DNA from: Bacteroidia bacterium | Lineage (GTDB): Bacteria; Bacteroidota; Bacteroidia; NS11-12g; UBA9320 | Direction of reading: 5' to 3' | NCBI GenBank assembly: GCA_965216465.1 | Contig: CBDCFW010000006.1 | Location: forward strand, 928,001-992,000 | Length of the DNA stretch: 64,000 bases | Part shown: positions 1 through 64,000 of the stretch, piece after piece | Layout of the letters: each line of letters opens with the position of its first letter | How positions within the stretch are numbered: the stretch's first letter is position 1 | Notes under the pieces: generated by a model | Told to the model about the DNA's origin: nothing | Database searches by the model: none | Seen by the model: only the letters and a program-made list of their open reading frames with translations | Position numbers and translations under genes: made by a program

Positions 1-2
1 TA

Positions 3-611
3 ACGAATTACTTCCAAGAATCAAAGTATATGTGTTTTGATAAGCCTTTGCACCACATGGCTAAGAATTACTATTGTGCAGGCAAGGCCACTTGGTCAGA
101 TACAGCACACATCAACAAAATGTGTAATGAAAGTGCTAAAATGGAACCTACACTTTGTGGTATTGTAGCCCCAGACATGAATATGCCTGACAGTACTTTT
201 ACCAAAAGAATACGCATGTCGCAAATTTCAACCCCAGTTACGGTGGTAATTCTTTGGGATATTGATTGTGGGCATTGTAAAAAAGAAATGCCTATTGTTA
301 AGCAGTACTACGATAGTGCAAACAAAGAGCACGTTGAAATTTACGCTGTTTATACCCAAGGAAACTGGGAAGGATGGAAGAAACGAATTCGTGAAGACGA
401 CTTTAAGTTTATTAATGTAGCCAATGCATTCGGCGAAGACGATTTCAGAAAAGACTACAACTTGAGAAGTACTCCGCAGATTTATGTTCTTGATAAGGAC
501 AAAGTGATTAAGTTCAAAAAGATTGGAGCTAAAGACATCAAGAGTACCGTTCAATACCTTCTAGAGGAGCAAGGAATAGTTGAAAAGCAAGAGGAAGAAA
601 GCACTCCGTAG
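3..611 (+). CDS. TlpA/redoxin-family thioredoxin-fold protein (5' partial)
   Basis: Frame open from the window start; WDIDCGHCKKEMP CxxC motif and TPQIYVLDKD cis-Pro loop. Confidence 0.75.
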   Translation, partial: TNYFQESKYMCFDKPLHHMAKNYYCAGKATWSDTAHINKMCNESAKMEPTLCGIVAPDMNMPDSTFTKRIRMSQISTPVTVVILWDIDCGHCKKEMPIVKQYYDSANKEHVEIYAVYTQGNWEGWKKRIREDDFKFINVANAFGEDDFRKDYNLRSTPQIYVLDKDKVIKFKKIGAKDIKSTVQYLLEEQGIVEKQEEESTP

Positions 612-618
612 ATAGCAT

Positions 619-1251
619 TTACTTGTCCGTTATATCACGATAAAGTTCACCAACGAGTACAGCCAATCCCAGGTTGTAATACGGTGAGCTAAGTTTAGAG
701 ACTTCACCATTTCCTAACGAAATCCGGTATCCTACTCCACCTTTTAGGCCAAGCCAATTTAAAATTTCAAAGTAGGCGTTGGTCCCAAATTCAACAGGAA
801 TAACTAGATTATTGGTTTGTTTTAGCAATCTGTTGTCTCCAACATAATCGAGATAAACTCCTCCAAAACCTGCTTGAACAGGAAGGCTTAAACTCAGTCG
901 ATTGCGATTAAAGTAAGTGTATTCCATTGCGAAGCTTAAGTTGTTTGTACTCAAACTTCGGTATACCGTGTCAATGTTAAATTCAGGATCATTGATTAGT
1001 ACTGTTCTGTTTTGTCCTCCAAATCCATAGAGCCCGAGATAGATTTTAACTTTTCGATTATAATCTAATCCCCCAACAATTCCATATAATTTAGTTTGGT
1101 CTGAGCGTATAAAGGTATTTCGATTGTGAAAGCCTACAAACACACGTGGCTTACTCTGCATCGCAAGATTAATGGAGTCTTTAAGATTAAAATCTTGTGC
1201 CTTGGAGGCAAATGCTAAGCAGAACAATAAGAGTATAGAAAATCCTCTCAC
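619..1251 (-). CDS. Hypothetical secreted/outer-membrane beta-barrel-like protein
   Basis: Signal peptide; alternating beta-strand pattern. Confidence 0.5.
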   Translation of the reverse strand: MRGFSILLLFCLAFASKAQDFNLKDSINLAMQSKPRVFVGFHNRNTFIRSDQTKLYGIVGGLDYNRKVKIYLGLYGFGGQNRTVLINDPEFNIDTVYRSLSTNNLSFAMEYTYFNRNRLSLSLPVQAGFGGVYLDYVGDNRLLKQTNNLVIPVEFGTNAYFEILNWLGLKGGVGYRISLGNGEVSKLSSPYYNLGLAVLVGELYRDITDK

Positions 1252-1295
1252 AACTCAGCAAAGGAATAGTAACAAAGTGAAGAGCAATAATTTAG

Positions 1296-1877
1296 TTATC
1301 CAACAAATAACAATTTGGCATTACTACTGAACAGTTTCACGGCAATGGCCAATAGAATAATTCCGAATACTTTCTTTAAAACGCGGTTTCCTACGGGCCC
1401 TAATATGCGTTCTATAAAGTTAAGCGAGCGTAGCACAGCATAGATAACAATCATGTTCAATACAATGGCAATTACAATGTTTAAAGAGTTGTATTCAGCT
1501 CGAATTGAAAGAATCGTTGTTAATGAACCAGCACCCGCCAATAATGGAAATGCTAAAGGAACTATTGATGCGGTTGCGGTGTCGGCATCATCGTCTTTGA
1601 AAATGGTGATACCAAGCAGCATTTCAAATGCAATAAAGGCCATTAAAATGCTACCCGCAACGGCAAATGCTTTGATGTCAACACCAATTACTCTTAGCAT
1701 GCTTTCTCCTAGAAAGAGAAAAGAAATCATAATAACGCCAGTAACTACCGTTGCTAGAACTGGGCGAATATGGCCTACTTTTTCCTTGATAGAAATAATC
1801 AACGGTACAGCACCGATGATATCGATTACAGCGAATAATACCAAGAAGGCTGAAAATATTTGACTGAAGTCGAGCAT
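1296..1877 (-). CDS. MarC-family integral membrane protein
   Basis: LFAVIDIIG, IVPLAFPLLAGAGS and FGIILLAIAV motifs. Confidence 0.9.
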   Translation of the reverse strand: MLDFSQIFSAFLVLFAVIDIIGAVPLIISIKEKVGHIRPVLATVVTGVIMISFLFLGESMLRVIGVDIKAFAVAGSILMAFIAFEMLLGITIFKDDDADTATASIVPLAFPLLAGAGSLTTILSIRAEYNSLNIVIAIVLNMIVIYAVLRSLNFIERILGPVGNRVLKKVFGIILLAIAVKLFSSNAKLLFVG

Positions 1878-1911
1878 CTTTTTTTGTGCAAAGGTGCTCT
1901 TAAATTTTGGT

Positions 1912-2400
1912 TTATGCTACTGGTTTAAATCCTTCGAAAGCTTGCTTACAATTGTTGCAGTAATGAAGACTCCTACAAAGCGTAGGTCCAAACGGACTTT
2001 TGAGCGTGGTATCTTCACTATCGCAATAGGGGCATTTTGTGCTTTCCAAAAGCTCCATAGTAATGCTGGAGCAATTGCGTTTTGGAGGAGCTAAACCGTG
2101 TTTCTTAATGGCCTCATGACCTTCTGGAGTAATTAAATCAGTAGTCCATGTAGTTTCGAAACTGGTCTCTACAGTTACTTCATCTATTTCAGTTACAGTA
2201 TTAAGATGATTAACCACCATGTCTTCCATCAGTTTTAAGGCTGGGCAGCCTGCAAATGTTGGAGTAAGTGTTACATGAACTTTATTATTTTCTAATATAT
2301 CAATGCCTGTAACGATACCTAAATCAACAATTGATATTGTCGGGATTTCCGGATCTTTTACGTTTTTTAATTCTGTTCTTACTTCTTCTGCGGTTAACAT
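1912..2400 (-). CDS. paaD: Phenylacetyl-CoA epoxidase subunit D (PaaD/PaaJ, Fe-S maturation)
   Basis: VKDPEIPTISIVDLG, TPTFAGCPA, CPYC...FGPTLCRSLHYCNNC...FEGFK; start trimmed to ATG 2400. Confidence 0.9.
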   Translation of the reverse strand: MLTAEEVRTELKNVKDPEIPTISIVDLGIVTGIDILENNKVHVTLTPTFAGCPALKLMEDMVVNHLNTVTEIDEVTVETSFETTWTTDLITPEGHEAIKKHGLAPPKRNCSSITMELLESTKCPYCDSEDTTLKSPFGPTLCRSLHYCNNCKQAFEGFKPVA

Positions 2401-2402
2401 AT

Positions 2403-3581
2403 TTAAAAAGGGTCTGACCACTTGGCGTTGGTGTACATATCGCTCCCACTTAGTGTGGTTATGAATTGTACTAACGCCGAAATTTCGTCTTGAGTTAAAT
2501 TTAAATCTTGCGGAATATTATTTGGTCTTAAACGGGGATCAAGACCTTGTGAAATTCTTGGGATGTTATTATAGTGAGCAACTACTCCTCGTATAGCTCC
2601 AAAGCCACCGGTGTGCATCAATGGACCATTAAGCGAGCCATCGGCACGAACCACATCACGCAATGATGGTGATCGGGTTACATCGAAATCTGGACCTCCA
2701 TTTATACTTCCAATTACACCATTATGTCCGGAGTTTGGATCAATATCAAATTCTGGTGGACGGTGACAACCTGCACAGCCAAGTCCACCTCCAGTTCGAA
2801 CACCATCTTGATCAAACTGTGGACGACCAATGAACAACATTTTACCGGTATTCTCCGTCTGTGTAAAGTTCTGAAAAGGTGCAGCAATATTTGGAGCAGA
2901 GGCCATTCCAACATCAAATTTTGAATCAAATGATTGAATGCTTCTTATGAATTGAGATAAGGCTAATTGCATCTTACTTTCAGATATCTCTTCATTGCCA
3001 AAGGCAAGAGTAAATAATTCTTTGTAGTAGTCCAGGCCTGCAAGTTTATCAATGAGGTCTTCAATATCTGGATCGCCATTCTCTCCACTAAAACCCATTT
3101 CAGCGTGATCCTGAATAGGCATGGTGGTCTGTTCTTCAAGGGTGTTTGCACGTTCATCCCAAAAGAATCTAGTTTCTTCTGAAAAACGGGCATTTACCAA
3201 ACGCATAGAGTGTCTGCCTGTCGTTCCATTAACTCCTACACTTGCTCGAGCAGTATCACTGAAGGCAAATTGTTGCTGATGACAGCTAGCGCATGCAATG
3301 GTATTGTCTACTGATAATGCTTTATCGTAGAAAAGTACTCTTCCTAGAATTGCACCTTCATTCGAGATAGAATTAAAGGTGACGTTGTCTCTGTTTATAT
3401 AATTAGGTATGCTTTGATCAGCATAGTTAGGGAGGTTATCTACATCAAATGCAGAACCGAACATAGCTCGAATAGCAGGGTATGTTTCAGTATCTCCAAC
3501 AGGAGGGTCAACCTCTTTACAAGAGAAAACTACGACCGAAATAACGGCCAAAATCGGAAGGAATACTTTTAATCGTGTCAT
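2403..3581 (-). CDS. Di-haem cytochrome c peroxidase/MauG-family lipoprotein
   Basis: Lipobox FSC; LGRVLFYDKALS; CASCH and CAGCH haem motifs; FFWDERA; PSLR..PLMHTG. Confidence 0.85.
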   Translation of the reverse strand: MTRLKVFLPILAVISVVVFSCKEVDPPVGDTETYPAIRAMFGSAFDVDNLPNYADQSIPNYINRDNVTFNSISNEGAILGRVLFYDKALSVDNTIACASCHQQQFAFSDTARASVGVNGTTGRHSMRLVNARFSEETRFFWDERANTLEEQTTMPIQDHAEMGFSGENGDPDIEDLIDKLAGLDYYKELFTLAFGNEEISESKMQLALSQFIRSIQSFDSKFDVGMASAPNIAAPFQNFTQTENTGKMLFIGRPQFDQDGVRTGGGLGCAGCHRPPEFDIDPNSGHNGVIGSINGGPDFDVTRSPSLRDVVRADGSLNGPLMHTGGFGAIRGVVAHYNNIPRISQGLDPRLRPNNIPQDLNLTQDEISALVQFITTLSGSDMYTNAKWSDPF

Positions 3582-3650
3582 AAGCGCTTTTCTAATTTGA
3601 CATTCAAAAGCACCATTTTATTTCATTGGGTTTTGAATTTGACACTCAGC

Positions 3651-4409
3651 TTACCAATCCGCATTCGGATCGATGGCATATACTTCGGTCATTTCGCTCA
3701 ACAATGGCTGTAAATGTTTGGTGTGTTCACCGTATCTGCCTCCACTGCAAGGGTCCCAGGTGGATTCATCAGGAACAACAAGACCTGATTTTTCCAAAAG
3801 AGGAATAACTGCATTTAGCCACTTCTCTTTCAAAGCTTTTTCACCTATAAATATTCCTTCTGAAATTAGAATATCTTCAGCAGGACCTTCTTCAAACATA
3901 CCTAGAGCAATGTTCCAATATTTGTCTACAACGGCCTGCATTCTTGCTTTGCTTTCTTTGTTGCCTGTAGCCAACTGATATACCCATGTGTTAGCATGCA
4001 TGGTGTGATATTTAATCTCTCCCTTAAACTTTTTAGCAACCATGGCCAAAGGTTCATATGAAGAACTTGCTAAAGCTTCGAAACGAAACAGTTCGGCAAA
4101 GTCGAAAAAGAAATGACGAATAAGACTAAAATCATACTCCCCAATAGGAAGTTCAACGAGGTGACAATTATGAAATTGAGGAGCGTTTCGGGTAAATGCA
4201 ACCGTATCCGCATCTGCTTCTCCCAATTGATTTAAGAGATTATACAAATGTTCGCTTTGACCAATTTTATCTTGAGCCATGCTCGAAAAGGCAATGTCCT
4301 CTTCTAATACAGGTCCAATTCCAGTCCATTCACTATTTCTGTGACCAATTATAAGTTGATCATCAGCCATTTTATAGAGTAGTTCTTTTAATGCTTCTAT
4401 ACTATTCAT
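3651..4409 (-). CDS. paaC: Phenylacetyl-CoA epoxidase subunit C
   Basis: MADDQLIIGHRNSEWTGIGPVLEEDIA, ELPIGEYD, GGRYGEHTKHL. Confidence 0.9.
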   Translation of the reverse strand: MNSIEALKELLYKMADDQLIIGHRNSEWTGIGPVLEEDIAFSSMAQDKIGQSEHLYNLLNQLGEADADTVAFTRNAPQFHNCHLVELPIGEYDFSLIRHFFFDFAELFRFEALASSSYEPLAMVAKKFKGEIKYHTMHANTWVYQLATGNKESKARMQAVVDKYWNIALGMFEEGPAEDILISEGIFIGEKALKEKWLNAVIPLLEKSGLVVPDESTWDPCSGGRYGEHTKHLQPLLSEMTEVYAIDPNADW

Positions 4410-4437
4410 TTTGTTCTATTTATTGATTTGAGAAAGC

Positions 4438-4839
4438 TTACTCATCGGTAGCTTTCATTCCTCTTTCTTTAAAATCTTTAATACGATCCATTACTTTATA
4501 CGCGGCTGGATCTCTGTAGTCTTTAGTTGGTGCAGTGGTGAAAATATCGTCATCCATGTACTCAGTAGCGGCCACACAATTACTAGGAACTACCCATAAG
4601 TTAGCTGTAACCTCTCTTCTGGCATACTGCTCTTTTGCATACAATAATGCCATATCTGCATTTGGAGCATGTACAATTCCGACATGTACATGTTGTGCAC
4701 CTCTTTTCTTTTGATGAAAAACTTCAAAGGTTTGAAATTGATCCATGGTTTGAAGTGGATCAATGTTTGAATAATCCAGTTTTGCTCGTGTAATTCTAGG
4801 GTCTAACGACTCTATTGTTTCATTACTTTGGTTGTCCAT
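4438..4839 (-). CDS. paaB: Phenylacetyl-CoA epoxidase subunit B
   Basis: FEVF..HVHVGIVHAPNADMAL..AKEQYARRE..LWVV; KDYR. Confidence 0.85.
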   Translation of the reverse strand: MDNQSNETIESLDPRITRAKLDYSNIDPLQTMDQFQTFEVFHQKKRGAQHVHVGIVHAPNADMALLYAKEQYARREVTANLWVVPSNCVAATEYMDDDIFTTAPTKDYRDPAAYKVMDRIKDFKERGMKATDE

Positions 4840-6191
4840 TGATTTGTTTTTGAAATAAATTTTAGATAATACATACCACTTGGATTGTGGCTTAAATCAA
4901 TTGCGTTTTGTCCCGCAAAAATTTCTTTTGTTGTTATATGTTGTCCTAAACTATTACTGATATATAAAGTCGCGTTTTCTTGAATTAGCACATGCACTTT
5001 ATCGGCAGCAGGATTAGGGTAAATATAGGTCTCAGCTAGCGGCTCTTCTACGTATACAGAATGAGGTTTTAGTACAAGTTCAAGTCCATCTAAATAAAGA
5101 GCAGTGTTTGCACCTTCAATTGAATCGGTAAATGAAGAGTATACTAAGATTGATGCACTGTCTGGGTCAACACTTGCCGAATAAGTTAAAGGCATGGTAA
5201 AGAAGGTCCAATCTTCGGCTTCAGGCAGGTAAATGTCGTTCGTCGATCTTGATTGTGTGCCCTTAAATGTTCTTACTCTAATTCTCGCTGTATCCTCACC
5301 ATCAGGATGATATTTGTAATATCCTTGTAGATATTTAAATGTATCTGCCATGGCGAAAATGGGTCTATTCCAATCTCCACTTTCTGAGCCGGTGTAGTGG
5401 TAGCTGTATCTTGCCCTACCACTATAGTAATTCATAAGTTTTAGTGCATTGTCTCCTATAAAAGCATCTTCGGTAATTCGTGCAGCCGTACGATTTGACG
5501 CTACAAATGAAGTGTATAGGTCATAATATAGTAGGTCAAATGTCTCCCAACCTGTTGGGTATTCTACACCAATATTCGTCCAATTTTCAAAATCAGCATT
5601 GGTAAATTCTCCTGTTCGTTCGCCAATTTTATCAAAATGAATATCGTCGAAAATTACATAGCCATCAGCGTCTACCTTAGAATCAGTGTAAGAATAAAGA
5701 TATAACCATACACTGTCAGGAGTTCGTGAACTGTACCAAGTAATTGGTATGCTATAGCGAACAAAGGTGTCTGCAGTGCTTCCTGAAAATCGAAAATCAA
5801 CTACACCTTTTGTAGCTCCATTTTCACGAAAAACAGCATAAATTCTGGCTTGGTCGCCGTCTGCAATATCGTGCTTGCTCCAGAAAACTAAACTGAGAGG
5901 ATCGCCATCATACGCAAAACCATTTAGTTGGTCAAGGTTGCTGTAGTCTATATTTCGAATGTAGCTCGTATAACCATTAGCTCCCTCTCTGTAAGTGTTA
6001 TCTAAACGAAGGGCATAATTACCAACTTTGGCATCGGTTGTACGAGTGACATTTCGAGTTGGTGAAAACCAGTTGTCTAGCTTGTAGTGATCTCTCATTT
6101 CCCAGCTTTCAAAACTCCCATTTGGAATATTCTGAGCAGGTAAGTCAAGTACTAAAAAAAGAACGATTAAGTATAGTACAAGTTTCTTCAT
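4812..6191 (-). CDS. T9SS-secreted protein with two carbohydrate-binding-like (NGSFESW-type) domains
   Basis: Signal peptide; two internal repeats (IPNGSFESW, NADFENW); C-terminal IYPNPA...GMY CTD. Confidence 0.7.
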   Translation of the reverse strand: MKKLVLYLIVLFLVLDLPAQNIPNGSFESWEMRDHYKLDNWFSPTRNVTRTTDAKVGNYALRLDNTYREGANGYTSYIRNIDYSNLDQLNGFAYDGDPLSLVFWSKHDIADGDQARIYAVFRENGATKGVVDFRFSGSTADTFVRYSIPITWYSSRTPDSVWLYLYSYTDSKVDADGYVIFDDIHFDKIGERTGEFTNADFENWTNIGVEYPTGWETFDLLYYDLYTSFVASNRTAARITEDAFIGDNALKLMNYYSGRARYSYHYTGSESGDWNRPIFAMADTFKYLQGYYKYHPDGEDTARIRVRTFKGTQSRSTNDIYLPEAEDWTFFTMPLTYSASVDPDSASILVYSSFTDSIEGANTALYLDGLELVLKPHSVYVEEPLAETYIYPNPAADKVHVLIQENATLYISNSLGQHITTKEIFAGQNAIDLSHNPSGMYYLKFISKTNQWTTKVMKQ

Positions 6192-7570
6192 AATTTGATG
6201 AATTTAGTAGTTATTAGAGCACCATTCACGGTATAGCGAAGGTGGTAAGTTCCGGGGTTCAACATAGATACATCTATGTTCTTTGTGTCAAATTTCAAGA
6301 CCTCCTGACCCAACATATTAGCTATAGAGCCTTTCATGGGTTCATTTGTTATAATATGAAGCCTATCGCGTACTGGGTTTGGATAGAATTTGGCATCTAC
6401 TATGGTGGTAGGAATTGAAGCTACACCATCTGAAAAAGATAATCGGTCAACCCAAAGTTTGGTGTTTTCTCCTTTTGGATTTTCAAAATCTGCACAACCA
6501 ATTATGATTACAGCACTGTCTGGTGAAATGGAAGGCACTCCATACACAATTTGTGAAGAGAAATAGGTTAGATTCTCTTGGTCTTCAGTAATGTTAAACT
6601 GGGCTGATCCAATAGGTGAGCCTTGATAATAGAGGATAGCGTAGATAACACCAGCATCGTTATTATCGCTTTGATACTTATAATATCCCTGTAAATAAGA
6701 CCATCTTTTTGAAACGGCGAAAGTAGGAGGGAAGGTCATATCAAACGTGTCTCCTGTAACGGCAAATCCAGGAACCAGATCGTTGCCTGCATAAACATTT
6801 TGCACCAACATTCCGATGCCATGATGAGACTCGTCAGTTTGCACAACAGCCTCATTATTTGAATTATCTCCAAAGAGATCAATGCCAATTAGATTAGTTG
6901 TATACCAATCATTTGGATAGGGAATACGAGTGGTATCTACAGTCTCAAAGTCATTGTTCAAGAGTTGTTGATGTGGATTTCCAAAAGACTCCATTACTAT
7001 GTTGTCAATTATTACATAGCCATCTCCATCGATTACTTGATCTGTAAAGTCTTTAGAAGAAACTACAAAAATGATAGAGTCTGGATACAAGTTAACACTC
7101 CATTGAATCGGATACTTGAATGTGGTAAATGTGTCTCCACTGTTTCCTGTCAGATTAAAATCAATAGTACCCACAGGTGCTCCGGAAGACTTAAAAATTG
7201 CGAGTACTTTTCCCGTGTCGCCATCTGCCAAGTCGTATTTTGCACTGAACCGACAGGTAAGTGGAAAATCTTCATAGGGTTCACCCAATAGTTGGCCAGT
7301 GAGCAAGGTATTTGTAACGTAACCAAATCCTCCATTTTTATTTTCAAGAAGAACAGCTGTTCCACCTGAGCTGGCATCTGAAGTATAGGTTGCAAAGCCT
7401 TCTAACATCCAATTTACAGGCTCATACAATTCTCTGTCACTCCAATTCTCAAACTCATAATTCGGGATTTGAGCAACGCTAAAAAGTATACAGCACAGAA
7501 ATGTAGATATTAGAAAAAATCGCATAGTGGTAGTTTTGTATTTACCAAATTTAAGCAAAAGGACGCACAT
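6188..7570 (-). CDS. T9SS-secreted protein, paralog of 4812..6191 (true start probably MRFFLIS at 7525)
   Basis: [14 protein letters not shown] repeats; YLQGYYKY shared with the neighbour; FYPNP...KFIK CTD. Confidence 0.7.
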
Positions 7571-8534
7571 ATTCGGCTTTTTCGCCCAATATTGCTCTTC
7601 TTACCCATCGTCCTTTTTCTTCTGCAAAACGTCTAACCGCCAGTCTTTCTGCATTACAAGGACCATCTCCATTAATTACTCGTTTAAACTCATCCCAGTC
7701 AGGTTCGGTGAATTCCCACTGGTTGGTTTCTGGGTTCTTTTTAAGATTTGGATCAGGAATTACTAGACCTAAATCCCAAATTTTTGGAACGTACATATCC
7801 AAATACGTTTGACGCATCTGGTCATTTGTAGCCATCTTTACTTTCCACTTCATCAGTGTTTCTGTATGTACTGATATTTTGTCTGATGGGCCAAAGAAGT
7901 GCATAATTGGTGGCCACCAACGTGTAAGGGCATCCTGAACCATTTGACGCTGCTTCTTAGTACCGGTAGCTAAGTGCACTACATTGTCATGGCCATATTT
8001 TAGGTGGAAAGACTCTTCGTAGCAAATACGCTCCAGTGCTCTGCAATAAGGGCCATATGAACCTTTACTATTTGCCAATTGGTTTACGATTGCACCTGCA
8101 TCAATTAACCATGCAATAATTGCACTGTCTGCCCAAGTAAGAGCAGGGTAGTTAAATACATTCGAATATTTTGATTTACCGGTAATCAGGTCGTTAATCA
8201 TGGCTTCTCTGCTTTTTCCAAGTGTTTCAGCAGCAGAATAAAGAAGCTGTGCATGACCTACTTCGTCTTGAACCTTAGCCATCAAAGCAAGCTTTCTTCT
8301 AAATCCAGGAGCTCTGGTAATCCAGGTTCCTTCAGGTAATGCACCAATAATTTCAGAATGGGCATGTTGCTCAATCATTCTGATAAGTTGTTTGCGATAC
8401 ATTGAAGGCATCCAGTCTTGAGGCTCTATTTTTTCACCTCTATCAATTCTTGCTTGAAATTGTTCCAATAACTCAGGAGTTTCTTCCTCAGCGTAAAATT
8501 TTTCGTTAGGGTCTATATATGCGTTTCCGTACAT
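7551..8534 (-). CDS. paaA: Phenylacetyl-CoA epoxidase subunit A
   Basis: [50 protein letters not shown]. Confidence 0.95.
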
Positions 8535-8548
8535 GTTAATGTGTTCTT

Positions 8549-9121
8549 TTAAATGTTATTTTTTAATCCTGTAAGTATAAAGTCGCTGAGTTTTTCAGCA
8601 ATTTCGTTAGCGTTTAGATTTCCATTTGGGTTATACCATTCAACAATCCAGTTTACACTCGATAAAATGGTTAAAGCAGCAAACTTCTTATCGGCTTCGT
8701 TAAATAAGCCTTCGTCAATTCCGTTTTGAATAATTTCTTTTATACCTTCTTCATAAATGTTTCTTTTTTCAATGAAACGATCCAATGAATCAGGACTAAG
8801 ATTTCTCCAGTCTCGGATAAAAATGATGGCTGCATCAAGATTTTCTGTAAGAATTTCAACATGAAATTTAATGGCCATTCGTAATTTTTCTTCTGCATTG
8901 AAGTATATATCGTTTACTTCTTGAATTGCCAATTCAAATTTTTCAGCCATTTCGAAGCAGGTAATTCTTAAGATGTCTTCTTTGCTATCGAAGTGACTAT
9001 ATAAGCTGGCTGGCTCCATGTCTAAAGCCTTGGCAATATCGCGAACAGAAGTGGCAGCATAACCCTTGTCTTTTACAACTCGTTGGGCACTGCTAATGAT
9101 TTCCTTTTTGCGTTCTGTCAT
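8549..9121 (-). CDS. TetR-family regulator (PaaR-like)
   Basis: TetR HTH ([20 protein letters not shown]); heads the paa cluster. Confidence 0.85.
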
Positions 9122-9130
9122 GGTTGCAAA

Positions 9131-9144
9131 CTAACGTTCGTTAG
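9131..9144. promoter_or_regulatory. Palindromic operator CTAACG-TT-CGTTAG (PaaR-like box)
   Basis: Perfect 6-bp arms ~10 bp upstream of the TetR start; fits the CNAACGNNCGTTNG consensus I recall for Thermus PaaR. Confidence 0.65.
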
Positions 9145-9152
9145 GCAAATAT

Positions 9153-9737
9153 ATGTTTTCACATTTTGAATACAAAATGATATACTTGCGAGCACAAATT
9201 ATGAAATCTAAATCATACTCAATAAAAGACAAAACGTATAGTTTTACCCTTGGCACTTACTTTCAAATGCCTTTTAAAATAATAGCAGGGGTGATGGTTC
9301 TGGGTGGAGCCGGAAGTTTATCGCAAGGGTTTGGTATAACTCCGATAGTATTTATGGTGCTTGGGTTATTTATTCTTGTAGCCAAAACGGGCATACAAGT
9401 TAATTTCACCATAGGAAATTACCGTGAAGGATTATCCCTTTTTGGTACACAGTTTGGAAGCTGGAGTGCTTTGCCAGTTATTGATTATGTATCTATCTTT
9501 CCAACTCAATTAGGTCAAAACGTACATGGTTTTGTTCCTTCAAACCACAAAAAGTTAATGTATAAGGATGTTCGTATAAATCTAATTTATAATAGAGCAA
9601 AGCGAATGCATGTGTTTACTTCTGATCATCGAGAATTGTACTATGAAGTTGCCATGCTCTTTGGTGAACACCTCAATGTTGGAGTATATGACTGTACAGG
9701 TGCCGAAAACGAGTGGATTAAACCTGATAATCGTTAA
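9153..9737 (+). CDS. Hypothetical membrane protein
   Basis: Two hydrophobic segments; start uncertain. Confidence 0.5.
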   Translation: MFSHFEYKMIYLRAQIMKSKSYSIKDKTYSFTLGTYFQMPFKIIAGVMVLGGAGSLSQGFGITPIVFMVLGLFILVAKTGIQVNFTIGNYREGLSLFGTQFGSWSALPVIDYVSIFPTQLGQNVHGFVPSNHKKLMYKDVRINLIYNRAKRMHVFTSDHRELYYEVAMLFGEHLNVGVYDCTGAENEWIKPDNR

Positions 9738-9745
9738 TTTGCTCC

Positions 9746-10630
9746 GTGAAATTTGGCAAAGTAGATAGTGTTGAAGGTCTAGATCTGAGCTTACCTGATG
9801 ATCATCCAGAGACTTCAAAGATTCTTGCACAAGGACGTGGCCAAGGTCGTCCTAAGTTGTTCGTTGGCACGCCCAAATGGGCAAGAGCAGACTTAAAAGG
9901 ATTTTACCCCCGTGGCACAAAGGATGAATTGGCTTACTATTCGACTCAATTCAACGCTATCGAATTAAATGCATTTTATTATCGAATTTTTCCTTCGTCG
10001 GTAGTGCAGAAGTGGTACGATCGCTCTGATCCAAACTTCACCTTCTGTCCTAAAATACCTCAATTGATTAGTCAATTTAGAAGACTAAAAAATTGCCAAG
10101 CTGAGCTTGACGATTACCTAGTTTCTATATCCAATTTTAAAGAAAAACTGGGGACATGCTTTTTGCAGATGAACGAAAATTTTTCGCCTAAAAATTTTAA
10201 TGACCTTGAGAACTTTCTAAGGCAATGGCCAAACGATTTGGCTCTCTCAGTTGAACTTCGACACGCAGATTGGTACGGAGATTCAAAAGTGTCAAATGAC
10301 TTGTTTCAATTGCTCGATGAATTAAAGATTACACAAACTATTACGGATACTGCAGGCCGTCGTGATTTGGTTCATATGCGACTCACAACACCAACTGCGT
10401 TTATTCGCTACACAGGTGCAAATCACGCATCTGACTTTACTCGAGTCGACGATTGGTTTGAAAGGCTTTCAACTTGGAAGGAACAAGGCATTGAAAAGAT
10501 ATATTTCTTTGTGCATCAAACCATTGAAAAGGAAATCCCACTTTTAACTGAACGTCTTATTCGAAAAATTAATGAACAATGGGACTACAATCACCCAATC
10601 CCGGGCAAAGCAGGTCAATTAGATCTCTAA
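9746..10630 (+). CDS. DUF72 family protein
   Basis: LKGFYPRGTKDELAYYSTQFNAIELNA, ITDTAGRRD. Confidence 0.85.
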   Translation: MKFGKVDSVEGLDLSLPDDHPETSKILAQGRGQGRPKLFVGTPKWARADLKGFYPRGTKDELAYYSTQFNAIELNAFYYRIFPSSVVQKWYDRSDPNFTFCPKIPQLISQFRRLKNCQAELDDYLVSISNFKEKLGTCFLQMNENFSPKNFNDLENFLRQWPNDLALSVELRHADWYGDSKVSNDLFQLLDELKITQTITDTAGRRDLVHMRLTTPTAFIRYTGANHASDFTRVDDWFERLSTWKEQGIEKIYFFVHQTIEKEIPLLTERLIRKINEQWDYNHPIPGKAGQLDL

Positions 10631-11377
10631 TCCAACCGGGCAATGATCGCTACCAAAGACTTCGTTGTGAATGGTTGCAGATTTGATATTTTTTTTCAGC
10701 GATTCAGAAACTAAGAAATAGTCTATTCTCCAACCCGCGTTATTTTTTCTGGCGTTGAATCGCATGCTCCAAAATGAATATTTCTCTTCTGTTGGATGCA
10801 ATTGTCTGAAGCTGTCAACCAAGCCTGTGCCTAGAATTCCATCGAGTCCGTCAATCTCAACTTGTGTATATCCGCTCGTTTTATTGTAATTGCTTTTGTC
10901 GTTCTTAAGGTCAATTGCAGTATGTGCAACGTTGAAATCTCCTGTAACAATAACCGGCTTTTTCTTTTGCAGTTCAGCCAAATAATTGGCAAAAGCTTGG
11001 TCCCAAGTAGAACGATATTCCAGCCTTTTTAAACCCGAACCGCTATTGGGAACATAAACATTGGTTAGAAAAAAATCTGGATATTCAGCGGTGATTACGC
11101 GACCTTCTTGATCATGCTCATCAATGCCCATATCTGAAGAAACATTTATAGGCTCAGTCTTTGAGAAAATTGCCACACCAGAGTAGCCTTTCTTCACCGC
11201 AGAATTAGAATAGATATGATAACCCTTGAGTTCAGTCAGTGCTTCTTGTACTTGGTCATCTTGAGCCTTAGTTTCTTGGACGCAAAAAATGTCGGCATCG
11301 AAGTCGTTGATAATATCAATCAGCCCTTTTTTTACGGATGCTCTTACACCGTTAACATTCCATGAGATTAATTTCAT
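10619..11377 (-). CDS. xth: Exodeoxyribonuclease III
   Basis: SWNVNG, QETK, GDFNVAH, GWRIDYF, SDHCP. Confidence 0.95.
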   Translation of the reverse strand: MKLISWNVNGVRASVKKGLIDIINDFDADIFCVQETKAQDDQVQEALTELKGYHIYSNSAVKKGYSGVAIFSKTEPINVSSDMGIDEHDQEGRVITAEYPDFFLTNVYVPNSGSGLKRLEYRSTWDQAFANYLAELQKKKPVIVTGDFNVAHTAIDLKNDKSNYNKTSGYTQVEIDGLDGILGTGLVDSFRQLHPTEEKYSFWSMRFNARKNNAGWRIDYFLVSESLKKNIKSATIHNEVFGSDHCPVGLEI

Positions 11378-11386
11378 GGGGCAAGT

Positions 11387-11836
11387 TTAGTAAATCGCTT
11401 CAATTTTTTCCTTCTTCCCTGCAAATACTACAGATTCTCCCGCTTGTTTTCCCATGAGCATTTGTGCAATAGGGGAGTTGGATGAAATAGCGAAAATTAC
11501 ATCTTTCCCAATCTCAATTTTCCCGATTCCGATGCACGGGTAAAGCAGCTTTTTGTTGGTTTGTATCAATGCACCTATTTGTGCTGAATCACACGCTAAA
11601 CTGGGATTAATCTGATTGAGAATTGCCATCTGCTTTTGGGCATTATTCATTTGCCGATTGAGGCGATCCATTTCTTCCTGACCCATTGCACGTGCGGTTT
11701 CAAACTTATTTCCTGCAGTGCTATTTTCCTCGTTTTCAATCGATTCTTGCACTTTATCCATTGCAGATTGCAGTTCTTCAATTTGATGCTTTAGCTTTTC
11801 TACACAAGCCTGATGTATGTCTGCCTTGTTAAGCAT
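11387..11836 (-). CDS. GreA/GreB-like protein
   Basis: Coiled coil with STAGNKFETARAM; ISSNSPIAQMLMGK. Confidence 0.7.
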   Translation of the reverse strand: MLNKADIHQACVEKLKHQIEELQSAMDKVQESIENEENSTAGNKFETARAMGQEEMDRLNRQMNNAQKQMAILNQINPSLACDSAQIGALIQTNKKLLYPCIGIGKIEIGKDVIFAISSNSPIAQMLMGKQAGESVVFAGKKEKIEAIY

Positions 11837-11909
11837 TCCTTACAAATTTATAAAAGATTTGTAATGTTTGTTACACAGTAAATTGCAAAACCGACCCAAA
11901 TTTGCAGCC

Positions 11910-12218
11910 ATGTTTGGATTTTTAAAGAAGCTATTTGGTCCTGGAGTGGACTTAAACGAAAAAATGAATGAAGGGGCAATAATTGTAGATGTTAGAACCC
12001 CCCGTGAGTTTGCTGGAGGCCATGTGAAGGGTTCGAAAAACATTCCACTAGATAAAATAAATGCTAAAATGGAGACCATTAAAAAATGGAATAAACCCGT
12101 AATTACTTGTTGTGCCAGTGGTATGAGAAGTGGGAGTGCTGCTTCAATTTTGCGCAACAATGGCGTTGATGCATACAATGGTGGTCCTTGGCAAAGAGCC
12201 AACCGTTTGGGCAAGTAA
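11910..12218 (+). CDS. Rhodanese-like domain protein
   Basis: IVDVRTPREFAGGHV, CCASGMRS. Confidence 0.9.
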   Translation: MFGFLKKLFGPGVDLNEKMNEGAIIVDVRTPREFAGGHVKGSKNIPLDKINAKMETIKKWNKPVITCCASGMRSGSAASILRNNGVDAYNGGPWQRANRLGK

Positions 12219-12275
12219 TTGCGTCAAATTGTCGGAATATCTCATTGGCATTGATTTTGACTTTATCTAATTGTA

Positions 12276-12572
12276 ATGGCAAATTTTAAAGACATCGTAA
12301 ATTCAGAAAAACCTGTTCTTGTTGATTTCTCAGCTGAGTGGTGTGGGCCTTGTAAAATGATGGTTCCAATTCTCGAAGAAGTAAAAGGAGAATTAGGAGC
12401 TGATGTTAAGGTGGTGAAAATTGATGTAGACCGCAATCCAGCCTTAGCTGTGGCCTATAATGTAAAAGGGGTTCCTACGCTTATGATCTTTAAGCAAGGA
12501 AAGCAACTGTGGAGAGAGAGTGGGGTAAGACAAGCTGGGGAATTAATCCATATCTTGTCGAGCCTAAATTAA
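12276..12572 (+). CDS. trxA: Thioredoxin
   Basis: WCGPC motif. Confidence 0.9.
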   Translation: MANFKDIVNSEKPVLVDFSAEWCGPCKMMVPILEEVKGELGADVKVVKIDVDRNPALAVAYNVKGVPTLMIFKQGKQLWRESGVRQAGELIHILSSLN

Positions 12573-13411
12573 GGGATCCACTTGTCTTTACCGAAGTCTG
12601 GTTTTCGTTTTTCTAAGAATGCATCTCGTCCTTCTTTAGCCTCATCGGTCATATAGGCTAAGCGAGTGGCTTCACCTGCAAATACTTGTTGACCGACCAT
12701 TCCATCATCGGTCAAATTCATTGCAAATTTCAACATCTTGATGCTGGTTGGAGATTTAGCTAGTATTTCTTGAGCCCATTGATAGGCCGTGTCTTCCAGT
12801 GCATCGTGTGGAACGACGGCATTTACCATACCCATCTCAAATGCTTCTTGTGCAGAGTAGTTTCGACCTAAAAAGAAAATTTCACGAGCTTTTTTCTGTC
12901 CAACCATTTTAGCAAGGTATGCAGAACCATAGCCACCATCAAAGCTGGTAACGTCGGCGTCCGTTTGCTTAAAAATAGCATGTTCTTCACTGGCGAGCGT
13001 CATATCGCACACCACATGCAAACTATGACCTCCGCCTACAGCCCATCCAGGAACAACTGCAATCACCACTTTAGGCATAAAGCGTATCAATCGTTGTACA
13101 TCAAGAATATTTAAGCGATGGTAGTTGTCTTCTCCCACATAACCTTGGTGTCCTCTGGCACTTTGGTCTCCTCCACTACAAAACGAATAAACCCCGTCTT
13201 TTGTGCTTGGACCTTCTGCACTAAGCAAGATTACGCCTATGCTGGTATCTTCCTGTGCATCGTGGAAAGCATCTAACAACTCGCTAGTAGTCTTGGGTCT
13301 GAAAGCATTTCGAACGTTGGGTCGATTAAATGCAATTCTTGCTACTCCGTTACACTTTTTGTAGGTAATATCTTCGTATTCCTTTGCGGTGGTCCAGTCG
13401 ATTTGGCTCAT
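12569..13411 (-). CDS. menB: 1,4-dihydroxy-2-naphthoyl-CoA synthase
   Basis: RNAFRP, FCSGGDQ, GWAVGGG, SFDGGYGS. Confidence 0.95.
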   Translation of the reverse strand: MSQIDWTTAKEYEDITYKKCNGVARIAFNRPNVRNAFRPKTTSELLDAFHDAQEDTSIGVILLSAEGPSTKDGVYSFCSGGDQSARGHQGYVGEDNYHRLNILDVQRLIRFMPKVVIAVVPGWAVGGGHSLHVVCDMTLASEEHAIFKQTDADVTSFDGGYGSAYLAKMVGQKKAREIFFLGRNYSAQEAFEMGMVNAVVPHDALEDTAYQWAQEILAKSPTSIKMLKFAMNLTDDGMVGQQVFAGEATRLAYMTDEAKEGRDAFLEKRKPDFGKDKWIP

Positions 13412-13460
13412 GCGGCAAATGTACAAGTTTCAGGAAGCTTCAAAAGACTTTGAAATCGAA

Positions 13461-14345
13461 TTATTTAGCATCCTGTAGGATACTTTCAACGTTTGTTTTG
13501 ATTTTAACGCAAAGTTCATCCAGAGCCAAATCGTTATCATCAAAACCGAATGGATCTTCAATTTCTTCAGCTAGAAGTTCAATGCTTACTAAAACATAAA
13601 AAATGAATACAGACAATAAAATCGTTCCGTACCCGAAAGTAGAGACAAAGCCTAAAGGAAGGGTCGTTACGTAGATGAATATGAACTTCTTTAGAAAAAG
13701 ATTGTACGAGAAAGGCATAGGTGTACTTTGAATTCGTTCGCACGCACCTGTAATGTTAGAAAACGTATTGAGGTTGGTGTCAAAGGTCAAGTACTCTGTA
13801 TCGGTTATCTTGCCTTCATCACGCATTTTGTGAAGACGAGCATACATCAACTTTGAGAAGAAACTTGGTTTGTGTGAAGCATCGTCGAACTCTTCCTTTT
13901 CTTCAGGATGTAATACTACTTGTAAGTCTTCCTGTCCTCCTCGCAAATGCCATTTTAAGGCAAAAACATAGTTCGAAATCATTCTTCTAAAGTATGCAAT
14001 GTCTTCATTGTCTTTAGTCGTAGTAGATACCTTTATAGCCAATGTACGGGTGTTGTTAACCAATTCGCCCCATTTTTTGCGACCTTCCCACCATCGGTCA
14101 TAAGCCGTGTTAGTGCGAAAAACAAGTAAGAGTGATAATACAAAACCTATAAGCGAATACACCGCAATTGTATCTTTAAAAATGTGTAAGTCTTTAACGT
14201 AGTTGAGCTCAACATAGGTCAACCCAAAAGAGAAGAGAGCAAGAATAATTATCTCATTAAATAGTATTCTTAGCGTATCGCTTTTTGGAATTTTGAAGAT
14301 CTGGGTAAACCAAATTTTAGGATTGTACTTAATCATGGATTTCAA
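13461..14345 (-). CDS. Bestrophin-family channel
   Basis: LLVFRTNTAYDRWWEGRKKW, GACERI, EIEDPFG. Confidence 0.9.
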   Translation of the reverse strand: MKSMIKYNPKIWFTQIFKIPKSDTLRILFNEIIILALFSFGLTYVELNYVKDLHIFKDTIAVYSLIGFVLSLLLVFRTNTAYDRWWEGRKKWGELVNNTRTLAIKVSTTTKDNEDIAYFRRMISNYVFALKWHLRGGQEDLQVVLHPEEKEEFDDASHKPSFFSKLMYARLHKMRDEGKITDTEYLTFDTNLNTFSNITGACERIQSTPMPFSYNLFLKKFIFIYVTTLPLGFVSTFGYGTILLSVFIFYVLVSIELLAEEIEDPFGFDDNDLALDELCVKIKTNVESILQDAK

Positions 14346-14444
14346 AAATATTAAGAATTGTAGAAATTCAACATTTCTAAAATTTAATCCACACGACTAA
14401 AAAAATTAATTGCTGTGATATAAATTTATACCCTTAACTAAATC

Positions 14445-16382
14445 ATGTATATGGCTTCTGAATCTATAACCCAATCACCTTTCGTGGTTCGAAACCACGA
14501 CCAATACCTTAAAGCGTATGAAGAAAGCGTTGCCGATCCGGAAGGATTCTGGGCCCGTTTTGCAGAGCAAGAATTTATATGGCAAAGGAAGTGGGACAAG
14601 GTGTTGTCTTACGATTTTGCAACGCCTAGCATAAAGTGGTTTGAAGGTGCTGAGCTTAACATTACAGAAAATTGCATTGATCGATACCTTGATTCTCAAG
14701 GCAATCAAACGGCCATAATTTTTGAGCCAAATTCTGTTACCCAAAGAGCAAAGTATATAACGTATAATGAGCTCGCGGTGCATGTCAATAAAGCCGCTAA
14801 CATGCTGAAGTCTGTGGGAGTTAAAAAAGGTGACCGTGTTTGTCTTTACATGCCAATGATACCTGAGCTTGCATTTGCAGTTCTTGCATGTGCGAGAATA
14901 GGGGCGGTTCATTCCGTTGTATTTGCAGGATTTAGTGCAAGAAGCTTAGCAGATAGAATTAACGATGCACAATGTAAGGTGGTAATTACGGCTGACGGGG
15001 GCTTCCGAGGAGAGAAGATTACTCCATTAAAAGATATTACAGATGAAGCATTGAAGTCATGCCCTTGTGTTGAAAGTGTAATTGTAGCACAACGAACCAA
15101 CTCAGAAGTTTTAATGGTTGATGGCCGTGATGTGTGGTGGGATGAAATCTTCGATCCAGCAAGTGAGGAGTGTGAACCAGAAACAATGAAAGCTGAAGAT
15201 CCGCTGTTCATTTTGTATACTTCCGGAAGTACAGGGAAACCAAAAGGTGTAGTACACACCTGTGGTGGCTATATGGTTTATACCAATTACAGCTTTAGAA
15301 ATGTGTTTCAGTATGAGGCCAAAGATATTTATTGGTGTACTGCAGACATAGGATGGATAACAGGACACAGCTATATCATTTATGGTCCTTTGAGTGCAGG
15401 AGCTACTACGCTAATGTTTGAAGGTGTTCCTTCTAGCCCAGACAATGGGCGGTTTTGGCAAATAGTTGAGAAGCACAAAGTGAATATCTTTTATACTGCA
15501 CCAACCGCCATTCGAGCTTTGGAAAAATGTGAATTGCAATTTGTTACGACATACGACTTAAGCAGTCTGAAAGTTCTGGGTACAGTAGGTGAACCTATAA
15601 ATTTAGAAGCATGGGAATGGTACGACGATCATGTTGGAAAGAATAATTGTCCGATTGTCGATACTTGGTGGCAAACCGAAACAGGGGGAATCATGATTTC
15701 AAGTTTAGCAGGTGCAACTAAAGACATTCCAACCTTTGCAACTTTACCATTACCCGGTATTCAACCTTGCTTGATGGATGATAGTGGTCAAGAGATTTTA
15801 GAATCAGAAGCCGAAGGAGTTTTATGCATTAAGCATCCATGGCCAAGCATGGCTCGAACAATTTATGGAGACCACGAACGATTCCGTAAGACCTATTATG
15901 CCGCTTATCCCGGAACCTATTTTACAGGTGATGGAGCAAAACGAGATGCAGAAGGAAATTACCGAATTACAGGTAGGGTAGATGATGTTGTTATTGTCAG
16001 CGGTCACAACCTAGGGACTGCTGAAATTGAGAATGCAATAGATGAGCATCCCCTTACGGTCGAAAGTGCAGTTGTTGGTTATCCGCACGAAATCAAAGGA
16101 CATGCAATTTGTGCTTTCGTAGCTTTGATGAATGACGATGAAGCTGTTGATTATGAAAAGCTTAGAGAAGAAATACTCGAAACAGTTGCGAAGTTGGTAG
16201 GTCCAATTTCTAAACCTGAACAAATTCAGTTTGTAGAAGCCTTACCCAAAACAAGGAGTGGTAAAATTATGCGGCGAATATTGAGAAAAATAGCATCAAA
16301 TGACACAGATGATTTAGGTGATATTTCGACCCTGTTAAATCCAGAGAGTGTAGAGGCTTTGATTGCCAGTAGATTAAACTAA
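14445..16382 (+). CDS. acs: Acetyl-CoA synthetase
   Basis: LYTSGSTGKPKG, DTWWQTETG, LPKTRSGKIMRR. Confidence 0.95.
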   Translation: MYMASESITQSPFVVRNHDQYLKAYEESVADPEGFWARFAEQEFIWQRKWDKVLSYDFATPSIKWFEGAELNITENCIDRYLDSQGNQTAIIFEPNSVTQRAKYITYNELAVHVNKAANMLKSVGVKKGDRVCLYMPMIPELAFAVLACARIGAVHSVVFAGFSARSLADRINDAQCKVVITADGGFRGEKITPLKDITDEALKSCPCVESVIVAQRTNSEVLMVDGRDVWWDEIFDPASEECEPETMKAEDPLFILYTSGSTGKPKGVVHTCGGYMVYTNYSFRNVFQYEAKDIYWCTADIGWITGHSYIIYGPLSAGATTLMFEGVPSSPDNGRFWQIVEKHKVNIFYTAPTAIRALEKCELQFVTTYDLSSLKVLGTVGEPINLEAWEWYDDHVGKNNCPIVDTWWQTETGGIMISSLAGATKDIPTFATLPLPGIQPCLMDDSGQEILESEAEGVLCIKHPWPSMARTIYGDHERFRKTYYAAYPGTYFTGDGAKRDAEGNYRITGRVDDVVIVSGHNLGTAEIENAIDEHPLTVESAVVGYPHEIKGHAICAFVALMNDDEAVDYEKLREEILETVAKLVGPISKPEQIQFVEALPKTRSGKIMRRILRKIASNDTDDLGDISTLLNPESVEALIASRLN

Positions 16383-16979
16383 TCAGCTTCTTGCAAATTG
16401 AAGTAACTGATTGCAGTTTCCTTTGTCTGCTTGTTTGAGAGAATGGATGTAGTGCTGGCGTTGATTTGCTGAAGTATTCAGGTTTTTAAGTCCCCAAGTA
16501 AATACGGGTTTCTTAAAAATATGACTAATAATGATATCGGCCATCAATCTTGAATGACGGCCATTTCCATTTGGGAATGGGTGAATTGAAACTAACCTAT
16601 GTTTGAATCTTATGGCTAATTCATCTGCTAAGAATGTATTGTTATTCTTCCAAAAAATACAATCCTCAATTAAAGTTCTGAGCTCAACTGGAATTAGATA
16701 ATGATTGACACCGATGTTTTTTTGTGTGAGTCTGAATTTTCCTGCCCAAACCCAAACTTCATCAAACATTTTTCTGTGAACTTGTTTAATAAAATCTTCA
16801 GATAAAATTTCTTTATCTGAAAATCTTCTTTTTAAGGACCATGCAATTGCTTTCTCTACATTCTGTTGCTCAAGCTCGTTAAGCTCAGATTGTGTGCTAA
16901 TCGAATTAATTTTAAGATCATTTAGTTCATTTGTTTCTATAGGGGTTTGTCCATAATCATATTTTAGAGCTAATCCCAT
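16383..16979 (-). CDS. Fic-domain protein (mobile mystery protein B type)
   Basis: HPFPNGNGRHSR Fic motif; GQTP N-terminus; paired with an HTH gene. Confidence 0.85.
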   Translation of the reverse strand: MGLALKYDYGQTPIETNELNDLKINSISTQSELNELEQQNVEKAIAWSLKRRFSDKEILSEDFIKQVHRKMFDEVWVWAGKFRLTQKNIGVNHYLIPVELRTLIEDCIFWKNNNTFLADELAIRFKHRLVSIHPFPNGNGRHSRLMADIIISHIFKKPVFTWGLKNLNTSANQRQHYIHSLKQADKGNCNQLLQFARS

Positions 16980-17428
16980 AGGTTTCTTGGCATTTGACGA
17001 ATAATTTCTTCTGTACGCTCCTTAATAGCTTGGGCTATTCGATCTTCAGAATTTTCTTGGCCTTCAAGTTTCATGGTTTGTGATGAGCGCAAAACAATCT
17101 CTTCTGCTAATGTCTTGGCTTGTTTCTTAATTATTTTTTGAACGGAACCATCGTTAGGATAAAACCCGTAGTAAAATGTCATGTTCATGGCTTGAGCAAT
17201 CTTATCCATGTTTTTCAAGGAAATTGAACCGTTATATTCAGATTTTTCAAACTGGCTTAATGATTGGGGCGAAATACTCAGTCTCTCGCCAAGTTGCCTC
17301 ATAGACATCCCAAGCAAATTACGGATAGAAGAAATCCATCTTCCTGTTAAACCAAGCGACAGGGGAACTGAGGGTTTCACTTGTTTTAGCCTAGCATCCA
17401 TTTGATGTATAGCGAGCTTGTTTTTCAT
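16970..17428 (-). CDS. XRE-HTH protein (mobile mystery protein A type)
   Basis: WISSIRNLLGMSMRQLGERL..EKSE..GSISL; QTMKLEGQ. Confidence 0.8.
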   Translation of the reverse strand: MKNKLAIHQMDARLKQVKPSVPLSLGLTGRWISSIRNLLGMSMRQLGERLSISPQSLSQFEKSEYNGSISLKNMDKIAQAMNMTFYYGFYPNDGSVQKIIKKQAKTLAEEIVLRSSQTMKLEGQENSEDRIAQAIKERTEEIIRQMPRNLWD

Positions 17429-17431
17429 AAT

Positions 17432-17489
17432 TATAAATAAATATATATAAAATTAAAATTCAAATATAAATAAATATATTTAAAATTAA
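17432..17489. repeat. 25-bp AT-rich direct repeat (1 mismatch, 33-bp period) upstream of the HTH/Fic pair
   Basis: TATAAATAAATATATATAAAATTAA at 17432; TATAAATAAATATATTTAAAATTAA at 17465. Confidence 0.55.
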
Positions 17490-18178
17490 GCTTTTACTAT
17501 GTAAATAACCGGACGCTTATGAAGATTAACATCAGAGGGCTTCCAATCTTTTACAAGCTTTGAAATGATCTGCTCCGATTTTGTTTCGATATCAGCAGCA
17601 ACACAAAGTATGGTATCATTTTGCAAGTTTTTAATCAGAAAGTCTAAAAACTGATTGTTGCGGTATGGAGCTTCCATAAAAATTTGAGAAGATTTACGAG
17701 CTTCAACTTCGAGCTGTTTCAACTTTTTAACTCTTTCTCTAGCATCTATCGGAAGGTAGCCGTGAAAGGCAAATCGTTGTCCGTCCATACCACTTGCCAT
17801 CAGAGCGAGAAAGATCGATGAGCTACCTGATAATGGGACAACTTGAACTCCTTTTTTGTGTGCGTATTTAACAACTTCACTTCCTGGGTCGGCAATAGCG
17901 GGTAAACCGGCTTCCGATAGCAGCCCTATTGATGATCCAATATTTTTATCGAAGAATGATCTAAACCCTATATAGTTGTTGTGCTTATCGAGCTCTGCAA
18001 ATTCAAAATCGCTTTGAGGGGTTGGGTGATCAATTGCTTTCAAAAATGCTCTGGCTGTTTTCTCACGCTCTACAATGAAATGCTTGATTTCATAAACATG
18101 TTTTAACGTCCGTTCAGGAAGGTATTCCTTTGAGAAAACACCAATGAAGTTTGGAACAAGGTACAATGCAGAATCCAC
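17486..18178 (-). CDS. RsmI-like tetrapyrrole-methylase-fold SAM methyltransferase
   Basis: GLLSEAGLPAIADPG, ALMASG..GQRFAFHGYLP, EAPYRN. Confidence 0.85.
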   Translation of the reverse strand: MDSALYLVPNFIGVFSKEYLPERTLKHVYEIKHFIVEREKTARAFLKAIDHPTPQSDFEFAELDKHNNYIGFRSFFDKNIGSSIGLLSEAGLPAIADPGSEVVKYAHKKGVQVVPLSGSSSIFLALMASGMDGQRFAFHGYLPIDARERVKKLKQLEVEARKSSQIFMEAPYRNNQFLDFLIKNLQNDTILCVAADIETKSEQIISKLVKDWKPSDVNLHKRPVIYIVKA

Positions 18179-18242
18179 GTTGCAATATTAAAACTTATCT
18201 CGCCGTTATGTAAAAGTAAGATTTGATTAACGACAATAACCT

Positions 18243-18866
18243 ATGAATGTAAGAAAGATTTTAGCGATTTGGGCCCTGGGATTGTTCGGACTTGCAGTAG
18301 TTGCTAGCACGACTTCCATAACCACTAAGAAAAAGGCTGAAGATTGGCAAAATGGGGATATCGTTTTTCAAGATTCTGAATCCGTTCAGAGTGAGGCAAT
18401 CAAGCTTGCTACCAATTCGAATTTTAGTCATTGTGGTATAGTCTTTAACCTAAACGATAAATGGATGGTGCTCGAAGCTGTTCAACCTGTTAGAGTTATA
18501 GCGATTGAAGATTGGATTGCTCAGGGATCAGGAGGGAACTACACTAAGAAAAGACTCAAAGATCCAGAATTACTCACCAGGTCGGTTGAAGCAAAGATGT
18601 GGAGTGTTGGCGAATCCTTTTTGAACAAAAACTATGATATTCATTTCAATTGGAGCGATGAACGAATCTACTGCAGTGAACTGGTTTGGAAGATCTACAA
18701 TCGAGGCTTGGGCGTTGAATTGGGCAAACCTAAATCGTTGAAAAAGTACAATTTAGAGCATAAACTTGTTCAAGAACAATTGAAATTACGCTACGGTGCT
18801 GACATTCCACTTAATGAGAAAATGATCTCACCTCAAGACATTTTTGAGAGCGAACTTTTAGAGTAA
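18243..18866 (+). CDS. YiiX/YebB-family permuted papain-like enzyme
   Basis: GDIVFQ..SEAIKLAT.S.FSHCG; IYCSELVWK. Confidence 0.85.
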   Translation: MNVRKILAIWALGLFGLAVVASTTSITTKKKAEDWQNGDIVFQDSESVQSEAIKLATNSNFSHCGIVFNLNDKWMVLEAVQPVRVIAIEDWIAQGSGGNYTKKRLKDPELLTRSVEAKMWSVGESFLNKNYDIHFNWSDERIYCSELVWKIYNRGLGVELGKPKSLKKYNLEHKLVQEQLKLRYGADIPLNEKMISPQDIFESELLE

Positions 18867-18877
18867 AACAGCCTATA

Positions 18878-19567
18878 CTAATCTTTATCTGCTTGAGTTA
18901 AGCTGTCAAAAATCCAAAGGGTTGAAAACAGCATTGAAAAAGCATAGCCAATGTCTTCTATGGGAATAGTTAAAATTCGAATTCCCATATTCTCGGCATT
19001 ATTATACCATACTACCTCCTCTGCAATCCACGAGCCTGTGAGAAGACCATTAACCACAAAGAAGGGTATGAGTATAACTAGAAATGAAACATAAAATCTG
19101 CTCAACTCGTTAAGTTTATAATATAAACCACCTCCCAAGATTAAGAGAAGTAATACATAATTTACGGTGGTATAAAGCTTACCAAAGTTGATGATTAACA
19201 ATATCGCTACTACACCCAGTATTAGTCCTGTTATTAAGCGGGTATAGCGTTCGTGCAACTTCACATCGGGTAGAAACCGTTCGAAACTGTAATGTATAAA
19301 CAGGCTAGCGAAGGGGATGCAGAAAAAGAATAGAACTTCTTCTAGGGGTAAGTTTACCAAATTTATTCCTATCAGGTAGTTAGGATTAAAGCCCCACACT
19401 CCAATTTTTGTAAATAGAACATCCCAAACTATAAATACGGCTGCTGTAATTGCCATGGCAAGAAAAAACTTCTTCCAACGCGTGATCATGCGCATACGAA
19501 AGAGCAGAGCAAAAATCAATGGAAGAGCAACTGAAAATATATTAATCAGGAGGTATAACCATTTCAT
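18878..19567 (-). CDS. Lycopene cyclase domain protein (CrtYcd type)
   Basis: Two repeats (WD..GVWGFN..PLEE; VVWYN..IPIED) within the crt cluster. Confidence 0.8.
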   Translation of the reverse strand: MKWLYLLINIFSVALPLIFALLFRMRMITRWKKFFLAMAITAAVFIVWDVLFTKIGVWGFNPNYLIGINLVNLPLEEVLFFFCIPFASLFIHYSFERFLPDVKLHERYTRLITGLILGVVAILLIINFGKLYTTVNYVLLLLILGGGLYYKLNELSRFYVSFLVILIPFFVVNGLLTGSWIAEEVVWYNNAENMGIRILTIPIEDIGYAFSMLFSTLWIFDSLTQADKD

Positions 19568-20022
19568 ATGTTAAAAAATCGTTTAGGGACCCAAAGCATT
19601 CCAAAACACTCCCCGTCTTCTTTCCCGAGATGTTTGTGATGAACTTTGTGGGCTTTTCTTAGGCCGATAAGGTAGGCATTTTTAGTTTTTTTAAACCACT
19701 TGAAGCGTTGATGAATTAGAACATCATGAATTAAGAAATAGGCTATGCCATAGCATAAAATACCTAGTCCAATGAAGAACATAAAGTTCAATTCAGGGGT
19801 AAATCCAAAATAGAACAACGCAATGCTTGGTATAGCGAAGATGAGAAAAAACAGATCGTTTTTCTCAAAAACTGAAGTGTATCGTGGTTGATGATGATCT
19901 TCGTGCAAGACCCACAAGAGTCCATGCATAACGTATTTATGTGTAAGCCAAGTAATGACTTCCATAGTTAAAAAAGTGAGCACCGAAACGGTGAAATAGA
20001 ATAGTGCAGTCAAAAGTGTCAT
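19564..20022 (-). CDS. crtZ: Beta-carotene hydroxylase
   Basis: His boxes HKYVMHG..HEDHH, HDVLIHQRF, HKVHH. Confidence 0.85.
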   Translation of the reverse strand: MTLLTALFYFTVSVLTFLTMEVITWLTHKYVMHGLLWVLHEDHHQPRYTSVFEKNDLFFLIFAIPSIALFYFGFTPELNFMFFIGLGILCYGIAYFLIHDVLIHQRFKWFKKTKNAYLIGLRKAHKVHHKHLGKEDGECFGMLWVPKRFFNI

Positions 20023-20453
20023 AGTGATGTGTTTTGTTTAATGTATTGATCAAGATAGGCTAGCGAACGGTCTTTTCCCAACTTGGATTTCAAGAATGTT
20101 TTGTCTGCTTTTATTATGTCGTCGTCTGACAAAAATGAAGGCAATTGTTCTTGAGTAAATAGTCGAACATATCGTGCATGTATATTGTTGGGATTGCTGT
20201 TCACCAACGCATTTAGTTTGTCATTGTATTTGTTGAAAGTTTTAAGCTTCGTAGCAGGGTTATAGGAATATTCTGCCTGCTTCATCTGGATGGAATAAAC
20301 ATATCCCAGATAACTGGCAGAAGAATATGATTTATACTTTTCAATAAATGCAAGTTCTTCTTTTTTATTCTTTAAACCGTGGTATTCTACAACTACGGTT
20401 TTTACACTTGTATTGCTACTGAAAAGCCACAATATGAATGATAAAATTAGCAT
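20019..20453 (-). CDS. Hypothetical protein in carotenoid operon
   Basis: ORF overlaps both neighbours. Confidence 0.55.
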   Translation of the reverse strand: MLILSFILWLFSSNTSVKTVVVEYHGLKNKKEELAFIEKYKSYSSASYLGYVYSIQMKQAEYSYNPATKLKTFNKYNDKLNALVNSNPNNIHARYVRLFTQEQLPSFLSDDDIIKADKTFLKSKLGKDRSLAYLDQYIKQNTSL

Positions 20454-21292
20454 TATAGTACATTTAAGCCCAAGCGCACTTCAGAATCTAAAAGTACAAA
20501 TAGTTTGGTTGCATTGTTTACGCGAATTCGCGTTTGTAAGATATGTTGCGGTTCTGTTTGTTCAAGTTTCTTGAAAAGCTTGAGGTAGTAACGATAGGCT
20601 ACATATACACCCTTTCTTGCTGATGTTGGAAGTTGAGCGATCCCTTTATATGCTTCTTCAAAATCTTCACGAATCTCAGATACTATCATTGATTTTTGCT
20701 CTTGACTCATAGCATGAAGATCTAAGTTTGGGAAATAAGATCTATTCAATACTTCAGCGTCGTTTCTCAAATCGCGTAAGAAATTTACCTTTTGAAACGC
20801 CGAACCAAGACGCATTGCAGGTGCTTTTAATCTTTGGTACTCTGCTTCATTTCCCTTTACAAAAACTTTTAGGCACATCAAGCCAACCACATCTGCTGAA
20901 CCGTAAATGTATTTTGCTAGTTCTTCAGTGGATGTGTAATTGGTTTTGTGTAAATCTGCTCGCATGCTATCTAAGAAGGCTTGAACCAAATCAGGAGTGA
21001 TATTACACTCATTAACCGTTTGCTGAAATGCATGAATAACCGGATTGATACTTAAACCATGCTGCACAGCTTGGTGATAATCTGCCTCAAATTGGTTAAG
21101 TAAGTGCTCTTGCGGATAATCATGAAATGTATCTACGATTTCATCTGCAAGTCGAACAAAGCCATAGATATTATAGATGTGTTGACGAATATCAGACGAA
21201 AGCAGTTTTACCGCCAAAGAAAATGAAGTGCTGTATTGTTTGGTTATGGTCTGTGCACTTTCTGCTGAAATGTTGTCGTATAGGTGTTTCAT
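20453..21292 (-). CDS. crtB: Phytoene synthase
   Basis: YSTSFS, VRLADEIVD, YIYGSADVVGLM, NFLRD. Confidence 0.9.
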   Translation of the reverse strand: MKHLYDNISAESAQTITKQYSTSFSLAVKLLSSDIRQHIYNIYGFVRLADEIVDTFHDYPQEHLLNQFEADYHQAVQHGLSINPVIHAFQQTVNECNITPDLVQAFLDSMRADLHKTNYTSTEELAKYIYGSADVVGLMCLKVFVKGNEAEYQRLKAPAMRLGSAFQKVNFLRDLRNDAEVLNRSYFPNLDLHAMSQEQKSMIVSEIREDFEEAYKGIAQLPTSARKGVYVAYRYYLKLFKKLEQTEPQHILQTRIRVNNATKLFVLLDSEVRLGLNVL

Positions 21293-22752
21293 ATGATGTG
21301 GTTTACAATTTGTTGAGATGCGATCTTCCCGGATATTAATGCTGGAGGAACTCCAGGTCCTGGCACAGTCAGCTGCCCAGTAAAGTACAGGTGATCAACT
21401 TTTTTACTTTTTATTTTAGGTCGCATAAATGCGGTTTGCTTTAGGGTATTTGCCAATCCATAGGCATTTCCTTTAAACGAGTTGTAGTCAGAAATGAAAT
21501 CATTAACACAGTATGATTTGCTAAAAAGAATGTGTTCTCGAATTGGTGTTTTAAGAAGTCGCTCCATTCGCTGTATTATCATTTCTAAATAGTGCTTTCT
21601 CATTTCTTCGGTGTCGGTTAAGCCAGGAGCTATTGGAATTAGAAAGGTTGCAGCTTCCTTGCCATCAGGAGCGAGACTTGTATCAGTTTTACTCGCGAAA
21701 CTGGCATAGAACATAGGTTCTTCTGGCCATTCGATTGTATCGTAAATAGAGTTGGCGTGTACATCAAAGTCCGTGTCAAAAAACAAGGTGTGATGTGATA
21801 CTCCTTCAATCTTCTTATCAAAACCAACATATAGGAGTAGCGAGGATGGAGCAAAAGTTTTTTTGTTCCAGTATTTTTCATTGTATTGCCTTTGATGAAC
21901 GTCTAATAGTTGTTCAGTGTGATGGTAATCTGCACCGCTTAAAACATAATTAGCCAATCGTTCTTCGCCATTAATCTGAAGGCCATATGCGATGTTATCT
22001 TGAACCAAGATTTTCTCGACATTTGCGTTGGTTTCAAATCTTACCCCGAGAGATCTTGCCAGTTCAACCATAGCGTCAACAACTTTGCCCATTCCTCCCT
22101 CCGGATGCCAAGTCCCCAAACCAAAATCGGCCCAATTCATGAAATTGTATAGCGATGGAGTTTGATTTGGCTTTGCTCCTAGAAATAAAACAGGGAATTC
22201 CAGTATTTTAATTAACCGATCACTTTTTATATGCTTTCGAATGTCTTTGCTGATATTACCAAAAACTTGATTAATAAGTCCTACAGTTTTTGGAGTTATG
22301 AGCTCAAGAGGTGAATTGCCTGGTTTGTACACGAGGTCTTCTATGGCGACTTGATAGTTTTTCTTAGCCGAATTTAGAAAGCGTTTAAGATGAATAGAGC
22401 TACCAGGCTCTTCCTGCTCAAAAATTTCGATAATTTCCTCCAAACTCCCAGGAATAGTGATGCTGTCATCTTGATCAAAATAGACCTGGTAAGCGGGGTC
22501 AAGTCGGTTGAGTTGGTAGAAGTCACTTGGTTTAAGGTTAAAATCTGCAAAGAAGCGTTCAAAAACGTCTGGCATCCAATACCAAGTTGGTCCCATATCG
22601 AAGGTGAACCCATCTTGGGTAAAGACTTGAGCACGACCACCGAGGTGACCGTTTTTTTCAAATACAATCACGTCATATCCTGCTTGAGCAAGGTAACATG
22701 CCGACGATAATGATGAAAATCCACTACCAACAATATTTACGGTTTGTTTCAT
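21289..22752 (-). CDS. crtI: Phytoene desaturase
   Basis: GSGFSSL, FDMGPTWYWMP, PGPGVPPALISG; start trimmed to MKQTV. Confidence 0.9.
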   Translation of the reverse strand: MKQTVNIVGSGFSSLSSACYLAQAGYDVIVFEKNGHLGGRAQVFTQDGFTFDMGPTWYWMPDVFERFFADFNLKPSDFYQLNRLDPAYQVYFDQDDSITIPGSLEEIIEIFEQEEPGSSIHLKRFLNSAKKNYQVAIEDLVYKPGNSPLELITPKTVGLINQVFGNISKDIRKHIKSDRLIKILEFPVLFLGAKPNQTPSLYNFMNWADFGLGTWHPEGGMGKVVDAMVELARSLGVRFETNANVEKILVQDNIAYGLQINGEERLANYVLSGADYHHTEQLLDVHQRQYNEKYWNKKTFAPSSLLLYVGFDKKIEGVSHHTLFFDTDFDVHANSIYDTIEWPEEPMFYASFASKTDTSLAPDGKEAATFLIPIAPGLTDTEEMRKHYLEMIIQRMERLLKTPIREHILFSKSYCVNDFISDYNSFKGNAYGLANTLKQTAFMRPKIKSKKVDHLYFTGQLTVPGPGVPPALISGKIASQQIVNHII

Positions 22753-22868
22753 TTTGTTTAAAATTTTAACAAAAAGATTAAACAAAAGTTTGGTTGAATA
22801 AAGATTTTTTTTTGAAATCATGGTTTAGAAGCAGACTTGAAATTGAAAATCAGCATAATTTCGCAGCA

Positions 22869-24908
22869 ATGCAGGCACCTATTGCTAAGAAGGTCGCAAA
22901 GACCTTAACTATTCACAATGATGATAGAATAGATAATTATTATTGGTTAAATGATCGTGAGGATGCTGAGGTTATTGATTACCTCAATAAAGAAAATGAA
23001 TATACATCTCGTTGTATGGCACCTACTGAGAAGCTTCAGGAGAATCTATACGATGAAATTGTTGGTAGGATAAAGAAAGACGACGAATCTGTTCCTTATA
23101 AAAAGAATGGATACTGGTATTACACGCGCTATGAAAAAGGAGGTGAGTATCCTATTTACTGTCGAAAAAAAGAAAGCATGGAGGCAAACGAGGAAATTAT
23201 GCTTAACGTGAATAAGCTTGCTGCAGACTATGCCTATTATAAAGTTGGTGGGATGGGAGTTAGTCCAGATAATACAATGCTTGTTTATGGTGAAGACACA
23301 GTTAGTAGAAGAATTTATAGTCTAAAACTCAAGAGTCTGGTTACGGGCGAATACTTTGATTTTGAAGTTAGCGGAACTACAGGTTCAGCTTGTTGGGCAA
23401 ATGACAACGAGACTTTGTACTATACTGAGAAAGACGAACAGACATTACGCTCGTTTAAAATCAAGTCGATTAATATTCGAACGAAGGAGGAGCGAGTTCA
23501 CTTTGTTGAAGAAGATGAAGCTTTTTATTGTGGAGTTTATAAAAGTAAAAGTAGAGACTACATCATCATATCTTCTGGAAGTACGCTTACTTCAGAGTTT
23601 CATACCCTATCAGCAAATGAGCCAGAAGGGAGTTTTGAGGTGTTTCAACCCCGAATTCGTGAAATGGAATACACCATTAGCCACTACAATGATAAGTGGT
23701 ATGTAATGACCAATTGGGAAGCTCAAAATTTTAGATTGATGACTGCTAAGCTTGGGAAATCGAGTAGAGAAGATTGGGTAGAGGTTATAGCACATCGTGA
23801 TAAAACTTTGTTGGAAGGCATCGAAATTTTCAAGGATTACTTGGTGGTAGAAGAAAAGACAAACGGGCAGAATCAAATGCGTGTGATTAATGTAAAAACG
23901 AACGATGAGTACTATATGCAATTTGACTCTGAGACGTATGACGTTTGGGCGGGGGTTAATCCTGAGTTTGACACTGAAGTACTTCGTTTTGGCTACACCA
24001 GCATGACCACTCCTTCGTCTGTTTTAGAGATGAATATGCGAACCCAAGAACGCAAGCTGCTAAAGCAACATGAAATAGTTGGCGGATATGATGAAGACCT
24101 ATACACCTCAAAAAGACTATGGGCAACAGCGAGAGACGGGGCAAAAGTTCCTATGAGTATGGTTTATCGTAAAGATAAATTTGATGAGAATGGAACAAAT
24201 CCACTGCTGTTATATGCTTATGGAAGTTACGGACATTCAATCGACCCCTATTTTAGCTCAATTCGATTGAGTTTGCTTGACCGTGGGTTCGTTTATGTTA
24301 TAACCCACATTCGTGGGGGTGAAGATTTAGGAAGAGCGTGGTACGAAGACGGAAAGCTCTTGAATAAAAAGAATACCTTTTATGATTTCATAGATAGTGC
24401 AGAATTCCTAATTGAAGAAGGATATACAACCAAACAAAAACTATACGCCATGGGTGGGAGTGCGGGAGGTTTATTGATGGGAGCTGTTATTAATTTCAGA
24501 CCTGATCTTTGGAAAGGTGTAATTGCAGCAGTTCCTTTTGTTGATGTTGTAACGACAATGTTAGATGAAACCATTCCATTAACAACAGGAGAGTACGACG
24601 AATGGGGAAATCCCAACAATGAAGAGTATTACAAGTATATTAAGAGTTATTCGCCATACGATAATGTAGAAGCAAAAGAGTATCCTAACTTGCTGGTAAC
24701 TACAGGTTTGCACGATAGTCAGGTGCAATATTGGGAGCCAGCCAAATGGGTGGCAAAATTGCGAGACCATAAAACGGATGACAATCTATTACTTCTTCAT
24801 TGCAATATGGAAACAGGACATGGTGGTGCGAGTGGAAGATTTTCTGTTCATAAAGAAACAGCCATGGAATACGCTTTTCTATTAATGGTTGAAGGAATTG
24901 ATAAATAA
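22869..24908 (+). CDS. ptrB: Oligopeptidase B (S9A)
   Basis: DNYYWL, GGSAGG nucleophile, HDSQVQYWEPAKW, GHGGASGR. Confidence 0.9.
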   Translation: MQAPIAKKVAKTLTIHNDDRIDNYYWLNDREDAEVIDYLNKENEYTSRCMAPTEKLQENLYDEIVGRIKKDDESVPYKKNGYWYYTRYEKGGEYPIYCRKKESMEANEEIMLNVNKLAADYAYYKVGGMGVSPDNTMLVYGEDTVSRRIYSLKLKSLVTGEYFDFEVSGTTGSACWANDNETLYYTEKDEQTLRSFKIKSINIRTKEERVHFVEEDEAFYCGVYKSKSRDYIIISSGSTLTSEFHTLSANEPEGSFEVFQPRIREMEYTISHYNDKWYVMTNWEAQNFRLMTAKLGKSSREDWVEVIAHRDKTLLEGIEIFKDYLVVEEKTNGQNQMRVINVKTNDEYYMQFDSETYDVWAGVNPEFDTEVLRFGYTSMTTPSSVLEMNMRTQERKLLKQHEIVGGYDEDLYTSKRLWATARDGAKVPMSMVYRKDKFDENGTNPLLLYAYGSYGHSIDPYFSSIRLSLLDRGFVYVITHIRGGEDLGRAWYEDGKLLNKKNTFYDFIDSAEFLIEEGYTTKQKLYAMGGSAGGLLMGAVINFRPDLWKGVIAAVPFVDVVTTMLDETIPLTTGEYDEWGNPNNEEYYKYIKSYSPYDNVEAKEYPNLLVTTGLHDSQVQYWEPAKWVAKLRDHKTDDNLLLLHCNMETGHGGASGRFSVHKETAMEYAFLLMVEGIDK

Positions 24909-24942
24909 CATGACTTTCTTTGTGGAACGACATAATCTAAGT

Positions 24943-25560
24943 ATGAAAAATATAGTTCTAATCGTCATTTTTTTTGCATTTGGATGTAACAGCAATTCCT
25001 CTAACGATAATTCACATCTCAGATCCCCCCAATATCCTAATGATTATGTAAAAAAAGTACTTCGCTATCAAGATAGTTTTAGCGTGGCCTATGCCTCAGG
25101 TTCAAATGGTATTTTGCTGCCCGAAGATATTTCTCCTGAAACTAAGCTAGATTTCTACCTGCCAAAAGAAAACTATAGGGTGAAAGCTAGTTTTGAGCGT
25201 ATTATTGATGGCGAGGTGTTTGAGATGCCAACTTCAACTGAAAGGCTGCCAAAATACCGACCATTTGGTAAGTTTCATTTTTTACTCAATGCTGAAGAAT
25301 TAGAGCTTACGCTATACCAAAGTTTGGATCATCCTGAATATTTATTTTGCCCTTTCAAAGATTTAACGAACGGGGAGACTACTTATGGAGCTGGAAGATA
25401 CCTTGACTTTGAAATGAGCGACACTTTAGATCCGGTAATTGATTTTAACTATTGCTACAATCCACTTTGTGCCTATAACTATAAATATTCATGCCCGATT
25501 CCGCCTGCTGAGAATCATTTAAATGTTAAGATAGAGGCAGGAATAAAGAAGTGGCACTAA
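24943..25560 (+). CDS. DUF1684 lipoprotein
   Basis: FKDLTNGETTYGAGRYL, DFN..YNP.CAYN..YSCPIPP.EN. Confidence 0.85.
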   Translation: MKNIVLIVIFFAFGCNSNSSNDNSHLRSPQYPNDYVKKVLRYQDSFSVAYASGSNGILLPEDISPETKLDFYLPKENYRVKASFERIIDGEVFEMPTSTERLPKYRPFGKFHFLLNAEELELTLYQSLDHPEYLFCPFKDLTNGETTYGAGRYLDFEMSDTLDPVIDFNYCYNPLCAYNYKYSCPIPPAENHLNVKIEAGIKKWH

Positions 25561-25596
25561 ATCTCACTTGAATTGCTACTTTTGCAGCTATTAATA

Positions 25597-26559
25597 ATGG
25601 CTGAAAAGATACTTGTTTTAGGTGCCTGTGGTCAAGTTGGAACGGAATTGGTTGAGAACCTACAATCCATCTATGGCCCATCTTCAATAGTTGCTAGCGA
25701 CATTCGAACTTCCGACAATCCAGTTTTTGAAAATTCAGAATTTGAGATGCTTGATGTCTTAGATAAGAAGAGAATTGCGGAAGTGTTTACGAAACATAAA
25801 CCAACTATCGTTTATCACCTTGCAGCATTGCTTTCTGCTACCGCGGAGCAAAATCCTAAATTTGGCTGGGAGCTGAATATGGATGGTACATTTAACATCT
25901 TTGATGCCTGCCTAGAGTTTGGAGTGAAGCGCATTTTCTGGCCAAGTTCAATTGCAGTATTTGGTCCAACTACTCCAAGAGTAAATACCCCTCAAAGCAC
26001 TATTTTAGAGCCCAATACGATTTACGGAATAACTAAACTTGCTGGAGAACGTTATTGTGAATACTATCACAATCGCTATGGGTTAGATGTGAGAAGTATT
26101 CGATATCCTGGCCTTATCGGATGGAAATCTTTGCCTGGAGGAGGAACTACTGATTACGCTGTAGATATATTTCATCAGGCACTTAAGTCGAACAGCTATG
26201 AATGCTTTCTAACCGAAGGTACAACCTTGCCAATGATGCATATGGCCGATGCGGTTAGAGCAACAATTGAAATTACAGATGCTGACTCATCTCTAATTAA
26301 AGTAAGAAGCAGCTACAACATTGCAGGTGTATCCTTTAATCCGGCAGAATTATCTGATGCCATTCGCGTGCATATGCCAGAGTTCAACATTACTTACAAT
26401 CCAGATCATCGCCAAAAAATTGCGAGCAGCTGGCCACAAAGTATTGATGACTCTGTTGCGAGAGCCGATTGGGGTTGGAAAGAAGAATACAACCTTGAGA
26501 ATCTTGTTAAAGACATGCTCTCCAATCTGAGAAGCTCCTACACCAATACACAAAACTAA
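25597..26559 (+). CDS. L-threonine 3-dehydrogenase-like SDR
   Basis: GACGQVG, YGITK, PGGGTTDY. Confidence 0.85.
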   Translation: MAEKILVLGACGQVGTELVENLQSIYGPSSIVASDIRTSDNPVFENSEFEMLDVLDKKRIAEVFTKHKPTIVYHLAALLSATAEQNPKFGWELNMDGTFNIFDACLEFGVKRIFWPSSIAVFGPTTPRVNTPQSTILEPNTIYGITKLAGERYCEYYHNRYGLDVRSIRYPGLIGWKSLPGGGTTDYAVDIFHQALKSNSYECFLTEGTTLPMMHMADAVRATIEITDADSSLIKVRSSYNIAGVSFNPAELSDAIRVHMPEFNITYNPDHRQKIASSWPQSIDDSVARADWGWKEEYNLENLVKDMLSNLRSSYTNTQN

Positions 26560-26561
26560 TT

Positions 26562-27554
26562 ATGAAGAAAATAATTGTATTTCTATTGCTTGCAATATCA
26601 ACGGCAAGTGCAGTGGCTCAAATAAGCACTGTAAGCGTTAATAAGCCTTTGGCATATTTCAATCCGGCATTGCAAAATTACGAAACAGAGCATGGTGTTA
26701 TTAGTGCAAGCTATGTGGTAAATCCATTCAGACAAGAAGTACCTGATGCTAACTTTTTAGTGGCAGGAGAATACCTATTCAATGAGAACTTTAGAGCTGG
26801 ATTTCATGGATCTAAAGTTGATTCACGGTTGAATTTATATAACGAGTATAAAGCCTATATGTCGTACCGCTTTGAGTTAGAGAAAGGGAACTATTTGATT
26901 CTTGGAATTGATGCCGGTTCTTTTAATGACGTTGTAAAAACAGGAGAATTCAACAAGGTTTTAAGCCCAAACGTGTTTACGTATGACGATTCTCTTTCTA
27001 AAGGAGCCGACCTAGGTTTAGGCTTTGCATACAACTACAATGGTTTCACCTTTGGGTTAGGCATGAGTAAGCTTAATGGTCCGGATGTTTTTGAGTTTCC
27101 AGAACCCTTCTTTGAACAAGTATATGAATACAACCAAGATTCATCAGCAATTATTGACTCCTCATTTCAGTTGGCAAACGATACCTTCAACATTACAACG
27201 AAAAGAAAATTTGACATAGAAACAAACATCAACATGATGTATGAATGGGAACCAAATGACAAGTTAAAGATGATCCATTCGATGCAGTTTGGAAATATCA
27301 GCTTAGAAAGCCTGGAATTTTTCTCATTCCAAAATATGGCAATAATTAATGATCGTCACTCATTGGGACTTGGGGTATTTCATAACGGAACTACAGGATT
27401 TAATGCATCAGCAGGTTACGGAATTACACCGAATATAAAACTTGAGGCGAGTGCTTTCTTTGCTCAAGATTTAAATTGGGATGCAACCGTGAACGATTAC
27501 ATTAGCAATGGTTACAAGCCTGCCTTGGAGTTCAATGCTCGTTTCGAGTTTTAA
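26562..27554 (+). CDS. Outer-membrane protein, PorP/SprF-like
   Basis: Signal peptide; YFNPA; C-terminal RFEF. Confidence 0.5.
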   Translation: MKKIIVFLLLAISTASAVAQISTVSVNKPLAYFNPALQNYETEHGVISASYVVNPFRQEVPDANFLVAGEYLFNENFRAGFHGSKVDSRLNLYNEYKAYMSYRFELEKGNYLILGIDAGSFNDVVKTGEFNKVLSPNVFTYDDSLSKGADLGLGFAYNYNGFTFGLGMSKLNGPDVFEFPEPFFEQVYEYNQDSSAIIDSSFQLANDTFNITTKRKFDIETNINMMYEWEPNDKLKMIHSMQFGNISLESLEFFSFQNMAIINDRHSLGLGVFHNGTTGFNASAGYGITPNIKLEASAFFAQDLNWDATVNDYISNGYKPALEFNARFEF

Positions 27555-27570
27555 GAACTAATCTTCTTAG

Positions 27571-29691
27571 TTAGTAGTCAAGCAAATCTTGGATTACAGC
27601 AGCTACCTTTTCTACGTTTGGTAGCATCTCCTTCTCTAGATCAACATTTAGCGGCACTGCTGGAATGTCTAACGATCCAACAGTTTGTACCGGAGCATCA
27701 AGATGTTGGAAACATTCATTTTGAATACGCCCTGCAATGGCTTGTGCAAAAGAGTTATTTAACGTTTCTTCAGTAAGAACAATAGCCTTATTGTGTCGTT
27801 TTACAGACTCAAAAATTGCTTCATCATCGCAAGGACTTAAACTCCTAAGATCAAGGATTTCTACCTGCCCTTTAAATTGTTTTGAAGCATTGGTCGCCCA
27901 CCAAACACCCATACCATAAGTAATTATAGTTAAAGTTTCACCCATTTCAAGTCTATCGGCATCTGCGTGCTGATGTATTCTTGCTTTTCCTAGCGGGATG
28001 ATATAATCTTTATCAGGTTCGATTGTTTTTGCACCTTCAGTTCCGGGAACCTTACTCCAATAAATGCCCTTGTGCTCAAACATGATAACTGGATTTGGAT
28101 CATAAAAGGCAGCCTTCATTAATCCCTTCATATCTGCAGCATTACTTGGGTATGCTACTTTTATTCCTTTGATTGGAAGAATAGAAGATTCTACAGTTCC
28201 GCTATGGTAAGGACCGCCGCCGCCATACGCTCCAGTTGGAACACGAATTACGCTTTGAACATTGAATTTACCATTTGATAAATAATGAGTTTTAGAAAGT
28301 TCAGTAACCAACTGATTCATACCTGGCCAGATGTAGTCGGCAAATTGTACCTCAACAATAGGCTTACATCCAACCGCACTCATACCACTTGTTGACCCAA
28401 TAATGTATGCTTCTTGAATTGGGGTGTTAAACACACGATGTTTCCCGTGTTTGTCAGCTAAAGTTGCTGCCTCACGAAATACACCGCCAAGTCTGTATCC
28501 TACATCTTGTCCATAAAGCAAGGCTTCAGGGTGGTCTTTTAAAATTTCGTCTACTGCATGAAGTGCAGCATCTACCATTATTACCTTTTCAGCACCTGCT
28601 GGCTCTCTATTTCCAGACTCTTCAGTTACTGGGGTTGGAGCAATTACATGATCTGTTACACTACTGAGGTCGTGATCTTCGGCATTTACCGCCAGGTCAA
28701 ATTCGTTTTTTATGTAGGCAATTGCCTCTTTTTCAATAGCATCAATTTCTTCTTGAGTAATTCCATTATTGAGTGCTAAATCGATCGCAAATTTCAGTGG
28801 GTCAAGTTTTTGATGCTCGTCTAAGTCGTCACGATACCATTCTCTACGCACACCTGATGTGTGATGACCCAATAAAGGAACTTTTCCGTGAATCAACATG
28901 GGTTTTTGGTTCTTTCTTACCCATTTTACAGCCTTTCCGATTTCTTGGTAGCATTCATCGAAATAAGAACCATTGATGCGTATGCGTTTTAATCCTTTAA
29001 ATCCAGCACCAAATTCGTACGCATCCATGGCACGCATTTCTTCACCACTAGCAGATATTCCCCAATCATTATCTTGAACAAAATAGATGATAGGAAGCTG
29101 ATGTAAAACAGCCATCTGAAGAGCTTCAGAAACTTCACCTTCAGTCATAGAACCATCTCCAATTGAACATACTACAATTGAATCTTTTTCAGCATTCAGT
29201 TTATTAGACTTTAAGTATTGAAGACCATGAGCAATTCCTGTGGTGGGAATGGCCTGCATTCCAGTAGCACTACTTTGATGTGCCATTTTGGGCTTGTCTT
29301 CATCTAAGAGTGAAGGGTGAGAATAATACGTTCTCCCCCCCGAAAAAGGGTCGTCTTTTTTAGCAAGCAGCTGCAACATTAACTCGTGCGGCTTCATACC
29401 AACTCCTAGTAACAATGACTCGTCACGGTAGTATGGAGCCACCCAATCTGTTGATTTTAGATGATAGGCTAGGGCGAGCTGCATAGCTTCATGTCCTTTT
29501 GAAGTAGAATGCACATACGAGGTAATTTGTCTGTTCTCGTCATAGATCTCTGCCATGGCTCTGGCATTGAACATATCGGTTAACAGCCTCTTGTATAACT
29601 CGGTGTTTTTGGGTTTACTTTTTGCTTGCACTGACCTATTCTTTTTACAGTATGCAAGTTTAGGTTTAAATTTACTAATAGGAAACTTCAA
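27571..29691 (-). CDS. 2-oxoacid dehydrogenase E1 alpha/beta fusion (start uncertain)
   Basis: GDGS TPP motif; GGVFR..FNTPIQE; GGGPYHS. Confidence 0.9.
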   Translation of the reverse strand: MKFPISKFKPKLAYCKKNRSVQAKSKPKNTELYKRLLTDMFNARAMAEIYDENRQITSYVHSTSKGHEAMQLALAYHLKSTDWVAPYYRDESLLLGVGMKPHELMLQLLAKKDDPFSGGRTYYSHPSLLDEDKPKMAHQSSATGMQAIPTTGIAHGLQYLKSNKLNAEKDSIVVCSIGDGSMTEGEVSEALQMAVLHQLPIIYFVQDNDWGISASGEEMRAMDAYEFGAGFKGLKRIRINGSYFDECYQEIGKAVKWVRKNQKPMLIHGKVPLLGHHTSGVRREWYRDDLDEHQKLDPLKFAIDLALNNGITQEEIDAIEKEAIAYIKNEFDLAVNAEDHDLSSVTDHVIAPTPVTEESGNREPAGAEKVIMVDAALHAVDEILKDHPEALLYGQDVGYRLGGVFREAATLADKHGKHRVFNTPIQEAYIIGSTSGMSAVGCKPIVEVQFADYIWPGMNQLVTELSKTHYLSNGKFNVQSVIRVPTGAYGGGGPYHSGTVESSILPIKGIKVAYPSNAADMKGLMKAAFYDPNPVIMFEHKGIYWSKVPGTEGAKTIEPDKDYIIPLGKARIHQHADADRLEMGETLTIITYGMGVWWATNASKQFKGQVEILDLRSLSPCDDEAIFESVKRHNKAIVLTEETLNNSFAQAIAGRIQNECFQHLDAPVQTVGSLDIPAVPLNVDLEKEMLPNVEKVAAVIQDLLDY

Positions 29692-29734
29692 AGGCTTAAT
29701 ATTATTGGCTTAACTTTGTGTAGACTGCTACAGT

Positions 29735-31732
29735 ATGTATTCATTAAATACTCCACCCATCAAATCCAGCTTGGCTGAAAGGCTTGCAAAACTTTTTAGC
29801 GGTGAAGATGGTGAAGACAATCTAAGTGATTTTAAATCATACGATAAGTATCAGGAGATAGTGAAATATCTGCCTTTTCTTGTCTACATAAAAGACAAGG
29901 AAGGTCAATACAAAATGGTTAATCAAGCCTTTTGTGATCTACTTGGAATGTCTGAACAACAGATCGTTGGGAAGAATGATGTAGACTTGGGATTGTTCTT
30001 AAACCCAGATCAGATAATTGATGCTGATAAGCAAGTGTTTAGCAGTGGTCAGAAGAAGTATATTCCACTTGAACCGTTTACGGACCGCTATGGAATGTTG
30101 TACTGGTTTCAAACCACAAAATTGCCCTTGGTAGACGAGAATGGTGATGTTAATGAGCTTCTGATTGTATCAAGTGATATTACGAAAAAAATTGAGGTAG
30201 AGCAGCGCTTAACAAAGTCTGAATTACGCTATAAATCAATCTTCGAGAATAACTATTCTGGGATTATTGTAGTAGATAACGAACTGAACATCCACAATAA
30301 AAATAAGGCGTTTAACCAGCTGATTCAATCTGCAGATAAAGGACTATCAAAAGACGACCTTAAGTTATACATAGAAGATGAAGACAAAACAGACCTGATT
30401 GACCTAATGATGGGTTTGGTTTCAAGAAACTATGAATACTTTGACTTGAACTTGTGCTTAACTACAGCTCAAGGCAACAGAGTTGATACAGTGTGTTTTG
30501 TGAGAGGTTTATATAATGATTTAGGCTCTTTTACAGAGGCGGTAATAACGTTTCAAGATATTACCGAAGAGATTAAAAGTAGAAAGGCACTTAAAGAGAG
30601 TGAGAAGCGATTTAGAATCATTGTTGAGAACGCAACAGAGGCTTTACTCTTGCTTGACTTTGAATCTAAAAACTACATCGATACCAATAAAAATGCTGAA
30701 GAGTTATTCGGTTACTCTCGCGAAGAATTGCTTGGACTTAAGCTCGGAGCATTAAGTCCGATTAATCAAACGTCTGGTAACTCAAGCACGGTCTTATCTA
30801 ATCAGTACATGAACCAGGCTGTAAATGGAGAAAATGTTGTTTACGATTGGATTGTACGAAGGAAAGACGGGAAGTTAATTCCATGCGAGGTTCGTTTGGT
30901 TAAACTTCCATATCCAGATCGAACAATCATAAGAACAAGTGTAATTGATATTACCGAACGAAAAAAAGCAGAACACCTATTAAATGCTGAAAAGCAGAAG
31001 TTAGAAGATACCAATACAGAGCTTATTGATTTAAATCACAAGCTCGAAGATCAAACAAAGCAACTGCAAGAGTTTGCTTATATCTCGTCGCATAACTTGA
31101 GATCTCCGGCAGGAAATATCAGAGCGTTACTTGACTTTTATAACAATGATCCATCTGAAGAAAATTTAGGCCTTCTGCTTGAGAAGCTCGAGGTGGTTTC
31201 AGTAGACTTGATGGACACCATAAATGACTTAGCAGATGTGGTTCGAATTAAGAATGAGATATCTAAAGAGGTAGACGAGCTTTACTTGCCAAAGATTATT
31301 GACAAAACACGAGAAAGTTTGAGTCAGCAGATCAAGAAAAGAAGTGCTAAGATTGATGTAGACCTCAATGGGTGTGAAAGAATTAAGGCCTCTAAACCAT
31401 ATATCGAAAGTATCTTCCTAAATCTTATATCTAACGCCCTAAAATACACAGACAATGATAGACAACCTCACATTGTAATCTCGGCTAAGATTGAAGAGAA
31501 TAAATTCATCCTTTCTTTCAAAGACAATGGATTGGGAATTGATCTTGAGAAATATGGAAGTAAGATGTTTGGGCTAAGAAAAACATTCCACCGCAATAGA
31601 GACTCACGTGGGGTCGGACTGTTTATAACAAAGGCTCAAATTGAATCGATGGGTGGAGATATTCGTGTAGAAAGTGAGCCTAATGTGGGCAGTGATTTTA
31701 TAATAACATTACCGAAAGAGATTGTAATATGA
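29735..31732 (+). CDS. PAS-domain sensor histidine kinase
   Basis: Three PAS-like repeats; SHNLRSP; N and G boxes. Confidence 0.9.
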   Translation: MYSLNTPPIKSSLAERLAKLFSGEDGEDNLSDFKSYDKYQEIVKYLPFLVYIKDKEGQYKMVNQAFCDLLGMSEQQIVGKNDVDLGLFLNPDQIIDADKQVFSSGQKKYIPLEPFTDRYGMLYWFQTTKLPLVDENGDVNELLIVSSDITKKIEVEQRLTKSELRYKSIFENNYSGIIVVDNELNIHNKNKAFNQLIQSADKGLSKDDLKLYIEDEDKTDLIDLMMGLVSRNYEYFDLNLCLTTAQGNRVDTVCFVRGLYNDLGSFTEAVITFQDITEEIKSRKALKESEKRFRIIVENATEALLLLDFESKNYIDTNKNAEELFGYSREELLGLKLGALSPINQTSGNSSTVLSNQYMNQAVNGENVVYDWIVRRKDGKLIPCEVRLVKLPYPDRTIIRTSVIDITERKKAEHLLNAEKQKLEDTNTELIDLNHKLEDQTKQLQEFAYISSHNLRSPAGNIRALLDFYNNDPSEENLGLLLEKLEVVSVDLMDTINDLADVVRIKNEISKEVDELYLPKIIDKTRESLSQQIKKRSAKIDVDLNGCERIKASKPYIESIFLNLISNALKYTDNDRQPHIVISAKIEENKFILSFKDNGLGIDLEKYGSKMFGLRKTFHRNRDSRGVGLFITKAQIESMGGDIRVESEPNVGSDFIITLPKEIVI

Positions 31733-32109
31733 TACCTAAAGTAGCAATAGTGGATGATGACAGCATTTTTCAATTTACAACTAAAGTGAAAATTGAGAAG
31801 TTGCAATTGGCCGAAGCTGTAATCATATTTAACGACGGCGAAGAGGTTTTCGAATTCCTTCGCGACGAGCCTGAGTCTCAATTACCAAATATAATTTTGT
31901 TGGATATTAACATGCCTTTGGTTGATGGCTGGGATTTCTTAGAACTCTACACCAAAATTCCTGAAGATAAGCGCAATCGCATGAAGATTTTCATGTTGAG
32001 TTCTTCAATTAACCCTGTTGACGTTGAGAAGGCAGGAGAGAATCCATTTGTGGAAGACTACATAACGAAACCCATTACAGACGAAAATCTAACAAGAATA
32101 CTCTCATAA
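31729..32109 (+). CDS. Single-domain response regulator
   Basis: VDDD, LLDINMP, KP. Confidence 0.9.
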   Translation: MIPKVAIVDDDSIFQFTTKVKIEKLQLAEAVIIFNDGEEVFEFLRDEPESQLPNIILLDINMPLVDGWDFLELYTKIPEDKRNRMKIFMLSSSINPVDVEKAGENPFVEDYITKPITDENLTRILS

Positions 32110-32140
32110 AAAAAAGGCCCCGAGTAGGGACCTTTTTGGG
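32107..32140. terminator. Bidirectional intrinsic terminator
   Basis: AAAAAGGCCCC-GAGTA-GGGACCTTTTT between convergent genes. Confidence 0.65.
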
Positions 32141-32911
32141 TCATCTGATATAACGGTTCAACGCGTTTATACTACTACTAAATCCAAATCCTTGATTTAC
32201 TATAAAGTAGTTCTCAGGATCGGTTGTATTATGATAAGCCATTTTGGCGATATCTAATTTCGATGATTCAAAATCCATTTCGTTCATAAGCACTAAAACT
32301 TGACGACTGGTTATTGGGTTGTTTCGCACATATTGTCTTGCGATTGAGAGCCTTTCACTTTCGAAAGATGCTTGTCTAATCATGTTCTGAGCAACATTGA
32401 AGTTTGACTGCCTGTTATAACGCGGACCACGGTTATCTCTGTAATCACGTTGGTAGTCATAATCTCTATAGTTTCTGTAATCTCTGTAATCACGTCTTTG
32501 AGGTTGTCTAGGACGTTGTCTACGCATTGGTTGTATGCGGTCAACAACTAGTCTACCTCTTGGCGTAATTCGAGCAAACACAACGCTGTTTCTAGGAATA
32601 TGTATTCTTCCTCTAAAAAACATCGTATTGTGCCGTGGGTGATTAAACTCATTACCTCTGTAGCGGTAATCTCTATGGTGTCGATGTCCACGATTGCCAC
32701 GGTTACGAGCTTCTCTCACAGTTAGCAAATGATTGCCTGGTTGAATAAACTCAATGTTGAATTCACCTCCTCGTGAGAAGTATTGCTGGCCACCAATAAA
32801 GGCAGTAGACCTAAATGTATTCGTAGTAAGATATAGTTTGGAGGCCTGCGCTTCCAACGCAGTTAAAGCAGTTAGTACTAAAATGGTTAAAAATGTAATT
32901 GTTTTCTTCAT
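32141..32911 (-). CDS. DUF4476-like secreted protein with Arg/Asp/Tyr low-complexity linker
   Basis: SFESERL..FESSKLDIAK..DPENY..F.FSSS C-terminal domain. Confidence 0.7.
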   Translation of the reverse strand: MKKTITFLTILVLTALTALEAQASKLYLTTNTFRSTAFIGGQQYFSRGGEFNIEFIQPGNHLLTVREARNRGNRGHRHHRDYRYRGNEFNHPRHNTMFFRGRIHIPRNSVVFARITPRGRLVVDRIQPMRRQRPRQPQRRDYRDYRNYRDYDYQRDYRDNRGPRYNRQSNFNVAQNMIRQASFESERLSIARQYVRNNPITSRQVLVLMNEMDFESSKLDIAKMAYHNTTDPENYFIVNQGFGFSSSINALNRYIR

Positions 32912-33056
32912 AATATAATCTCCTTTCTATTTCATTGATAGTAAGTCAATTAACGAGCCGAAAACAAAGCTGTTAAGTTAAAATCGTTGATAATCAACGA
33001 TTTGCACAATTGGCTAGCTGTAAAAACCTGCTTAAAAGTGTATACGAAAATCTACA

Positions 33057-33072
33057 ATTACTCTACAGTAAC
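33057..33072 (-). other. Left att junction: displaced original glmS 3' end (GTT ACT GTA GAG TAA = V-T-V-E-stop)
   Basis: Shares the GTAAC core (33068-72) with 47136-40 and 45221-25. Confidence 0.85.
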
Positions 33073-33430
33073 GGATCACTCTCCAAAGATACCAACCTCC
33101 GAAGACCTATCGAACGGTAAGGGTTACTACCTCACGATGGTATTACAAGTATCCTCTCCCAACCTCTGGACTTCACCGTACAGTGACTACCAGTCAAAGT
33201 TGTTTGAGATCATTAAGACCAAACATGAGGACGAGGGATTGAACTTCGTTCAGATAAGTGATTGGTTGAACGAGAACCACTATAAAACTCCTCGGGGTAA
33301 GGTGTTCAAAGAGAACCATGTCTGGAGTATATACACCAAGAAGATGAGGAGTATCCAACGGTTCTCAAGGGAGAACAATACGGAGGTTCTATCGACTGGT
33401 GTTGATGTAGTCAACTACGTTCCTGATTAA
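33068..33430 (+). CDS. Detached C-terminal segment of the integrase (recombinase-domain-like), in frame across attP in the circular form
   Basis: GLNFVQISDWLNENHYKTPRGKVF resembles the recombinase DNA-binding domain; possible internal ATG at 33137. Confidence 0.6.
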   Translation, partial: VTDHSPKIPTSEDLSNGKGYYLTMVLQVSSPNLWTSPYSDYQSKLFEIIKTKHEDEGLNFVQISDWLNENHYKTPRGKVFKENHVWSIYTKKMRSIQRFSRENNTEVLSTGVDVVNYVPD

Positions 33431-33554
33431 CCCAACTGATAGGTCTTAGTCTGTTTTAAAAAACTGACGACATATATAGGGGGTTGGGGTTTGTGTTTCC
33501 TTTTACTGTTGTGATTAGTGGTATATATTGAGTAAACTATGGTTATATGTACCT

Positions 33555-34185
33555 CTATATTAGTTCTTTATGTAAGGATTTATATGTCTTCTTTACCTTA
33601 CTTATAGTAGTTTGAGATACTCCTAGTATCCTACTGATATCTTTGTAACTATACCTCTTATCTAGGTATTTAAGGATATCCTTTGACTTCTTACGTTCTA
33701 AGTATTGTTCTGGAGTATATGATGTTCCAACCCTTCGTCCTATGTATACCTCCGGATTGGTCATTTTTTTTTAATCTGATCCCCTCCAATTGTCTTTGAC
33801 GTATGGACTCCCTTTCAAAACTGTACATCACCGACAGGATGGACAATAATAGTTCACTGAACTTGTCTGGATTTCCTTCACTATCAAAGTTCCTGATGTT
33901 GGGATTACGACAGACCACCGTCACGTTGTTTTCAGTGAACAGTTTCCAGTTTGATAGTACATCGATGGTATTCCTCCCAAGACGATCAATTGAGTGAACC
34001 TCAAGGTGGGTTAGTTTACCCTCATCCATGAGTTTCTTTATCTCCTTCCCTTTCCCTCTTTCAAAGAGTGGAACGGAACCAGATATTACATCACAGAACA
34101 CGTAATCGAACCCTTTAAGGTTCTGTAACTGTCTTTTGTGGGTCTGACCTTCATCGGTACTGATACGGGAATAAAACACCTTCAT
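33555..34185 (-). pseudogene. Small serine resolvase/invertase, frameshifted copy (A9 tract)
   Basis: Identical to 44109..44738 except one extra A at ~33764-33772. Confidence 0.75.
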
Positions 34186-34194
34186 ATTCACTTC

Positions 34195-34460
34195 ATTTTA
34201 TGGGGTAACGCTAATGTACCCTATTAATGGGGTATACGCACTAGTATTGGGGGTGTTTTTAGTACTCGTACGGGTACACCGTAAACTTGGAGTCGAATGG
34301 GTTACGCCAACCAAATATTGACCGGATGATCCTGGACTAGAGACTCCAGAATCCGTGATTTTACTGGGTGGTTATGTTCCGCCAACCAAATTGTCCCCCA
34401 GGGATCTCGTCCCGGGAGGGGTGGGAGGTGTATCCCCTATTATATAGGTGGGAAAGTAGG
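34195..34460. promoter_or_regulatory. Candidate res/ori region (palindromes and direct repeats)
   Basis: GGGTA-n9-TACCC (34203-21); GTACTCGTACGGGTAC (34262-77); CGCCAACCAAAT twice (34305, 34380). Confidence 0.45.
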
Positions 34461-34515
34461 ATATTAGAGAGTAGACCCTACCTTGAAAAAAATATTTCCC
34501 AATTTTTTCTGGAAA

Positions 34516-34989
34516 TTAGGGTCGGTTGTCAAGATAAAACTGATTGTATGTGTGTAGGAGACCTATTAGAGGGGAGGAGAAGTCAATCTGGTGGGATTTG
34601 TCGAATCCTAGTTCATTTCGGAGGAACTCTTCAAGGATGACTTTATCTTTTTGTTGTAGGTGGAAAACTGAACCTCCGTAATCAATTACATACCTGTCAG
34701 GAATTAAACTATTTTTAAATAATTTTAGTCCGTTATTCGAAGAGGTAACCCTCCTAAATTGTTCAATATTATATCGAAAATCCTCCGTATCCCCTTCTAT
34801 TTCTACGTTTTCATTAAAATTGATCGGATTCTCATCATTTTGAACCGTACGACAATTTTTACCCAAAAAACTTGTAACGGTGAGTCTTATAAAATCGGTC
34901 ATATTCAACCCTGTTTTTTGGAGGTAATTTTGGATTTGGACAAAGGTGTCTTCGTCCACCCTTATTCTAATTTGTTTCGTAAACTTCAT
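34516..34989 (-). CDS. Ribbon-helix-helix (CopG/MobC-like) protein
   Basis: MKFTKQIRIRVDEDT..QKTGLNMTDFIR; divergent from the polymerase-like gene. Confidence 0.55.
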   Translation of the reverse strand: MKFTKQIRIRVDEDTFVQIQNYLQKTGLNMTDFIRLTVTSFLGKNCRTVQNDENPINFNENVEIEGDTEDFRYNIEQFRRVTSSNNGLKLFKNSLIPDRYVIDYGGSVFHLQQKDKVILEEFLRNELGFDKSHQIDFSSPLIGLLHTYNQFYLDNRP

Positions 34990-35057
34990 ATGATATAAGT
35001 ATCTACTTGTATCACAAAAGACAATATCCCACCTATTTATATTAAAATTGAACAGTG

Positions 35058-36665
35058 ATGTTCGGACTAATTCCCTCACATATCGACACAGAAAGGTTGG
35101 TCCAAATTGAAGGATTGAGTAATACCCAAAAGAACAGGTTAAAAGAGGGTATGGACTACTTCCTATCACGAATTACGAAGGGGAACCACTCACTTCATAA
35201 TAACAAGGGTTACGAGATAATAAATGACAAGACCCTCTCAGGAATCATAGGAAAAGAAGAACGATTTTCACGATCCTCTCGTATAAAAAAGATATTATTA
35301 GATGAAGGTATCATTGAAACTAAGAATCACCGTTCAGGTCACTATTCCACTGGTTACAGGTTAACCGAAAAACATAATACAGGTATCCTGAAAAGGGTTG
35401 AGTACAGTAAACGAATAGAGAACAAAATCACCAAACTATTAAAAGAAGGTAGAAGAGAAGAGTTTGAAGAATTTGAAGTGGAGGACCGAAACGTAAACCA
35501 TCAGTATTTATATGATCAATTTGAAAAACATACCATAACTACAAGGACTGAGGTTGGTGAATTCATAAGGGAATTGGGAGTTGAGTTATTACCGAAATTT
35601 CAAAGGAAAAAGAAATTAAAAACAGAGAACTTGAAGTCTCTTTTTAATCATCTCGGTTATTTACTCTCAATGGTTGGATCAATAAATAACGGAGAATTTA
35701 ATCCGAGTACTTCACTATCTAATAATAGACTCAATTCATTATTAACCCGTTTCCCGAAAACACTCAGACCATTTTTACTGATCAATAATGATTCAATCGG
35801 GGAAGTTGATCTGGGAACTTCACAACCATTCATATTATCAACCATATTAGGGGAGGATTTTTTAACGGACAATCAACTGGGTTCTTACAACCTATCAACC
35901 ATATATCCGAAACTTAAAATTCAGATAGACAATGTAGGTGGTATGTCTCCATCCAATAAACCCGGAAATAATAATAAGGTACTATGTGTTTTTCTGGACG
36001 ATGAGAACTACGAGTCACTTTTATCCTTTTCAAATTTTGATTTTCAGGAAGACTTTTATGGACACATCGTATCAGAAGGTAGAATTCGAAATCCTGTCAA
36101 GTTTGGTAAAATTACTAGAGGAGATGTAAAGGGTAAAATAATGATACTCCTTTTTCACAATAATGAGTACCATAGGGAAGATGACCTTATAATACAATTG
36201 GTCAAATCTGTTTACAGTGGGTTGATTGAGTTTATTGAGAGGTTTATCCAAATTTTTGGAGGTAGTGAATTCTCCATACTACTTCAAAGAGTTGAGTCAT
36301 TTCTCGTTCTAGATTCTGTGAGTAGACAGATATTCAGAACTAACAACGACATTCCCATATTTACTATTCACGACTCTGTGATGACTACACGAAAATTTAT
36401 AGAACCCGTCAAGACAATTTTTGAAGATACCATTCAAGAAATAACTCAAAAAAATCCCAACGTCAAGATGACCGATTATACAGAAATTCCGCGAGTAACT
36501 AGTGAATTGGTAGAAGAAATAGAGTCCATAACAACAATTTCTTCTGAGAATATATACGAGAAGAAACGACGATGGATATTCTCCTCAAACATTAAAAAAG
36601 GGATTGACTTATTATTTCCAAAAGAGGATCGAACCGAATGGTATACTCTACTTGGGATTGAATAA
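35058..36665 (+). CDS. Family-A DNA polymerase / T7-type RNA polymerase-fold protein
   Basis: Motif-A-like EVDLGTSQP, DFYG, motif-B-like RGDVKGKIMILLF, LQRVES, motif-C-like TIHDS. Confidence 0.6.
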   Translation: MFGLIPSHIDTERLVQIEGLSNTQKNRLKEGMDYFLSRITKGNHSLHNNKGYEIINDKTLSGIIGKEERFSRSSRIKKILLDEGIIETKNHRSGHYSTGYRLTEKHNTGILKRVEYSKRIENKITKLLKEGRREEFEEFEVEDRNVNHQYLYDQFEKHTITTRTEVGEFIRELGVELLPKFQRKKKLKTENLKSLFNHLGYLLSMVGSINNGEFNPSTSLSNNRLNSLLTRFPKTLRPFLLINNDSIGEVDLGTSQPFILSTILGEDFLTDNQLGSYNLSTIYPKLKIQIDNVGGMSPSNKPGNNNKVLCVFLDDENYESLLSFSNFDFQEDFYGHIVSEGRIRNPVKFGKITRGDVKGKIMILLFHNNEYHREDDLIIQLVKSVYSGLIEFIERFIQIFGGSEFSILLQRVESFLVLDSVSRQIFRTNNDIPIFTIHDSVMTTRKFIEPVKTIFEDTIQEITQKNPNVKMTDYTEIPRVTSELVEEIESITTISSENIYEKKRRWIFSSNIKKGIDLLFPKEDRTEWYTLLGIE

Positions 36666-36711
36666 GATTAACCCGCGTATTCGTAAGACTTTTTCATTAA
36701 CCTGAGAGGTT

Positions 36712-39669
36712 TCATTTATTTCCAATCTGTTTAACTACTTCCTTATACATAAAATCAACCAACATAGGGAACACCGTTTTTTTCATGACATTTCGGTAGA
36801 AATCCATTCTATCTCCATGATAATCCACCACTGTATCTTTGAATAGATTGTTGAAGTATTCCTTCTTTACATCCTCAGTGTTATTCCCATTGATGACCTT
36901 CATCAACTCATCGTTGGTATTCATTCGTTCTTGAATCTGTTCTAAGGTTACTCTGTCTTCTTCTCCTAAATTCTCACCAAACACCTGGTTGATCTTATCA
37001 ATGATATCCGATAGGAGAACTTTTTCGTCTTCACCTCTACCACCACCTGATTCACCTGAGATACCATAAACTTCACCTTGTTCTTCAACCAACGTAAGGT
37101 TTGTTTCTCCCATCATTTGAATACGGAGTGAATCTAAATCAACGGAATCTACAACCGATACTCTCTCAGACTCTCTCTTCGGTAGTTTCTTATTTAAGAA
37201 CCTCAGAAATACATATGATTTCTCCCATTTAACTTCTCCAAAAGATGAAATCTGAGAGATGTAAGAATACATTCTAATGAAAGATTGAATCTTGGATTTG
37301 AAATCATCCTGTTCATCCTCATTCAACCGTTCATTGTAGGTGTCTACTACAACATCAATGATGGGATGTAATCGTTCATCGGATTCTGAATTGGAGTAGA
37401 ACTCCTTACAGAATTCATCAATTTGATATTGGGTATAGAGACCGAATTGTTCGATTTCAAACAACATCTGGTACAACTTGTCGGGATCAGTTTCCTCGGT
37501 TAATATGGTTGAGGTATAATAAGGTTGAAACGATTCAATGATATCATCAGTTTCGTTTACAAAATCAAGAATAAAGGTATCCGTCTTTCCGGTCTTTGTT
37601 CGGTTCAACCTTGACAGGGTTTGAACACACTGGACGCCACTCAACTTCTTATCGATGTACATTGATTGTAGAAGTGGTTCATCAAACCCTGTTTGGAATT
37701 TATTGGACACAATGAGAATACGAAATCTCGGGTCTTTCAATCCATTAGGTATGGATGTGTTCACCAACCCATTTTCGGTATTTAATGAGGTTTCGGTGTT
37801 CTCCCTTCCATTGTGGGATATTGTTCCACTAAACCCAACTAAACAACTATAGGGTAGATTTCTATCCTTCATTTGTTTTACCATCTCTTCGTGGAAGAGT
37901 ACACAGTGTTTACGAGAACGAACTACCACCATCCCTCTACCTCTTCCGTTGATTTTTTTAGAGGTATTCCTAATGAAATGATCTAAGATGATGGATACCT
38001 TTTGACGAATGGTTTCGGAATGAGAGTCAACGTAGTTCACCAACTCTCTCTTCACCTTACTCTCAGGTACTTCTACATCTTCTTCAGAACTCTGAAGAAC
38101 CTTAAAGTATCGTTTGTAGGTGGTGTAATTCTGAAGAACATCTAAGGTAAACCCTTCGTGAATGGATTGTTTCATCGTGTAGTAATGGAAGGGTACGAAA
38201 TGACCGTCCTCATTCTTTCTACCAAAGAGTTCTAAGGTTTTGTTCTTCGGTGTCCCAGTGAACCCAAAGAACGAAATATGGTTTTGTTTACCACGAGATT
38301 CTATTTCTTTACGAATCAAATCTTCGTAATCTACTTCTTCCTCGTCTTCGTTTACAGAGAGTGATTTTTTTAAGTGTTTAGATGTTTCTCCCGTTTGTGA
38401 GGAGTGAACCTCATCAATCACTACTCCGAATGTATGTCCCTTCAGTTCTGAGATAACCTCAGAAACAAATGGGAACTTCTGAATGGTCGTAATGATGATA
38501 TCCTTTCCTTTCTCTAAGTACTCTCTCAATTGTTTAGAACCCAACTCAACTGGGTTCACAACCCCATCAGTTTGTTCTAATTTGGATACGGTGTTTTGAA
38601 GTTGTTTATCCAACACTTTTCTATCCGTAACCACCAAAATGGTGTCAAACATTCGTTTGGTATCCCCATCTTTTTGGTACAGAGAAGTGAGTGTATGTGA
38701 CAACCAACCTATCTCAAAACTTTTACCAGAACCAGTGGTATGTTGAATGAGGTAATTGTGACCAACTCCTTCTTCCTTAACCGTACTTCTGAGTTTACGG
38801 ATTACATCCAATTGGTGGTATCGAGGGAAGATCTGAACATCAAACTTTTTGGTAACTACCTTACCCTTCTTCGGATCCCATTCTCTATCTGATTCTTCAG
38901 AAATCAATACAAAGTTCTCGATGATATCCAATAAGGAATCAGGAGTTAAAATATCATTCCATAGGTACTCTGTACGGTAATCTCCTTCTACAATTGGGTT
39001 GGTAATTCCCTTGTTGTACGGAAGAAACTTTGTACCTAGTCCTCTGAGTTGAGTACTCATACTCACCTTATCGTTATCTACACAGAAGTGAACCAAACAC
39101 CGTTTGAACTTCAGTAGTGGTTCTTTCGGGTCTCTGTCCTTTTTGTATTGATTTTGTGAATGAAATATGTTTTGTCCAGTTAGTTGGTTCTTCAATTCCA
39201 TTGTAATTATGGGGATCCCGTTCAGGAAGATCACCATATCTATGGAGTTGTTGTTTCGTTTGGAGTAATGGAGTTGTCGAACAACTACAAAACGATTCTG
39301 AGAATAGAGTTGTTGGTGTTCTTCATTCAAAGAAGATTTGGGTTTGAAGTACACCAAATGGAAGTTACATCCTCTTGTTTCAATACCACCTCTCAGAGTA
39401 TCTATGATACCTCTTTGAGAAATGGTTCTATCAATGGTTTTTAGAATGTGGGAATCGGTAGAAGAATCAAACTGAGTGAAGAGTTTATCGTATTCCTCTT
39501 GTTGGGTGGATTTGATGAACTCTATTACATCTTCCTCAACCAAACAGAGTTCTTTATCATACTTAGATTCAAATTCATTAGAATGAGTAAATGAATGGTG
39601 ATACCCATTCTTGAGAAGTGATTTCTCAATCCATTCTTCAAATCGTAGTTCTGTGAATTTCTTACTCAT
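36712..39669 (-). CDS. hsdR: Type I restriction endonuclease subunit R
   Basis: D..ELK nuclease motif; HTTGSGKS; IDEVHSSQ; FTGTP; TGFD; QTLSRLNR. Confidence 0.92.
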   Translation of the reverse strand: MSKKFTELRFEEWIEKSLLKNGYHHSFTHSNEFESKYDKELCLVEEDVIEFIKSTQQEEYDKLFTQFDSSTDSHILKTIDRTISQRGIIDTLRGGIETRGCNFHLVYFKPKSSLNEEHQQLYSQNRFVVVRQLHYSKRNNNSIDMVIFLNGIPIITMELKNQLTGQNIFHSQNQYKKDRDPKEPLLKFKRCLVHFCVDNDKVSMSTQLRGLGTKFLPYNKGITNPIVEGDYRTEYLWNDILTPDSLLDIIENFVLISEESDREWDPKKGKVVTKKFDVQIFPRYHQLDVIRKLRSTVKEEGVGHNYLIQHTTGSGKSFEIGWLSHTLTSLYQKDGDTKRMFDTILVVTDRKVLDKQLQNTVSKLEQTDGVVNPVELGSKQLREYLEKGKDIIITTIQKFPFVSEVISELKGHTFGVVIDEVHSSQTGETSKHLKKSLSVNEDEEEVDYEDLIRKEIESRGKQNHISFFGFTGTPKNKTLELFGRKNEDGHFVPFHYYTMKQSIHEGFTLDVLQNYTTYKRYFKVLQSSEEDVEVPESKVKRELVNYVDSHSETIRQKVSIILDHFIRNTSKKINGRGRGMVVVRSRKHCVLFHEEMVKQMKDRNLPYSCLVGFSGTISHNGRENTETSLNTENGLVNTSIPNGLKDPRFRILIVSNKFQTGFDEPLLQSMYIDKKLSGVQCVQTLSRLNRTKTGKTDTFILDFVNETDDIIESFQPYYTSTILTEETDPDKLYQMLFEIEQFGLYTQYQIDEFCKEFYSNSESDERLHPIIDVVVDTYNERLNEDEQDDFKSKIQSFIRMYSYISQISSFGEVKWEKSYVFLRFLNKKLPKRESERVSVVDSVDLDSLRIQMMGETNLTLVEEQGEVYGISGESGGGRGEDEKVLLSDIIDKINQVFGENLGEEDRVTLEQIQERMNTNDELMKVINGNNTEDVKKEYFNNLFKDTVVDYHGDRMDFYRNVMKKTVFPMLVDFMYKEVVKQIGNK

Positions 39670-40927
39670 CCGTAGTTACTTTTAGTTTACCTGTTACCAC
39701 CTCTGAGATAAGAGATTGACGATACTCTTTAAGGAGTTCCATCCTCTTTTCTTCAATGGATATGGTGTTATCTATTAATTGAGTTTGATCATCCAAATAA
39801 TCAACAATTTGTTGTTGTTCATTTAAACTCGGAAATGGGAGATACATACTTAAAAACTCAATTGACGGTAACCTCCATCTTCCAAGAGTAGAAACTCCTC
39901 GACCTAGTCCATAGAAGATTTTCCGGGTATAACATAATTGAAATATGTACAGATAATACTCGTTACAAACTCTGTCATTCGACTTTGTAAAAACTCGATA
40001 ATCAGGACTTGTAACCCCTAGTTGTTTTGACAAATCAACATATCCTGTAATTAAATCCATATGATTCATCACAAAATCATTTTCATAGACAAACTGATAT
40101 TTTGAATAGTCCATTGAGTGTTGTCCTTCGTTGTTCTCCAAATCCTTCACTTTAAGACCTCTTTGAGTTACGGAAAGAACATCATACCCTAATTCACCAC
40201 AAATTCGTTTGTTGATAGAAAAGAGTTGTTTGAGTTTTACAAAATCCCAATGATTGGGGATCCTCCCTATCCACTCCACACCACTATCCTTCATGTCTAC
40301 ATTAGGATTCAATCCTTTTGTAACTACTTCGTTGATCAGAGAGGTTTTTTTCTTTTTAAGTAGTTCAATCTTTCGTTGGGTTTTATCAATCAGTGAATCA
40401 ATGATTGAGGTTTTGGTGTCTAAAAAGGATACGATTTGTTGTTGTTCGGAGAGGGGTGGTAGAGGTAATTTAATGTTTCCGAAAACATCTTTTGTCAAGT
40501 GAGTCATTGTTGAACCGTGAGATTCATTTGAAAGTTCATCAATTACTCCTTGAATGACCCAATAATAGAATTTCCGAATCAATTTTTCATTAAGTTCAAC
40601 TTTGAATATGTGTTGATTTAGAACTCCAACATCTCTTTTCCATTCAAACAAACCAAGTGTGGTAGACCAACTAAAAAGATAATCACCTTTCTTAATGATA
40701 TATTTTGGATCTATTTCCCCATTGTAAAAATTTTCAGAACCTTTACCCTTTGTTAAGTTTTGTATTCGAATGATTAGTCTTCCTGAATCTCCCCAATCAG
40801 TTGGTTTGAATGGATATCCATTTATGTAATCACCAACATATTTCATTTTGGTACGATTCCAATGAGAGGGGATCTCACCAATCCAGTCAACTCCAGAATC
40901 TTTATATGACTCATACCTCTTCATCAT
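39662..40927 (-). CDS. hsdS: Type I specificity subunit S
   Basis: Twin KDSGV.WIG.IP.HW and P.L.EQQQIV.FLD conserved regions flanking two TRDs. Confidence 0.92.
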   Translation of the reverse strand: MMKRYESYKDSGVDWIGEIPSHWNRTKMKYVGDYINGYPFKPTDWGDSGRLIIRIQNLTKGKGSENFYNGEIDPKYIIKKGDYLFSWSTTLGLFEWKRDVGVLNQHIFKVELNEKLIRKFYYWVIQGVIDELSNESHGSTMTHLTKDVFGNIKLPLPPLSEQQQIVSFLDTKTSIIDSLIDKTQRKIELLKKKKTSLINEVVTKGLNPNVDMKDSGVEWIGRIPNHWDFVKLKQLFSINKRICGELGYDVLSVTQRGLKVKDLENNEGQHSMDYSKYQFVYENDFVMNHMDLITGYVDLSKQLGVTSPDYRVFTKSNDRVCNEYYLYIFQLCYTRKIFYGLGRGVSTLGRWRLPSIEFLSMYLPFPSLNEQQQIVDYLDDQTQLIDNTISIEEKRMELLKEYRQSLISEVVTGKLKVTTDE

Positions 40928-42633
40928 TCAACAATCTGATTTAACAGGTTTTGAGATTCTTCTTCTAACTTCAACAAGTCATTGGTGATTTCCTGTGAAG
41001 AACGAAGTGGTTTGTACTTGTAGAAATATTTGGTGAAATTGATCTCGTACCCCACTTTACTCTTGTCAAAATCAATCCAAGATTCAGGTAAATGTGGTTC
41101 AACCTCTCTACTGAAATACTCTTCGATATCTTGATCCAATGGAACCCTTTCGTAATCTCTGAGTTTAGAATCAGGTTTAGGTGATCCATCTTTTTTACAT
41201 TCAATTTTCCCATTCTCTTTGAGAGGTTGTTCTATGGTAATCTTAGTATATCCAAAGAACTCATTGGGGTAAATCTTAGAGATTTTAGATTCTTCAAACC
41301 CATTGTATGTGTTTAAGATCTGTTGAGTTTGTTCTTCATCAATGTACTTACGTTTACTACCTAAACTCTTCTTCATTATTTTATGAAGAGAAGATCCATC
41401 AATCAGTTGAACCTTACCATTTCGATTGGTTTTCTTCTTATTGGTTACTATCCAGATATATGTAGAAATACCCGTATTAAAGAATAATGAATCGGGTAGA
41501 GATACAATACACTCTAACCAATCATTCTCAATGATCCATTTTCGGATTTCTGATTCACCACTTCCAGCATCTCCAGTAAAGAGGGGAGAACTGTTGAACA
41601 CTATTCCAATACGAGAACCTTCAGGTTTCATTTTAGAAATTAGGTGTTGAAGAAACAACAAGGATCCGTCAGATGTACGCGGAGTACCCACCGAAAATCT
41701 CCCCATTGAGTTTTTAGATTCTTCTTCAACATAACTCTTCTCTGATTTCCAACTGACTCCAAAGGGTGGATTGGTAATCATATAATCAAACTTTCTTCCC
41801 TCGTGTTGATCGTTTGATAGAGATGAACCCAATTTGATACGTTCAGGGTCTTCCCCTGTAATCAAGAAATCAGATTTACAAATAGAGAAGGTCTGTGGGT
41901 TTAGTTCTTGACCGTAGAGTTGGAACATTACATCAGATGAGATATTATCATTAACCCAATCCTTACCAATGGTTAACATTCCTCCTGTACCACAACAAGG
42001 GTCGTAAATTGAACGAATGATACCTTCACCCTTCAGGTTTTCATCATCACCACTAAACACCATTGAAACGAGAAGATTCACCACATCTCTTGGAGTGTAG
42101 TGTTCTCCACTTGTTTCGTTACTCATCTCGGAGAACTTACGAAGAAGTTCCTCAAAGATGGACCCCATTGTATGGTTATCTACTTTGTTGGGGTGTAAAT
42201 CAACCTCAGTAAACTTATCTATGAGGGAGTAGAGTTTCTTATTTTTAATGAGTTTCTCAACGGGTTTATCCAATTGGAAATTTTCCAATATCTGATGAAC
42301 GTTATCAGAATACCCATTCAGGTAGTTCGGGAAATTGATCCTCAATCCATTCGGGTCAGATTTCAAACGAGTTAAATCGTAGGGAGAATAGTTGAAGAAG
42401 TTTAATCCTGTTTTCTTTTTGATGATTGGAGTTGGGTCGTCAATACCACTTTGAAGAAGTTCATTGTATTGTTTTACCACTTCATCTTTATGAGGTTCAA
42501 TCAAACAATCCAGTCGTCGAAGTACAACGAATGGAAGGATCACATCTCCGTATTCGTGAGGTTTAAATAATCCTCTTAACTCATCGTCACAAACCCTCCA
42601 TATGAAGGATGATATTTCTTGGTAATTACTCAT
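40924..42633 (-). CDS. hsdM: Type I methyltransferase subunit M
   Basis: GEHYTPRDVV, YDPCCGTGGML, NPPF. Confidence 0.93.
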   Translation of the reverse strand: MSNYQEISSFIWRVCDDELRGLFKPHEYGDVILPFVVLRRLDCLIEPHKDEVVKQYNELLQSGIDDPTPIIKKKTGLNFFNYSPYDLTRLKSDPNGLRINFPNYLNGYSDNVHQILENFQLDKPVEKLIKNKKLYSLIDKFTEVDLHPNKVDNHTMGSIFEELLRKFSEMSNETSGEHYTPRDVVNLLVSMVFSGDDENLKGEGIIRSIYDPCCGTGGMLTIGKDWVNDNISSDVMFQLYGQELNPQTFSICKSDFLITGEDPERIKLGSSLSNDQHEGRKFDYMITNPPFGVSWKSEKSYVEEESKNSMGRFSVGTPRTSDGSLLFLQHLISKMKPEGSRIGIVFNSSPLFTGDAGSGESEIRKWIIENDWLECIVSLPDSLFFNTGISTYIWIVTNKKKTNRNGKVQLIDGSSLHKIMKKSLGSKRKYIDEEQTQQILNTYNGFEESKISKIYPNEFFGYTKITIEQPLKENGKIECKKDGSPKPDSKLRDYERVPLDQDIEEYFSREVEPHLPESWIDFDKSKVGYEINFTKYFYKYKPLRSSQEITNDLLKLEEESQNLLNQIVE

Positions 42634-42639
42634 TTCAGG

Positions 42640-42849
42640 TCAATTTTCTTTCGGGTCGTCATAAATCAATTCCGAGGGTTTAACCCCTAGTATTTGAGAA
42701 ATACGATTTAATGTTTCAAGTGAAGGTTGTGATTTATTATTACACCACAGGTTTACACTTACTGGTGAAACACCTATTTTTATGGATAACCATTTCTGAC
42801 TTCGGTTTTGATTTTTCAAAACTTCTCTCAGATTATTAAGTTTTCTCAT
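42640..42849 (-). CDS. XRE-family HTH regulator (controller-like) heading hsdMSR
   Basis: NNLREVL..SQKWL..GVS..V..W..N..QPSLETL. Confidence 0.8.
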   Translation of the reverse strand: MRKLNNLREVLKNQNRSQKWLSIKIGVSPVSVNLWCNNKSQPSLETLNRISQILGVKPSELIYDDPKEN

Positions 42850-42963
42850 TACGCCCAGAATCTTGGTCAAACTTAAACTAATTCTTAAAGATTTGGTAAT
42901 AAATCCTATTTTTGATTGAGAGAATTGGGACATTATTTGACCCAATTTCAAAGGGTATACATA

Positions 42964-43722
42964 ATGGAAGACGAGTTCTTACTTGATGAACTTAAAAACT
43001 ACATCGACTATTTCGAGGGGAGACCTTATGTCCATCATTTTCTTGTAGGGAATTCTTACGAAGTCAACATCAATGGTAAGAGTGTAAACAATTGTTTGAC
43101 AAACAATCAATATCTAGGGAAGAAAGAACTTTATGAGGAGTATTACTTGAATAGAGAATACGAAGAAGTTCTTTCGATGTTGGACAAACATAAGAGGATG
43201 GATTGGTTCATCCAACATCACGAAGAGATCTATGAAAAATCAAATAATGAAGACCAATATTATCAACTCCTAAGAGAGAATCTGGTTTACGTGGACAACC
43301 ATGAACCATACAGAAAGGAATACCCAAATTTGATCCATATAGGAAGTAATCCCCAATTGATGATGTTAGAGGATGAACGACTAAAATTGGATAAACTCCC
43401 TAATGAATTTGTTGTTTACAGAGGTGTTTCCTCAAACGAAAAAATAACGAAGAGAAACGTTCAAGGTTTACTCGGGAATTCATGGAGTCTCGACAGGGAG
43501 ATATCAATTTGGTTCTCCAAAAACCATTCGTCAAGACATCTAAATTCAAAGTATTTGGTTCTACTGACCTACCAAGTTTCAAAAACTGAGGTACTCGGGT
43601 ATTTTACGGACAGGAATGAAGAAGAAATGTTTTTAGACTACACTAGGATTGATATTGACAAAGTATCATTTGAAGAAATCCCGGAGAATTACCAGTTGAA
43701 AGTTTCCTTTGATAAAGGTTAA
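42964..43722 (+). CDS. Putative R-S-E-clade ADP-ribosyltransferase-like protein
   Basis: VVYRG ... NSWSLD....WF ... RNEEEM in the C-terminal half. Confidence 0.45.
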   Translation: MEDEFLLDELKNYIDYFEGRPYVHHFLVGNSYEVNINGKSVNNCLTNNQYLGKKELYEEYYLNREYEEVLSMLDKHKRMDWFIQHHEEIYEKSNNEDQYYQLLRENLVYVDNHEPYRKEYPNLIHIGSNPQLMMLEDERLKLDKLPNEFVVYRGVSSNEKITKRNVQGLLGNSWSLDREISIWFSKNHSSRHLNSKYLVLLTYQVSKTEVLGYFTDRNEEEMFLDYTRIDIDKVSFEEIPENYQLKVSFDKG

Positions 43723-44108
43723 ATCTAATAGGTCTCCTACACACATACAATCAGTTTTATCTTGACAACCGACCCTAATTTCCAGAAAAAATTGGGAAAT
43801 ATTTTTTTCAAGGTAGGGTCTACTCTCTAATATCCTACTTTCCCACCTATATAATAGGGGATACACCTCCCACCCCTCCCGGGACGAGATCCCTGGGGGA
43901 CAATTTGGTTGGCGGAACATAACCACCCAGTAAAATCACGGATTCTGGAGTCTCTAGTCCAGGATCATCCGGTCAATATTTGGTTGGCGTAACCCATTCG
44001 ACTCCAAGTTTACGGTGTACCCGTACGAGTACTAAAAACACCCCCAATACTAGTGCGTATACCCCATTAATAGGGTACATTAGCGTTACCCCATAAAATG
44101 AAGTGAAT

Positions 44109-44738
44109 ATGAAGGTGTTTTATTCCCGTATCAGTACCGATGAAGGTCAGACCCACAAAAGACAGTTACAGAACCTTAAAGGGTTCGATTACGTGTTCTG
44201 TGATGTAATATCTGGTTCCGTTCCACTCTTTGAAAGAGGGAAAGGGAAGGAGATAAAGAAACTCATGGATGAGGGTAAACTAACCCACCTTGAGGTTCAC
44301 TCAATTGATCGTCTTGGGAGGAATACCATCGATGTACTATCAAACTGGAAACTGTTCACTGAAAACAACGTGACGGTGGTCTGTCGTAATCCCAACATCA
44401 GGAACTTTGATAGTGAAGGAAATCCAGACAAGTTCAGTGAACTATTATTGTCCATCCTGTCGGTGATGTACAGTTTTGAAAGGGAGTCCATACGTCAAAG
44501 ACAATTGGAGGGGATCAGATTAAAAAAAATGACCAATCCGGAGGTATACATAGGACGAAGGGTTGGAACATCATATACTCCAGAACAATACTTAGAACGT
44601 AAGAAGTCAAAGGATATCCTTAAATACCTAGATAAGAGGTATAGTTACAAAGATATCAGTAGGATACTAGGAGTATCTCAAACTACTATAAGTAAGGTAA
44701 AGAAGACATATAAATCCTTACATAAAGAACTAATATAG
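44109..44738 (+). CDS. Small serine resolvase/invertase with C-terminal HTH (intact copy)
   Basis: YSRIST catalytic Ser; SIDRLGRN; ERESIRQRQLEG; HTH SYKDISRILGVSQTTI. Confidence 0.88.
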   Translation: MKVFYSRISTDEGQTHKRQLQNLKGFDYVFCDVISGSVPLFERGKGKEIKKLMDEGKLTHLEVHSIDRLGRNTIDVLSNWKLFTENNVTVVCRNPNIRNFDSEGNPDKFSELLLSILSVMYSFERESIRQRQLEGIRLKKMTNPEVYIGRRVGTSYTPEQYLERKKSKDILKYLDKRYSYKDISRILGVSQTTISKVKKTYKSLHKELI

Positions 44739-44862
44739 AGGTACATATAACCATAGTTTACTCAATATATACCACTAATCACAACAGTAAAAGGAAACAC
44801 AAACCCCAACCCCCTATATATGTCGTCAGTTTTTTAAAACAGACTAAGACCTATCAGTTGGG

Positions 44863-45448
44863 TTAATCAGGAACGTAGTTGACTACATCAACACCAGTCG
44901 ATAGAACCTCCGTATTGTTCTCCCTTGAGAACCGTTGGATACTCCTCATCTTCTTGGTGTATATACTCCAGACATGGTTCTCTTTGAACACCTTACCCCG
45001 AGGAGTTTTATAGTGGTTCTCGTTCAACCAATCACTTATCTGAACGAAGTTCAATCCCTCGTCCTCATGTTTGGTCTTAATGATCTCAAACAACTTTGAC
45101 TGGTAGTCACTGTACGGTGAAGTCCAGAGGTTGGGAGAGGATACTTGTAATACCATCGTGAGGTAGTAACCCTTACCGTTCGATAGGTCTTCGGAGGTTG
45201 GTATCTTTGGAGAGTGATCCGTTACAGTGGAGTAGAGCGAACGGGTCTGAAGTTGGTCCCCCAGTGTTTTCAATGGTTTGAGGACTGTTGAGTCTGGTGC
45301 GGAATTTGAATCTCCCCAAGTGGTTTTCGTCAAAAGTGGGATTTTAAGGTTGATTTTGAGGGTGTGAAGAAGGGTTTGAGAGTCGTGGTATAGAATGACC
45401 TTATCAAGAATGGAATCTAATACTGACCTTTTAAATTCAGGTGTAAGA
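44863..45448 (-). pseudogene. 5'-less copy of the integrase 3' end, reading through attP into the extra recombinase-like domain
   Basis: LTPEFK...LYSTVTD|HSPK...VPD in one frame. Confidence 0.7.
45200..45245. other. Intact internal attP (core GTTAC 45221-25), inverted
   Basis: Both element-side arms are joined: ..GATCC-GTTAC-AGTGGAGTAG.. Confidence 0.8.
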
Positions 45449-45506
45449 TTTTTCCAAAACGGTTCCGATATACACAGAATAATCTCTACTTTTTGGGATC
45501 ATTCAA

Positions 45507-47165
45507 ATGGAAACGTTACATATATTAATTCGTGTAAGTACACAAAGTCAAGAAGAAGATGGAACCAGTCTTCGAACCCAAAAACAACTTGGAATCGACC
45601 TATCTCGTAGGTTGAAAATGAAGTATCAAGTTCATAATGAAGGGGGAACTTCCTCCAGTAAAGATACCCTCGATAACAGACCTGTGATGTTGAATCTTTT
45701 GAGATTAATGGATGAAGGGATAGTCAAACACCTATTCGTTTATAATACTGATAGACTCTCAAGGGGGTATACCTGGTATATTATACGGAAGAAAATGGTT
45801 GACAATAACGTGATACTCTATTGTTCTACAGGAAGGTTCAATACCAGTGGGTCGATGGAGACATTGATTTTGGGAATATTATCAGAAATTTCTCAATACG
45901 ATAACAAGGTCAGAACCGAAAGATCACGTCTTGGGAAGTTGGAGAAGGTTAAACTCAATTATTATAGAGGAGGACCCCCAACATTTGGATACAAAATACA
46001 GAAAGGACAAAGGGGTTCAACACTAGAAATTGATGAATTCGAAGGTCAGATCGTTAGATCAGTGTTTAAAATGTACCATAAGGGTCACTCCGTCAAGGAG
46101 ATTAAACAGGTACTTGAGAAGGACGGAGTACGTACCCGGAGGGGTAATAAACATTGGTCATTAGGGTCACTTCAATTGATGTTGAGGAACGATACTTACA
46201 TTGGAATAGAGGAGTACCATGACAAGAAAAGTGGTGTTACGATACGAAGTGAAGTCCCTCCAATCATTCCAGTTAGGTTGTTTGAAGAGGTACAACAACG
46301 AAGAGTCAGAATTCTTACCCGTAAAGGTCAATTCAATCGGACAACACATGAGTATCTGTTTAGAGATTTTATGTATTGTCAGTGTGGATCTCCCATTGGA
46401 GGACGAATTAAACCGTCGAAATCAATCAGACAATTTTTCTGTACCCTTTCTGAAAGGAAATTTAACAAGTCAAAACCTACTTCTAAAACCTGTGAGATGA
46501 AACGATGTGTGAACATCGACAAAACAGAAGAGTTACTTTGGGATACCATTTATTCTCAACTGATTAAAACATCCGAAATGAGATTGATACTGAAAAAGAC
46601 AATCAAGGAAAACCCATCATTCTCATCAAGGGTCAGAAAACAGAAAGGGAAAATAAAAGACGAACTCAACCAAAAGGAGAAAGAATTAAAAAAGATTAGT
46701 GATGGAATCATCGACATTGAAAGAAGGAGAATTCTGAATGAATTTCAATCTGAAGACCTGTATAAAGGAATCAAAAAAGAGTTGGATAAGGAATACCGAA
46801 ATTGTCACATTCAAATTGAAAACCTAAAAAACTCTCTAAGATATTATGGGGAACAAGAGAACTGGTTCAAAACATTAGAACACTTATCAACCACCCTGAA
46901 ATCTACATCAATTCTTACACCTGAATTTAAAAGGTCAGTATTAGATTCCATTCTTGATAAGGTCATTCTATACCACGACTCTCAAACCCTTCTTCACACC
47001 CTCAAAATCAACCTTAAAATCCCACTTTTGACGAAAACCACTTGGGGAGATTCAAATTCCGCACCAGACTCAACAGTCCTCAAACCATTGAAAACACTGG
47101 GGGACCAACTTCAGACCCGTTCGCTCTACTCCACTGTAACTGATTTTGCAAGATTTCTAGGTTGA
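45507..47165 (+). CDS. Large serine recombinase (integrase); last 6-7 codons are glmS antisense sequence
   Basis: RVST, DRLSR, recombinase domain, Zn ribbon YCQCG..FC..C, coiled coil. Confidence 0.92.
   Translation: METLHILIRVSTQSQEEDGTSLRTQKQLGIDLSRRLKMKYQVHNEGGTSSSKDTLDNRPVMLNLLRLMDEGIVKHLFVYNTDRLSRGYTWYIIRKKMVDNNVILYCSTGRFNTSGSMETLILGILSEISQYDNKVRTERSRLGKLEKVKLNYYRGGPPTFGYKIQKGQRGSTLEIDEFEGQIVRSVFKMYHKGHSVKEIKQVLEKDGVRTRRGNKHWSLGSLQLMLRNDTYIGIEEYHDKKSGVTIRSEVPPIIPVRLFEEVQQRRVRILTRKGQFNRTTHEYLFRDFMYCQCGSPIGGRIKPSKSIRQFFCTLSERKFNKSKPTSKTCEMKRCVNIDKTEELLWDTIYSQLIKTSEMRLILKKTIKENPSFSSRVRKQKGKIKDELNQKEKELKKISDGIIDIERRRILNEFQSEDLYKGIKKELDKEYRNCHIQIENLKNSLRYYGEQENWFKTLEHLSTTLKSTSILTPEFKRSVLDSILDKVILYHDSQTLLHTLKINLKIPLLTKTTWGDSNSAPDSTVLKPLKTLGDQLQTRSLYSTVTDFARFLG
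46913..47135 (+). repeat. 223-bp arm inverted relative to 45226-45448
   Basis: Reverse-complement match by eye. Confidence 0.9.
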
Positions 47166-48970
47166 TCTACATTACAACCACGCATAACTGCAATGTAGTA
47201 CGAAAGAAGCTGAAGAGGAATAGTAGCCAAGATCGGGGTTAGGCAATCTTCTGTATCTGGAATTTCAATAACGTGATCTGCAACTTCTCGAACCTTAACG
47301 TCTCCTTCAGTAACAATTGCTATTATTTTACCTTTTCTTGCTTTAACCTCTTGAATATTGCTTAATACTTTCTCGTAGTAATTACGCTTAGTTGCAATAA
47401 CAACTACGGGCATTTCCTCATCAATTAATGCAATTGGGCCATGTTTCATTTCAGCAGCAGGATATCCTTCCGCGTGGATGTATGATATTTCCTTAAGTTT
47501 TAAGGCACCCTCAAGAGCAACAGGGAAATTATATCCTCTACCTAAGTAAAGGCAATTTGGAGCATCCATGTAGATGGAAGCAATCTCTTTACATTTATCG
47601 TGGCAGGACTCCAGTAATTCTTGAACTTTGGTTGGAATTGTATCAAGCTCAGCGAACATCTGACGTAGCCTATCTCGCGTTATTTTACCTCTAATGTCTG
47701 CAATACCCAATGCAAGTAGTGTAAGCACGGTTACTTGAGCGGTAAATGCTTTGGTTGAAGCTACACCAATTTCAGGTCCAGCATGAGTATAAGCTCCTGC
47801 ATGAGTAATTCTAGGAATGCTTGACCCCACAACATTGCAGATTCCGTATATGGTTGCTCCTTTTTCCTTAGCCATTTCAAGTGCTGCCAAGGTATCAGCA
47901 GTTTCACCACTTTGAGAGATTGCAATTACCAAGTCGTCTTCAGTAATAATTGGATTTCTATATCTGAATTCGGAAGCGTATTCTACTTCAACCGGAATTC
48001 TGCCAAACTCTTCAATGAGATATTCGCCAACAAGCCCAGCATGCCATGATGTGCCACAAGCTACAATGATGATACGGTCGAGGTTTCGAATTTTTGGAGC
48101 AAATTCTTCCAAACTTCTCATAGCAAATGTGAGACTGTTAGGATCAAATCTACCTCTCATAGAATCATATATAGACTTTGGTTGTTCAAAGATTTCTTTA
48201 AGCATGAAATGTTCGTACCCGCCTTTTTCCAGAGCATCTAAGCTGATTTCAAGTTCTTGTATAAAAGGAGATTTTGCAACATTGTCAATAGTCTTTAGTG
48301 TCATCTCACCATCGTGAATAGCCACAATTTCGTTATCGTCTAAGTAGGTTACCTTTTTAGTGTATTCAACTATAGGAGTTGCATCGCTAGCTAAAAAGAA
48401 TTCTCCTTCACGGTCGCTGATTCCAACTACCAAAGGACTTCCTTTTCGAGCAGCAATAAGCGTGTTAGGATCATTCTTGCTTAAGATAACAATGGCATAA
48501 GCACCAACTACTTCATTGAGGGCTAAACGAACTGCTTCTAACAAGTCAACACCTTCTTGTTCTTTTATTTCTTCAATTAAATGAGTAAGAACTTCAGTGT
48601 CAGTGTCACTTACAAACTCATGACCTCTATCAAGCAGTACTTTTTTAAGCGTATCGTAGTTCTCAATTATACCATTGTGAATAAGTGCAATGTCGCCACT
48701 CTGAGATAAATGAGGATGAGCATTAATGGTGTTAGGCTCACCATGAGTAGCCCAACGCGTGTGACCTATTCCTCGAGTTCCTTCAACATTTTTACCGGTA
48801 GTATTTTCTACAAGTTCAGAAACTTTTCCTTTGTTTTTATATACTCGAAGTGCTCCATTTAAAATGGCAATACCAGCACTGTCGTATCCACGATATTCTA
48901 ATCTTTGAAGACCCTTTACCAAAAAGTCATAGGCTTGGTCTGGTCCGTAGTAAGCAACGATTCCGCACAT
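47126..48970 (-). CDS. glmS: Glucosamine-fructose-6-phosphate aminotransferase
   Basis: MCGI, LEYRGYDSAG, GHTRWATHG, PRNLAKSVTVE. Confidence 0.98.
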   Translation of the reverse strand: MCGIVAYYGPDQAYDFLVKGLQRLEYRGYDSAGIAILNGALRVYKNKGKVSELVENTTGKNVEGTRGIGHTRWATHGEPNTINAHPHLSQSGDIALIHNGIIENYDTLKKVLLDRGHEFVSDTDTEVLTHLIEEIKEQEGVDLLEAVRLALNEVVGAYAIVILSKNDPNTLIAARKGSPLVVGISDREGEFFLASDATPIVEYTKKVTYLDDNEIVAIHDGEMTLKTIDNVAKSPFIQELEISLDALEKGGYEHFMLKEIFEQPKSIYDSMRGRFDPNSLTFAMRSLEEFAPKIRNLDRIIIVACGTSWHAGLVGEYLIEEFGRIPVEVEYASEFRYRNPIITEDDLVIAISQSGETADTLAALEMAKEKGATIYGICNVVGSSIPRITHAGAYTHAGPEIGVASTKAFTAQVTVLTLLALGIADIRGKITRDRLRQMFAELDTIPTKVQELLESCHDKCKEIASIYMDAPNCLYLGRGYNFPVALEGALKLKEISYIHAEGYPAAEMKHGPIALIDEEMPVVVIATKRNYYEKVLSNIQEVKARKGKIIAIVTEGDVKVREVADHVIEIPDTEDCLTPILATIPLQLLSYYIAVMRGCNVDQPRNLAKSVTVE

Positions 48971-49066
48971 AGTTTAATAATTCTAGCAAATTTATTGATA
49001 ATAACGTGACGCTATTTCACATTATGATACAAGTGTAGTAAATAGTAGTTTATTTCGATGAACGGA

Positions 49067-50326
49067 CTAGAGTCCAAAGGCTTTTTTGATGTCGTTTACA
49101 CCATTCAGCTCTTCCCAAGGGAATAATTTTACCTTAACTTTTTTAGTCTTTCCCGAGCCATCTGTAAACTCTTTTTCTACTTCCTCAGTTTCTCTACCCA
49201 TGTGTCCGTAAGCAGCAGTTTCTGAGTAGATTGGAGTTCTTAACTTAAAGCGTTTTTCAATGAAGTAAGGACGCATATCGAATCGACTGATTTTAGAAAG
49301 TTTAGCCGCAATCTGTCCATCTGAAAGATCAACTTTTGATGTCCCGTATGTGTTCACATATAAACCAACTGGTTTTGCTACACCAATAGCATAAGCAACT
49401 TGAACAAGAGCTTCATCACATACTCCAGCCGCTACTAAGTTTTTAGCGATATGACGAGTAGCATATGCAGCACTTCGGTCAACTTTGCTCGGATCTTTTC
49501 CTGAGAATGCACCACCACCGTGGGCACCTTTACCTCCATAAGTATCTACGATAATCTTTCTGCCAGTAAGTCCAGTATCTCCATGTGGTCCACCAATTAC
49601 AAACACCCCTGTAGGGTTAATGTGGTATTTTATCTTATCGGTAAATAACTTCTGAATTGATTTAGGAAGCCTACGTTTAACACGAGGAATAAGGATTGAC
49701 ACCATGTCTTCCTTAATCTTCTTTAGCATTTTCGACTCTTTATCAAAGTCGTCATGTTGTGTCGATATTACAATGGCATCAATAGCAACTGGCTTGTTCT
49801 CATCATCGTACTTAATTGTAACTTGAGATTTTGAATCTGGTCGCAAGTACTTGATTTTTTTGTTTTCTCTGCGTAAAGCAGCCAACTCCTTAAGAATTAA
49901 GTGAGACAATTCCAAGGCAAGTGGCATGTACGAAGTGGTTTCGTTTGTAGCGTAACCAAACATCATACCCTGGTCTCCTGCTCCTTGGTCTTCTTTTTTC
50001 TTTCGTTCTACCCCTTGGTTTATGTCTGGAGATTGCTCGTGGATTGCAGAAAGTACTCCGCATGAGTTTCCATCGAACATGTACTCACCCTTGGTATAAC
50101 CAATTTTGTTGATTGTTTCTCTAGCTATCTTTTGTACGTCGAGATAGGTTTTTGATTTTACTTCTCCTGCAAGAACAACTTGACCTGTGGTTACCAGCGT
50201 TTCGCAAGCAACCTTACTATCTTTATCAAACGCCAAAAAATGATCAATTAGAGCATCTGAGATTTGATCTGCTACCTTGTCTGGATGTCCTTCAGAAACG
50301 GACTCTGATGTAAAAAAATATGCCAT
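49067..50326 (-). CDS. metK: S-adenosylmethionine synthetase
   Basis: [25 protein letters not shown]. Confidence 0.98.
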
Positions 50327-50406
50327 AGTATTTTAAAGCTGCAAATGTAATTATCTTGATTACATTGAGCAAAAAACAGTTTGCAGTGTCAATTAGCTCA
50401 GTTCTA

Positions 50407-51099
50407 TTACTTGATGTGCATTATAAAGCCCTCACCTCTAATGTTTTGAATGGAAATTTGCGAAGTATTTTCGAACCGCTTTCTAAGTTTGTTGATATAC
50501 ACGTCTAAGCTTCGCGAGGTAAAATAGTTTATATCATTCCAAACAGCCGATAAAATTACATCGCGATGAAGAAGCTTGTTTTGATACTCTAGAAGTTTAA
50601 TGAGTACGCTTGTTTCTTTTGGTGACAATACTTCAGATTCTCCATTTGGGTAGTTCAATTGGCGTATGTTAGGCTGCAAAGAGAATTGGTTAAAGTCATA
50701 TTTTTCGAGCGTTTTGCTCTGAGAATCACTATGTGCTCCTACAATAGCCTCGATTTTCAGTAATAAAATTTCTGGATCGAATGGTTTCGTGAGGTAGTCT
50801 ATCGCTCCCAATTGATAACCTTTTATGATATCCTCTTTGAGTGATTTGGCGGTGAGAAAAATAAAGGGCATGCTTAAATGAAGGTCTCCAATTTTAGAGG
50901 CGAGTGTAAATCCGTCCATATCGGGCATCATAACATCAAGAATACATAATGAATAGCTGTTTTTTCTTAAAAGGTTGTACCCAAGTTCGCCAGTTTGGGC
51001 CCATTCAACATCGTACTTGTTCATTTTAAGATAGTCTCTTAGCACCAAACCAAAGTTTGCATCATCTTCGACAAGTAATATGCTTATTGGTTTTTTCAT
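50407..51099 (-). CDS. OmpR-family response regulator
   Basis: Receiver plus winged helix (SRSLDVYINKLRK, RGEGF). Confidence 0.9.
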   Translation of the reverse strand: MKKPISILLVEDDANFGLVLRDYLKMNKYDVEWAQTGELGYNLLRKNSYSLCILDVMMPDMDGFTLASKIGDLHLSMPFIFLTAKSLKEDIIKGYQLGAIDYLTKPFDPEILLLKIEAIVGAHSDSQSKTLEKYDFNQFSLQPNIRQLNYPNGESEVLSPKETSVLIKLLEYQNKLLHRDVILSAVWNDINYFTSRSLDVYINKLRKRFENTSQISIQNIRGEGFIMHIK

Positions 51100-52583
51100 T
51101 TGGGTAGGTTGATCTTAAAAGTTGTTCCCTGATTTTGTTTGCTTGTGACATCAATTACTCCGCCGTGAGCTTCAACAATAAGCTTTACATAACTTAGGCC
51201 TACACCAGTTCCTTTTACAGAGTAAATGTTGTCTTTTTGTACGCGATAAAATTTGTCAAATATTTTGGAAAGGTCTTCTTTAGCAATGCCTTGACCGTTG
51301 TCTTTAATCATAAACTCAGTATCGCTTTCGTTTTGAGATACCTCAATCGAAATTTCAGGATCATTTTGCGAGTATTTAATCGCGTTATCGATCAAATTCA
51401 ACACAACATTTCTAAAATGCATTGCATCAATATGAACTAGAGCCGGGCCATTTGTATTTAAATTCAGTCGAACATTTTTGGCGTCTAATTTAGGTTTTAG
51501 TGATTCAACCAATTCTTTGCAAAAGTCTGTAAGATCAATAGGCTTTTTATTTAAAACAAATGAAGTGTTGTCGAGCTGAGCCAATTGAAGAATGTTTTCA
51601 ATGTAGCTCAACATACGTGTATTTTCTTCATTTATGATCTTCAAATAAGGACCTGAATCTTCAGGCGATGATCTTATATTCTCAACAGATAGAGCAATGG
51701 TTGCCAACGGTGTTTTGAGCTCATGAGACATGCTATTGATGAAATCATCGCGAGCTTCAGAAACCTTCTTTTGTTTTCGATATAACCCAAAGATGTAATA
51801 GAATAGGAGAGAAGCAGTAATTAGAAATACAATAGACAATATGAGCGGCAACAGAATTTTAGCAAGGATGGAAAGTCGTCGTTGAGGAATAGTAACCTGT
51901 AAACTGCCTGAGTTGGCATAAATATTATTCAAGAATAACGGTTTGGTATATACCTTTTGTGCGGCGTTGTAGTTCTCTGTTTTACGGAGAATGGAGTCAT
52001 TTCCTTGAGTAATGGCAAACTCAAAAGTGTCTGTTATGCCAAGTTTGTCTAATTGCTTACGAATGCTAGTTCCAAAATCAAACGAGTCTAAAAAGTCAGT
52101 GTTCAGTTCAAGTTCTTGATTTTTAATAATGTTTTGTACGTACTCAGTTACCCATTCTTTGTTTTGAATCGAATCGATAATGAAGGAATGATGGTCAGAT
52201 GAATCATCCGTTTCTATTATGATTTTTTGTTCGTATACCGTGTTGATTTCCCGGTGGTCATGAATGTTAATGTTGCTTTTCACCTTGCGGTTGATGTCAA
52301 GTGTAAACACGTGCAAAGAGTCTTTGAGGCTCGATTCTATATCTTCGGCAACTAGGTTTTTCTTTTTGCTAGCAAGTAACTCTTGAGATACTTGGTGTAA
52401 GGCAATTTGAATGTTCTTGTCGTAATTGATTTCAGATTGAATAAAAGCATTCCTCAGCATGTGAGTTTGTAGCCTAACAAGACCACCTAAGCATACAATA
52501 ATTGCACCAATTAATATGTAACTTCGACGTTTCAACAGTTTCAAAAGTAGTTTGCAACATTTATAAAATTGAAACTTTAACAC
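51096..52583 (-). CDS. Membrane sensor histidine kinase (start uncertain)
   Basis: Two TM segments; SHELKTPL; NLIDNAIKY; GTGVGL. Confidence 0.9.
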   Translation of the reverse strand: MLKFQFYKCCKLLLKLLKRRSYILIGAIIVCLGGLVRLQTHMLRNAFIQSEINYDKNIQIALHQVSQELLASKKKNLVAEDIESSLKDSLHVFTLDINRKVKSNINIHDHREINTVYEQKIIIETDDSSDHHSFIIDSIQNKEWVTEYVQNIIKNQELELNTDFLDSFDFGTSIRKQLDKLGITDTFEFAITQGNDSILRKTENYNAAQKVYTKPLFLNNIYANSGSLQVTIPQRRLSILAKILLPLILSIVFLITASLLFYYIFGLYRKQKKVSEARDDFINSMSHELKTPLATIALSVENIRSSPEDSGPYLKIINEENTRMLSYIENILQLAQLDNTSFVLNKKPIDLTDFCKELVESLKPKLDAKNVRLNLNTNGPALVHIDAMHFRNVVLNLIDNAIKYSQNDPEISIEVSQNESDTEFMIKDNGQGIAKEDLSKIFDKFYRVQKDNIYSVKGTGVGLSYVKLIVEAHGGVIDVTSKQNQGTTFKINLPK

Positions 52584-52664
52584 TTCGTTAACATACTTTA
52601 TAACTTCGTTGACAATGTTGAGCTGAATGAATATGGAGCTTTGTTGTAATAAAAATCAATAATC

Positions 52665-53453
52665 ATGAAAAATTTAAAAGCAATACTTGTACTCTGGTGT
52701 CTATTAGGCATCATGATCGCTCAGGCTCAAACTGAAAAGGTTGAAAAATCTGAGTTTAGAATTAAACTCGTCGATGTAAAAGACGGCGAACGTGTCGAAA
52801 TAGATACTACTTTTTCAAGCGAAGAAGAAATGAAGGCATTCATGGAGTCGTTAGGAGTGAAGCACCATATGGGTGACATGGACATCGATGTAGATATCGA
52901 TTGGGAAAGTCGCCATAGCCAAGACTCTGCTAATGGTGAGCACAAAGTTTATAAGAAGCGAATTATGCATCACCACCACGACAATGTTGATATAGAAACT
53001 GTAAAAGGTGACGATATAGAAGAACTATTGAACCAACTTGATGCTGAAACGGCCGAAACCATCCGAAAGGAATTGGAGAAGAACGGAATTAACGAAGGAG
53101 AAGAAGAGATTAAAATGGTTTTTGTGGTTAAAAAGGTAAAGGTTGAAGAATTAACTGATGACGAGATTAGCCAAGCTAAAATTGAACCACAAAATAAGCT
53201 CGAAGTAAAGTCTTTTGATATTAGTCCTAATCCAGCTACTGACCATCTTACTATCAATATAAAGAGTGAGAGTGAAAAACCAGGGGTGCTCAGAATACTA
53301 AGTATGGAAGGAAAAGAACTTTATCAAACCGAGCTAAAAACATTGAATGCACAATATGAATTACCAATTAAGTCGCTTAAATCGGGCATGTACATTGTGC
53401 ATGTAAGCAGTGCAGATCAATCGATGTCAAAAAAGCTCATCATTCAGCAATAA
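52665..53453 (+). CDS. T9SS-secreted protein, His/acidic-rich
   Basis: Signal peptide; ISPNPA...GMYIV...KKLII CTD. Confidence 0.75.
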   Translation: MKNLKAILVLWCLLGIMIAQAQTEKVEKSEFRIKLVDVKDGERVEIDTTFSSEEEMKAFMESLGVKHHMGDMDIDVDIDWESRHSQDSANGEHKVYKKRIMHHHHDNVDIETVKGDDIEELLNQLDAETAETIRKELEKNGINEGEEEIKMVFVVKKVKVEELTDDEISQAKIEPQNKLEVKSFDISPNPATDHLTINIKSESEKPGVLRILSMEGKELYQTELKTLNAQYELPIKSLKSGMYIVHVSSADQSMSKKLIIQQ

Positions 53454-53469
53454 TTGATCATCTGAATGT

Positions 53470-53494
53470 AAAAAAGGGCTTCGGCCCTTTTTTT
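53470..53494. terminator. Intrinsic terminator
   Basis: AAAAAAGGGC-TTCG-GCCCTTTTTT. Confidence 0.85.
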
Positions 53495-53562
53495 ATACTC
53501 TTTTAATCTACCAACCGTTTGTTAAAATAAGTTTTATTAGCTAACTTTGAGACCATACGTTT

Positions 53563-54150
53563 ATGGCAAAACCAAAAATAGATCGAAAAACACTGCTAAG
53601 GAACTCACTTTCAGTGTTTAAAGAAAAAGGTTACAATGGCACTTCAATGAATGACCTTGCTCAAGCAAATGGTCTGCTTAAGGGCAGTATCTATCATTAC
53701 ATTGAAGGCAAAGAAGCACTTATGCTTGAAGTACTCACCGCCCTTAAAGAACACTATATCAATAAAGTGTTTAGCAAAGCATATGACGAAATGCTAACAC
53801 CTTATGAAAGACTAAAAGAACTAGCTTCTCGAGCTGAGGAGATTTTTGTTTTTGAGGATGGGGGTGACTTTTTCGTAAACATCGGATTAGAAACAAAAAA
53901 GGTTGTTCCCGCATTTGGTGAAGTGATAGCAGAGTTTTTCGCTGAGTGGATTAAAACAATGAAGTACTTGTACGAATTTGTAGTTGATGAAGCCGAAGCC
54001 CAAGAAAAAGCAGAGGTGGTGGTTGCTGAAATTGAAGGTGCTGTTATCTTGATGCGCTTACTCGATGACGCAAACTACCTGCAACGAACAAATCAAAAAT
54101 TACTCAAGGAGTTCAAAACAATGTATCAGAAAAAGTTAGCAAGATTATGA
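53563..54150 (+). CDS. TetR-family regulator
   Basis: GYNGTSMNDLA..KGSIYHY. Confidence 0.85.
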   Translation: MAKPKIDRKTLLRNSLSVFKEKGYNGTSMNDLAQANGLLKGSIYHYIEGKEALMLEVLTALKEHYINKVFSKAYDEMLTPYERLKELASRAEEIFVFEDGGDFFVNIGLETKKVVPAFGEVIAEFFAEWIKTMKYLYEFVVDEAEAQEKAEVVVAEIEGAVILMRLLDDANYLQRTNQKLLKEFKTMYQKKLARL

Positions 54151-56546
54151 GTAATAGCATAAGAAAAATAAAACACGTAACGGTCATAGGCTCTGGAATT
54201 ATGGGAAGCAGAATAGCTTGCCATTTTGCCAATATAGGTATGGATGTCTTGTTGCTTGATATCGTAACGCCAAACTTGTCAGACGACGATTTGAGCAAAC
54301 CCAATAAACGAAATGAATTGGTGAATGGAGCACTTAAGTCAGCATTAAAGTCAAATCCGAGTCCAATCTATTCTACGTCTTTTGTAACACGCATAAAAAC
54401 GGGAAATATCGAAGACGACCTTTCGAAGATTTCACGCAGCGATTGGATTGTCGAAGTTGTTGTTGAAAGGCTTGACATCAAGCAATCGCTGTTTGCCAAA
54501 ATTGAAGAATACAGAAAGCCAGGAAGTTTAATTACTACTAACACTTCAGGCATACCAATTGAGATGATGCTCGCTGGAAGAAGTGAAGATTTTAAAAAGC
54601 ATTTTTGTGGAACACACTTTTTCAATCCTCCCCGATACCTTAAACTGCTCGAGATTATTCCATCAAGTCAAACCAGTCAAGAGGTGGTTGACTTTTTAAT
54701 GCATTACGGAGAATTGTTCCTAGGAAAAACAACCGTAAAATGCAAAGACACTCCGGCGTTCATAGCAAATAGAATTGGAGTGTTCAGCATCATGGCCATT
54801 TTCAAAAAAATGGCCGAACATCAATTGACCATAGAAGATGTTGACCTGGTAACAGGGCCTGTATCTGGACGTCCAAAATCTGCAACTTTCCGAACCTGCG
54901 ACTTGGTAGGACTAGATACCTTGGTTAAGGTAGCTAAAGGGGTTGCACAAAATTGTCTAAAAGATGAAATGAAAGATTGGTATGAGATTCCAACCTTCCT
55001 AAATTCTATGCTTGAGAATAATTGGCTCGGCGACAAAACTGGTCAAGGGTTTTATAAAAAATCGAAAAACGCAGAGGGTAGCCGAGTAATCGAGGCACTC
55101 AACTTACAGGATCTTACTTATCATGAAAAGTCTAAACCCAGGTACGAAAGCATCGGAAAAGCTAAAAAAGCCAATCGCTTGAAGAGTAAGCTTGGAATTC
55201 TGTTTTCAGCTGATGACAAGCTTGGCCAGTTTTACCGCGATGTGACTACAGCAATTTTAGCCTATTCTGCCAATAGAATTCCTGAAATTGCTAATCACCT
55301 CTATCAAATTGATGATGCCCTCAGAGCAGGTTTCGGTTGGGATGTTGGTCCATTTGAAACTTGGGATTTGCTAGGTTTCGATACAGTTTATTCAACCATG
55401 AAAGCTGATGGTCACTCAATTCCACAGTGGGTAGAAGATTTCAAAGCAAAAGGGCACACCAGTTTCTATAAATCAGAACTGGGCAATCGGATGTTTTATA
55501 ACAGTGATTCGGGAGAGTTTGAAGTTGTTCCAGGAACTGAGTCATTTATACAGCTTGATAACTTAAGAAGCAACGACGCTGTTTATTCCAATAAAGAGGC
55601 AACACTTCACGATATCGGAGACGGTGTATTGTGCCTTGAGTTTCACTCGAAAATGAACGCTTTAGGAAGCGGCTCTTTAGCAGCAATCAACAAATCGATT
55701 GAAATTGCTGAGCAACAAGGATGGAAAGGACTGGTGATCGGAAATGATGCACCAAACTTTAGTGCAGGGGCAAATTTGGCTATGATGTTAATGCTCGCTA
55801 TTGAACAAGAATTTGACGAGCTGAACGTTGCCATAAACTACTTCCAAAAAACCGTTATGAGATTGAAGTATTCTTCTGTTCCTGTCGTGATTGCACCTCA
55901 CGGAATGACACTTGGAGGTGGATGTGAAATGACGCTCCATGCTGACAGTGCGGTTGCCGCAGCTGAAACATATATTGGCTTGGTTGAAGCAGGGGCAGGA
56001 CTTATTCCAGGAGGCGGAGGAACCAAAGAATTTGTTGTAAGAACAAGTGATAGTTTTTATACCGGAGACCCACAACTGCCCACACTGCAAGAAAGATTTA
56101 CAACAATAGCGACAGCCAAGGTGGCAACCTCAGCTTACGAAGCATTTGAAATTGGGGTTATGCATCACGATAAAGATGAAGTTGTTGTTAACGGAAACCG
56201 GGTTATAACTGAAGCAAAAAGAAAAGTGCTTGAACTGCATAACGATGGCTATGTTCAACTTCCTCAGCGTGATGATATACTCGTTCTTGGTAGAACAGCA
56301 TTAGGAACATTTTATGCTGGAATCGAGGCATTTGGTGTTAGCAATTATGCAAGTGAGCACGATCAAAAAATTGCTCGAAAACTAGCTTTTGTTATGGCTG
56401 GAGGAGATTTAACTCAACCAACTAAAGTCACTGAACAATACTTATTAAATTTAGAAAGAGAGGCGTTTCTTAGTTTACTCGGCGAACGAAAAACTTTAGA
56501 GCGAATTCAATACATATTAAAAACTGGTAAACCTTTGAGAAATTAA
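54147..56546 (+). CDS. 3-hydroxyacyl-CoA dehydrogenase/enoyl-CoA hydratase (FadN-like)
   Basis: GSGIMG, THFFNPPRY, FSAGANL, LGGGCE. Confidence 0.92.
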   Translation: MSNSIRKIKHVTVIGSGIMGSRIACHFANIGMDVLLLDIVTPNLSDDDLSKPNKRNELVNGALKSALKSNPSPIYSTSFVTRIKTGNIEDDLSKISRSDWIVEVVVERLDIKQSLFAKIEEYRKPGSLITTNTSGIPIEMMLAGRSEDFKKHFCGTHFFNPPRYLKLLEIIPSSQTSQEVVDFLMHYGELFLGKTTVKCKDTPAFIANRIGVFSIMAIFKKMAEHQLTIEDVDLVTGPVSGRPKSATFRTCDLVGLDTLVKVAKGVAQNCLKDEMKDWYEIPTFLNSMLENNWLGDKTGQGFYKKSKNAEGSRVIEALNLQDLTYHEKSKPRYESIGKAKKANRLKSKLGILFSADDKLGQFYRDVTTAILAYSANRIPEIANHLYQIDDALRAGFGWDVGPFETWDLLGFDTVYSTMKADGHSIPQWVEDFKAKGHTSFYKSELGNRMFYNSDSGEFEVVPGTESFIQLDNLRSNDAVYSNKEATLHDIGDGVLCLEFHSKMNALGSGSLAAINKSIEIAEQQGWKGLVIGNDAPNFSAGANLAMMLMLAIEQEFDELNVAINYFQKTVMRLKYSSVPVVIAPHGMTLGGGCEMTLHADSAVAAAETYIGLVEAGAGLIPGGGGTKEFVVRTSDSFYTGDPQLPTLQERFTTIATAKVATSAYEAFEIGVMHHDKDEVVVNGNRVITEAKRKVLELHNDGYVQLPQRDDILVLGRTALGTFYAGIEAFGVSNYASEHDQKIARKLAFVMAGGDLTQPTKVTEQYLLNLEREAFLSLLGERKTLERIQYILKTGKPLRN

Positions 56547-56547
56547 C

Positions 56548-57735
56548 ATGGAAGCATATTTAATAAATGGATATAGAACGGCCGTAGGAAAGGCTAATAG
56601 AGGAGGATTTAGATTTACATCGCCTGTTGATCTCGGTGCTGCAGTAATCGATTATCTGATCGAAAACACACCCGGTTTTGACCCAAGTGTTGTGGATGAT
56701 CTTATTGTAGGGAATGCAGTTCCCGAAGCGGAGCAAGGTTTACAAATGGCTCGCTGGGTAGGTATGCGAAGCAAGCTGCCAATGGATATTCCAGGTGTAA
56801 CGGTAAATCGATATTGCGGTAGTGGTGTAGAAACCATCACCATGGCTGTCGCAAAGATTAAAGCAGGTCTAGCAGATTGCATTATAGCAGGAGGAACTGA
56901 AAGTATGAGTTTGGTACCTACCGTAGGCTTTAAAACGGTGCCTAATTATGCCATAGCTAAAGATCACGGAGATTACTTTTTAGGCATGGGACTGACAGCT
57001 GAGGAGGTAGCTCTGAAATACAATGTTTCAAGAGAGGATCAAGACCAGTTTGCTTTAAACTCGCACCAGAAAGCAATTGCTGCAATCGAGGCGGGGAAGT
57101 TTAAATCTCAAATTGTACCGTTTGAAGTTGAACAAGTTGACTTCGATGCAAATACAAACAAAAGAGTGTCGTCTAAGTATACTGTAGATATTGACGAGGG
57201 ACCGAGAAGAGATACCAATTTAGAAGCTCTTGCAAAACTAAAACCTGCATTTAAGAATGGAGGAAGTGTTACTGCAGGTAACAGCTCTCAAACCAGCGAT
57301 GGGGCAAGCTTTGTGATTGTGATGAGCGAAAAATTGATGAATGAATTGGGCTTGACTCCCAAAGCGAGGTTAGTCAGTTCAGTTTCGGTTGGTGTTAATC
57401 CACGCTATATGGGAATCGGTCCTATGGAAGCCATTCCAAAAGCCTTGGATAGAGCCGGACTTAAACTTCAAGATATTGATCAAATTGAGTTAAACGAAGC
57501 GTTTGCTTCGCAAAGTTTGGCAGTTATTAGAGGGCTAGATATTGATCCAAGTTTAGTAAATGTAAACGGTGGAGCGATTAGTCTAGGGCATCCTTTAGGT
57601 TGTACTGGAGCGAAACTCACAGTACAAATTTTGGAAGAAATGAGACTTCGAAACCAGAAGTATGGTATGGTTACAGCATGCATTGGTGGGGGCCAAGGCA
57701 TTGCAGCGATATATGAAAATTTAGTTAACAGTTAA
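56548..57735 (+). CDS. Acetyl-CoA acyltransferase (thiolase)
   Basis: NRYCGSG, NEAF, GHPLG, CIGGG. Confidence 0.93.
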
Positions 57736-57747
57736 AAGAAAGAAAAG

Positions 57748-59577
57748 ATGAGTGACAAAAGTTCAAAAGAGGGGTTAATTGAGGGGTTAAAAAAGCGTAA
57801 AATCAGAGGTTTAAAGGGGGGTGAATTTTTAATAGCCAACCAAGAAGCAGAATCCGTTTTTATTCCTGAAGAGGTAAGTGAGGAACAAACCATGTTTCGA
57901 GAAATGACGAGAGATTTTTTAGAGAAGGAAGTACAACCTTTAAGAGCTAAAATTGATAAACAACTTGAAAATCCAGATTTGATTCCAAAGTTAATGGAGC
58001 AAGCTGCTGAATTGGGGTTGTTAGGTGCGGCACTTCCACAGGAATATGGAGGAATGGAGGTTGATTTCAACACTGAAACCATCTTAAGTGAAGAGCTAGG
58101 CAAATCACAAAGTTTTAGCGTTGCTCTTGCGGCTCACACCGGAATTGGCACCTTACCTATTTTATATTATGGTACCGAAGAGCAAAAGAAAAAGTACCTA
58201 CCCGGCTTAGGAAGTGGAGCGTTGAAGGCAGCATATTGTCTAACCGAACCAGACAGTGGAAGCGATGCTCTTGCAGCAAAAACAAAAGCAGTTTTAGATG
58301 GGGATGAGTGGGTGTTAAACGGTCAAAAGATGTGGATCACCAATGCTGGATTTGCAGATATCTTTACCGTCTTCGCTCAAGTAGATGGTGAGCAATTCAC
58401 CGCATTTATTGTAGAGAAAGATACTCCTGGAATGACACTTGGCGACGAAGAAGTAAAGCTTGGAATTAAAGGTAGCAGTACACGACAGGTATTCTTGGAA
58501 GATGTTCGTATCCCCAAAAACAACTTATTAGGTGAAATAGGTAAAGGGCATAAAATAGCATTCAATGTACTTAATATTGGAAGATATAAGTTGGGTGCGA
58601 TGGTAATGGGAGGCTGTAAGAAAGCCATTGATGTGGCGGTAAACTATGCCAATGAACGCCACCAATTTAACCAGCCGATTTCAAGTTTTGGTGCTATTCA
58701 ACACAAGCTTGCCGAAATGGCAATTAAAACCTATGCTACTGATAGTGCCACCTATCGAATTTCTGATTTAATTCAAGATAAAATTAACGAGTTGGTTGCT
58801 CAAGGTGAATCAAAACCGCAGGCTAAACTTAAGGCGGCAGAAGAATACAATATTGAATGTGCTATTCTTAAAGTTCTAGGTTCTGAAACCTTGGATTATG
58901 TGGTAGACGAAGCAGTTCAAATATTTGGTGGAACGGGTTATTCGGAAGAGTATCCTGTGGCCAGCATGTATCGTGATTCTAGAATCAATAGAATCTTTGA
59001 AGGCACCAATGAAATAAATAGAATGTTGGCTGTTGGGCAAATGCTTAAAAAGGCCATGAAAGGCGAACTTGACTTAATGGGTCCTGCAATGAAAATACAG
59101 GATGAGTTGATGGAAATTCCTGATTTTGGTGATGATGGAGATGGTAGTGCATTGTATCAAGAAAAGAAATCGGTTCAGCAAGCTAAGAAAGCAATCTTAC
59201 TTGCTGCTGGAGCGGCCGCACAAAAGTTTATGCTAGAGCTAGAGAAACAGCAAGAGATTTTGATGAATTTGGCTGATATGGCAATTGATGTATTTACGGC
59301 TGAAAGCACCATTCTTAGAACCGAGAAATTAATTGGTTTAAAAGGTGAGGAAGCATCAAAGCTTCAAATCGCAATGACTAAGTGCTATGTCAACGACGCC
59401 ATGGAAAGAACGCATTTAGCAGGGAAGCATGCATTAGCTGCTTTTGCTGAAGACGACATGTTAATTATGATGCTGATGGGAGTAAAACGTTTTACTAAGT
59501 ACCCAATAACCAATACTATTGCATTAAGAAAAGAGGTTGCGGCTGCACTTATTGAAGCCAACGCTTATTGTTTTTAA
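57748..59577 (+). CDS. Acyl-CoA dehydrogenase
   Basis: LTEPDSGSD, KMWITN, RIFEGTNEI. Confidence 0.93.
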   Translation: MSDKSSKEGLIEGLKKRKIRGLKGGEFLIANQEAESVFIPEEVSEEQTMFREMTRDFLEKEVQPLRAKIDKQLENPDLIPKLMEQAAELGLLGAALPQEYGGMEVDFNTETILSEELGKSQSFSVALAAHTGIGTLPILYYGTEEQKKKYLPGLGSGALKAAYCLTEPDSGSDALAAKTKAVLDGDEWVLNGQKMWITNAGFADIFTVFAQVDGEQFTAFIVEKDTPGMTLGDEEVKLGIKGSSTRQVFLEDVRIPKNNLLGEIGKGHKIAFNVLNIGRYKLGAMVMGGCKKAIDVAVNYANERHQFNQPISSFGAIQHKLAEMAIKTYATDSATYRISDLIQDKINELVAQGESKPQAKLKAAEEYNIECAILKVLGSETLDYVVDEAVQIFGGTGYSEEYPVASMYRDSRINRIFEGTNEINRMLAVGQMLKKAMKGELDLMGPAMKIQDELMEIPDFGDDGDGSALYQEKKSVQQAKKAILLAAGAAAQKFMLELEKQQEILMNLADMAIDVFTAESTILRTEKLIGLKGEEASKLQIAMTKCYVNDAMERTHLAGKHALAAFAEDDMLIMMLMGVKRFTKYPITNTIALRKEVAAALIEANAYCF

Positions 59578-59870
59578 TGGAAAAAGGACTAAGCATATTT
59601 CAGCGTTTAATTAGCTACACCATGTTTATTGCTGTGGTGGTAAAAATTCTGTCGTGCTTAATGACCCGTACATTTAAATCACATAAACAATTTCAGCAAT
59701 ATTGGTTTTTCTCTTTGGGAGGATTGATTGGAATCATAATCGCAATCATTTCGATAACGACTATTGGCAATTTAAACAATTGGATGCTTCTCTACGTCTG
59801 GTTTGGATTCTTTATTCTACTAGAAATTCTAGAACGCAACTTCGTTCTGAGCCAATATTTTGAGGCGTAG
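59577..59870 (+). CDS. Hypothetical membrane protein
   Basis: Three hydrophobic segments; ATG overlaps the upstream stop. Confidence 0.45.
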   Translation: MEKGLSIFQRLISYTMFIAVVVKILSCLMTRTFKSHKQFQQYWFFSLGGLIGIIIAIISITTIGNLNNWMLLYVWFGFFILLEILERNFVLSQYFEA

Positions 59871-60042
59871 AAATGTATTTTATAATGACTACAAGCGTGT
59901 GACCGCTAACGAAACATACCCAAAATGTCGTTAAATGCCATAAACATTGTTAAATATGTGCCTTTTTAAGCCAATTTTATTGATTTTAATCTCTTTTGTT
60001 GCATTTATGGGTAGAAGGTTATAAAGTCTCTATCTTTGAAGT

Positions 60043-60123
60043 ATTATTATAGTGCTCTTGGCTAAGCATTCCCTCATCTTTAAATTATTATAGTAGGGAT
60101 GCCTAACCTAGAGCTTTTTTTTT
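60043..60123 (+). ncRNA. Candidate structured leader/antitoxin RNA ending in a U-tract before the NYN gene
   Basis: TATCTTTG promoter motif (60031); stems GCTCT/AGAGC and GCAT.CCCT/AGGGATGC around a CTAA/CTAA internal loop; T9. Confidence 0.5.
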
Positions 60124-60125
60124 GC

Positions 60126-60788
60126 ATGAATAAGAAAACTGCAGTACTCGTTGATGGAGCATTCTTTCTAAAGCGTTATAAAACGATTAAAAGAATAAAA
60201 ATTCTAGACCCAACCCGGACCGCAATGGATATGTGGCAAATGTGCCTCAGTCATCTCAGTCAAGCCCAACGAAAAATGGATTTGTATAGGATTTTTTACT
60301 ATGACTGTTTGCCATATGAGAAAAAGCAACACAATCCAGTTTCAGGAAAGTCCATTGATTTCAAAAAGACAAAACAGCATGCATTTAGAATTGCCTTCTT
60401 TGAAGAACTAAAGAAAAAAAGGAAAATTGCATTGAGACTAGGGACTATTGATGAAGGTCACAAGTGGGTAATTAGTCCTTCTAAAACAAAAGAGCTTCTT
60501 AAAGGGATCATAGATGTACAAGATTTAACAGATGACGACGTCTCTTTTGACCTCAAACAGAAAAGAGTTGACATGAAAATTGGTCTCGATATTGCCACAA
60601 TCACATTGAAGAAGCAAGTAGATCAAATAGTCCTGGTTTCTGGTGACAGTGATTTTGTTCCTGCGGCTAAACTTGCTCGGAGAGAGGGTGTAGATTTTAT
60701 TTTAGATCCTATGTACAACTGGGTTAAACCTCACCTCTTTGAGCATATCGATGGGATGTCTACTCGAATTAAGTCAACACAGGCATAA
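60126..60788 (+). CDS. NYN (LabA/DUF88, PIN-like) ribonuclease domain protein
   Basis: VLVDGAF, RIFYYD, KQKRVD..D, SGDSDF. Confidence 0.88.
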   Translation: MNKKTAVLVDGAFFLKRYKTIKRIKILDPTRTAMDMWQMCLSHLSQAQRKMDLYRIFYYDCLPYEKKQHNPVSGKSIDFKKTKQHAFRIAFFEELKKKRKIALRLGTIDEGHKWVISPSKTKELLKGIIDVQDLTDDDVSFDLKQKRVDMKIGLDIATITLKKQVDQIVLVSGDSDFVPAAKLARREGVDFILDPMYNWVKPHLFEHIDGMSTRIKSTQA

Positions 60789-60838
60789 GTTCCTCTTATG
60801 CCAATATTTTGAGGTGTAGGACGTTATCTTTGTGCAAC

Positions 60839-61918
60839 ATGAAAGCGACCTTTCTTACTCTGTTTTGTGGTTTTTTAAGCTACAGCTGTGTGGCCCAAAC
60901 AAACATCAACTTTAAAACAAATTTGGCATTTTTTGAAGATCGAATTTCAGATTTTAACGAGCTACTCTGGAATGCCGCTCTTGAAGGCAAAATTGATGCG
61001 TATGCCAACGACTCTTTTACTAGCAAGGCTTCAAATATGCAAATCTTAGATATGGCAGCGGATATTCATTCTATCGAGATTGAAAATGGATTAGAGAGAA
61101 TGCACACTGACAATGATTCGAACATTGGTCTTTTAGTCGAGAAAATAGAAATATCCAGTCTGGAAAAATTATATGACGAAATTGAGCTAGGTTTATGTTA
61201 TGAGATTGAGTTGAAGAACGGGTTTATAGGCTACACACTACAAGGTATTGCACTTCAGACAGACGTGGTTTTAGGAGAGGGAATTGAAGTAAGTTCATAC
61301 CCACTATTTTGGGTTAAGTTTGAAGATCTTAGCGTAGTTCTGAATGCAGACGAGATGAAGTTCTATTCAGCACTTTTTGCGGTTCGAGCATCTATCGGAG
61401 ACTTTATGGGGGCTTACAGTTCGAAAGAAGACACAATAAGTGATATTGCTGAAAATCTAGAATATACTCTCTTGGAAAAGGACAAACTGCATCAAAGTTT
61501 TGAGGTAAGGCATGATTCCATTATAGCAATGTACTACGCCAAGGTAATTCCCCATGCTTGTGCATTGCATTATGAAAACACTGGAGATTTTTTTAAGGAC
61601 GCAAGCCTTCTCAACGTGCATAAAAACTTGGATCTTGTCTTAACGTATGAGGAGGTGTATCCTGTGAGTAACCCAGACTTTCCTGAGGACCCTTATGATA
61701 TAGTAATGATGACCGTACGTCAAAAAATCGATATTCGAACTATTGATTCAGTCCAGTATTTTAAGCAAGATAAAAGACATATATTCAGTCTAACTATTCC
61801 GAATTTTTCTTCAGACGCAGCGGATATGATGTTTGTGAACTATGAAGATATAAAGCAATATATATCTTCAATGGATCAAGTATTGATCCGAAATCTAATC
61901 AGTGATCAATCTAATTAA
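60839..61918 (+). CDS. Hypothetical secreted protein (weakly GldN-like)
   Basis: Signal peptide; ALEGKIDAY, PLFWV. Confidence 0.45.
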   Translation: MKATFLTLFCGFLSYSCVAQTNINFKTNLAFFEDRISDFNELLWNAALEGKIDAYANDSFTSKASNMQILDMAADIHSIEIENGLERMHTDNDSNIGLLVEKIEISSLEKLYDEIELGLCYEIELKNGFIGYTLQGIALQTDVVLGEGIEVSSYPLFWVKFEDLSVVLNADEMKFYSALFAVRASIGDFMGAYSSKEDTISDIAENLEYTLLEKDKLHQSFEVRHDSIIAMYYAKVIPHACALHYENTGDFFKDASLLNVHKNLDLVLTYEEVYPVSNPDFPEDPYDIVMMTVRQKIDIRTIDSVQYFKQDKRHIFSLTIPNFSSDAADMMFVNYEDIKQYISSMDQVLIRNLISDQSN

Positions 61919-62582
61919 TCGACAACAATTCAATCTCAAAGATCAAAGTTGAATAAGGAGGGATTTTTGGTCCCATAGCACGACTGCCATAGGCCAAATC
62001 TTGTGGGATGTATAATATCCATTTTGATCCTACCGGCATCATTTGTAGCGCTTCGGTCCAACCCTTGATAACGCCAGTAACATTAAAGTTTAAGGGCTTC
62101 CCTTTTTCGTAGCTGCTATCAAATACCTTTCCATTCAGCAATGTACCGTGATAGTGGGTTGTTACATTCGATGTAAGTGTAGGAATAGGGCCATCTCCTT
62201 GGCGAATTACCTTGTATTGCAGCCCACTTGGAGTAACATGAACATCTTTATTTTTGGCATTCTCTGCTAAAAAATCAATTCCAACCTGAATTGCATCCTT
62301 TGCCGCTTCTTCTTGCTTTTTCTTAACAAAATTTTGAACAATCATGTTAGCGTTAGCCGCATCCATCATGGCGTGGTTCTCTATCATAACATCTTGTACT
62401 GCTTGCACAAACGCTTCAAAATTTAGACTGTCAATACCGCCAGATTTCATGCTGCTTGCTATGTTCATTCCGATGGCATATGAGACGCTGTCGACGTCAT
62501 TTTCTAGGTCAATATGAGTGTGCTGAGCTTGGAGTCCAAAGGCCGTTAATAATCCTATTAAAAGGAAAGTAAATTTTTTCAT
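61911..62582 (-). CDS. FKBP-type peptidyl-prolyl isomerase
   Basis: SYAIG, SGLQY, VFDSS, VIKGWTEAL, LIFEIEL. Confidence 0.93.
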   Translation of the reverse strand: MKKFTFLLIGLLTAFGLQAQHTHIDLENDVDSVSYAIGMNIASSMKSGGIDSLNFEAFVQAVQDVMIENHAMMDAANANMIVQNFVKKKQEEAAKDAIQVGIDFLAENAKNKDVHVTPSGLQYKVIRQGDGPIPTLTSNVTTHYHGTLLNGKVFDSSYEKGKPLNFNVTGVIKGWTEALQMMPVGSKWILYIPQDLAYGSRAMGPKIPPYSTLIFEIELLSIN

Positions 62583-62634
62583 CGCCCAAATATAACGTTG
62601 TTCGGTTAGGACTAGTATTTAGTTTCGATGAATA

Positions 62635-63705
62635 CTAATTTTCTACTCCTGAACTGATTGGTGTAGAATTTTCTAGAGTGAGAAACATTCTAGAATTGAA
62701 CTTTTGAATCACCCGTTGAATATTAGCCATAGAACCAAAGCAATGATCGAGCACCAAAGGAGTGTCGATGAAAGTATAAAAAGGATAGGGTGTTTCGGTA
62801 ATGTCTCCTTTGCTATCCAATAAATAAATTCCAGTGGTTTCTGGATCTCCTTCGCTGGCATAATACCGGCCAATTACGGCAAAATGAATAGCATCTCCTC
62901 GTTTTTGTACCTCTGCTATTTCAGCATCTTCAAGCACTTTGAAATTTGAAAATTTATAGTTCTCGCTTAACATTGAATCCAACTGATCATTAGATAATTT
63001 GCCTTCACACGTTCGATTGATAAAATACAAGGTATCATGCTGTAACGCAGACAAAGTAGGGTAGCATACATCGTATTTGTTGCTATAATCCCATCGCTTT
63101 CCCAGGTTAATATTTAAACCAAGCGAAAGGTTGTGAGGCTGGGCGTCGAGAACTCCACCAATTTCATCCTGATTTAGAAAGTAAGTGTATCCAATTTCTA
63201 AAGCAGACTTATCGTTCAGATTAAATCGGAAGGCAGTATAAACTCCGCTGGAAAAACGGTTATCCAATGTTTTAGTAATGTCTTCAAAATTGGGTCCTGC
63301 TGGATTTTTTAAGCCCAAAAAATTCGATGTTGCGTATAAGGTAAAACTAGGTTTGTAGCCAATAATAATGTTGCTGTAACCGAGTTTTTCTGATGTTAAA
63401 CCCAGTCCGAGAAGTAGGTTCACATTATCAGTATTGTATCGAAATGGATCCGACTCGTATCCGTATCGAGCGTAACCTAAACTGCTAAATATTTTGTATG
63501 GAGAATGGTGAAGATCAATGGTCGAAAACAAATCTAATTCGTAGCCAATAGCACCAAACTTATCTCCACTTGAAATTGTAGGAACGTTTAGCTTAGGTGT
63601 TAGACCGTAGCTAAATCGATCTTTCAAATCTCTGTGTTCATTATCTTGCCCCAAAGCACTGGTCAGCGTGAAACAAACCACAGCTATTAGCGGTAAAACT
63701 CTCAT
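62635..63705 (-). CDS. Hypothetical outer-membrane beta-barrel protein
   Basis: Signal peptide; beta-strand periodicity. Confidence 0.5.
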   Translation of the reverse strand: MRVLPLIAVVCFTLTSALGQDNEHRDLKDRFSYGLTPKLNVPTISSGDKFGAIGYELDLFSTIDLHHSPYKIFSSLGYARYGYESDPFRYNTDNVNLLLGLGLTSEKLGYSNIIIGYKPSFTLYATSNFLGLKNPAGPNFEDITKTLDNRFSSGVYTAFRFNLNDKSALEIGYTYFLNQDEIGGVLDAQPHNLSLGLNINLGKRWDYSNKYDVCYPTLSALQHDTLYFINRTCEGKLSNDQLDSMLSENYKFSNFKVLEDAEIAEVQKRGDAIHFAVIGRYYASEGDPETTGIYLLDSKGDITETPYPFYTFIDTPLVLDHCFGSMANIQRVIQKFNSRMFLTLENSTPISSGVEN

Positions 63706-63878
63706 CTTGCAAAGCTATTATATTGTGCAATTTATTACGCTTTGAAATTTGCTAATGTCAATATGGGTTAATAAATGACTTCCGTACTTGCAGTTCGGTA
63801 CAGAAATTCTAATTTTGTCGTGGATTTCTAATATAGAATTAGAGGGGAGGTGTTTTTAACAACTAATTGAAAATAATC

Positions 63879-64000
63879 ATGAGAAAGTATAACATAATTG
63901 GTGTTATGTCTGGAACTTCTATGGATGGTTTAGACATTGCTCACGTAACTCTTGAAGAGCTCGAGTTAGGCAAGTGGGATTACACCATAAACAAGGCTAC
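63879..64000 (+). CDS. anmK: Anhydro-N-acetylmuramic acid kinase (3' partial)
   Basis: MRKYNIIGVMSGTSMDGLDIA. Confidence 0.85.
   Translation, partial: MRKYNIIGVMSGTSMDGLDIAHVTLEELELGKWDYTINKA

Follow-up and report, generated by a model that had tools for sequence, protein, structure and literature searches.

A 14-kb island at glmS and related islands in distant bacteria lack GC, which points to a possible agent that recognizes GC in DNA

A serine-recombinase island at the 3′ end of glmS

The window analyzed here is the whole 64,000-nt stretch of contig CBDCFW010000006.1 (GCA_965216465.1), from a Bacteroidia bacterium, and the element occupies its positions 33068-47140. The integration target is host glmS (47126..48970, minus strand), which has 8.8% alanine and normal GpC. 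At the attR junction (47127..47144), read from the sequence, the element end provides the last four codons of glmS and its stop codon, so that the ORF ends in ...AKSVTVE. The attL junction (33059..33076) was placed at the ends of inverted-repeat arms by comparing attL, attR, and an internal junction side by side; its crossover lies near 33066-33070, with host DNA on the left and GpC-free element DNA on the right. The integrase is a large serine recombinase (45507..47165, plus strand; 552 aa) with Pfam Resolvase and Recombinase domains and an RVST catalytic motif in its translation. It matches the NCBIfam Ccr and XisF models weakly, far below their cut-offs, and contains two alanines, one of them in the host-encoded tail. 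glmS adjoins an island at 10 further places. We conclude that the large serine recombinase placed the island within the conserved 3′ terminus of glmS.

The ends of the element are repeated inside it. The left arm (33059-34570) has a 100% identical inverted copy at 43724..45234 (repeats I1 and I2, offset by one base), and the right end (46910-47144) has a 99% identical inverted copy at 45217..45451 (repeat I3). Together, these copies form an internal attP-like junction consisting of right end, core, and left end, which is crossed by contigs from public runs (spanning 44530-45936 and 45221-45448). The left-end ORF (33071..33430, plus strand; cluster c6) has a weak Recombinase domain match (E 6.5e-4), and its sequence is common to ORFs 32987-33430 and 44863-45333. 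In the joined, circular form, it extends the recombinase reading frame by ~117 aa, and it is also found in islands L001, L004, L023, L118, and L127. A small serine recombinase of the resolvase/invertase type is present twice. The left copy (33555..34191, minus strand) is broken by a 1-nt frameshift near 33765-33771 and is read as two ORFs (166 and 69 aa), whereas the intact copy (44103-44738, plus strand; 211 aa), within the inverted copy of the left arm, has Pfam Resolvase and HTH domains and an NCBIfam Mpi-type invertase match well below the family cut-off.

The other genes include regulators, a putative polymerase, and a Type I restriction-modification (R-M) system. A small ribbon-helix-helix-like regulator (34516..35169, minus strand; no alanine) has weak NikA/RelB-like Pfam matches (E 8e-4 and 5e-3) and matches a PHROG transcriptional repressor (E 4e-5); translation probably begins downstream of 35169. 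The product of orf536 (35055..36665, plus strand; no alanine) had no match in Pfam, NCBIfam, PADLOC, or PHROG. When its AlphaFold model (pLDDT 87.2) was compared with the PDB by Foldseek, ranks 1-50 listed were all family-A DNA polymerases or mitochondrial RNA polymerase, the best match having an E of 2e-4 and a TM of ~0.3. Residues D252, Q257, R355, K359, H439, and D440 are invariant in 20 homologues, and the predicted structure suggests a putative family-A-like polymerase. The R-M genes lie on the minus strand. HsdR (36712..39669; 985 aa, no alanine) was identified by Pfam HSDR_N, SWI2_SNF2, ResIII, and T1R_D3 and by PADLOC REase_I, and its translation contains GSGKS and DEVH motifs. The specificity subunit HsdS (39662..40927; 421 aa, no alanine) has two target-recognition domains, matched by Pfam Methylase_S in two stretches (E 1.9e-30), and the N6-adenine methyltransferase subunit HsdM (40924..42633; 569 aa) matches Pfam N6_Mtase (E 2e-64) and HsdM_N and carries an NPPF motif. 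An Xre-type HTH regulator (42640..42951, minus strand; 103 aa, no alanine; Pfam HTH_3, E 3.8e-11) and the cargo gene orf268 (42916..43722, plus strand) complete the set. The orf268 product, which has a homologue in island L029, had no Pfam match and corresponds to phrog_4776, of unknown function (E 9e-21); DRAT-family clusters scored 0.93 in an Atlas feature search, a lead by which it is possibly an ADP-ribosyltransferase. Overall, the region is an integrative and probably self-replicating island.

Loss of GpC and of alanine

An exact count gave 18 GC dinucleotides between the att cores, the same number that had been estimated by eye in the original prediction. Base composition predicts ~492 (odds ratio 0.04), so the strong depletion claimed there stands, and the expectation of roughly 400 given with it was slightly low. 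Other words remain common, as had been noted, with odds of 0.70 for CG, 1.39 for GG, and 1.32 for CC. The ~3.9-kb stretch described as GC-free (37637-41566) is bounded exactly by GCs at 37636 and 41567. GC is frequent on both sides, with 1414 occurrences in the left flank (1-33067; odds 1.15) and 749 in the right flank (47141-64000; odds 1.21). At the left edge, the final host GC is at 33030 and the earliest element GC at 34210; at the right edge, the final element GC is at 47123 and the earliest host GC at 47148. The limits of depletion therefore coincide with the att junctions, where the crossovers lie near 33070 and 47140, and GC resumes outside both as proposed. Across the 3.23-Mb genome, GpC odds in 2-kb windows average 1.13 (SD 0.16), and all 27 of the 6442 windows with odds below 0.5 lie on the element, which is the only GpC-poor DNA in the genome.

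Six of the 18 GCs are second copies within the internal inverted repeats, leaving 12 unique ones. Eleven of these 12 are CGC/GCG, compared to 23% genome-wide, which fits the target of GC or DGCH that had been guessed. An intergenic cluster at 34200..34400 (GCs at 34210, 34238, 34306, and 34381) sits in repeated TACGC / CGCCAACCA-type motifs that are probably protein-binding sites, with res or origin as putative functions.

Since GCN codons have been eliminated, the element's proteins are free of alanine, an observation absent from the original prediction. Among 1914 genome ORFs of at least 200 aa, for which the median alanine content is 6.3%, seven have less than 0.5%, and all seven are in the element. 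HsdM keeps a single alanine, encoded by the GC at 41567, at a conserved GDAGSG position whose column is conserved throughout GC-bearing relatives. ORFs and catalytic motifs are intact despite the loss. Alanine is nearly absent across the islands as a group, where 155 ORFs contain 13 alanines in 54,349 residues, compared to 3080 in 46,447 residues of flank ORFs. Island proteins use 19 amino acids, and at positions that are alanine in relatives they carry Ser, Val, Pro, Thr, Gly, or Cys. Ser is the commonest substitute (30%), and all GpC-free HsdM proteins carry the same replacement residues at ancestral alanine columns, such as Cys, Pro, and Gly. In the element, depletion spans all three codon phases, every alanine codon, and intergenic DNA. 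It operates on nucleic acid, as had been argued from the sequence at the outset, and overrides protein sequence.

Related islands and sustained selection

In the original prediction, no described integrative element was known to be this extreme, and this view needs correction, as the element belongs to a large cross-phylum pool of small GpC-free, alanine-free integrative islands. Seventeen islands from several phyla (191,597 bp in total) contain 44 GCs, and a set of 14 islands (167,931 bp in total) contains 50 compared to 4215 expected. The suggested check of homologues gave a similar picture. Of 150 representative recombinase homologues, each less than 50% identical to the rest, 48 have under 0.5% alanine, as do 19 of 68 polymerase homologues, and alanine is absent altogether from 96 of the 120 top HsdM homologues (78-94% identity). 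The islands share contigs with host flanks, in records labeled as Bacteroidota, Cloacimonadota, Alpha- and Gammaproteobacteria, and other groups, although taxon labels of metagenome bins may be wrong. The islands vary in integrase (serine or tyrosine), replication genes, and cargo. We found no description of GpC-free integrative elements in the literature searched, and we know of no GpC-free member among large-serine-recombinase elements.

Pairs of GpC-free HsdM genes have a dN/dS of 0.05-0.07 and a dS of 0.83-1.8 or saturated. As copies separated by a dS of ~1 or more at a dN/dS of ~0.06 have gained no GC, selection against GpC has been sustained, in line with the claim that it is ongoing. 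The absence of GpC is kept by continuing purifying selection, and the proteins are strongly constrained. Partial GpC (odds 0.1-0.6) is limited to hsdMSR adjoining glmS in L018, L026, L033, and L035, and in the tree, tips that bear GC fall within groups of GpC-free ones. GC thus returns in islands that seem immobilized. Parsimony on the HsdM tree, taken by itself, is compatible both with a single origin followed by 14 decays and with 13 independent purges.

Candidate explanations and known systems

We propose that GpC loss represents escape from a DNA barrier that recognizes GpC, a reading in which our confidence is evenly balanced. All NGCN contexts have been lost in the islands, at the cost of one whole amino acid, and CG, which could go without such a cost, is only mildly low, as expected if the target is a dinucleotide. 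Pressure of the restriction type is also indicated by short palindromes, which are the most strongly avoided 4-mers in the islands. The recognition determinant would be GpC, in this element mainly GC without a preceding C or a following G. The barrier would target DNA and be met when elements move or replicate outside the chromosome. It could be a restriction nuclease or modifying enzyme with a very short site, belonging to hosts or competing phages; alternatively, methyl-dependent restriction might act on G-5mC marks acquired in a previous host. A GpC-free element would present no target and could become established in very different hosts.

The search for such an agent proposed in the original prediction yielded no candidate GpC methyltransferase or nuclease in the present host genome. 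The host encodes a single C5 methyltransferase, an M.HhaI-like orphan, and one other Type I methyltransferase; no N4/N6 beta-class enzyme scored above the cut-off. As the host flanks are GpC-rich (odds 1.2), there is no sign of 5mC at GpC in the hosts. GpC is normal in the 30 kb around each of the host's four tyrosine-recombinase genes; if these loci are mobile elements, which they need not be, the barrier does not act on every kind of foreign DNA in this host. M.CviPI and its relatives are chlorovirus (algal virus) enzymes, and R.CviJI recognizes RGCY. In the list of GC-dinucleotide methyltransferases available from one source, M.CviPI and relatives have viral-style accessions and none is bacterial (PMC9636781).

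Other explanations must be weighed against this barrier. It is rather unlikely that the islands accumulated stealth against many ordinary restriction and methyl-dependent systems across a wide host range, each with GC-containing sites (AGCT, GGCC, TGCA, GCGC, CGCG, GCNGC, RGCY, and longer ones), rather than against a single GpC reader. The spread of islands over several phyla is consistent with such a history, as is the avoidance of short palindromes without GC, which are the lowest 4-mers in the islands (GATC 0.26, CTAG 0.32, CATG 0.41, CCGG 0.56, and ACGT 0.57, compared to 0.69-1.0 in flanks). However, GC is depleted ~100-fold and the next most avoided word 4-fold, non-palindromic AGCA/TGCT is purged as fully as palindromic contexts, and alanine is not retained even in harmless contexts. 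CG in the islands is only mildly low (odds 0.60), even though its removal would have cost no amino acid. RGCY is the rarest context relative to flanks in partly GC-bearing islands (0.45-0.76), but this gradient is confounded by codon usage because it is gone at codon phase 3-1 (0.91/1.04/1.00). A context-specific mutator striking GpC at single-stranded stages (rolling-circle replication or conjugation), for example a single-strand DNA cytosine deaminase with a 5'-GC preference acting as defense or toxin, also appears unlikely. Survivors would be lineages no longer dependent on GC, and residual GCs are indeed found where function seems to need them (binding-site-like motifs and one conserved alanine). 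Single-stranded stages are plausible because a rolling-circle Rep (REP_ORF2-G2P, E 2e-7) is encoded by some islands, but polymerase-bearing islands without it are equally clean of GC. AC/GT odds are raised (0.99 in islands vs 0.81 in flanks), yet GA/TC and GG/CC increase more than GT/AC. Deamination predicts Val and Thr, whereas these together make up only ~14% of alanine substitutes and Ser dominates, and the element has no strand asymmetry (AC 891 vs GT 866).

Selection on RNA, by which a GC-cutting endoribonuclease of a toxin-antitoxin or abortive-infection system stops host translation while GC-free transcripts remain translatable, seems to us quite improbable. Residual GCs are sparser in coding sequence (26 in 172.7 kb) than in intergenic sequence (18 in 18.9 kb). 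The latter makes up 9.9% of the total length but holds 18 of the 44 GCs, a four-fold enrichment that could also reflect weaker selection outside transcripts. An RNA target would clear the opposite strand too because GC is self-complementary. However, divergent intergenic regions, which include promoters and at least in part escape transcription, have 7 GCs in 5.1 kb compared to 95 expected, and convergent gaps have 1 compared to 52. Since divergent intergenic DNA has been purged too, the target is DNA; a single RNase specificity would also be needed in hosts of several phyla. The earlier suggestion of a weapon that the element carries itself is disfavored, and we consider a self-inflicted origin through an element-borne GC-specific nuclease, ADP-ribosyltransferase, promiscuous recombinase, or polymerase/primase signal very unlikely. 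Potential sources exist in the Type I R-M systems, PDC-S18, the weak GIY-YIG match in G104, and the ADP-ribosyltransferase lead of orf268, and the residual GC cluster adjoins the small recombinase gene. Nevertheless, no gene cluster was found in every GpC-free island, which argues for an outside agent. For example, G104 lacks Type I R-M and has no gene cluster in common with L010; L010, L013, and L022 lack both the small serine recombinase and the polymerase; and minimal GpC-free units, such as L012, consist only of hsdMSR and two small ORFs. Error in sequencing, assembly, or base calling, or random fluctuation, is barely conceivable. We found no support for it, the only oddities being that the repeat arms differ by 1 nt in a homopolymer-like manner and that there are contigs of low depth. 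The counts are beyond chance, the long reading frames are conserved (dN/dS ~0.06), and many projects have yielded GpC-free sequence, whether from independent isolates, from single-cell genomes, or from assembled metagenomes.

The proposed escape from a GpC-recognizing barrier resembles known forms of avoidance in part. Phages, plasmids, and other mobile DNA avoid restriction-site palindromes, typically sites of 4-8 bp with few-fold depletion or a handful of sites lost. The islands likewise underuse short enzyme-recognized words more than their hosts (0.26-0.57), but they have lost a 2-bp word ~100-fold in every context, together with an amino acid. Vertebrate RNA viruses are CpG-poor (ZAP), and some DNA viruses are depleted in APOBEC motifs. 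There, too, the composition of a parasite genome is reshaped to evade a reader of very short words; however, that depletion is partial, abolishes no amino acid, and occurs in hosts that are motif-poor themselves, whereas island hosts are GpC-rich and island depletion is near total. The MazF interferase is specific for ACA and MqsR for GCU, and an engineered “single protein production” system uses ACA-less mRNAs. Loss of a short word gives immunity to a sequence-specific nuclease in these cases as well, but at the level of RNA and single genes, whereas the islands are purged whole, including intergenic DNA of an untranscribed type. DNA enzymes with a recognition element the size of GpC do exist, as M.CviPI and homologues recognize GC and GCY in the entries available from that list (PMC9636781). 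These enzymes may serve as a model for the postulated agent, although no bacterial counterpart was found in the present host, and a CviJI-like context gradient in the islands is not separable from codon effects.

As an integrative element, the island is similar to SCCmec Ccr and XisF-type elements in its Resolvase and Recombinase integrase and short att core, and to these and Tn7 in using a conserved gene end, restored by the element, as insertion site. Tn7 also targets the 3′ region of glmS, but through TnsABCD and not a recombinase, and similarity of the island integrase to Ccr and XisF is far below family cut-offs. Finally, horizontally acquired DNA drifts to host composition by amelioration. 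The hsdMSR remnants beside glmS, with intermediate GpC odds and few alanines, resemble this process, except that what decays is the absence of a dinucleotide and an amino acid rather than G+C content or codon bias.

GpC depletion and architecture of the element

Between window positions 33068 and 47140, an exact count gives 18 GC dinucleotides against the roughly 492 predicted from base composition, in agreement with the 18 that the original prediction had counted by eye between the att cores. The GC-free stretch that it placed at 37637–41566 is also real by exact count. The GpC odds ratio (observed over expected) is 0.04 in the element and 1.15 and 1.21 in the two flanks of host DNA, and G+C content is nearly equal (37.4% vs. 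38.5%). Six of the 18 GCs are second copies within internal inverted repeats, leaving 12 unique ones. As had been claimed, the edges of the depletion are the att junctions: host GCs at 33030 and 47148 bracket them, and the outermost GCs within the element lie at 34210 and 47123. When odds were computed in 2-kb windows across the whole 3.23-Mb genome, 27 of 6442 fell below 0.5, and all 27 lie on the element, which is the sole such region. GC is absent alike from codon positions 1-2, 2-3, and 3-1 of the element's genes. A CGC or GCG context surrounds 11 of the 12 unique residual GCs, compared with 23% genome-wide (p ~1e-6). This fits an earlier guess that the target is DGCH as far as this element is concerned, but the bias is absent from other GpC-free islands.

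The element sits in the last codons of glmS, its right end supplying the final four codons and the stop, and glmS adjoins the islands of relatives too. The ends (attL at ~33070, attR at ~47140) share the core GTAAC-N-GAT; attB, the end of glmS, can be reconstructed, and an internal attP-like junction is also present. The integrase is a large serine recombinase (45507–47165; PF00239, E 2.4e-13; PF07508, E 3.8e-17) with the RVST serine motif in its translation. Resolvase catalytic and Recombinase domains, together with attL and attR sharing a short core, identify a large-serine-recombinase integrative element. The 1512-bp left arm (33059–34570) has an inverted, 100% identical copy at 43724–45234. 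Each 1.5-kb arm holds one copy of a small resolvase/invertase-type serine recombinase gene, intact at 44103–44738 and interrupted in the left copy (33555–34191) by a 1-nt frameshift near 33765–33771. Next to the arm copy lies an inverted copy of the element's last 235 bp; read in reverse, the block runs from right end through core to left end and so forms an attP-like junction, which contigs of public runs span. In those contigs, neither a circular junction nor an empty site was seen. The cargo segment between the inverted repeats (34571–43723, 9.15 kb) carries the putative polymerase gene, hsdRSM, a regulator, and orf268. One low-depth contig from a public run (X1) joins this segment's left end, via the repeat arm, to 45235–45936. 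This is a weak hint that the segment is invertible and present in both orientations, and an assembler path through the repeat may explain the contig. Rfam yielded no RNA family at E ≤0.1 in 32800–47400, and there is no tRNA within the window.

The recombinase gene contains the att core, and in the integrated state the protein ends after six host-encoded residues. In the joined attP-like arrangement (45507–47165, 33071–33430, with the internal junction at 44863–45451), the frame extends ~117 residues into a left-end ORF, and this extension carries a weak second Recombinase-domain match. The same left-end ORF (cluster c6) is found in five other loci (L001, L004, L023, L118, and L127). From the arrangement of these reading frames, integration may switch the recombinase between two C-termini.

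Within the cargo, hsdR, hsdS, and hsdM form one operon on the minus strand (36712–42633). HsdM carries N6_Mtase and HsdM_N domains, HsdS carries Methylase_S twice, and HsdR carries HSDR_N, SWI2_SNF2/ResIII, and T1R_D3; PADLOC calls MTase_I (E 1e-244) and REase_I (E 3e-49). Catalytic motifs are intact in HsdM (NPPF and DPCCGTGG) and HsdR (the nucleotide-binding GSGKS and the DEAH-type DEVH). By genes, domains, and catalytic motifs, the predicted Type I restriction-modification (R-M) system is complete. Other genes encode an Xre-type regulator, a small ribbon-helix-helix-like protein, orf268, and orf536. The last of these, previously called a polymerase, has no match in Pfam, NCBIfam, or other families. 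Its predicted model (pLDDT 87) has as its listed top PDB matches (ranks 1–50) only family-A DNA polymerases or mitochondrial RNA polymerase, and these matches are weak (TM only ~0.3, best E 2e-4). Invariant in 20 homologues are D252, SQP 256–258, R355, K359, F367, and HD 439–440, of which we take the acidic and basic residues, placed by eye, to lie at family-A motifs A, B, and C. The fold matches and invariant residues make a polymerase plausible. For most backbone ORFs, PHROGs and PADLOC gave no function. Adjoining the Xre-type regulator, orf268 (42916–43722) has no Pfam match and resembles phrog_4776, of unknown function (E 9e-21). A protein-atlas feature search lists ADP-ribosyltransferase (DRAT) clusters for it at 0.93, an R...S-x-S...E-x-E-like pattern can be seen by eye, and a homologue occurs in another island (L029). 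It may be a toxin or defense effector.

A pool of small replicons that keeps itself GpC-free

One consequence of the depletion was missed in the original prediction, namely the loss of alanine. Because GC is lost at codon positions 1-2, the element's proteins are left without this residue: there is none in HsdR (985 aa), HsdS (421 aa), the polymerase-like protein (536 aa), orf268, or the small recombinase, one in HsdM (569 aa), and two in the integrase. Neighboring host proteins contain 3.8–8.8% Ala. Genome-wide, 7 of 1914 ORFs of at least 200 aa have <0.5% Ala, and all 7 are inside the element. At positions that are Ala in GC-bearing relatives, the GpC-free proteins most often show Ser (30%), followed by Val, Pro, Lys, Asn, Thr, Gly, Glu, and Cys. 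Judged from these alignments, the replacements are a conservative mix, unlike the Val/Thr signature of cytosine deamination.

The state is not confined to this element. Among the best 120 HsdM homologues (78–94% identical, and from several sources) in a large protein collection, 96 have no Ala, 5 have 1–2, and 19 have 3–18. Counts of this kind cover only the best homologues listed for each query (120 for HsdM, 150 for the recombinase, and 68 for the polymerase). The 150 recombinase representatives are mutually <50% identical, and many are only 28–37% identical to the query; 48 of them have <0.5% Ala, and 27 more have 0.5–2.5%. The same <0.5% is found in 19 of 68 polymerase homologues, and three polymerase-bearing metagenome contigs (11.1, 9.4, and 3.5 kb) are GpC-free end to end. 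The proposed search with the integrase and polymerase led to relatives whose elements are GpC-free too. We fetched 80 loci around HsdM relatives from species-representative genomes, and these include fully GpC-free islands of 4–16.5 kb, mostly with normal host DNA on the same contig. Records with such islands are labelled Salibacteraceae, Maribacter, Flavobacteriaceae, Chitinophagaceae, Flavobacterium, Crocinitomicaceae, Draconibacterium, Hydrotalea, Cloacimonadota, and others, labels that for metagenome bins may be wrong for mobile DNA. In G104, another genome of the same class, an 8.1-kb island has a single GC and no Type I system; it carries a related recombinase pair and has backbone genes in common with island L001.

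Pooling 14 islands (167,931 bp) gave 50 GCs against 4215 expected, and 17 trimmed islands (191,597 bp) contain 44. A GC-density rule defined the island limits, and 10–60 bp were then taken off so that boundary GCs dropped out; the clean sets omit the GC-bearing right part of L020 and the left 3.4 kb of L004. Among mechanically called ORFs of at least 100 aa, Ala makes up 13 of 54,349 residues in 155 island ORFs and 3080 of 46,447 in flank ORFs. The islands differ in integrase (serine or tyrosine), in replication genes (polymerase or rolling-circle Rep), and in cargo (Type I R-M, PDC-S18, and others), with cargo frequencies biased by the use of HsdM, recombinase, and polymerase as probes. In four loci (L010 at 9389–9916, L013, L025, and L029), a small protein directly upstream of hsdM (cluster c8) carries a REP_ORF2-G2P domain (E 2e-7). 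Proteins with this domain, a rolling-circle replication initiator, occur in islands with tyrosine integrases, and such islands probably have a single-stranded replication stage.

As a single query against genome contigs, the recombinase had no match; a recombinase match was present in 4 of 401 genomes of the class, the window's own included. The plasmid collection held only distant HsdM relatives (<60%), the phage collection held recombinase relatives at ~24–29%, and the polymerase had two weak matches in the plasmid and phage collections. No GpC-free phage or plasmid was identified in these collections, nor did they contain a close phage or plasmid relative. Viral contigs with HsdM relatives are mostly GpC-normal, and three (L086–L088) are partly depleted. 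Some 37 sponge-associated Poribacteria records (L036–L078) form a sister HsdM clade, ~60% identical, with GpC of 0.8–1.08; despite near-normal GpC, this clade has only 21–32 Ala in ~575 residues. In a comparison with phage satellites (PICI/P4-like), an integrase, HTH regulators, and replication genes were seen, and PHROGs gave no packaging, capsid, or phage structural match in the island backbones.

Pairs of GpC-free hsdM genes have dS of 0.83–1.8 or saturated, with dN/dS of 0.05–0.07. Synonymous positions have been renewed about one time or more, and no GC arose while the protein was constrained, so the absence of GpC is selected and not accidental. In this pool of small integrative replicons, GpC is kept out by selection that still acts on DNA. 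The HsdM tree has a 48-tip clade in which each sub-clade contains some of the 20 GpC-free tips, and GC-bearing tips are nested between these. Parsimony on this tree gives no direction (14 decays vs. 13 purges). At ancestral Ala columns, all GpC-free HsdM sequences have the same replacement residue, even the unusual Cys, which argues for one GpC-free origin followed by repeated re-acquisition of GC. In four loci (L018, L026, L033, and L035), a partly GC-bearing hsdMSR lies directly beside glmS without a recombinase, and from their gene content these operons look like immobilized remnants drifting back. In another genome of the class (G025:C5:2108-5353, locus L083), a 119-aa open frame in GpC-normal DNA beside glmS is 67% identical to the recombinase N-terminus and seems to be what is left of an element of this kind after decay.

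The avoided word and a proposed agent that reads it

A nuclease acting at the level of RNA would purge transcripts. Genes resistant to mRNA interferases (the ACA-less type) were considered as a model and set aside, as the motif here is missing not only from transcripts. Gaps between divergent genes, which contain promoters, have 7 GCs against 95 expected in 5.1 kb, convergent gaps have 1 against 52, and tandem gaps have 5 against 126 (for these counts the window's element ended at 43723, so that the duplicated arm entered only once). Because intergenic gaps are purged as well, the constraint falls on DNA, or at any rate on more than mRNA alone, and we regard an RNA-level nuclease as improbable. 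Avoidance accumulated over many GC-containing sites has more in its favor. Short palindromes are rarer in the islands than in host DNA: island 4-mers relative to Markov expectation stand at 0.26 for GATC, 0.32 for CTAG, 0.41 for CATG, 0.56 for CCGG, 0.57 for ACGT, and 0.64 for GTAC, compared with 0.69–1.0 for the same palindromes in the flanks. Such avoidance is a classical mark of DNA exposed to restriction enzymes. However, GC is depleted ~100-fold in palindromic and non-palindromic contexts alike, an amino acid has been sacrificed, and the odds for CG, which could be removed without amino-acid loss, are only 0.60. These three observations favor a GpC-reading agent and argue for GpC itself as the target rather than the sum of many ordinary enzymes; cumulative avoidance is unlikely, if still the leading rival. 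In pooled partly depleted islands, RGCY stands at 0.45–0.76 and YGCR at up to 1.55, and we do not claim a CviJI-like context gradient, which vanishes at codon phase 3-1.

A GpC-specific mutator acting on single-stranded stages, such as the one probable for tyrosine-integrase islands, is quite unlikely; the alanine replacements lack the mark of cytosine deamination. It had also been suggested that the element carries the weapon itself. The islands do carry R-M and other defense cargo, but no gene cluster is common to all the GpC-free islands compared, which makes a weapon encoded by the elements unlikely, indeed very improbable in our estimate. We see next to no chance of an artefact.

The GCs that survive are over-represented in intergenic DNA, which makes up 9.9% of the sequence of the 17 islands and contains 18 of the 44; there they sit in repeated motifs resembling protein-binding sites, such as the putative ones at 34306 and 34381. 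One coding residual GC retains an Ala that is invariant in GC-bearing relatives. The sole GC of L001 (position 1419) and that of the G104 island (locus L105, position 18029) are embedded in one conserved motif, TTTTGCTATA, and each lies ~35 nt upstream of a backbone gene (cluster c9) that the two islands have in common. By its conservation and position, this motif is probably a promoter or operator element needing the GC.

A CviJI/M.CviPI-like R-M system in the host had been another candidate, and it is not borne out: no methyltransferase able to protect all GpC was found in the host genome. The only C5 methyltransferase there is an orphan outside the window (G000:C6:422407-423333; locus L107, 1492–2475), which aligns with M.HhaI (GCGC) from end to end (E 8e-103) and is not accompanied by a nuclease gene. 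The element contains no GCGC. In the host genome, no match to PF01555 (beta-class N4/N6 methyltransferase) exceeded the cut-off, and PF02384 matches were Type I methyltransferases only. Because host DNA is GpC-rich (odds 1.13–1.2), long-term 5mC at host GpC is unlikely. M.CviPI and its relatives come from chloroviruses. The GC-dinucleotide methyltransferases of one published account are these enzymes, with viral-style accessions (PMC9636781).

We put at about even the chance that an external, DNA-level, GpC-reading barrier drives the loss. GpC would be the handle of a barrier acting on elements during an extrachromosomal stage or on entry into a new cell. The barrier might consist of a nuclease or modifying enzyme with a very short site, belonging to hosts or rival phages, or of methyl-dependent restriction directed at G-5mC marks left by a previous host. 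Enzymes of the McrBC type recognize 5mC preceded by a purine, and GCGC is what the present host would mark. A broader version, to which we give somewhat less than an even chance, holds that an undescribed activity targeting DNA, with nothing more than the GpC step as its recognition element, is widespread in aquatic bacteria or their phages, and that a cross-phylum guild of replicons escapes it by deleting GpC and alanine, with natural, functional 19-amino-acid enzymes as the result. Members of the guild would combine serine or tyrosine integrases, their own polymerase or a rolling-circle Rep, and defense cargo.

Significance and comparison with known systems

The islands point to strong selection by an agent reading a DNA word of two bases, and they give a direct means of finding it. 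To our knowledge, no bacterial defense, toxin, or phage nuclease that reads such a word has been described. A search of the main texts of openly accessible articles returned no description of GpC-free or alanine-free mobile elements. Judging from the predicted proteins, complex enzymes need next to no alanine to work, the examples being a three-subunit Type I enzyme, serine and tyrosine recombinases, and a putative polymerase. Strong purifying selection has kept them so through long stretches of evolution, in what amounts to a natural experiment with a reduced amino-acid alphabet. The joint absence of GpC and alanine is a compositional signature for a hidden mobilome and its decayed remnants. 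GpC-free design may help DNA establish in hard-to-transform bacteria, and the recombinases that target glmS and the compact putative polymerases add new parts that could be put to practical use.

In its build, the element fits known kinds, being a serine-recombinase island at the end of a conserved gene with Type I R-M cargo. It differs from known cases of motif avoidance in that the avoided word is only two bases long and depleted ~100-fold, and in that a whole amino acid has been lost from multi-subunit enzymes predicted to be functional. Unlike those cases, too, the state is common to a deep, cross-phylum gene pool and appears to decay after immobilization.

Follow-up and report, generated by a model that had tools for sequence, protein, structure and literature searches.

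An integrative element at the glmS stop codon

We analysed a 64,000-nucleotide stretch of a Bacteroidia genome, henceforth referred to as the window. It contains an integrative mobile element of ~14 kb (33059-47144) that encodes a large serine integrase and, within 1.5-kb inverted repeats, paired invertases; it also carries a family-A-like polymerase and, as cargo, hsdMSR. The integration target is the stop codon of the host glmS gene (47126..48970, minus strand). Repeat analysis and the sequence place the attL core at 33059..33076 (plus strand), where 18 nt that nearly repeat the 3' end of glmS form the left border of a GpC-free tract. The attL and attR cores (33059-33076 and 47127-47144) agree at 15 of 18 positions, with strict identity confined to TACTC at the glmS stop.

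The integrase (45507..47165, plus strand) is 552 aa long as integrated, and its final codons come from the host glmS antisense strand. It has homologs and carries both the resolvase catalytic domain (Pfam Resolvase, 2e-13) and the Recombinase domain (4e-17) of large serine integrases. A zinc ribbon (PF13408) is recorded in its relatives and had no Pfam match in the window integrase. The detached 3' part of the gene, on the P' arm, is an ORF at 33077..33430 (plus strand) that, once the element is circular, would come after the integrase ORF; its inverted copy (P0401) matches the C-terminus of a 667-aa integrase (P0130). Translation of this spare, inverted integrase end (44863..45451, minus strand) shows an open frame that crosses the repeat and continues into the true C-terminal 117 aa. 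Over 199 aa the product is 52% identical to the C-terminal part of P0130, and an intact attP-like core is retained at 45217-45234. The same order, an inverted integrase C-terminus followed by the integrase, recurs in five other loci (L094, L097, L104, L109 and L122). The right arm of a 235-nt inverted repeat (46910..47144; partner 45217-45451) ends in the attR core.

Repeat analysis also delimited the arms of the 1.5-kb inverted repeat. The left arm (33059..34570, formed by pairs I1 and I2) is 100% complementary to the right arm (43724..45234), the sole mismatch being one extra base near 33765-33771. Each arm encodes a small serine recombinase of the resolvase/invertase type. The right copy (44103..44738, plus strand, 211 aa) is intact, with Pfam Resolvase (6e-19) and HTH matches, and the left copy (33555..34191, minus strand) consists of two overlapping ORFs, being frameshifted in the present assembly; the extra base, at 33764, is absent from the contig of a public sequencing run (X2). 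The non-coding inner end of the repeat (34192..34570) holds four residual GCs and repeated ..ACGCCAACCAAAT.. motifs, which are candidate binding sites for a recombinase or a regulator. An Rfam search of this segment matched no family.

The element also encodes two putative regulators. A ribbon-helix-helix (RHH) ORF (34516..34989, minus strand) has a PHROG match to a transcriptional repressor (4e-5) and weak NikA-like and RelB-like Pfam matches (E 8e-4 and 5e-3, neither reaching curated cut-offs), and an XRE-type HTH regulator lies at 42640..42951 (minus strand; Pfam HTH_3, 4e-11). The 536-aa protein encoded at 35055..36665 (plus strand) had no sequence match in Pfam, PHROG or PDB. Its AlphaFold model (pLDDT 92.7) was compared with the PDB using Foldseek, and all listed matches are family-A DNA polymerases or single-subunit (T7-like) RNA polymerases, the best having an E-value of 3e-4 and a TM-score of only 0.37. 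Across 60 homologs, residues D252, R355, K359, H439 and D440 show little or no variation; they may correspond to polymerase motifs A, B and C. The protein is a putative family-A-like polymerase. The 268-aa "ART-like" (ADP-ribosyltransferase-like) protein (42916..43722, plus strand) matches phrog_4776 (unknown function; 9e-21) and shows a conserved R / S-W-S / E-x-E pattern in an alignment of 12 sequences. Its model (pLDDT 90.1) gave no significant fold match (best E 0.5).

The element lacks GpC and, as a consequence, alanine

The element (33077-47126) contains 18 GpC where ~490 are expected, an observed/expected ratio (o/e) of 0.04, compared with 1.17 in the flanks. These 18 GpC represent 12 distinct sites, and 6 fall in repeats. 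The last host GC before the left border is at 33030. In 3217 windows of 3 kb covering the whole genome, GpC o/e averages 1.13 (sd 0.14), and the 12 lowest values (0.00-0.07) all lie inside the element, as do all 27 of the 1-kb windows with o/e < 0.35. No GpC avoidance was seen elsewhere in the 3.23-Mb host genome in the 1-kb and 3-kb scans. The deficit spans all frames, codon junctions and non-coding DNA. The element's genes contain three GCN codons, two NGC codons and three G|C junctions, ~122 such junctions being predicted by the numbers of codons that end in G and of codons that start with C.

All four alanine codons start with GC, so GpC-free DNA forces alanine-free proteins, and since GC is its own reverse complement, both strands are GC-free together. 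Translation yields no alanine in HsdR (0/985), HsdS (0/421), the polymerase-like protein (0/536), the ART-like protein (0/268), the resolvase (0/211), the HTH regulator (0/103) or the RHH ORF. HsdM has one in 569 residues, in GDAGSG, and the integrase two in 552, in SNSAPD and in the tail FARFLG, the latter read from the host glmS antisense strand. The neighbouring host glmS is normal in GpC and alanine content, with 54 GCN codons among 615. These counts bear out an earlier sequence-only reading that the proteome is nearly alanine-free, and the deficit is broader than that reading noticed. Its view that alanine as such was removed is not supported, because GC is equally gone from NGC codons, junctions, other frames and intergenic DNA, and its loss stops at the att sites. 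The avoidance thus acts at the nucleotide level, and its extent is exactly that of the mobile molecule between its two att sites. We therefore conclude that selection acts on the GC step in this molecule's DNA, with the 19-letter proteins as a by-product.

Type I restriction-modification cargo and the replacement of alanine

The genes hsdM (40924..42633, 569 aa), hsdS (39662..40927, 421 aa) and hsdR (36712..39669, 985 aa) overlap by 4-8 nt in one minus-strand operon. HsdR has four domains over Pfam cut-offs (HSDR_N, 4e-14; SWI2_SNF2, 5e-26; ResIII, 1e-13; T1R_D3-like, 1e-10). The N6-adenine methyltransferase subunit HsdM matches N6_Mtase (2e-64) and HsdM_N (3e-22), and the specificity subunit HsdS matches Methylase_S (2e-30) in two stretches. 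From its subunit domains and operon layout, hsdMSR is predicted to be a type I restriction-modification (R-M) system. It shares with known type I systems the subunit domains, the gene order and the exchange of hsdS target-recognition regions between close relatives: in a 92%-identical relative (run X4), 39825-40245 in hsdS is swapped for 437 other letters. Unlike the usual type I systems, the operon travels within GpC-free mobile elements, and the HsdR motifs lack their customary alanine (DEVH, HTTGSGKS, FGFTGTP and QCVQ).

We defined alanine columns as those with ≥ 60% alanine among 12 alanine-normal outgroup HsdR proteins. Four HsdR motif replacements listed in the sequence-only reading, at T312 (HTTGSGKS), V421 (DEVH), G469/G472 (FGFTGTP) and C681 (QCVQ), all fall in such columns. 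Replacements at ancestral alanine columns are small and varied, as had been noted (S 17.6%, G 16.9%, V 13.6%, T 7.4% and C 6.1%), and many are fixed in all 18 GpC-free HsdR lineages. Against the nearest GpC-free relative, dN/dS is 0.042 for hsdR and 0.070 for hsdM, with dS ~1. The earlier interpretation therefore survives in part. Purifying selection and proteins that look functional rather than decaying are supported by the intact ORFs, the low dN/dS and the small, varied replacements, whereas a removal of alanine as such is not supported, GC being missing at the DNA level. The element's enzymes apparently work without alanine.

A pool of GpC-free islands

The element is one of a large pool of GpC-free elements, 6-16 kb in size, that come mainly from Bacteroidota and extend to Pelagibacter, cyanobacteria, SAR86 and others. 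Relatives sharing the GpC and alanine deficit were found in many aquatic bacteria. We pooled 17 islands (188,646 bp) and found 55 GC, an o/e of 0.01 compared with 1.22 in the flanks. One island (L027) has a single GC in ~16.4 kb and another (L067) no internal GC in ~15.5 kb. Homologs without any alanine comprise 57 of the best 120 for HsdR, 9 of 10 for the ART-like protein and 17 of 150 for the polymerase-like protein, and 76 of 120 integrase homologs have at most four. Island borders lie at tRNA genes in L018, L026, L062 and L077, and at the end of glmS in the window and in L063, L067 and L069. The islands are slightly lower in G+C than their flanks (31.6% vs 35.7%). Contigs from public runs of two studies match the window identically where they cover it (X1-X3) or represent the 92%-identical relative (X4).

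GpC o/e in the pooled islands is 0.010 in coding sequence, 0.067 in divergent, 0.021 in convergent and 0.056 in tandem intergenic DNA. Non-coding DNA is ~6 times less depleted than coding DNA, a difference that a pure DNA-level agent does not predict. Residual GCs in island ORFs are followed by G in 10 of 32 cases and preceded by C in 13 of 32, with no asymmetry between sense and antisense.

The avoidance is old, and it is actively maintained alongside purifying selection on the proteins. GpC-free HsdR sequences are spread over at least five deep subclades (FastTree only, with long-branch warnings), and dN/dS is 0.04-0.13 with dS ranging from 0.67 to saturated. A recombinase homolog is present in 12 of 17 GpC-free hsdR loci and in 1 of 8, 2 of 36 and 2 of 16 loci of increasingly GC-normal classes, a tally biased towards this outcome in that its queries came from the GpC-free islands themselves. 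GC o/e and alanine count increase together. The avoidance fades where no recombinase lies nearby, such copies having regained both GpC and alanine.

Other avoided words and the search for a GC reader

Short palindromes are depleted as well. Markov o/e in islands and flanks is 0.20 and 0.86 for GATC, 0.37 and 0.77 for CTAG, 0.38 and 0.87 for CATG, 0.56 and 0.82 for ACGT, and 0.66 and 0.90 for CCGG; AT-only palindromes showed no depletion in the islands by the same measure. The purging varies lineage by lineage. GATC is absent from L067 (82 expected) and from L002 (69 expected), and CTAG from L025 (17 expected). These words are depleted relative to Markov expectation in the mobile DNA and not in host DNA, which is the pattern of restriction-site avoidance. 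Ordinary 4-6-bp restriction systems, even summed, do not explain the GpC deficit, because the non-palindromic contexts AGCA and GGCA are as absent as AGCT and GGCC.

We found no candidate GpC methylase or GC-specific enzyme in the present host genome, and the avoided word matches the recognition site of no enzyme found there. The host methylases are an orphan C5 methylase resembling M.HhaI and two N6_Mtase genes, of which the element itself contributes one; PF01555 had no match above cut-off in the host genome. All four Bacteroidota phages examined have a GpC o/e of 0.88-1.71, which makes a barrier facing all incoming DNA of the phylum unlikely. Each element keeps a few GCs (in att arms, hairpins and repeats), so a single site is not lethal. 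We know of no bacterial nuclease that reads GC alone, and our literature search found no description of GpC-free elements or of avoidance of a 2-bp step.

Explanations for the avoidance

Selection against GC at the DNA level, tied to mobility, is very probable. Extreme restriction-type sequence avoidance tied to mobility is the best explanation overall, one to which we give slightly less than even chances; its more specific component, a putative restriction-type agent acting at entry or establishment, we propose tentatively. The restriction-type reading follows from the purging of GATC, CTAG, CATG and other short palindromes, and the pressure on GC would be the same in kind. It may be a sequence-reading, DNA-targeting activity encountered on moving into, or establishing in, a new cell, and what it reads would be the GC step by itself or a mark set on GC. 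A single new GC would reduce transfer success, and lineages bearing one would be lost. The reader could be a nuclease of a defence system, an activity of a helper phage or toxin, or a GpC mark combined with a mark-dependent nuclease. The broadest form of the proposal is that a new GC-reading DNA activity polices horizontal transfer in Bacteroidota and their neighbours, and that it drove the cross-phylum GpC-free pool, yielding 19-amino-acid motor ATPases, methyltransferases, recombinases and polymerases; we regard this as evenly balanced.

An unlikely alternative is that the element is a lifeboat or satellite. A helper phage, competitor or interbacterial toxin would destroy ordinary DNA at GC, through a GC-acting nuclease or dsDNA deaminase, with the helper shielded by base modification, so that the GC-free element would be the sole intact host-borne DNA for expression, replication and packaging. 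This would account for avoidance in one element class and not in host DNA, phages or other islands, and for a depleted tract that equals the excised molecule. IMG/VR lists as viral a few related contigs of 8-16 kb that are depleted in GC (L169-L173). The size of 6-16 kb, the integrases, the element's own family-A-like polymerase and the defence cargo resemble marine virion-encapsidated integrative mobile elements, for which tyrosine or serine recombinases and R-M genes are described in Flavobacteria, Pelagibacter and Prochlorococcus (PMC9618062). Against it, a search for capsid, terminase and other packaging genes in 36 accessory ORFs (Pfam) and 20 (PHROGs), two partly overlapping sets, gave none, 79 viral-contig loci included no large phage that is GC-free or GC-poor, none of 16 contigs tested was circular or concatemeric, and one 2-nt specificity would have to persist across four Bacteroidota classes. 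Improbable, in our view, is an RNA-level pressure, in which transcripts must escape a GC-cutting endoribonuclease and stay translatable while host and phage mRNAs are destroyed; such an enzyme might be a relative of MqsR, a GCU-specific toxin, or an RNase of abortive infection. With GC its own complement, its removal from the sense strand would clear both DNA strands. The stricter depletion of coding (0.010) than of intergenic DNA (0.021-0.067) is in line with this, as are the location of half of the window's residual GCs in one non-coding repeat upstream of the resolvases and the GCG reading, on the sense strand, of those in its unique part. However, 20 divergent intergenic regions (4703 bp), presumably untranscribed in part, hold 6 GC vs 89 expected, many of 250-520 bp having none; residual contexts in the pooled islands show no strand bias; depletion stops at att sites rather than transcript ends; and the co-depleted motifs are DNA palindromes.

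A mutational origin, in which a GC-context cytosine deaminase or targeted mutator erodes GC at each transfer (e.g., on single-stranded DNA) and selection keeps the functional survivors, is about as improbable. It could reach zero GC without a lethal agent and would fit the lower G+C of the islands, and V and T, the one-step C-to-T products of GCN on either strand, do occur among the replacements. V and T nevertheless make up only 21% at ancestral alanine columns, where S and G dominate, also where fixed in the ancestor. GT/AC, GA/TC and GG/CC are similarly raised and thus leave no transition signature, palindromes without a GC context are purged as well, and the ORFs contain no hypermutation debris. 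Selection against alanine itself, or decoding of other codons as alanine, would explain why alanine is lacking throughout the element's proteins, and is very improbable given that GC is equally missing at non-alanine sites and in non-coding DNA. A wide range of residues and codons stands in the alanine columns, 30000-50000 contains no tRNA gene, and the host uses GCN normally, as in glmS. We give almost no credence to an assembly or base-calling artefact, for which only the strangeness of the finding would speak. The same property occurs in isolate and single-cell genomes and in metagenome bins and contigs from many projects, the public-run contigs of the two studies agree, and the ORFs are intact.

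The preferred reading, restriction-type avoidance, resembles the restriction-site avoidance of phages and broad-host-range plasmids in that word loss is confined to mobile DNA, is lineage-specific and leaves gene function intact, and the loss of GATC, CTAG, CATG, ACGT and CCGG fits it plainly. It differs in that known cases concern 4-8-bp sites, whereas here a 2-bp step is avoided in all 16 flanking contexts (o/e 0.01) at the cost of one whole amino acid. Two-nucleotide words are read elsewhere. Vertebrate viruses that evade ZAP are partially depleted in CpG (o/e about 0.2-0.7) with their coding capacity intact, and chloroviruses encode the GpC methyltransferase M.CviPI and the RGCY cutter R.CviJI. 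GC-specific DNA enzymes exist in nature, to our knowledge in algal viruses and not in bacteria. mRNAs lacking ACA escape MazF and those lacking GCU escape MqsR, and there, too, entire genes dispense with a very short word. Those are single genes protected at the RNA level only, whereas here whole elements are involved, including divergent promoter regions, with a recombination site as the border. Virion-encapsidated elements, other phage satellites and tycheposons share the small size, recombinases, replication genes and R-M/Abi cargo (PMC9618062). The main text of that report contains no mention of dinucleotide avoidance.

Implications

The pool provides a natural experiment in reduced amino-acid alphabets. 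To judge from their sequences, an SF2 translocase, an N6-methyltransferase, serine recombinases and a family-A-like polymerase would long have done without alanine, including in motifs that usually bear it. The near-zero tolerance for a 2-nt word points to a new GC reader acting on mobile DNA, and identifying it would add a new kind of barrier to, or vehicle for, horizontal gene transfer. GpC-free gene sets or backbones may be of use as hard-to-restrict Bacteroidota vectors. The gradient from GpC-free to GC-normal copies constitutes a built-in clock for when a mobile defence system turned resident. Through the pool, type I R-M systems reach different phyla (Bacteroidota, Pelagibacter, cyanobacteria, SAR86 and others), and the absence of alanine is a trivially simple criterion by which metagenomes can be mined for such elements.

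GC depletion in the element

Translation of the ORFs at 33.0-47.2 kb agrees with the sequence-only reading, which had described an essentially alanine-free proteome here. HsdR (985 aa), HsdS (421 aa), the resolvase and the HTH and RHH regulators contain no alanine, nor do the polymerase-like protein (536 aa) and the "ART-like" protein (268 aa). HsdM has one alanine and the integrase two, one of them within a tail read from host DNA. The host glmS gene, which adjoins the element, has 54 alanine codons out of 615. The deficit concerns the dinucleotide 5'-GC-3' (GC or GpC) in DNA, with which all alanine codons begin, and not alanine as such. The 1-kb windows from 33001 to 47000 contain 0-4 GC each against 29-41 expected, and those in the flanks contain 30-59. 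The stretch from one att site to the other contains 18 GC (12 distinct, the other 6 within repeats) where ~490 are expected, and the observed/expected ratio (o/e) is 0.04 inside the element versus 1.17 outside. The element genes contain three GCN codons, two NGC codons and three junctions of a G-ending with a C-starting codon; from the counts of such codons, ~122 of these junctions were expected.

We scanned the host genome (3.23 Mb in six contigs) for similar depletion. All 27 of the 1-kb windows with GC o/e <0.35 lie inside the element, and the 12 lowest of 3217 3-kb windows (0.00-0.07; mean 1.13, sd 0.14) are all within it; neither scan revealed comparable depletion elsewhere in the genome. 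The only other mildly GC-poor stretch, at 82-92 kb of host contig C5, was set aside as unrelated by appearance. It is a single ORF of 3218 aa (C5:82391-92047; GC o/e 0.62) with a normal alanine content (5.0%).

A family of GpC-free islands

Among the best 120 of 8000 scored HsdR homologs (67-93% identity), 57 have no alanine, 34 have <1%, 20 have 1-3% and nine have ≥3%. We collected 80 related loci (L-numbers) from species-representative genomes, and 21 of these have a tract of ≥3 kb almost without GC around hsdR. For pooled, class and lineage counts, 16 of the 21 loci were combined with the window to give 17 islands; L003 (short contig), L004, L008 and L043 (o/e ~0.1-0.15) and L045 (same HsdR as L018) were left out. 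The 17 islands contain 55 GC in 188,646 bp (o/e 0.01 versus 1.22 in 195,965 bp of flanks). Most residual GC in the first island calls was host DNA at the edges, namely tRNA genes (L018, L026, L062 and L077) and the glmS end (L063, L067 and L069), and these edge sites are integration sites. Two islands were extended to their ends at ~16.4 and ~15.5 kb: L027 has one GC in ~16.4 kb, and L067 has none inside ~15.5 kb. Residual GC in the window lies in a CGC/GCG context in 17 of 18 cases, which is not so in other islands, and a strand-specific motif (GCH on the sense strand) suggested by these residues was not upheld in the pooled islands.

Clustering of 201 island ORFs showed that hsdM, hsdS and hsdR are the only genes common to the islands. 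Both hsdS and hsdR occur in all of them and hsdM in 17 of the 19 clustered islands, some of which are cut by a contig end. The backbones vary: some islands have serine recombinases at glmS, others tyrosine integrases at tRNA genes. Neither Pfam nor PHROG gave a match for most accessory ORFs. Alanine is also scarce among the best 120 integrase homologs (37-66% identity), 76 of which have ≤4 alanines, and is absent from nine of 10 ART-like homologs and from 17 of the 150 best matches to the polymerase-like protein. In a second set of 80 metagenome loci, retrieved with the integrase, many are GC-free and some have other cargo. Integrase relatives without hsd carry Schlafen/AlbA_2, MORN-repeat, GmrSD, MBOAT and ParB-methylase proteins. 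For example, L159 encodes a Schlafen/AlbA_2 protein and 11 further ORFs, none with alanine; MORN-repeat proteins occur in L091, L093 and L133, and GmrSD in the partly depleted L085. We rejected a conserved element-encoded "weapon" because no gene is universal and these relatives carry other cargo. An integrase search of 400 other genomes sampled from the phylum gave one further match.

An alanine-free family of 306-377 aa, with no Pfam or PHROG match, occurs in or beside the hsd operon in seven loci. It lies between hsdM and hsdS in L018, L025, L026, L027 and L045, after hsdR in L002 and before hsdS in L003. Its position resembles that of prrC, the anticodon nuclease gene of type Ic loci.

Selection and history of alanine loss

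Between the window and its nearest GpC-free relative (L002), dN/dS is 0.042 for hsdR at dS 1.06 and 0.070 for hsdM at dS 0.98, as expected from the purifying selection proposed earlier. Other GpC-free pairs gave 0.05-0.13 or had saturated dS. With dS about 1, roughly one synonymous change per site has therefore gathered without creating GC. An HsdR tree of 90 rows was built with FastTree, without bootstrap, using as outgroup 12 HsdR proteins from viral contigs (52-87 alanines, GC o/e 0.96-1.37). The 18 GpC-free rows of this tree, in which long branches were flagged, are spread over at least five deep subclades and interspersed with rows in which GC is partly or wholly normal. Ingroup rows have 0-46 alanines, every one below the outgroup.

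The substitutes for alanine are small and varied, as the sequence-only reading had noticed. At the 55 columns where ≥60% of the outgroup has alanine, the GpC-free proteins have S (17.6%), G (16.9%), V (13.6%), T (7.4%), K (6.5%) and C (6.1%). Because many of these columns have a single residue fixed across all lineages (T312, G321, S324, G415, V421, G469, G472, S502, C681 and V704), the alignment would fit one old loss of alanine followed by maintenance, and later regain where the constraint lapsed. A clade of 28 rows (Pelagibacter, cyanobacteria, Arenicellales and others) has regained part of its GC, with o/e of 0.15-0.98, and in restoring copies GC returns faster than alanine. A context preference in these copies was rejected, as GC is regained in every NGCN context with only GGCC lagging. 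The dN/dS values and the fixed replacements thus bear out the earlier proposal of functional, selected 19-letter enzymes, but the alanine loss on which it centres is a side effect of mobile DNA avoiding GpC.

Kind and target of the constraint

The constraint goes with mobility. Using recombinase queries drawn from the GpC-free islands themselves, we found a homolog in 12 of 17 GpC-free hsdR loci, in one of eight with o/e of 0.05-0.3, in two of 36 with 0.3-0.7 and in two of 16 with ≥0.7; several Bacteroidota are among the last classes. Of the 17 GpC-free genome loci, 15 carry the label Bacteroidota, one SAR86 and one Cloacimonadota; the HsdR of the last is identical to one from a locus with a Bacteroidota label. 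L018 and L045, of which one is labelled Bacteroidetes and the other Cloacimonadota, share an identical HsdR and have islands that are near-identical by appearance, and the clash of labels reflects either a very recent transfer or a mis-binned short contig.

We measured short palindromes against a second-order Markov expectation. Besides GC, the islands are poor in other short palindromes that contain G and C, and the flanks are not. The o/e values in islands and flanks are 0.20 and 0.86 for GATC, 0.37 and 0.77 for CTAG, 0.38 and 0.87 for CATG, 0.56 and 0.82 for ACGT, 0.66 and 0.90 for CCGG, 0.66 and 0.79 for GTAC, and 0.68 and 0.99 for TCGA; AT-only palindromes are near 0.9. Losses differ between lineages. 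GATC is absent from L067 (82 expected), L002 (69), L069 (58) and L027 (38), and L015 is also among the lineages with full GATC loss, whereas the window's element retains 47 of 76 expected. CTAG is absent from L018, L025 and L026 (10-17 expected). Lineage-variable palindrome loss of this kind is the mark that restriction systems classically leave on mobile DNA, and suggests different restriction histories over a shared GC loss. Because the short palindromes bear this mark, we read the universal GC loss as the same kind of avoidance. It is not the sum of ordinary restriction sites, because GC is missing from non-palindromic contexts to the same degree as from AGCT or GGCC, and because GATC, the commonest target, has been cleared less completely.

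A barrier common to the whole host phylum is unlikely: the host methylases include no candidate GpC enzyme, the rest of the genome has no GC-avoiding region and four phages do not lack GpC. The only C5 methylase of the host genome is an orphan (contig C6:422407-423333, locus L081) with full-length similarity to M.HhaI (E 8e-103) and no adjoining restriction gene; GCGC is absent from the element. No N4/N6 family match in the host genome exceeded the cut-off, and there is one further N6_Mtase. GpC o/e is 1.47 in Flavobacterium phage 11b (whole genome) and, in the first 15 kb, 1.11 in Bacteroides phage B40-8, 0.88 in Cellulophaga phage phi38:1 and 1.71 in Croceibacter phage P2559S. This points to an agent peculiar to the life cycle of these elements. 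We regard the phenomenon as an extreme variant of motif avoidance with a putative GC reader; full-text literature searches turned up no account of elements free of GpC or of alanine.

Other explanations were weighed. The elements could be phage satellites, or "lifeboats", spared when a GC-directed activity destroys ordinary DNA. This idea is attractive, and marine virion-encapsidated integrative elements match them in size, recombinases, cargo and hosts (PMC9618062), but we consider it rather unlikely: no packaging gene was found among the accessory ORFs compared with Pfam and PHROG, none of 16 contigs tested was circular or concatemeric, and no large GC-free phage or plasmid vehicle was found in IMG/VR, GenBank phages or PLSDB plasmids, where the best identities were ≤29% for the integrase (GenBank phages) and ≤41% for HsdR (PLSDB plasmids). 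Avoidance acting on RNA could account for the ~6-fold weaker depletion of non-coding than of coding DNA, which is a point against a DNA-level reading. In the pooled islands, GC o/e is 0.010 in coding, 0.056 in tandem intergenic, 0.021 in convergent and 0.067 in divergent DNA. However, the divergent spacers are depleted too (six GC in 4703 bp over 20 regions, with none in many regions of 250-520 bp), and residual GC in the pooled ORFs has no sense/antisense bias, though the window alone had hinted at one. Since depletion is symmetric and covers non-coding DNA, we favour a DNA-level target and judge an RNA-level one very improbable. A mutational origin through a GC-context deaminase fits poorly and deserves hardly any credence, as only 21% of alanine replacements are V or T and all three GC-neighbour classes (GT/AC, GA/TC and GG/CC) are raised alike.

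Organization and variation of the element

The GC-depleted tract is bounded by two 18-nt att near-copies of the glmS 3' end (33059-33076 and 47127-47144). Identity between the cores is confined to TACTC at the stop codon of glmS, and we therefore place the crossover there. On the left, the host GC end at 33030; on the right, they begin again at 47148, so the depleted tract corresponds to the inserted molecule. It encodes a large serine integrase (Pfam Resolvase and Recombinase), two small serine recombinases, RHH and HTH regulators, and hsdM-hsdS-hsdR with every expected Pfam domain; no tRNA gene lies inside the element and Rfam gave no matches over it. The "polymerase-like" label of the 536-aa protein is supported as a fold resemblance and not as family membership. 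All Foldseek PDB matches listed for its model (pLDDT 92.7) are family-A DNA polymerases or T7-like RNA polymerases, with a TM of only 0.37 and a best E of 3e-4. For the 268-aa protein, an R / S-W-S / E-x-E pattern is kept in 12 sequences and its model (pLDDT 90.1) had no significant structural match; the "ART-like" label is a lead only. Profile searches of PDB sequences with both proteins gave nothing useful, and a protein atlas search returned only hypothetical Bacteroidota clusters.

The integrase gene is split on integration because the att core lies inside it (after …LYSTVTD); the integrated ORF of 552 aa runs out into host sequence. Directly upstream (44863-45451) lies a second, inverted copy of its last 79 codons together with the true 117-aa C-terminus, bounded by 235-nt inverted repeats (within 45217-47144; the detached part is at 33077-33430). 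Inversion of 45452-46909 would restore a full-length integrase of ~658 aa; full-length homologs have 650-690 aa. The same layout of a reversed C-terminus beside the integrase occurs in L094, L097, L104, L109 and L122.

Perfect 1.5-kb inverted repeats (33059-34570 and 43724-45234), both of which contain an invertase gene, enclose a 9.15-kb cargo segment (RHH, polymerase-like, hsdRSM, HTH and ART-like); this two-invertase layout is also seen in L104. Within the repeats, the non-coding 34192-34570 (mirrored at 43724-44102) has repeated motifs of the type ..ACGCCAACCAAAT.. and carries four of the 12 distinct residual GC. Where they cover the element, contigs from three sequencing runs of a single sample (probably the source) are identical to it, and no meaning attaches to the uncovered parts. 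None of the public runs listed as containing the element is an RNA run. A 7918-nt contig of public run X1 joins 40276→33766 to 44530→45936, with the 9.15-kb segment reversed relative to the integrase side, which is either a true inversion or the product of assembly across the repeat. One additional homopolymer base (33764-33771) shifts the frame of the left invertase copy; this base is absent from a contig of run X2 and may be an assembly error or real heterogeneity. In a 92%-identical relative on a contig from a second study (run X4), hsdS 39825-40245 is replaced by 437 unrelated letters. This is a target-recognition-domain swap, and so probably gives a different specificity.
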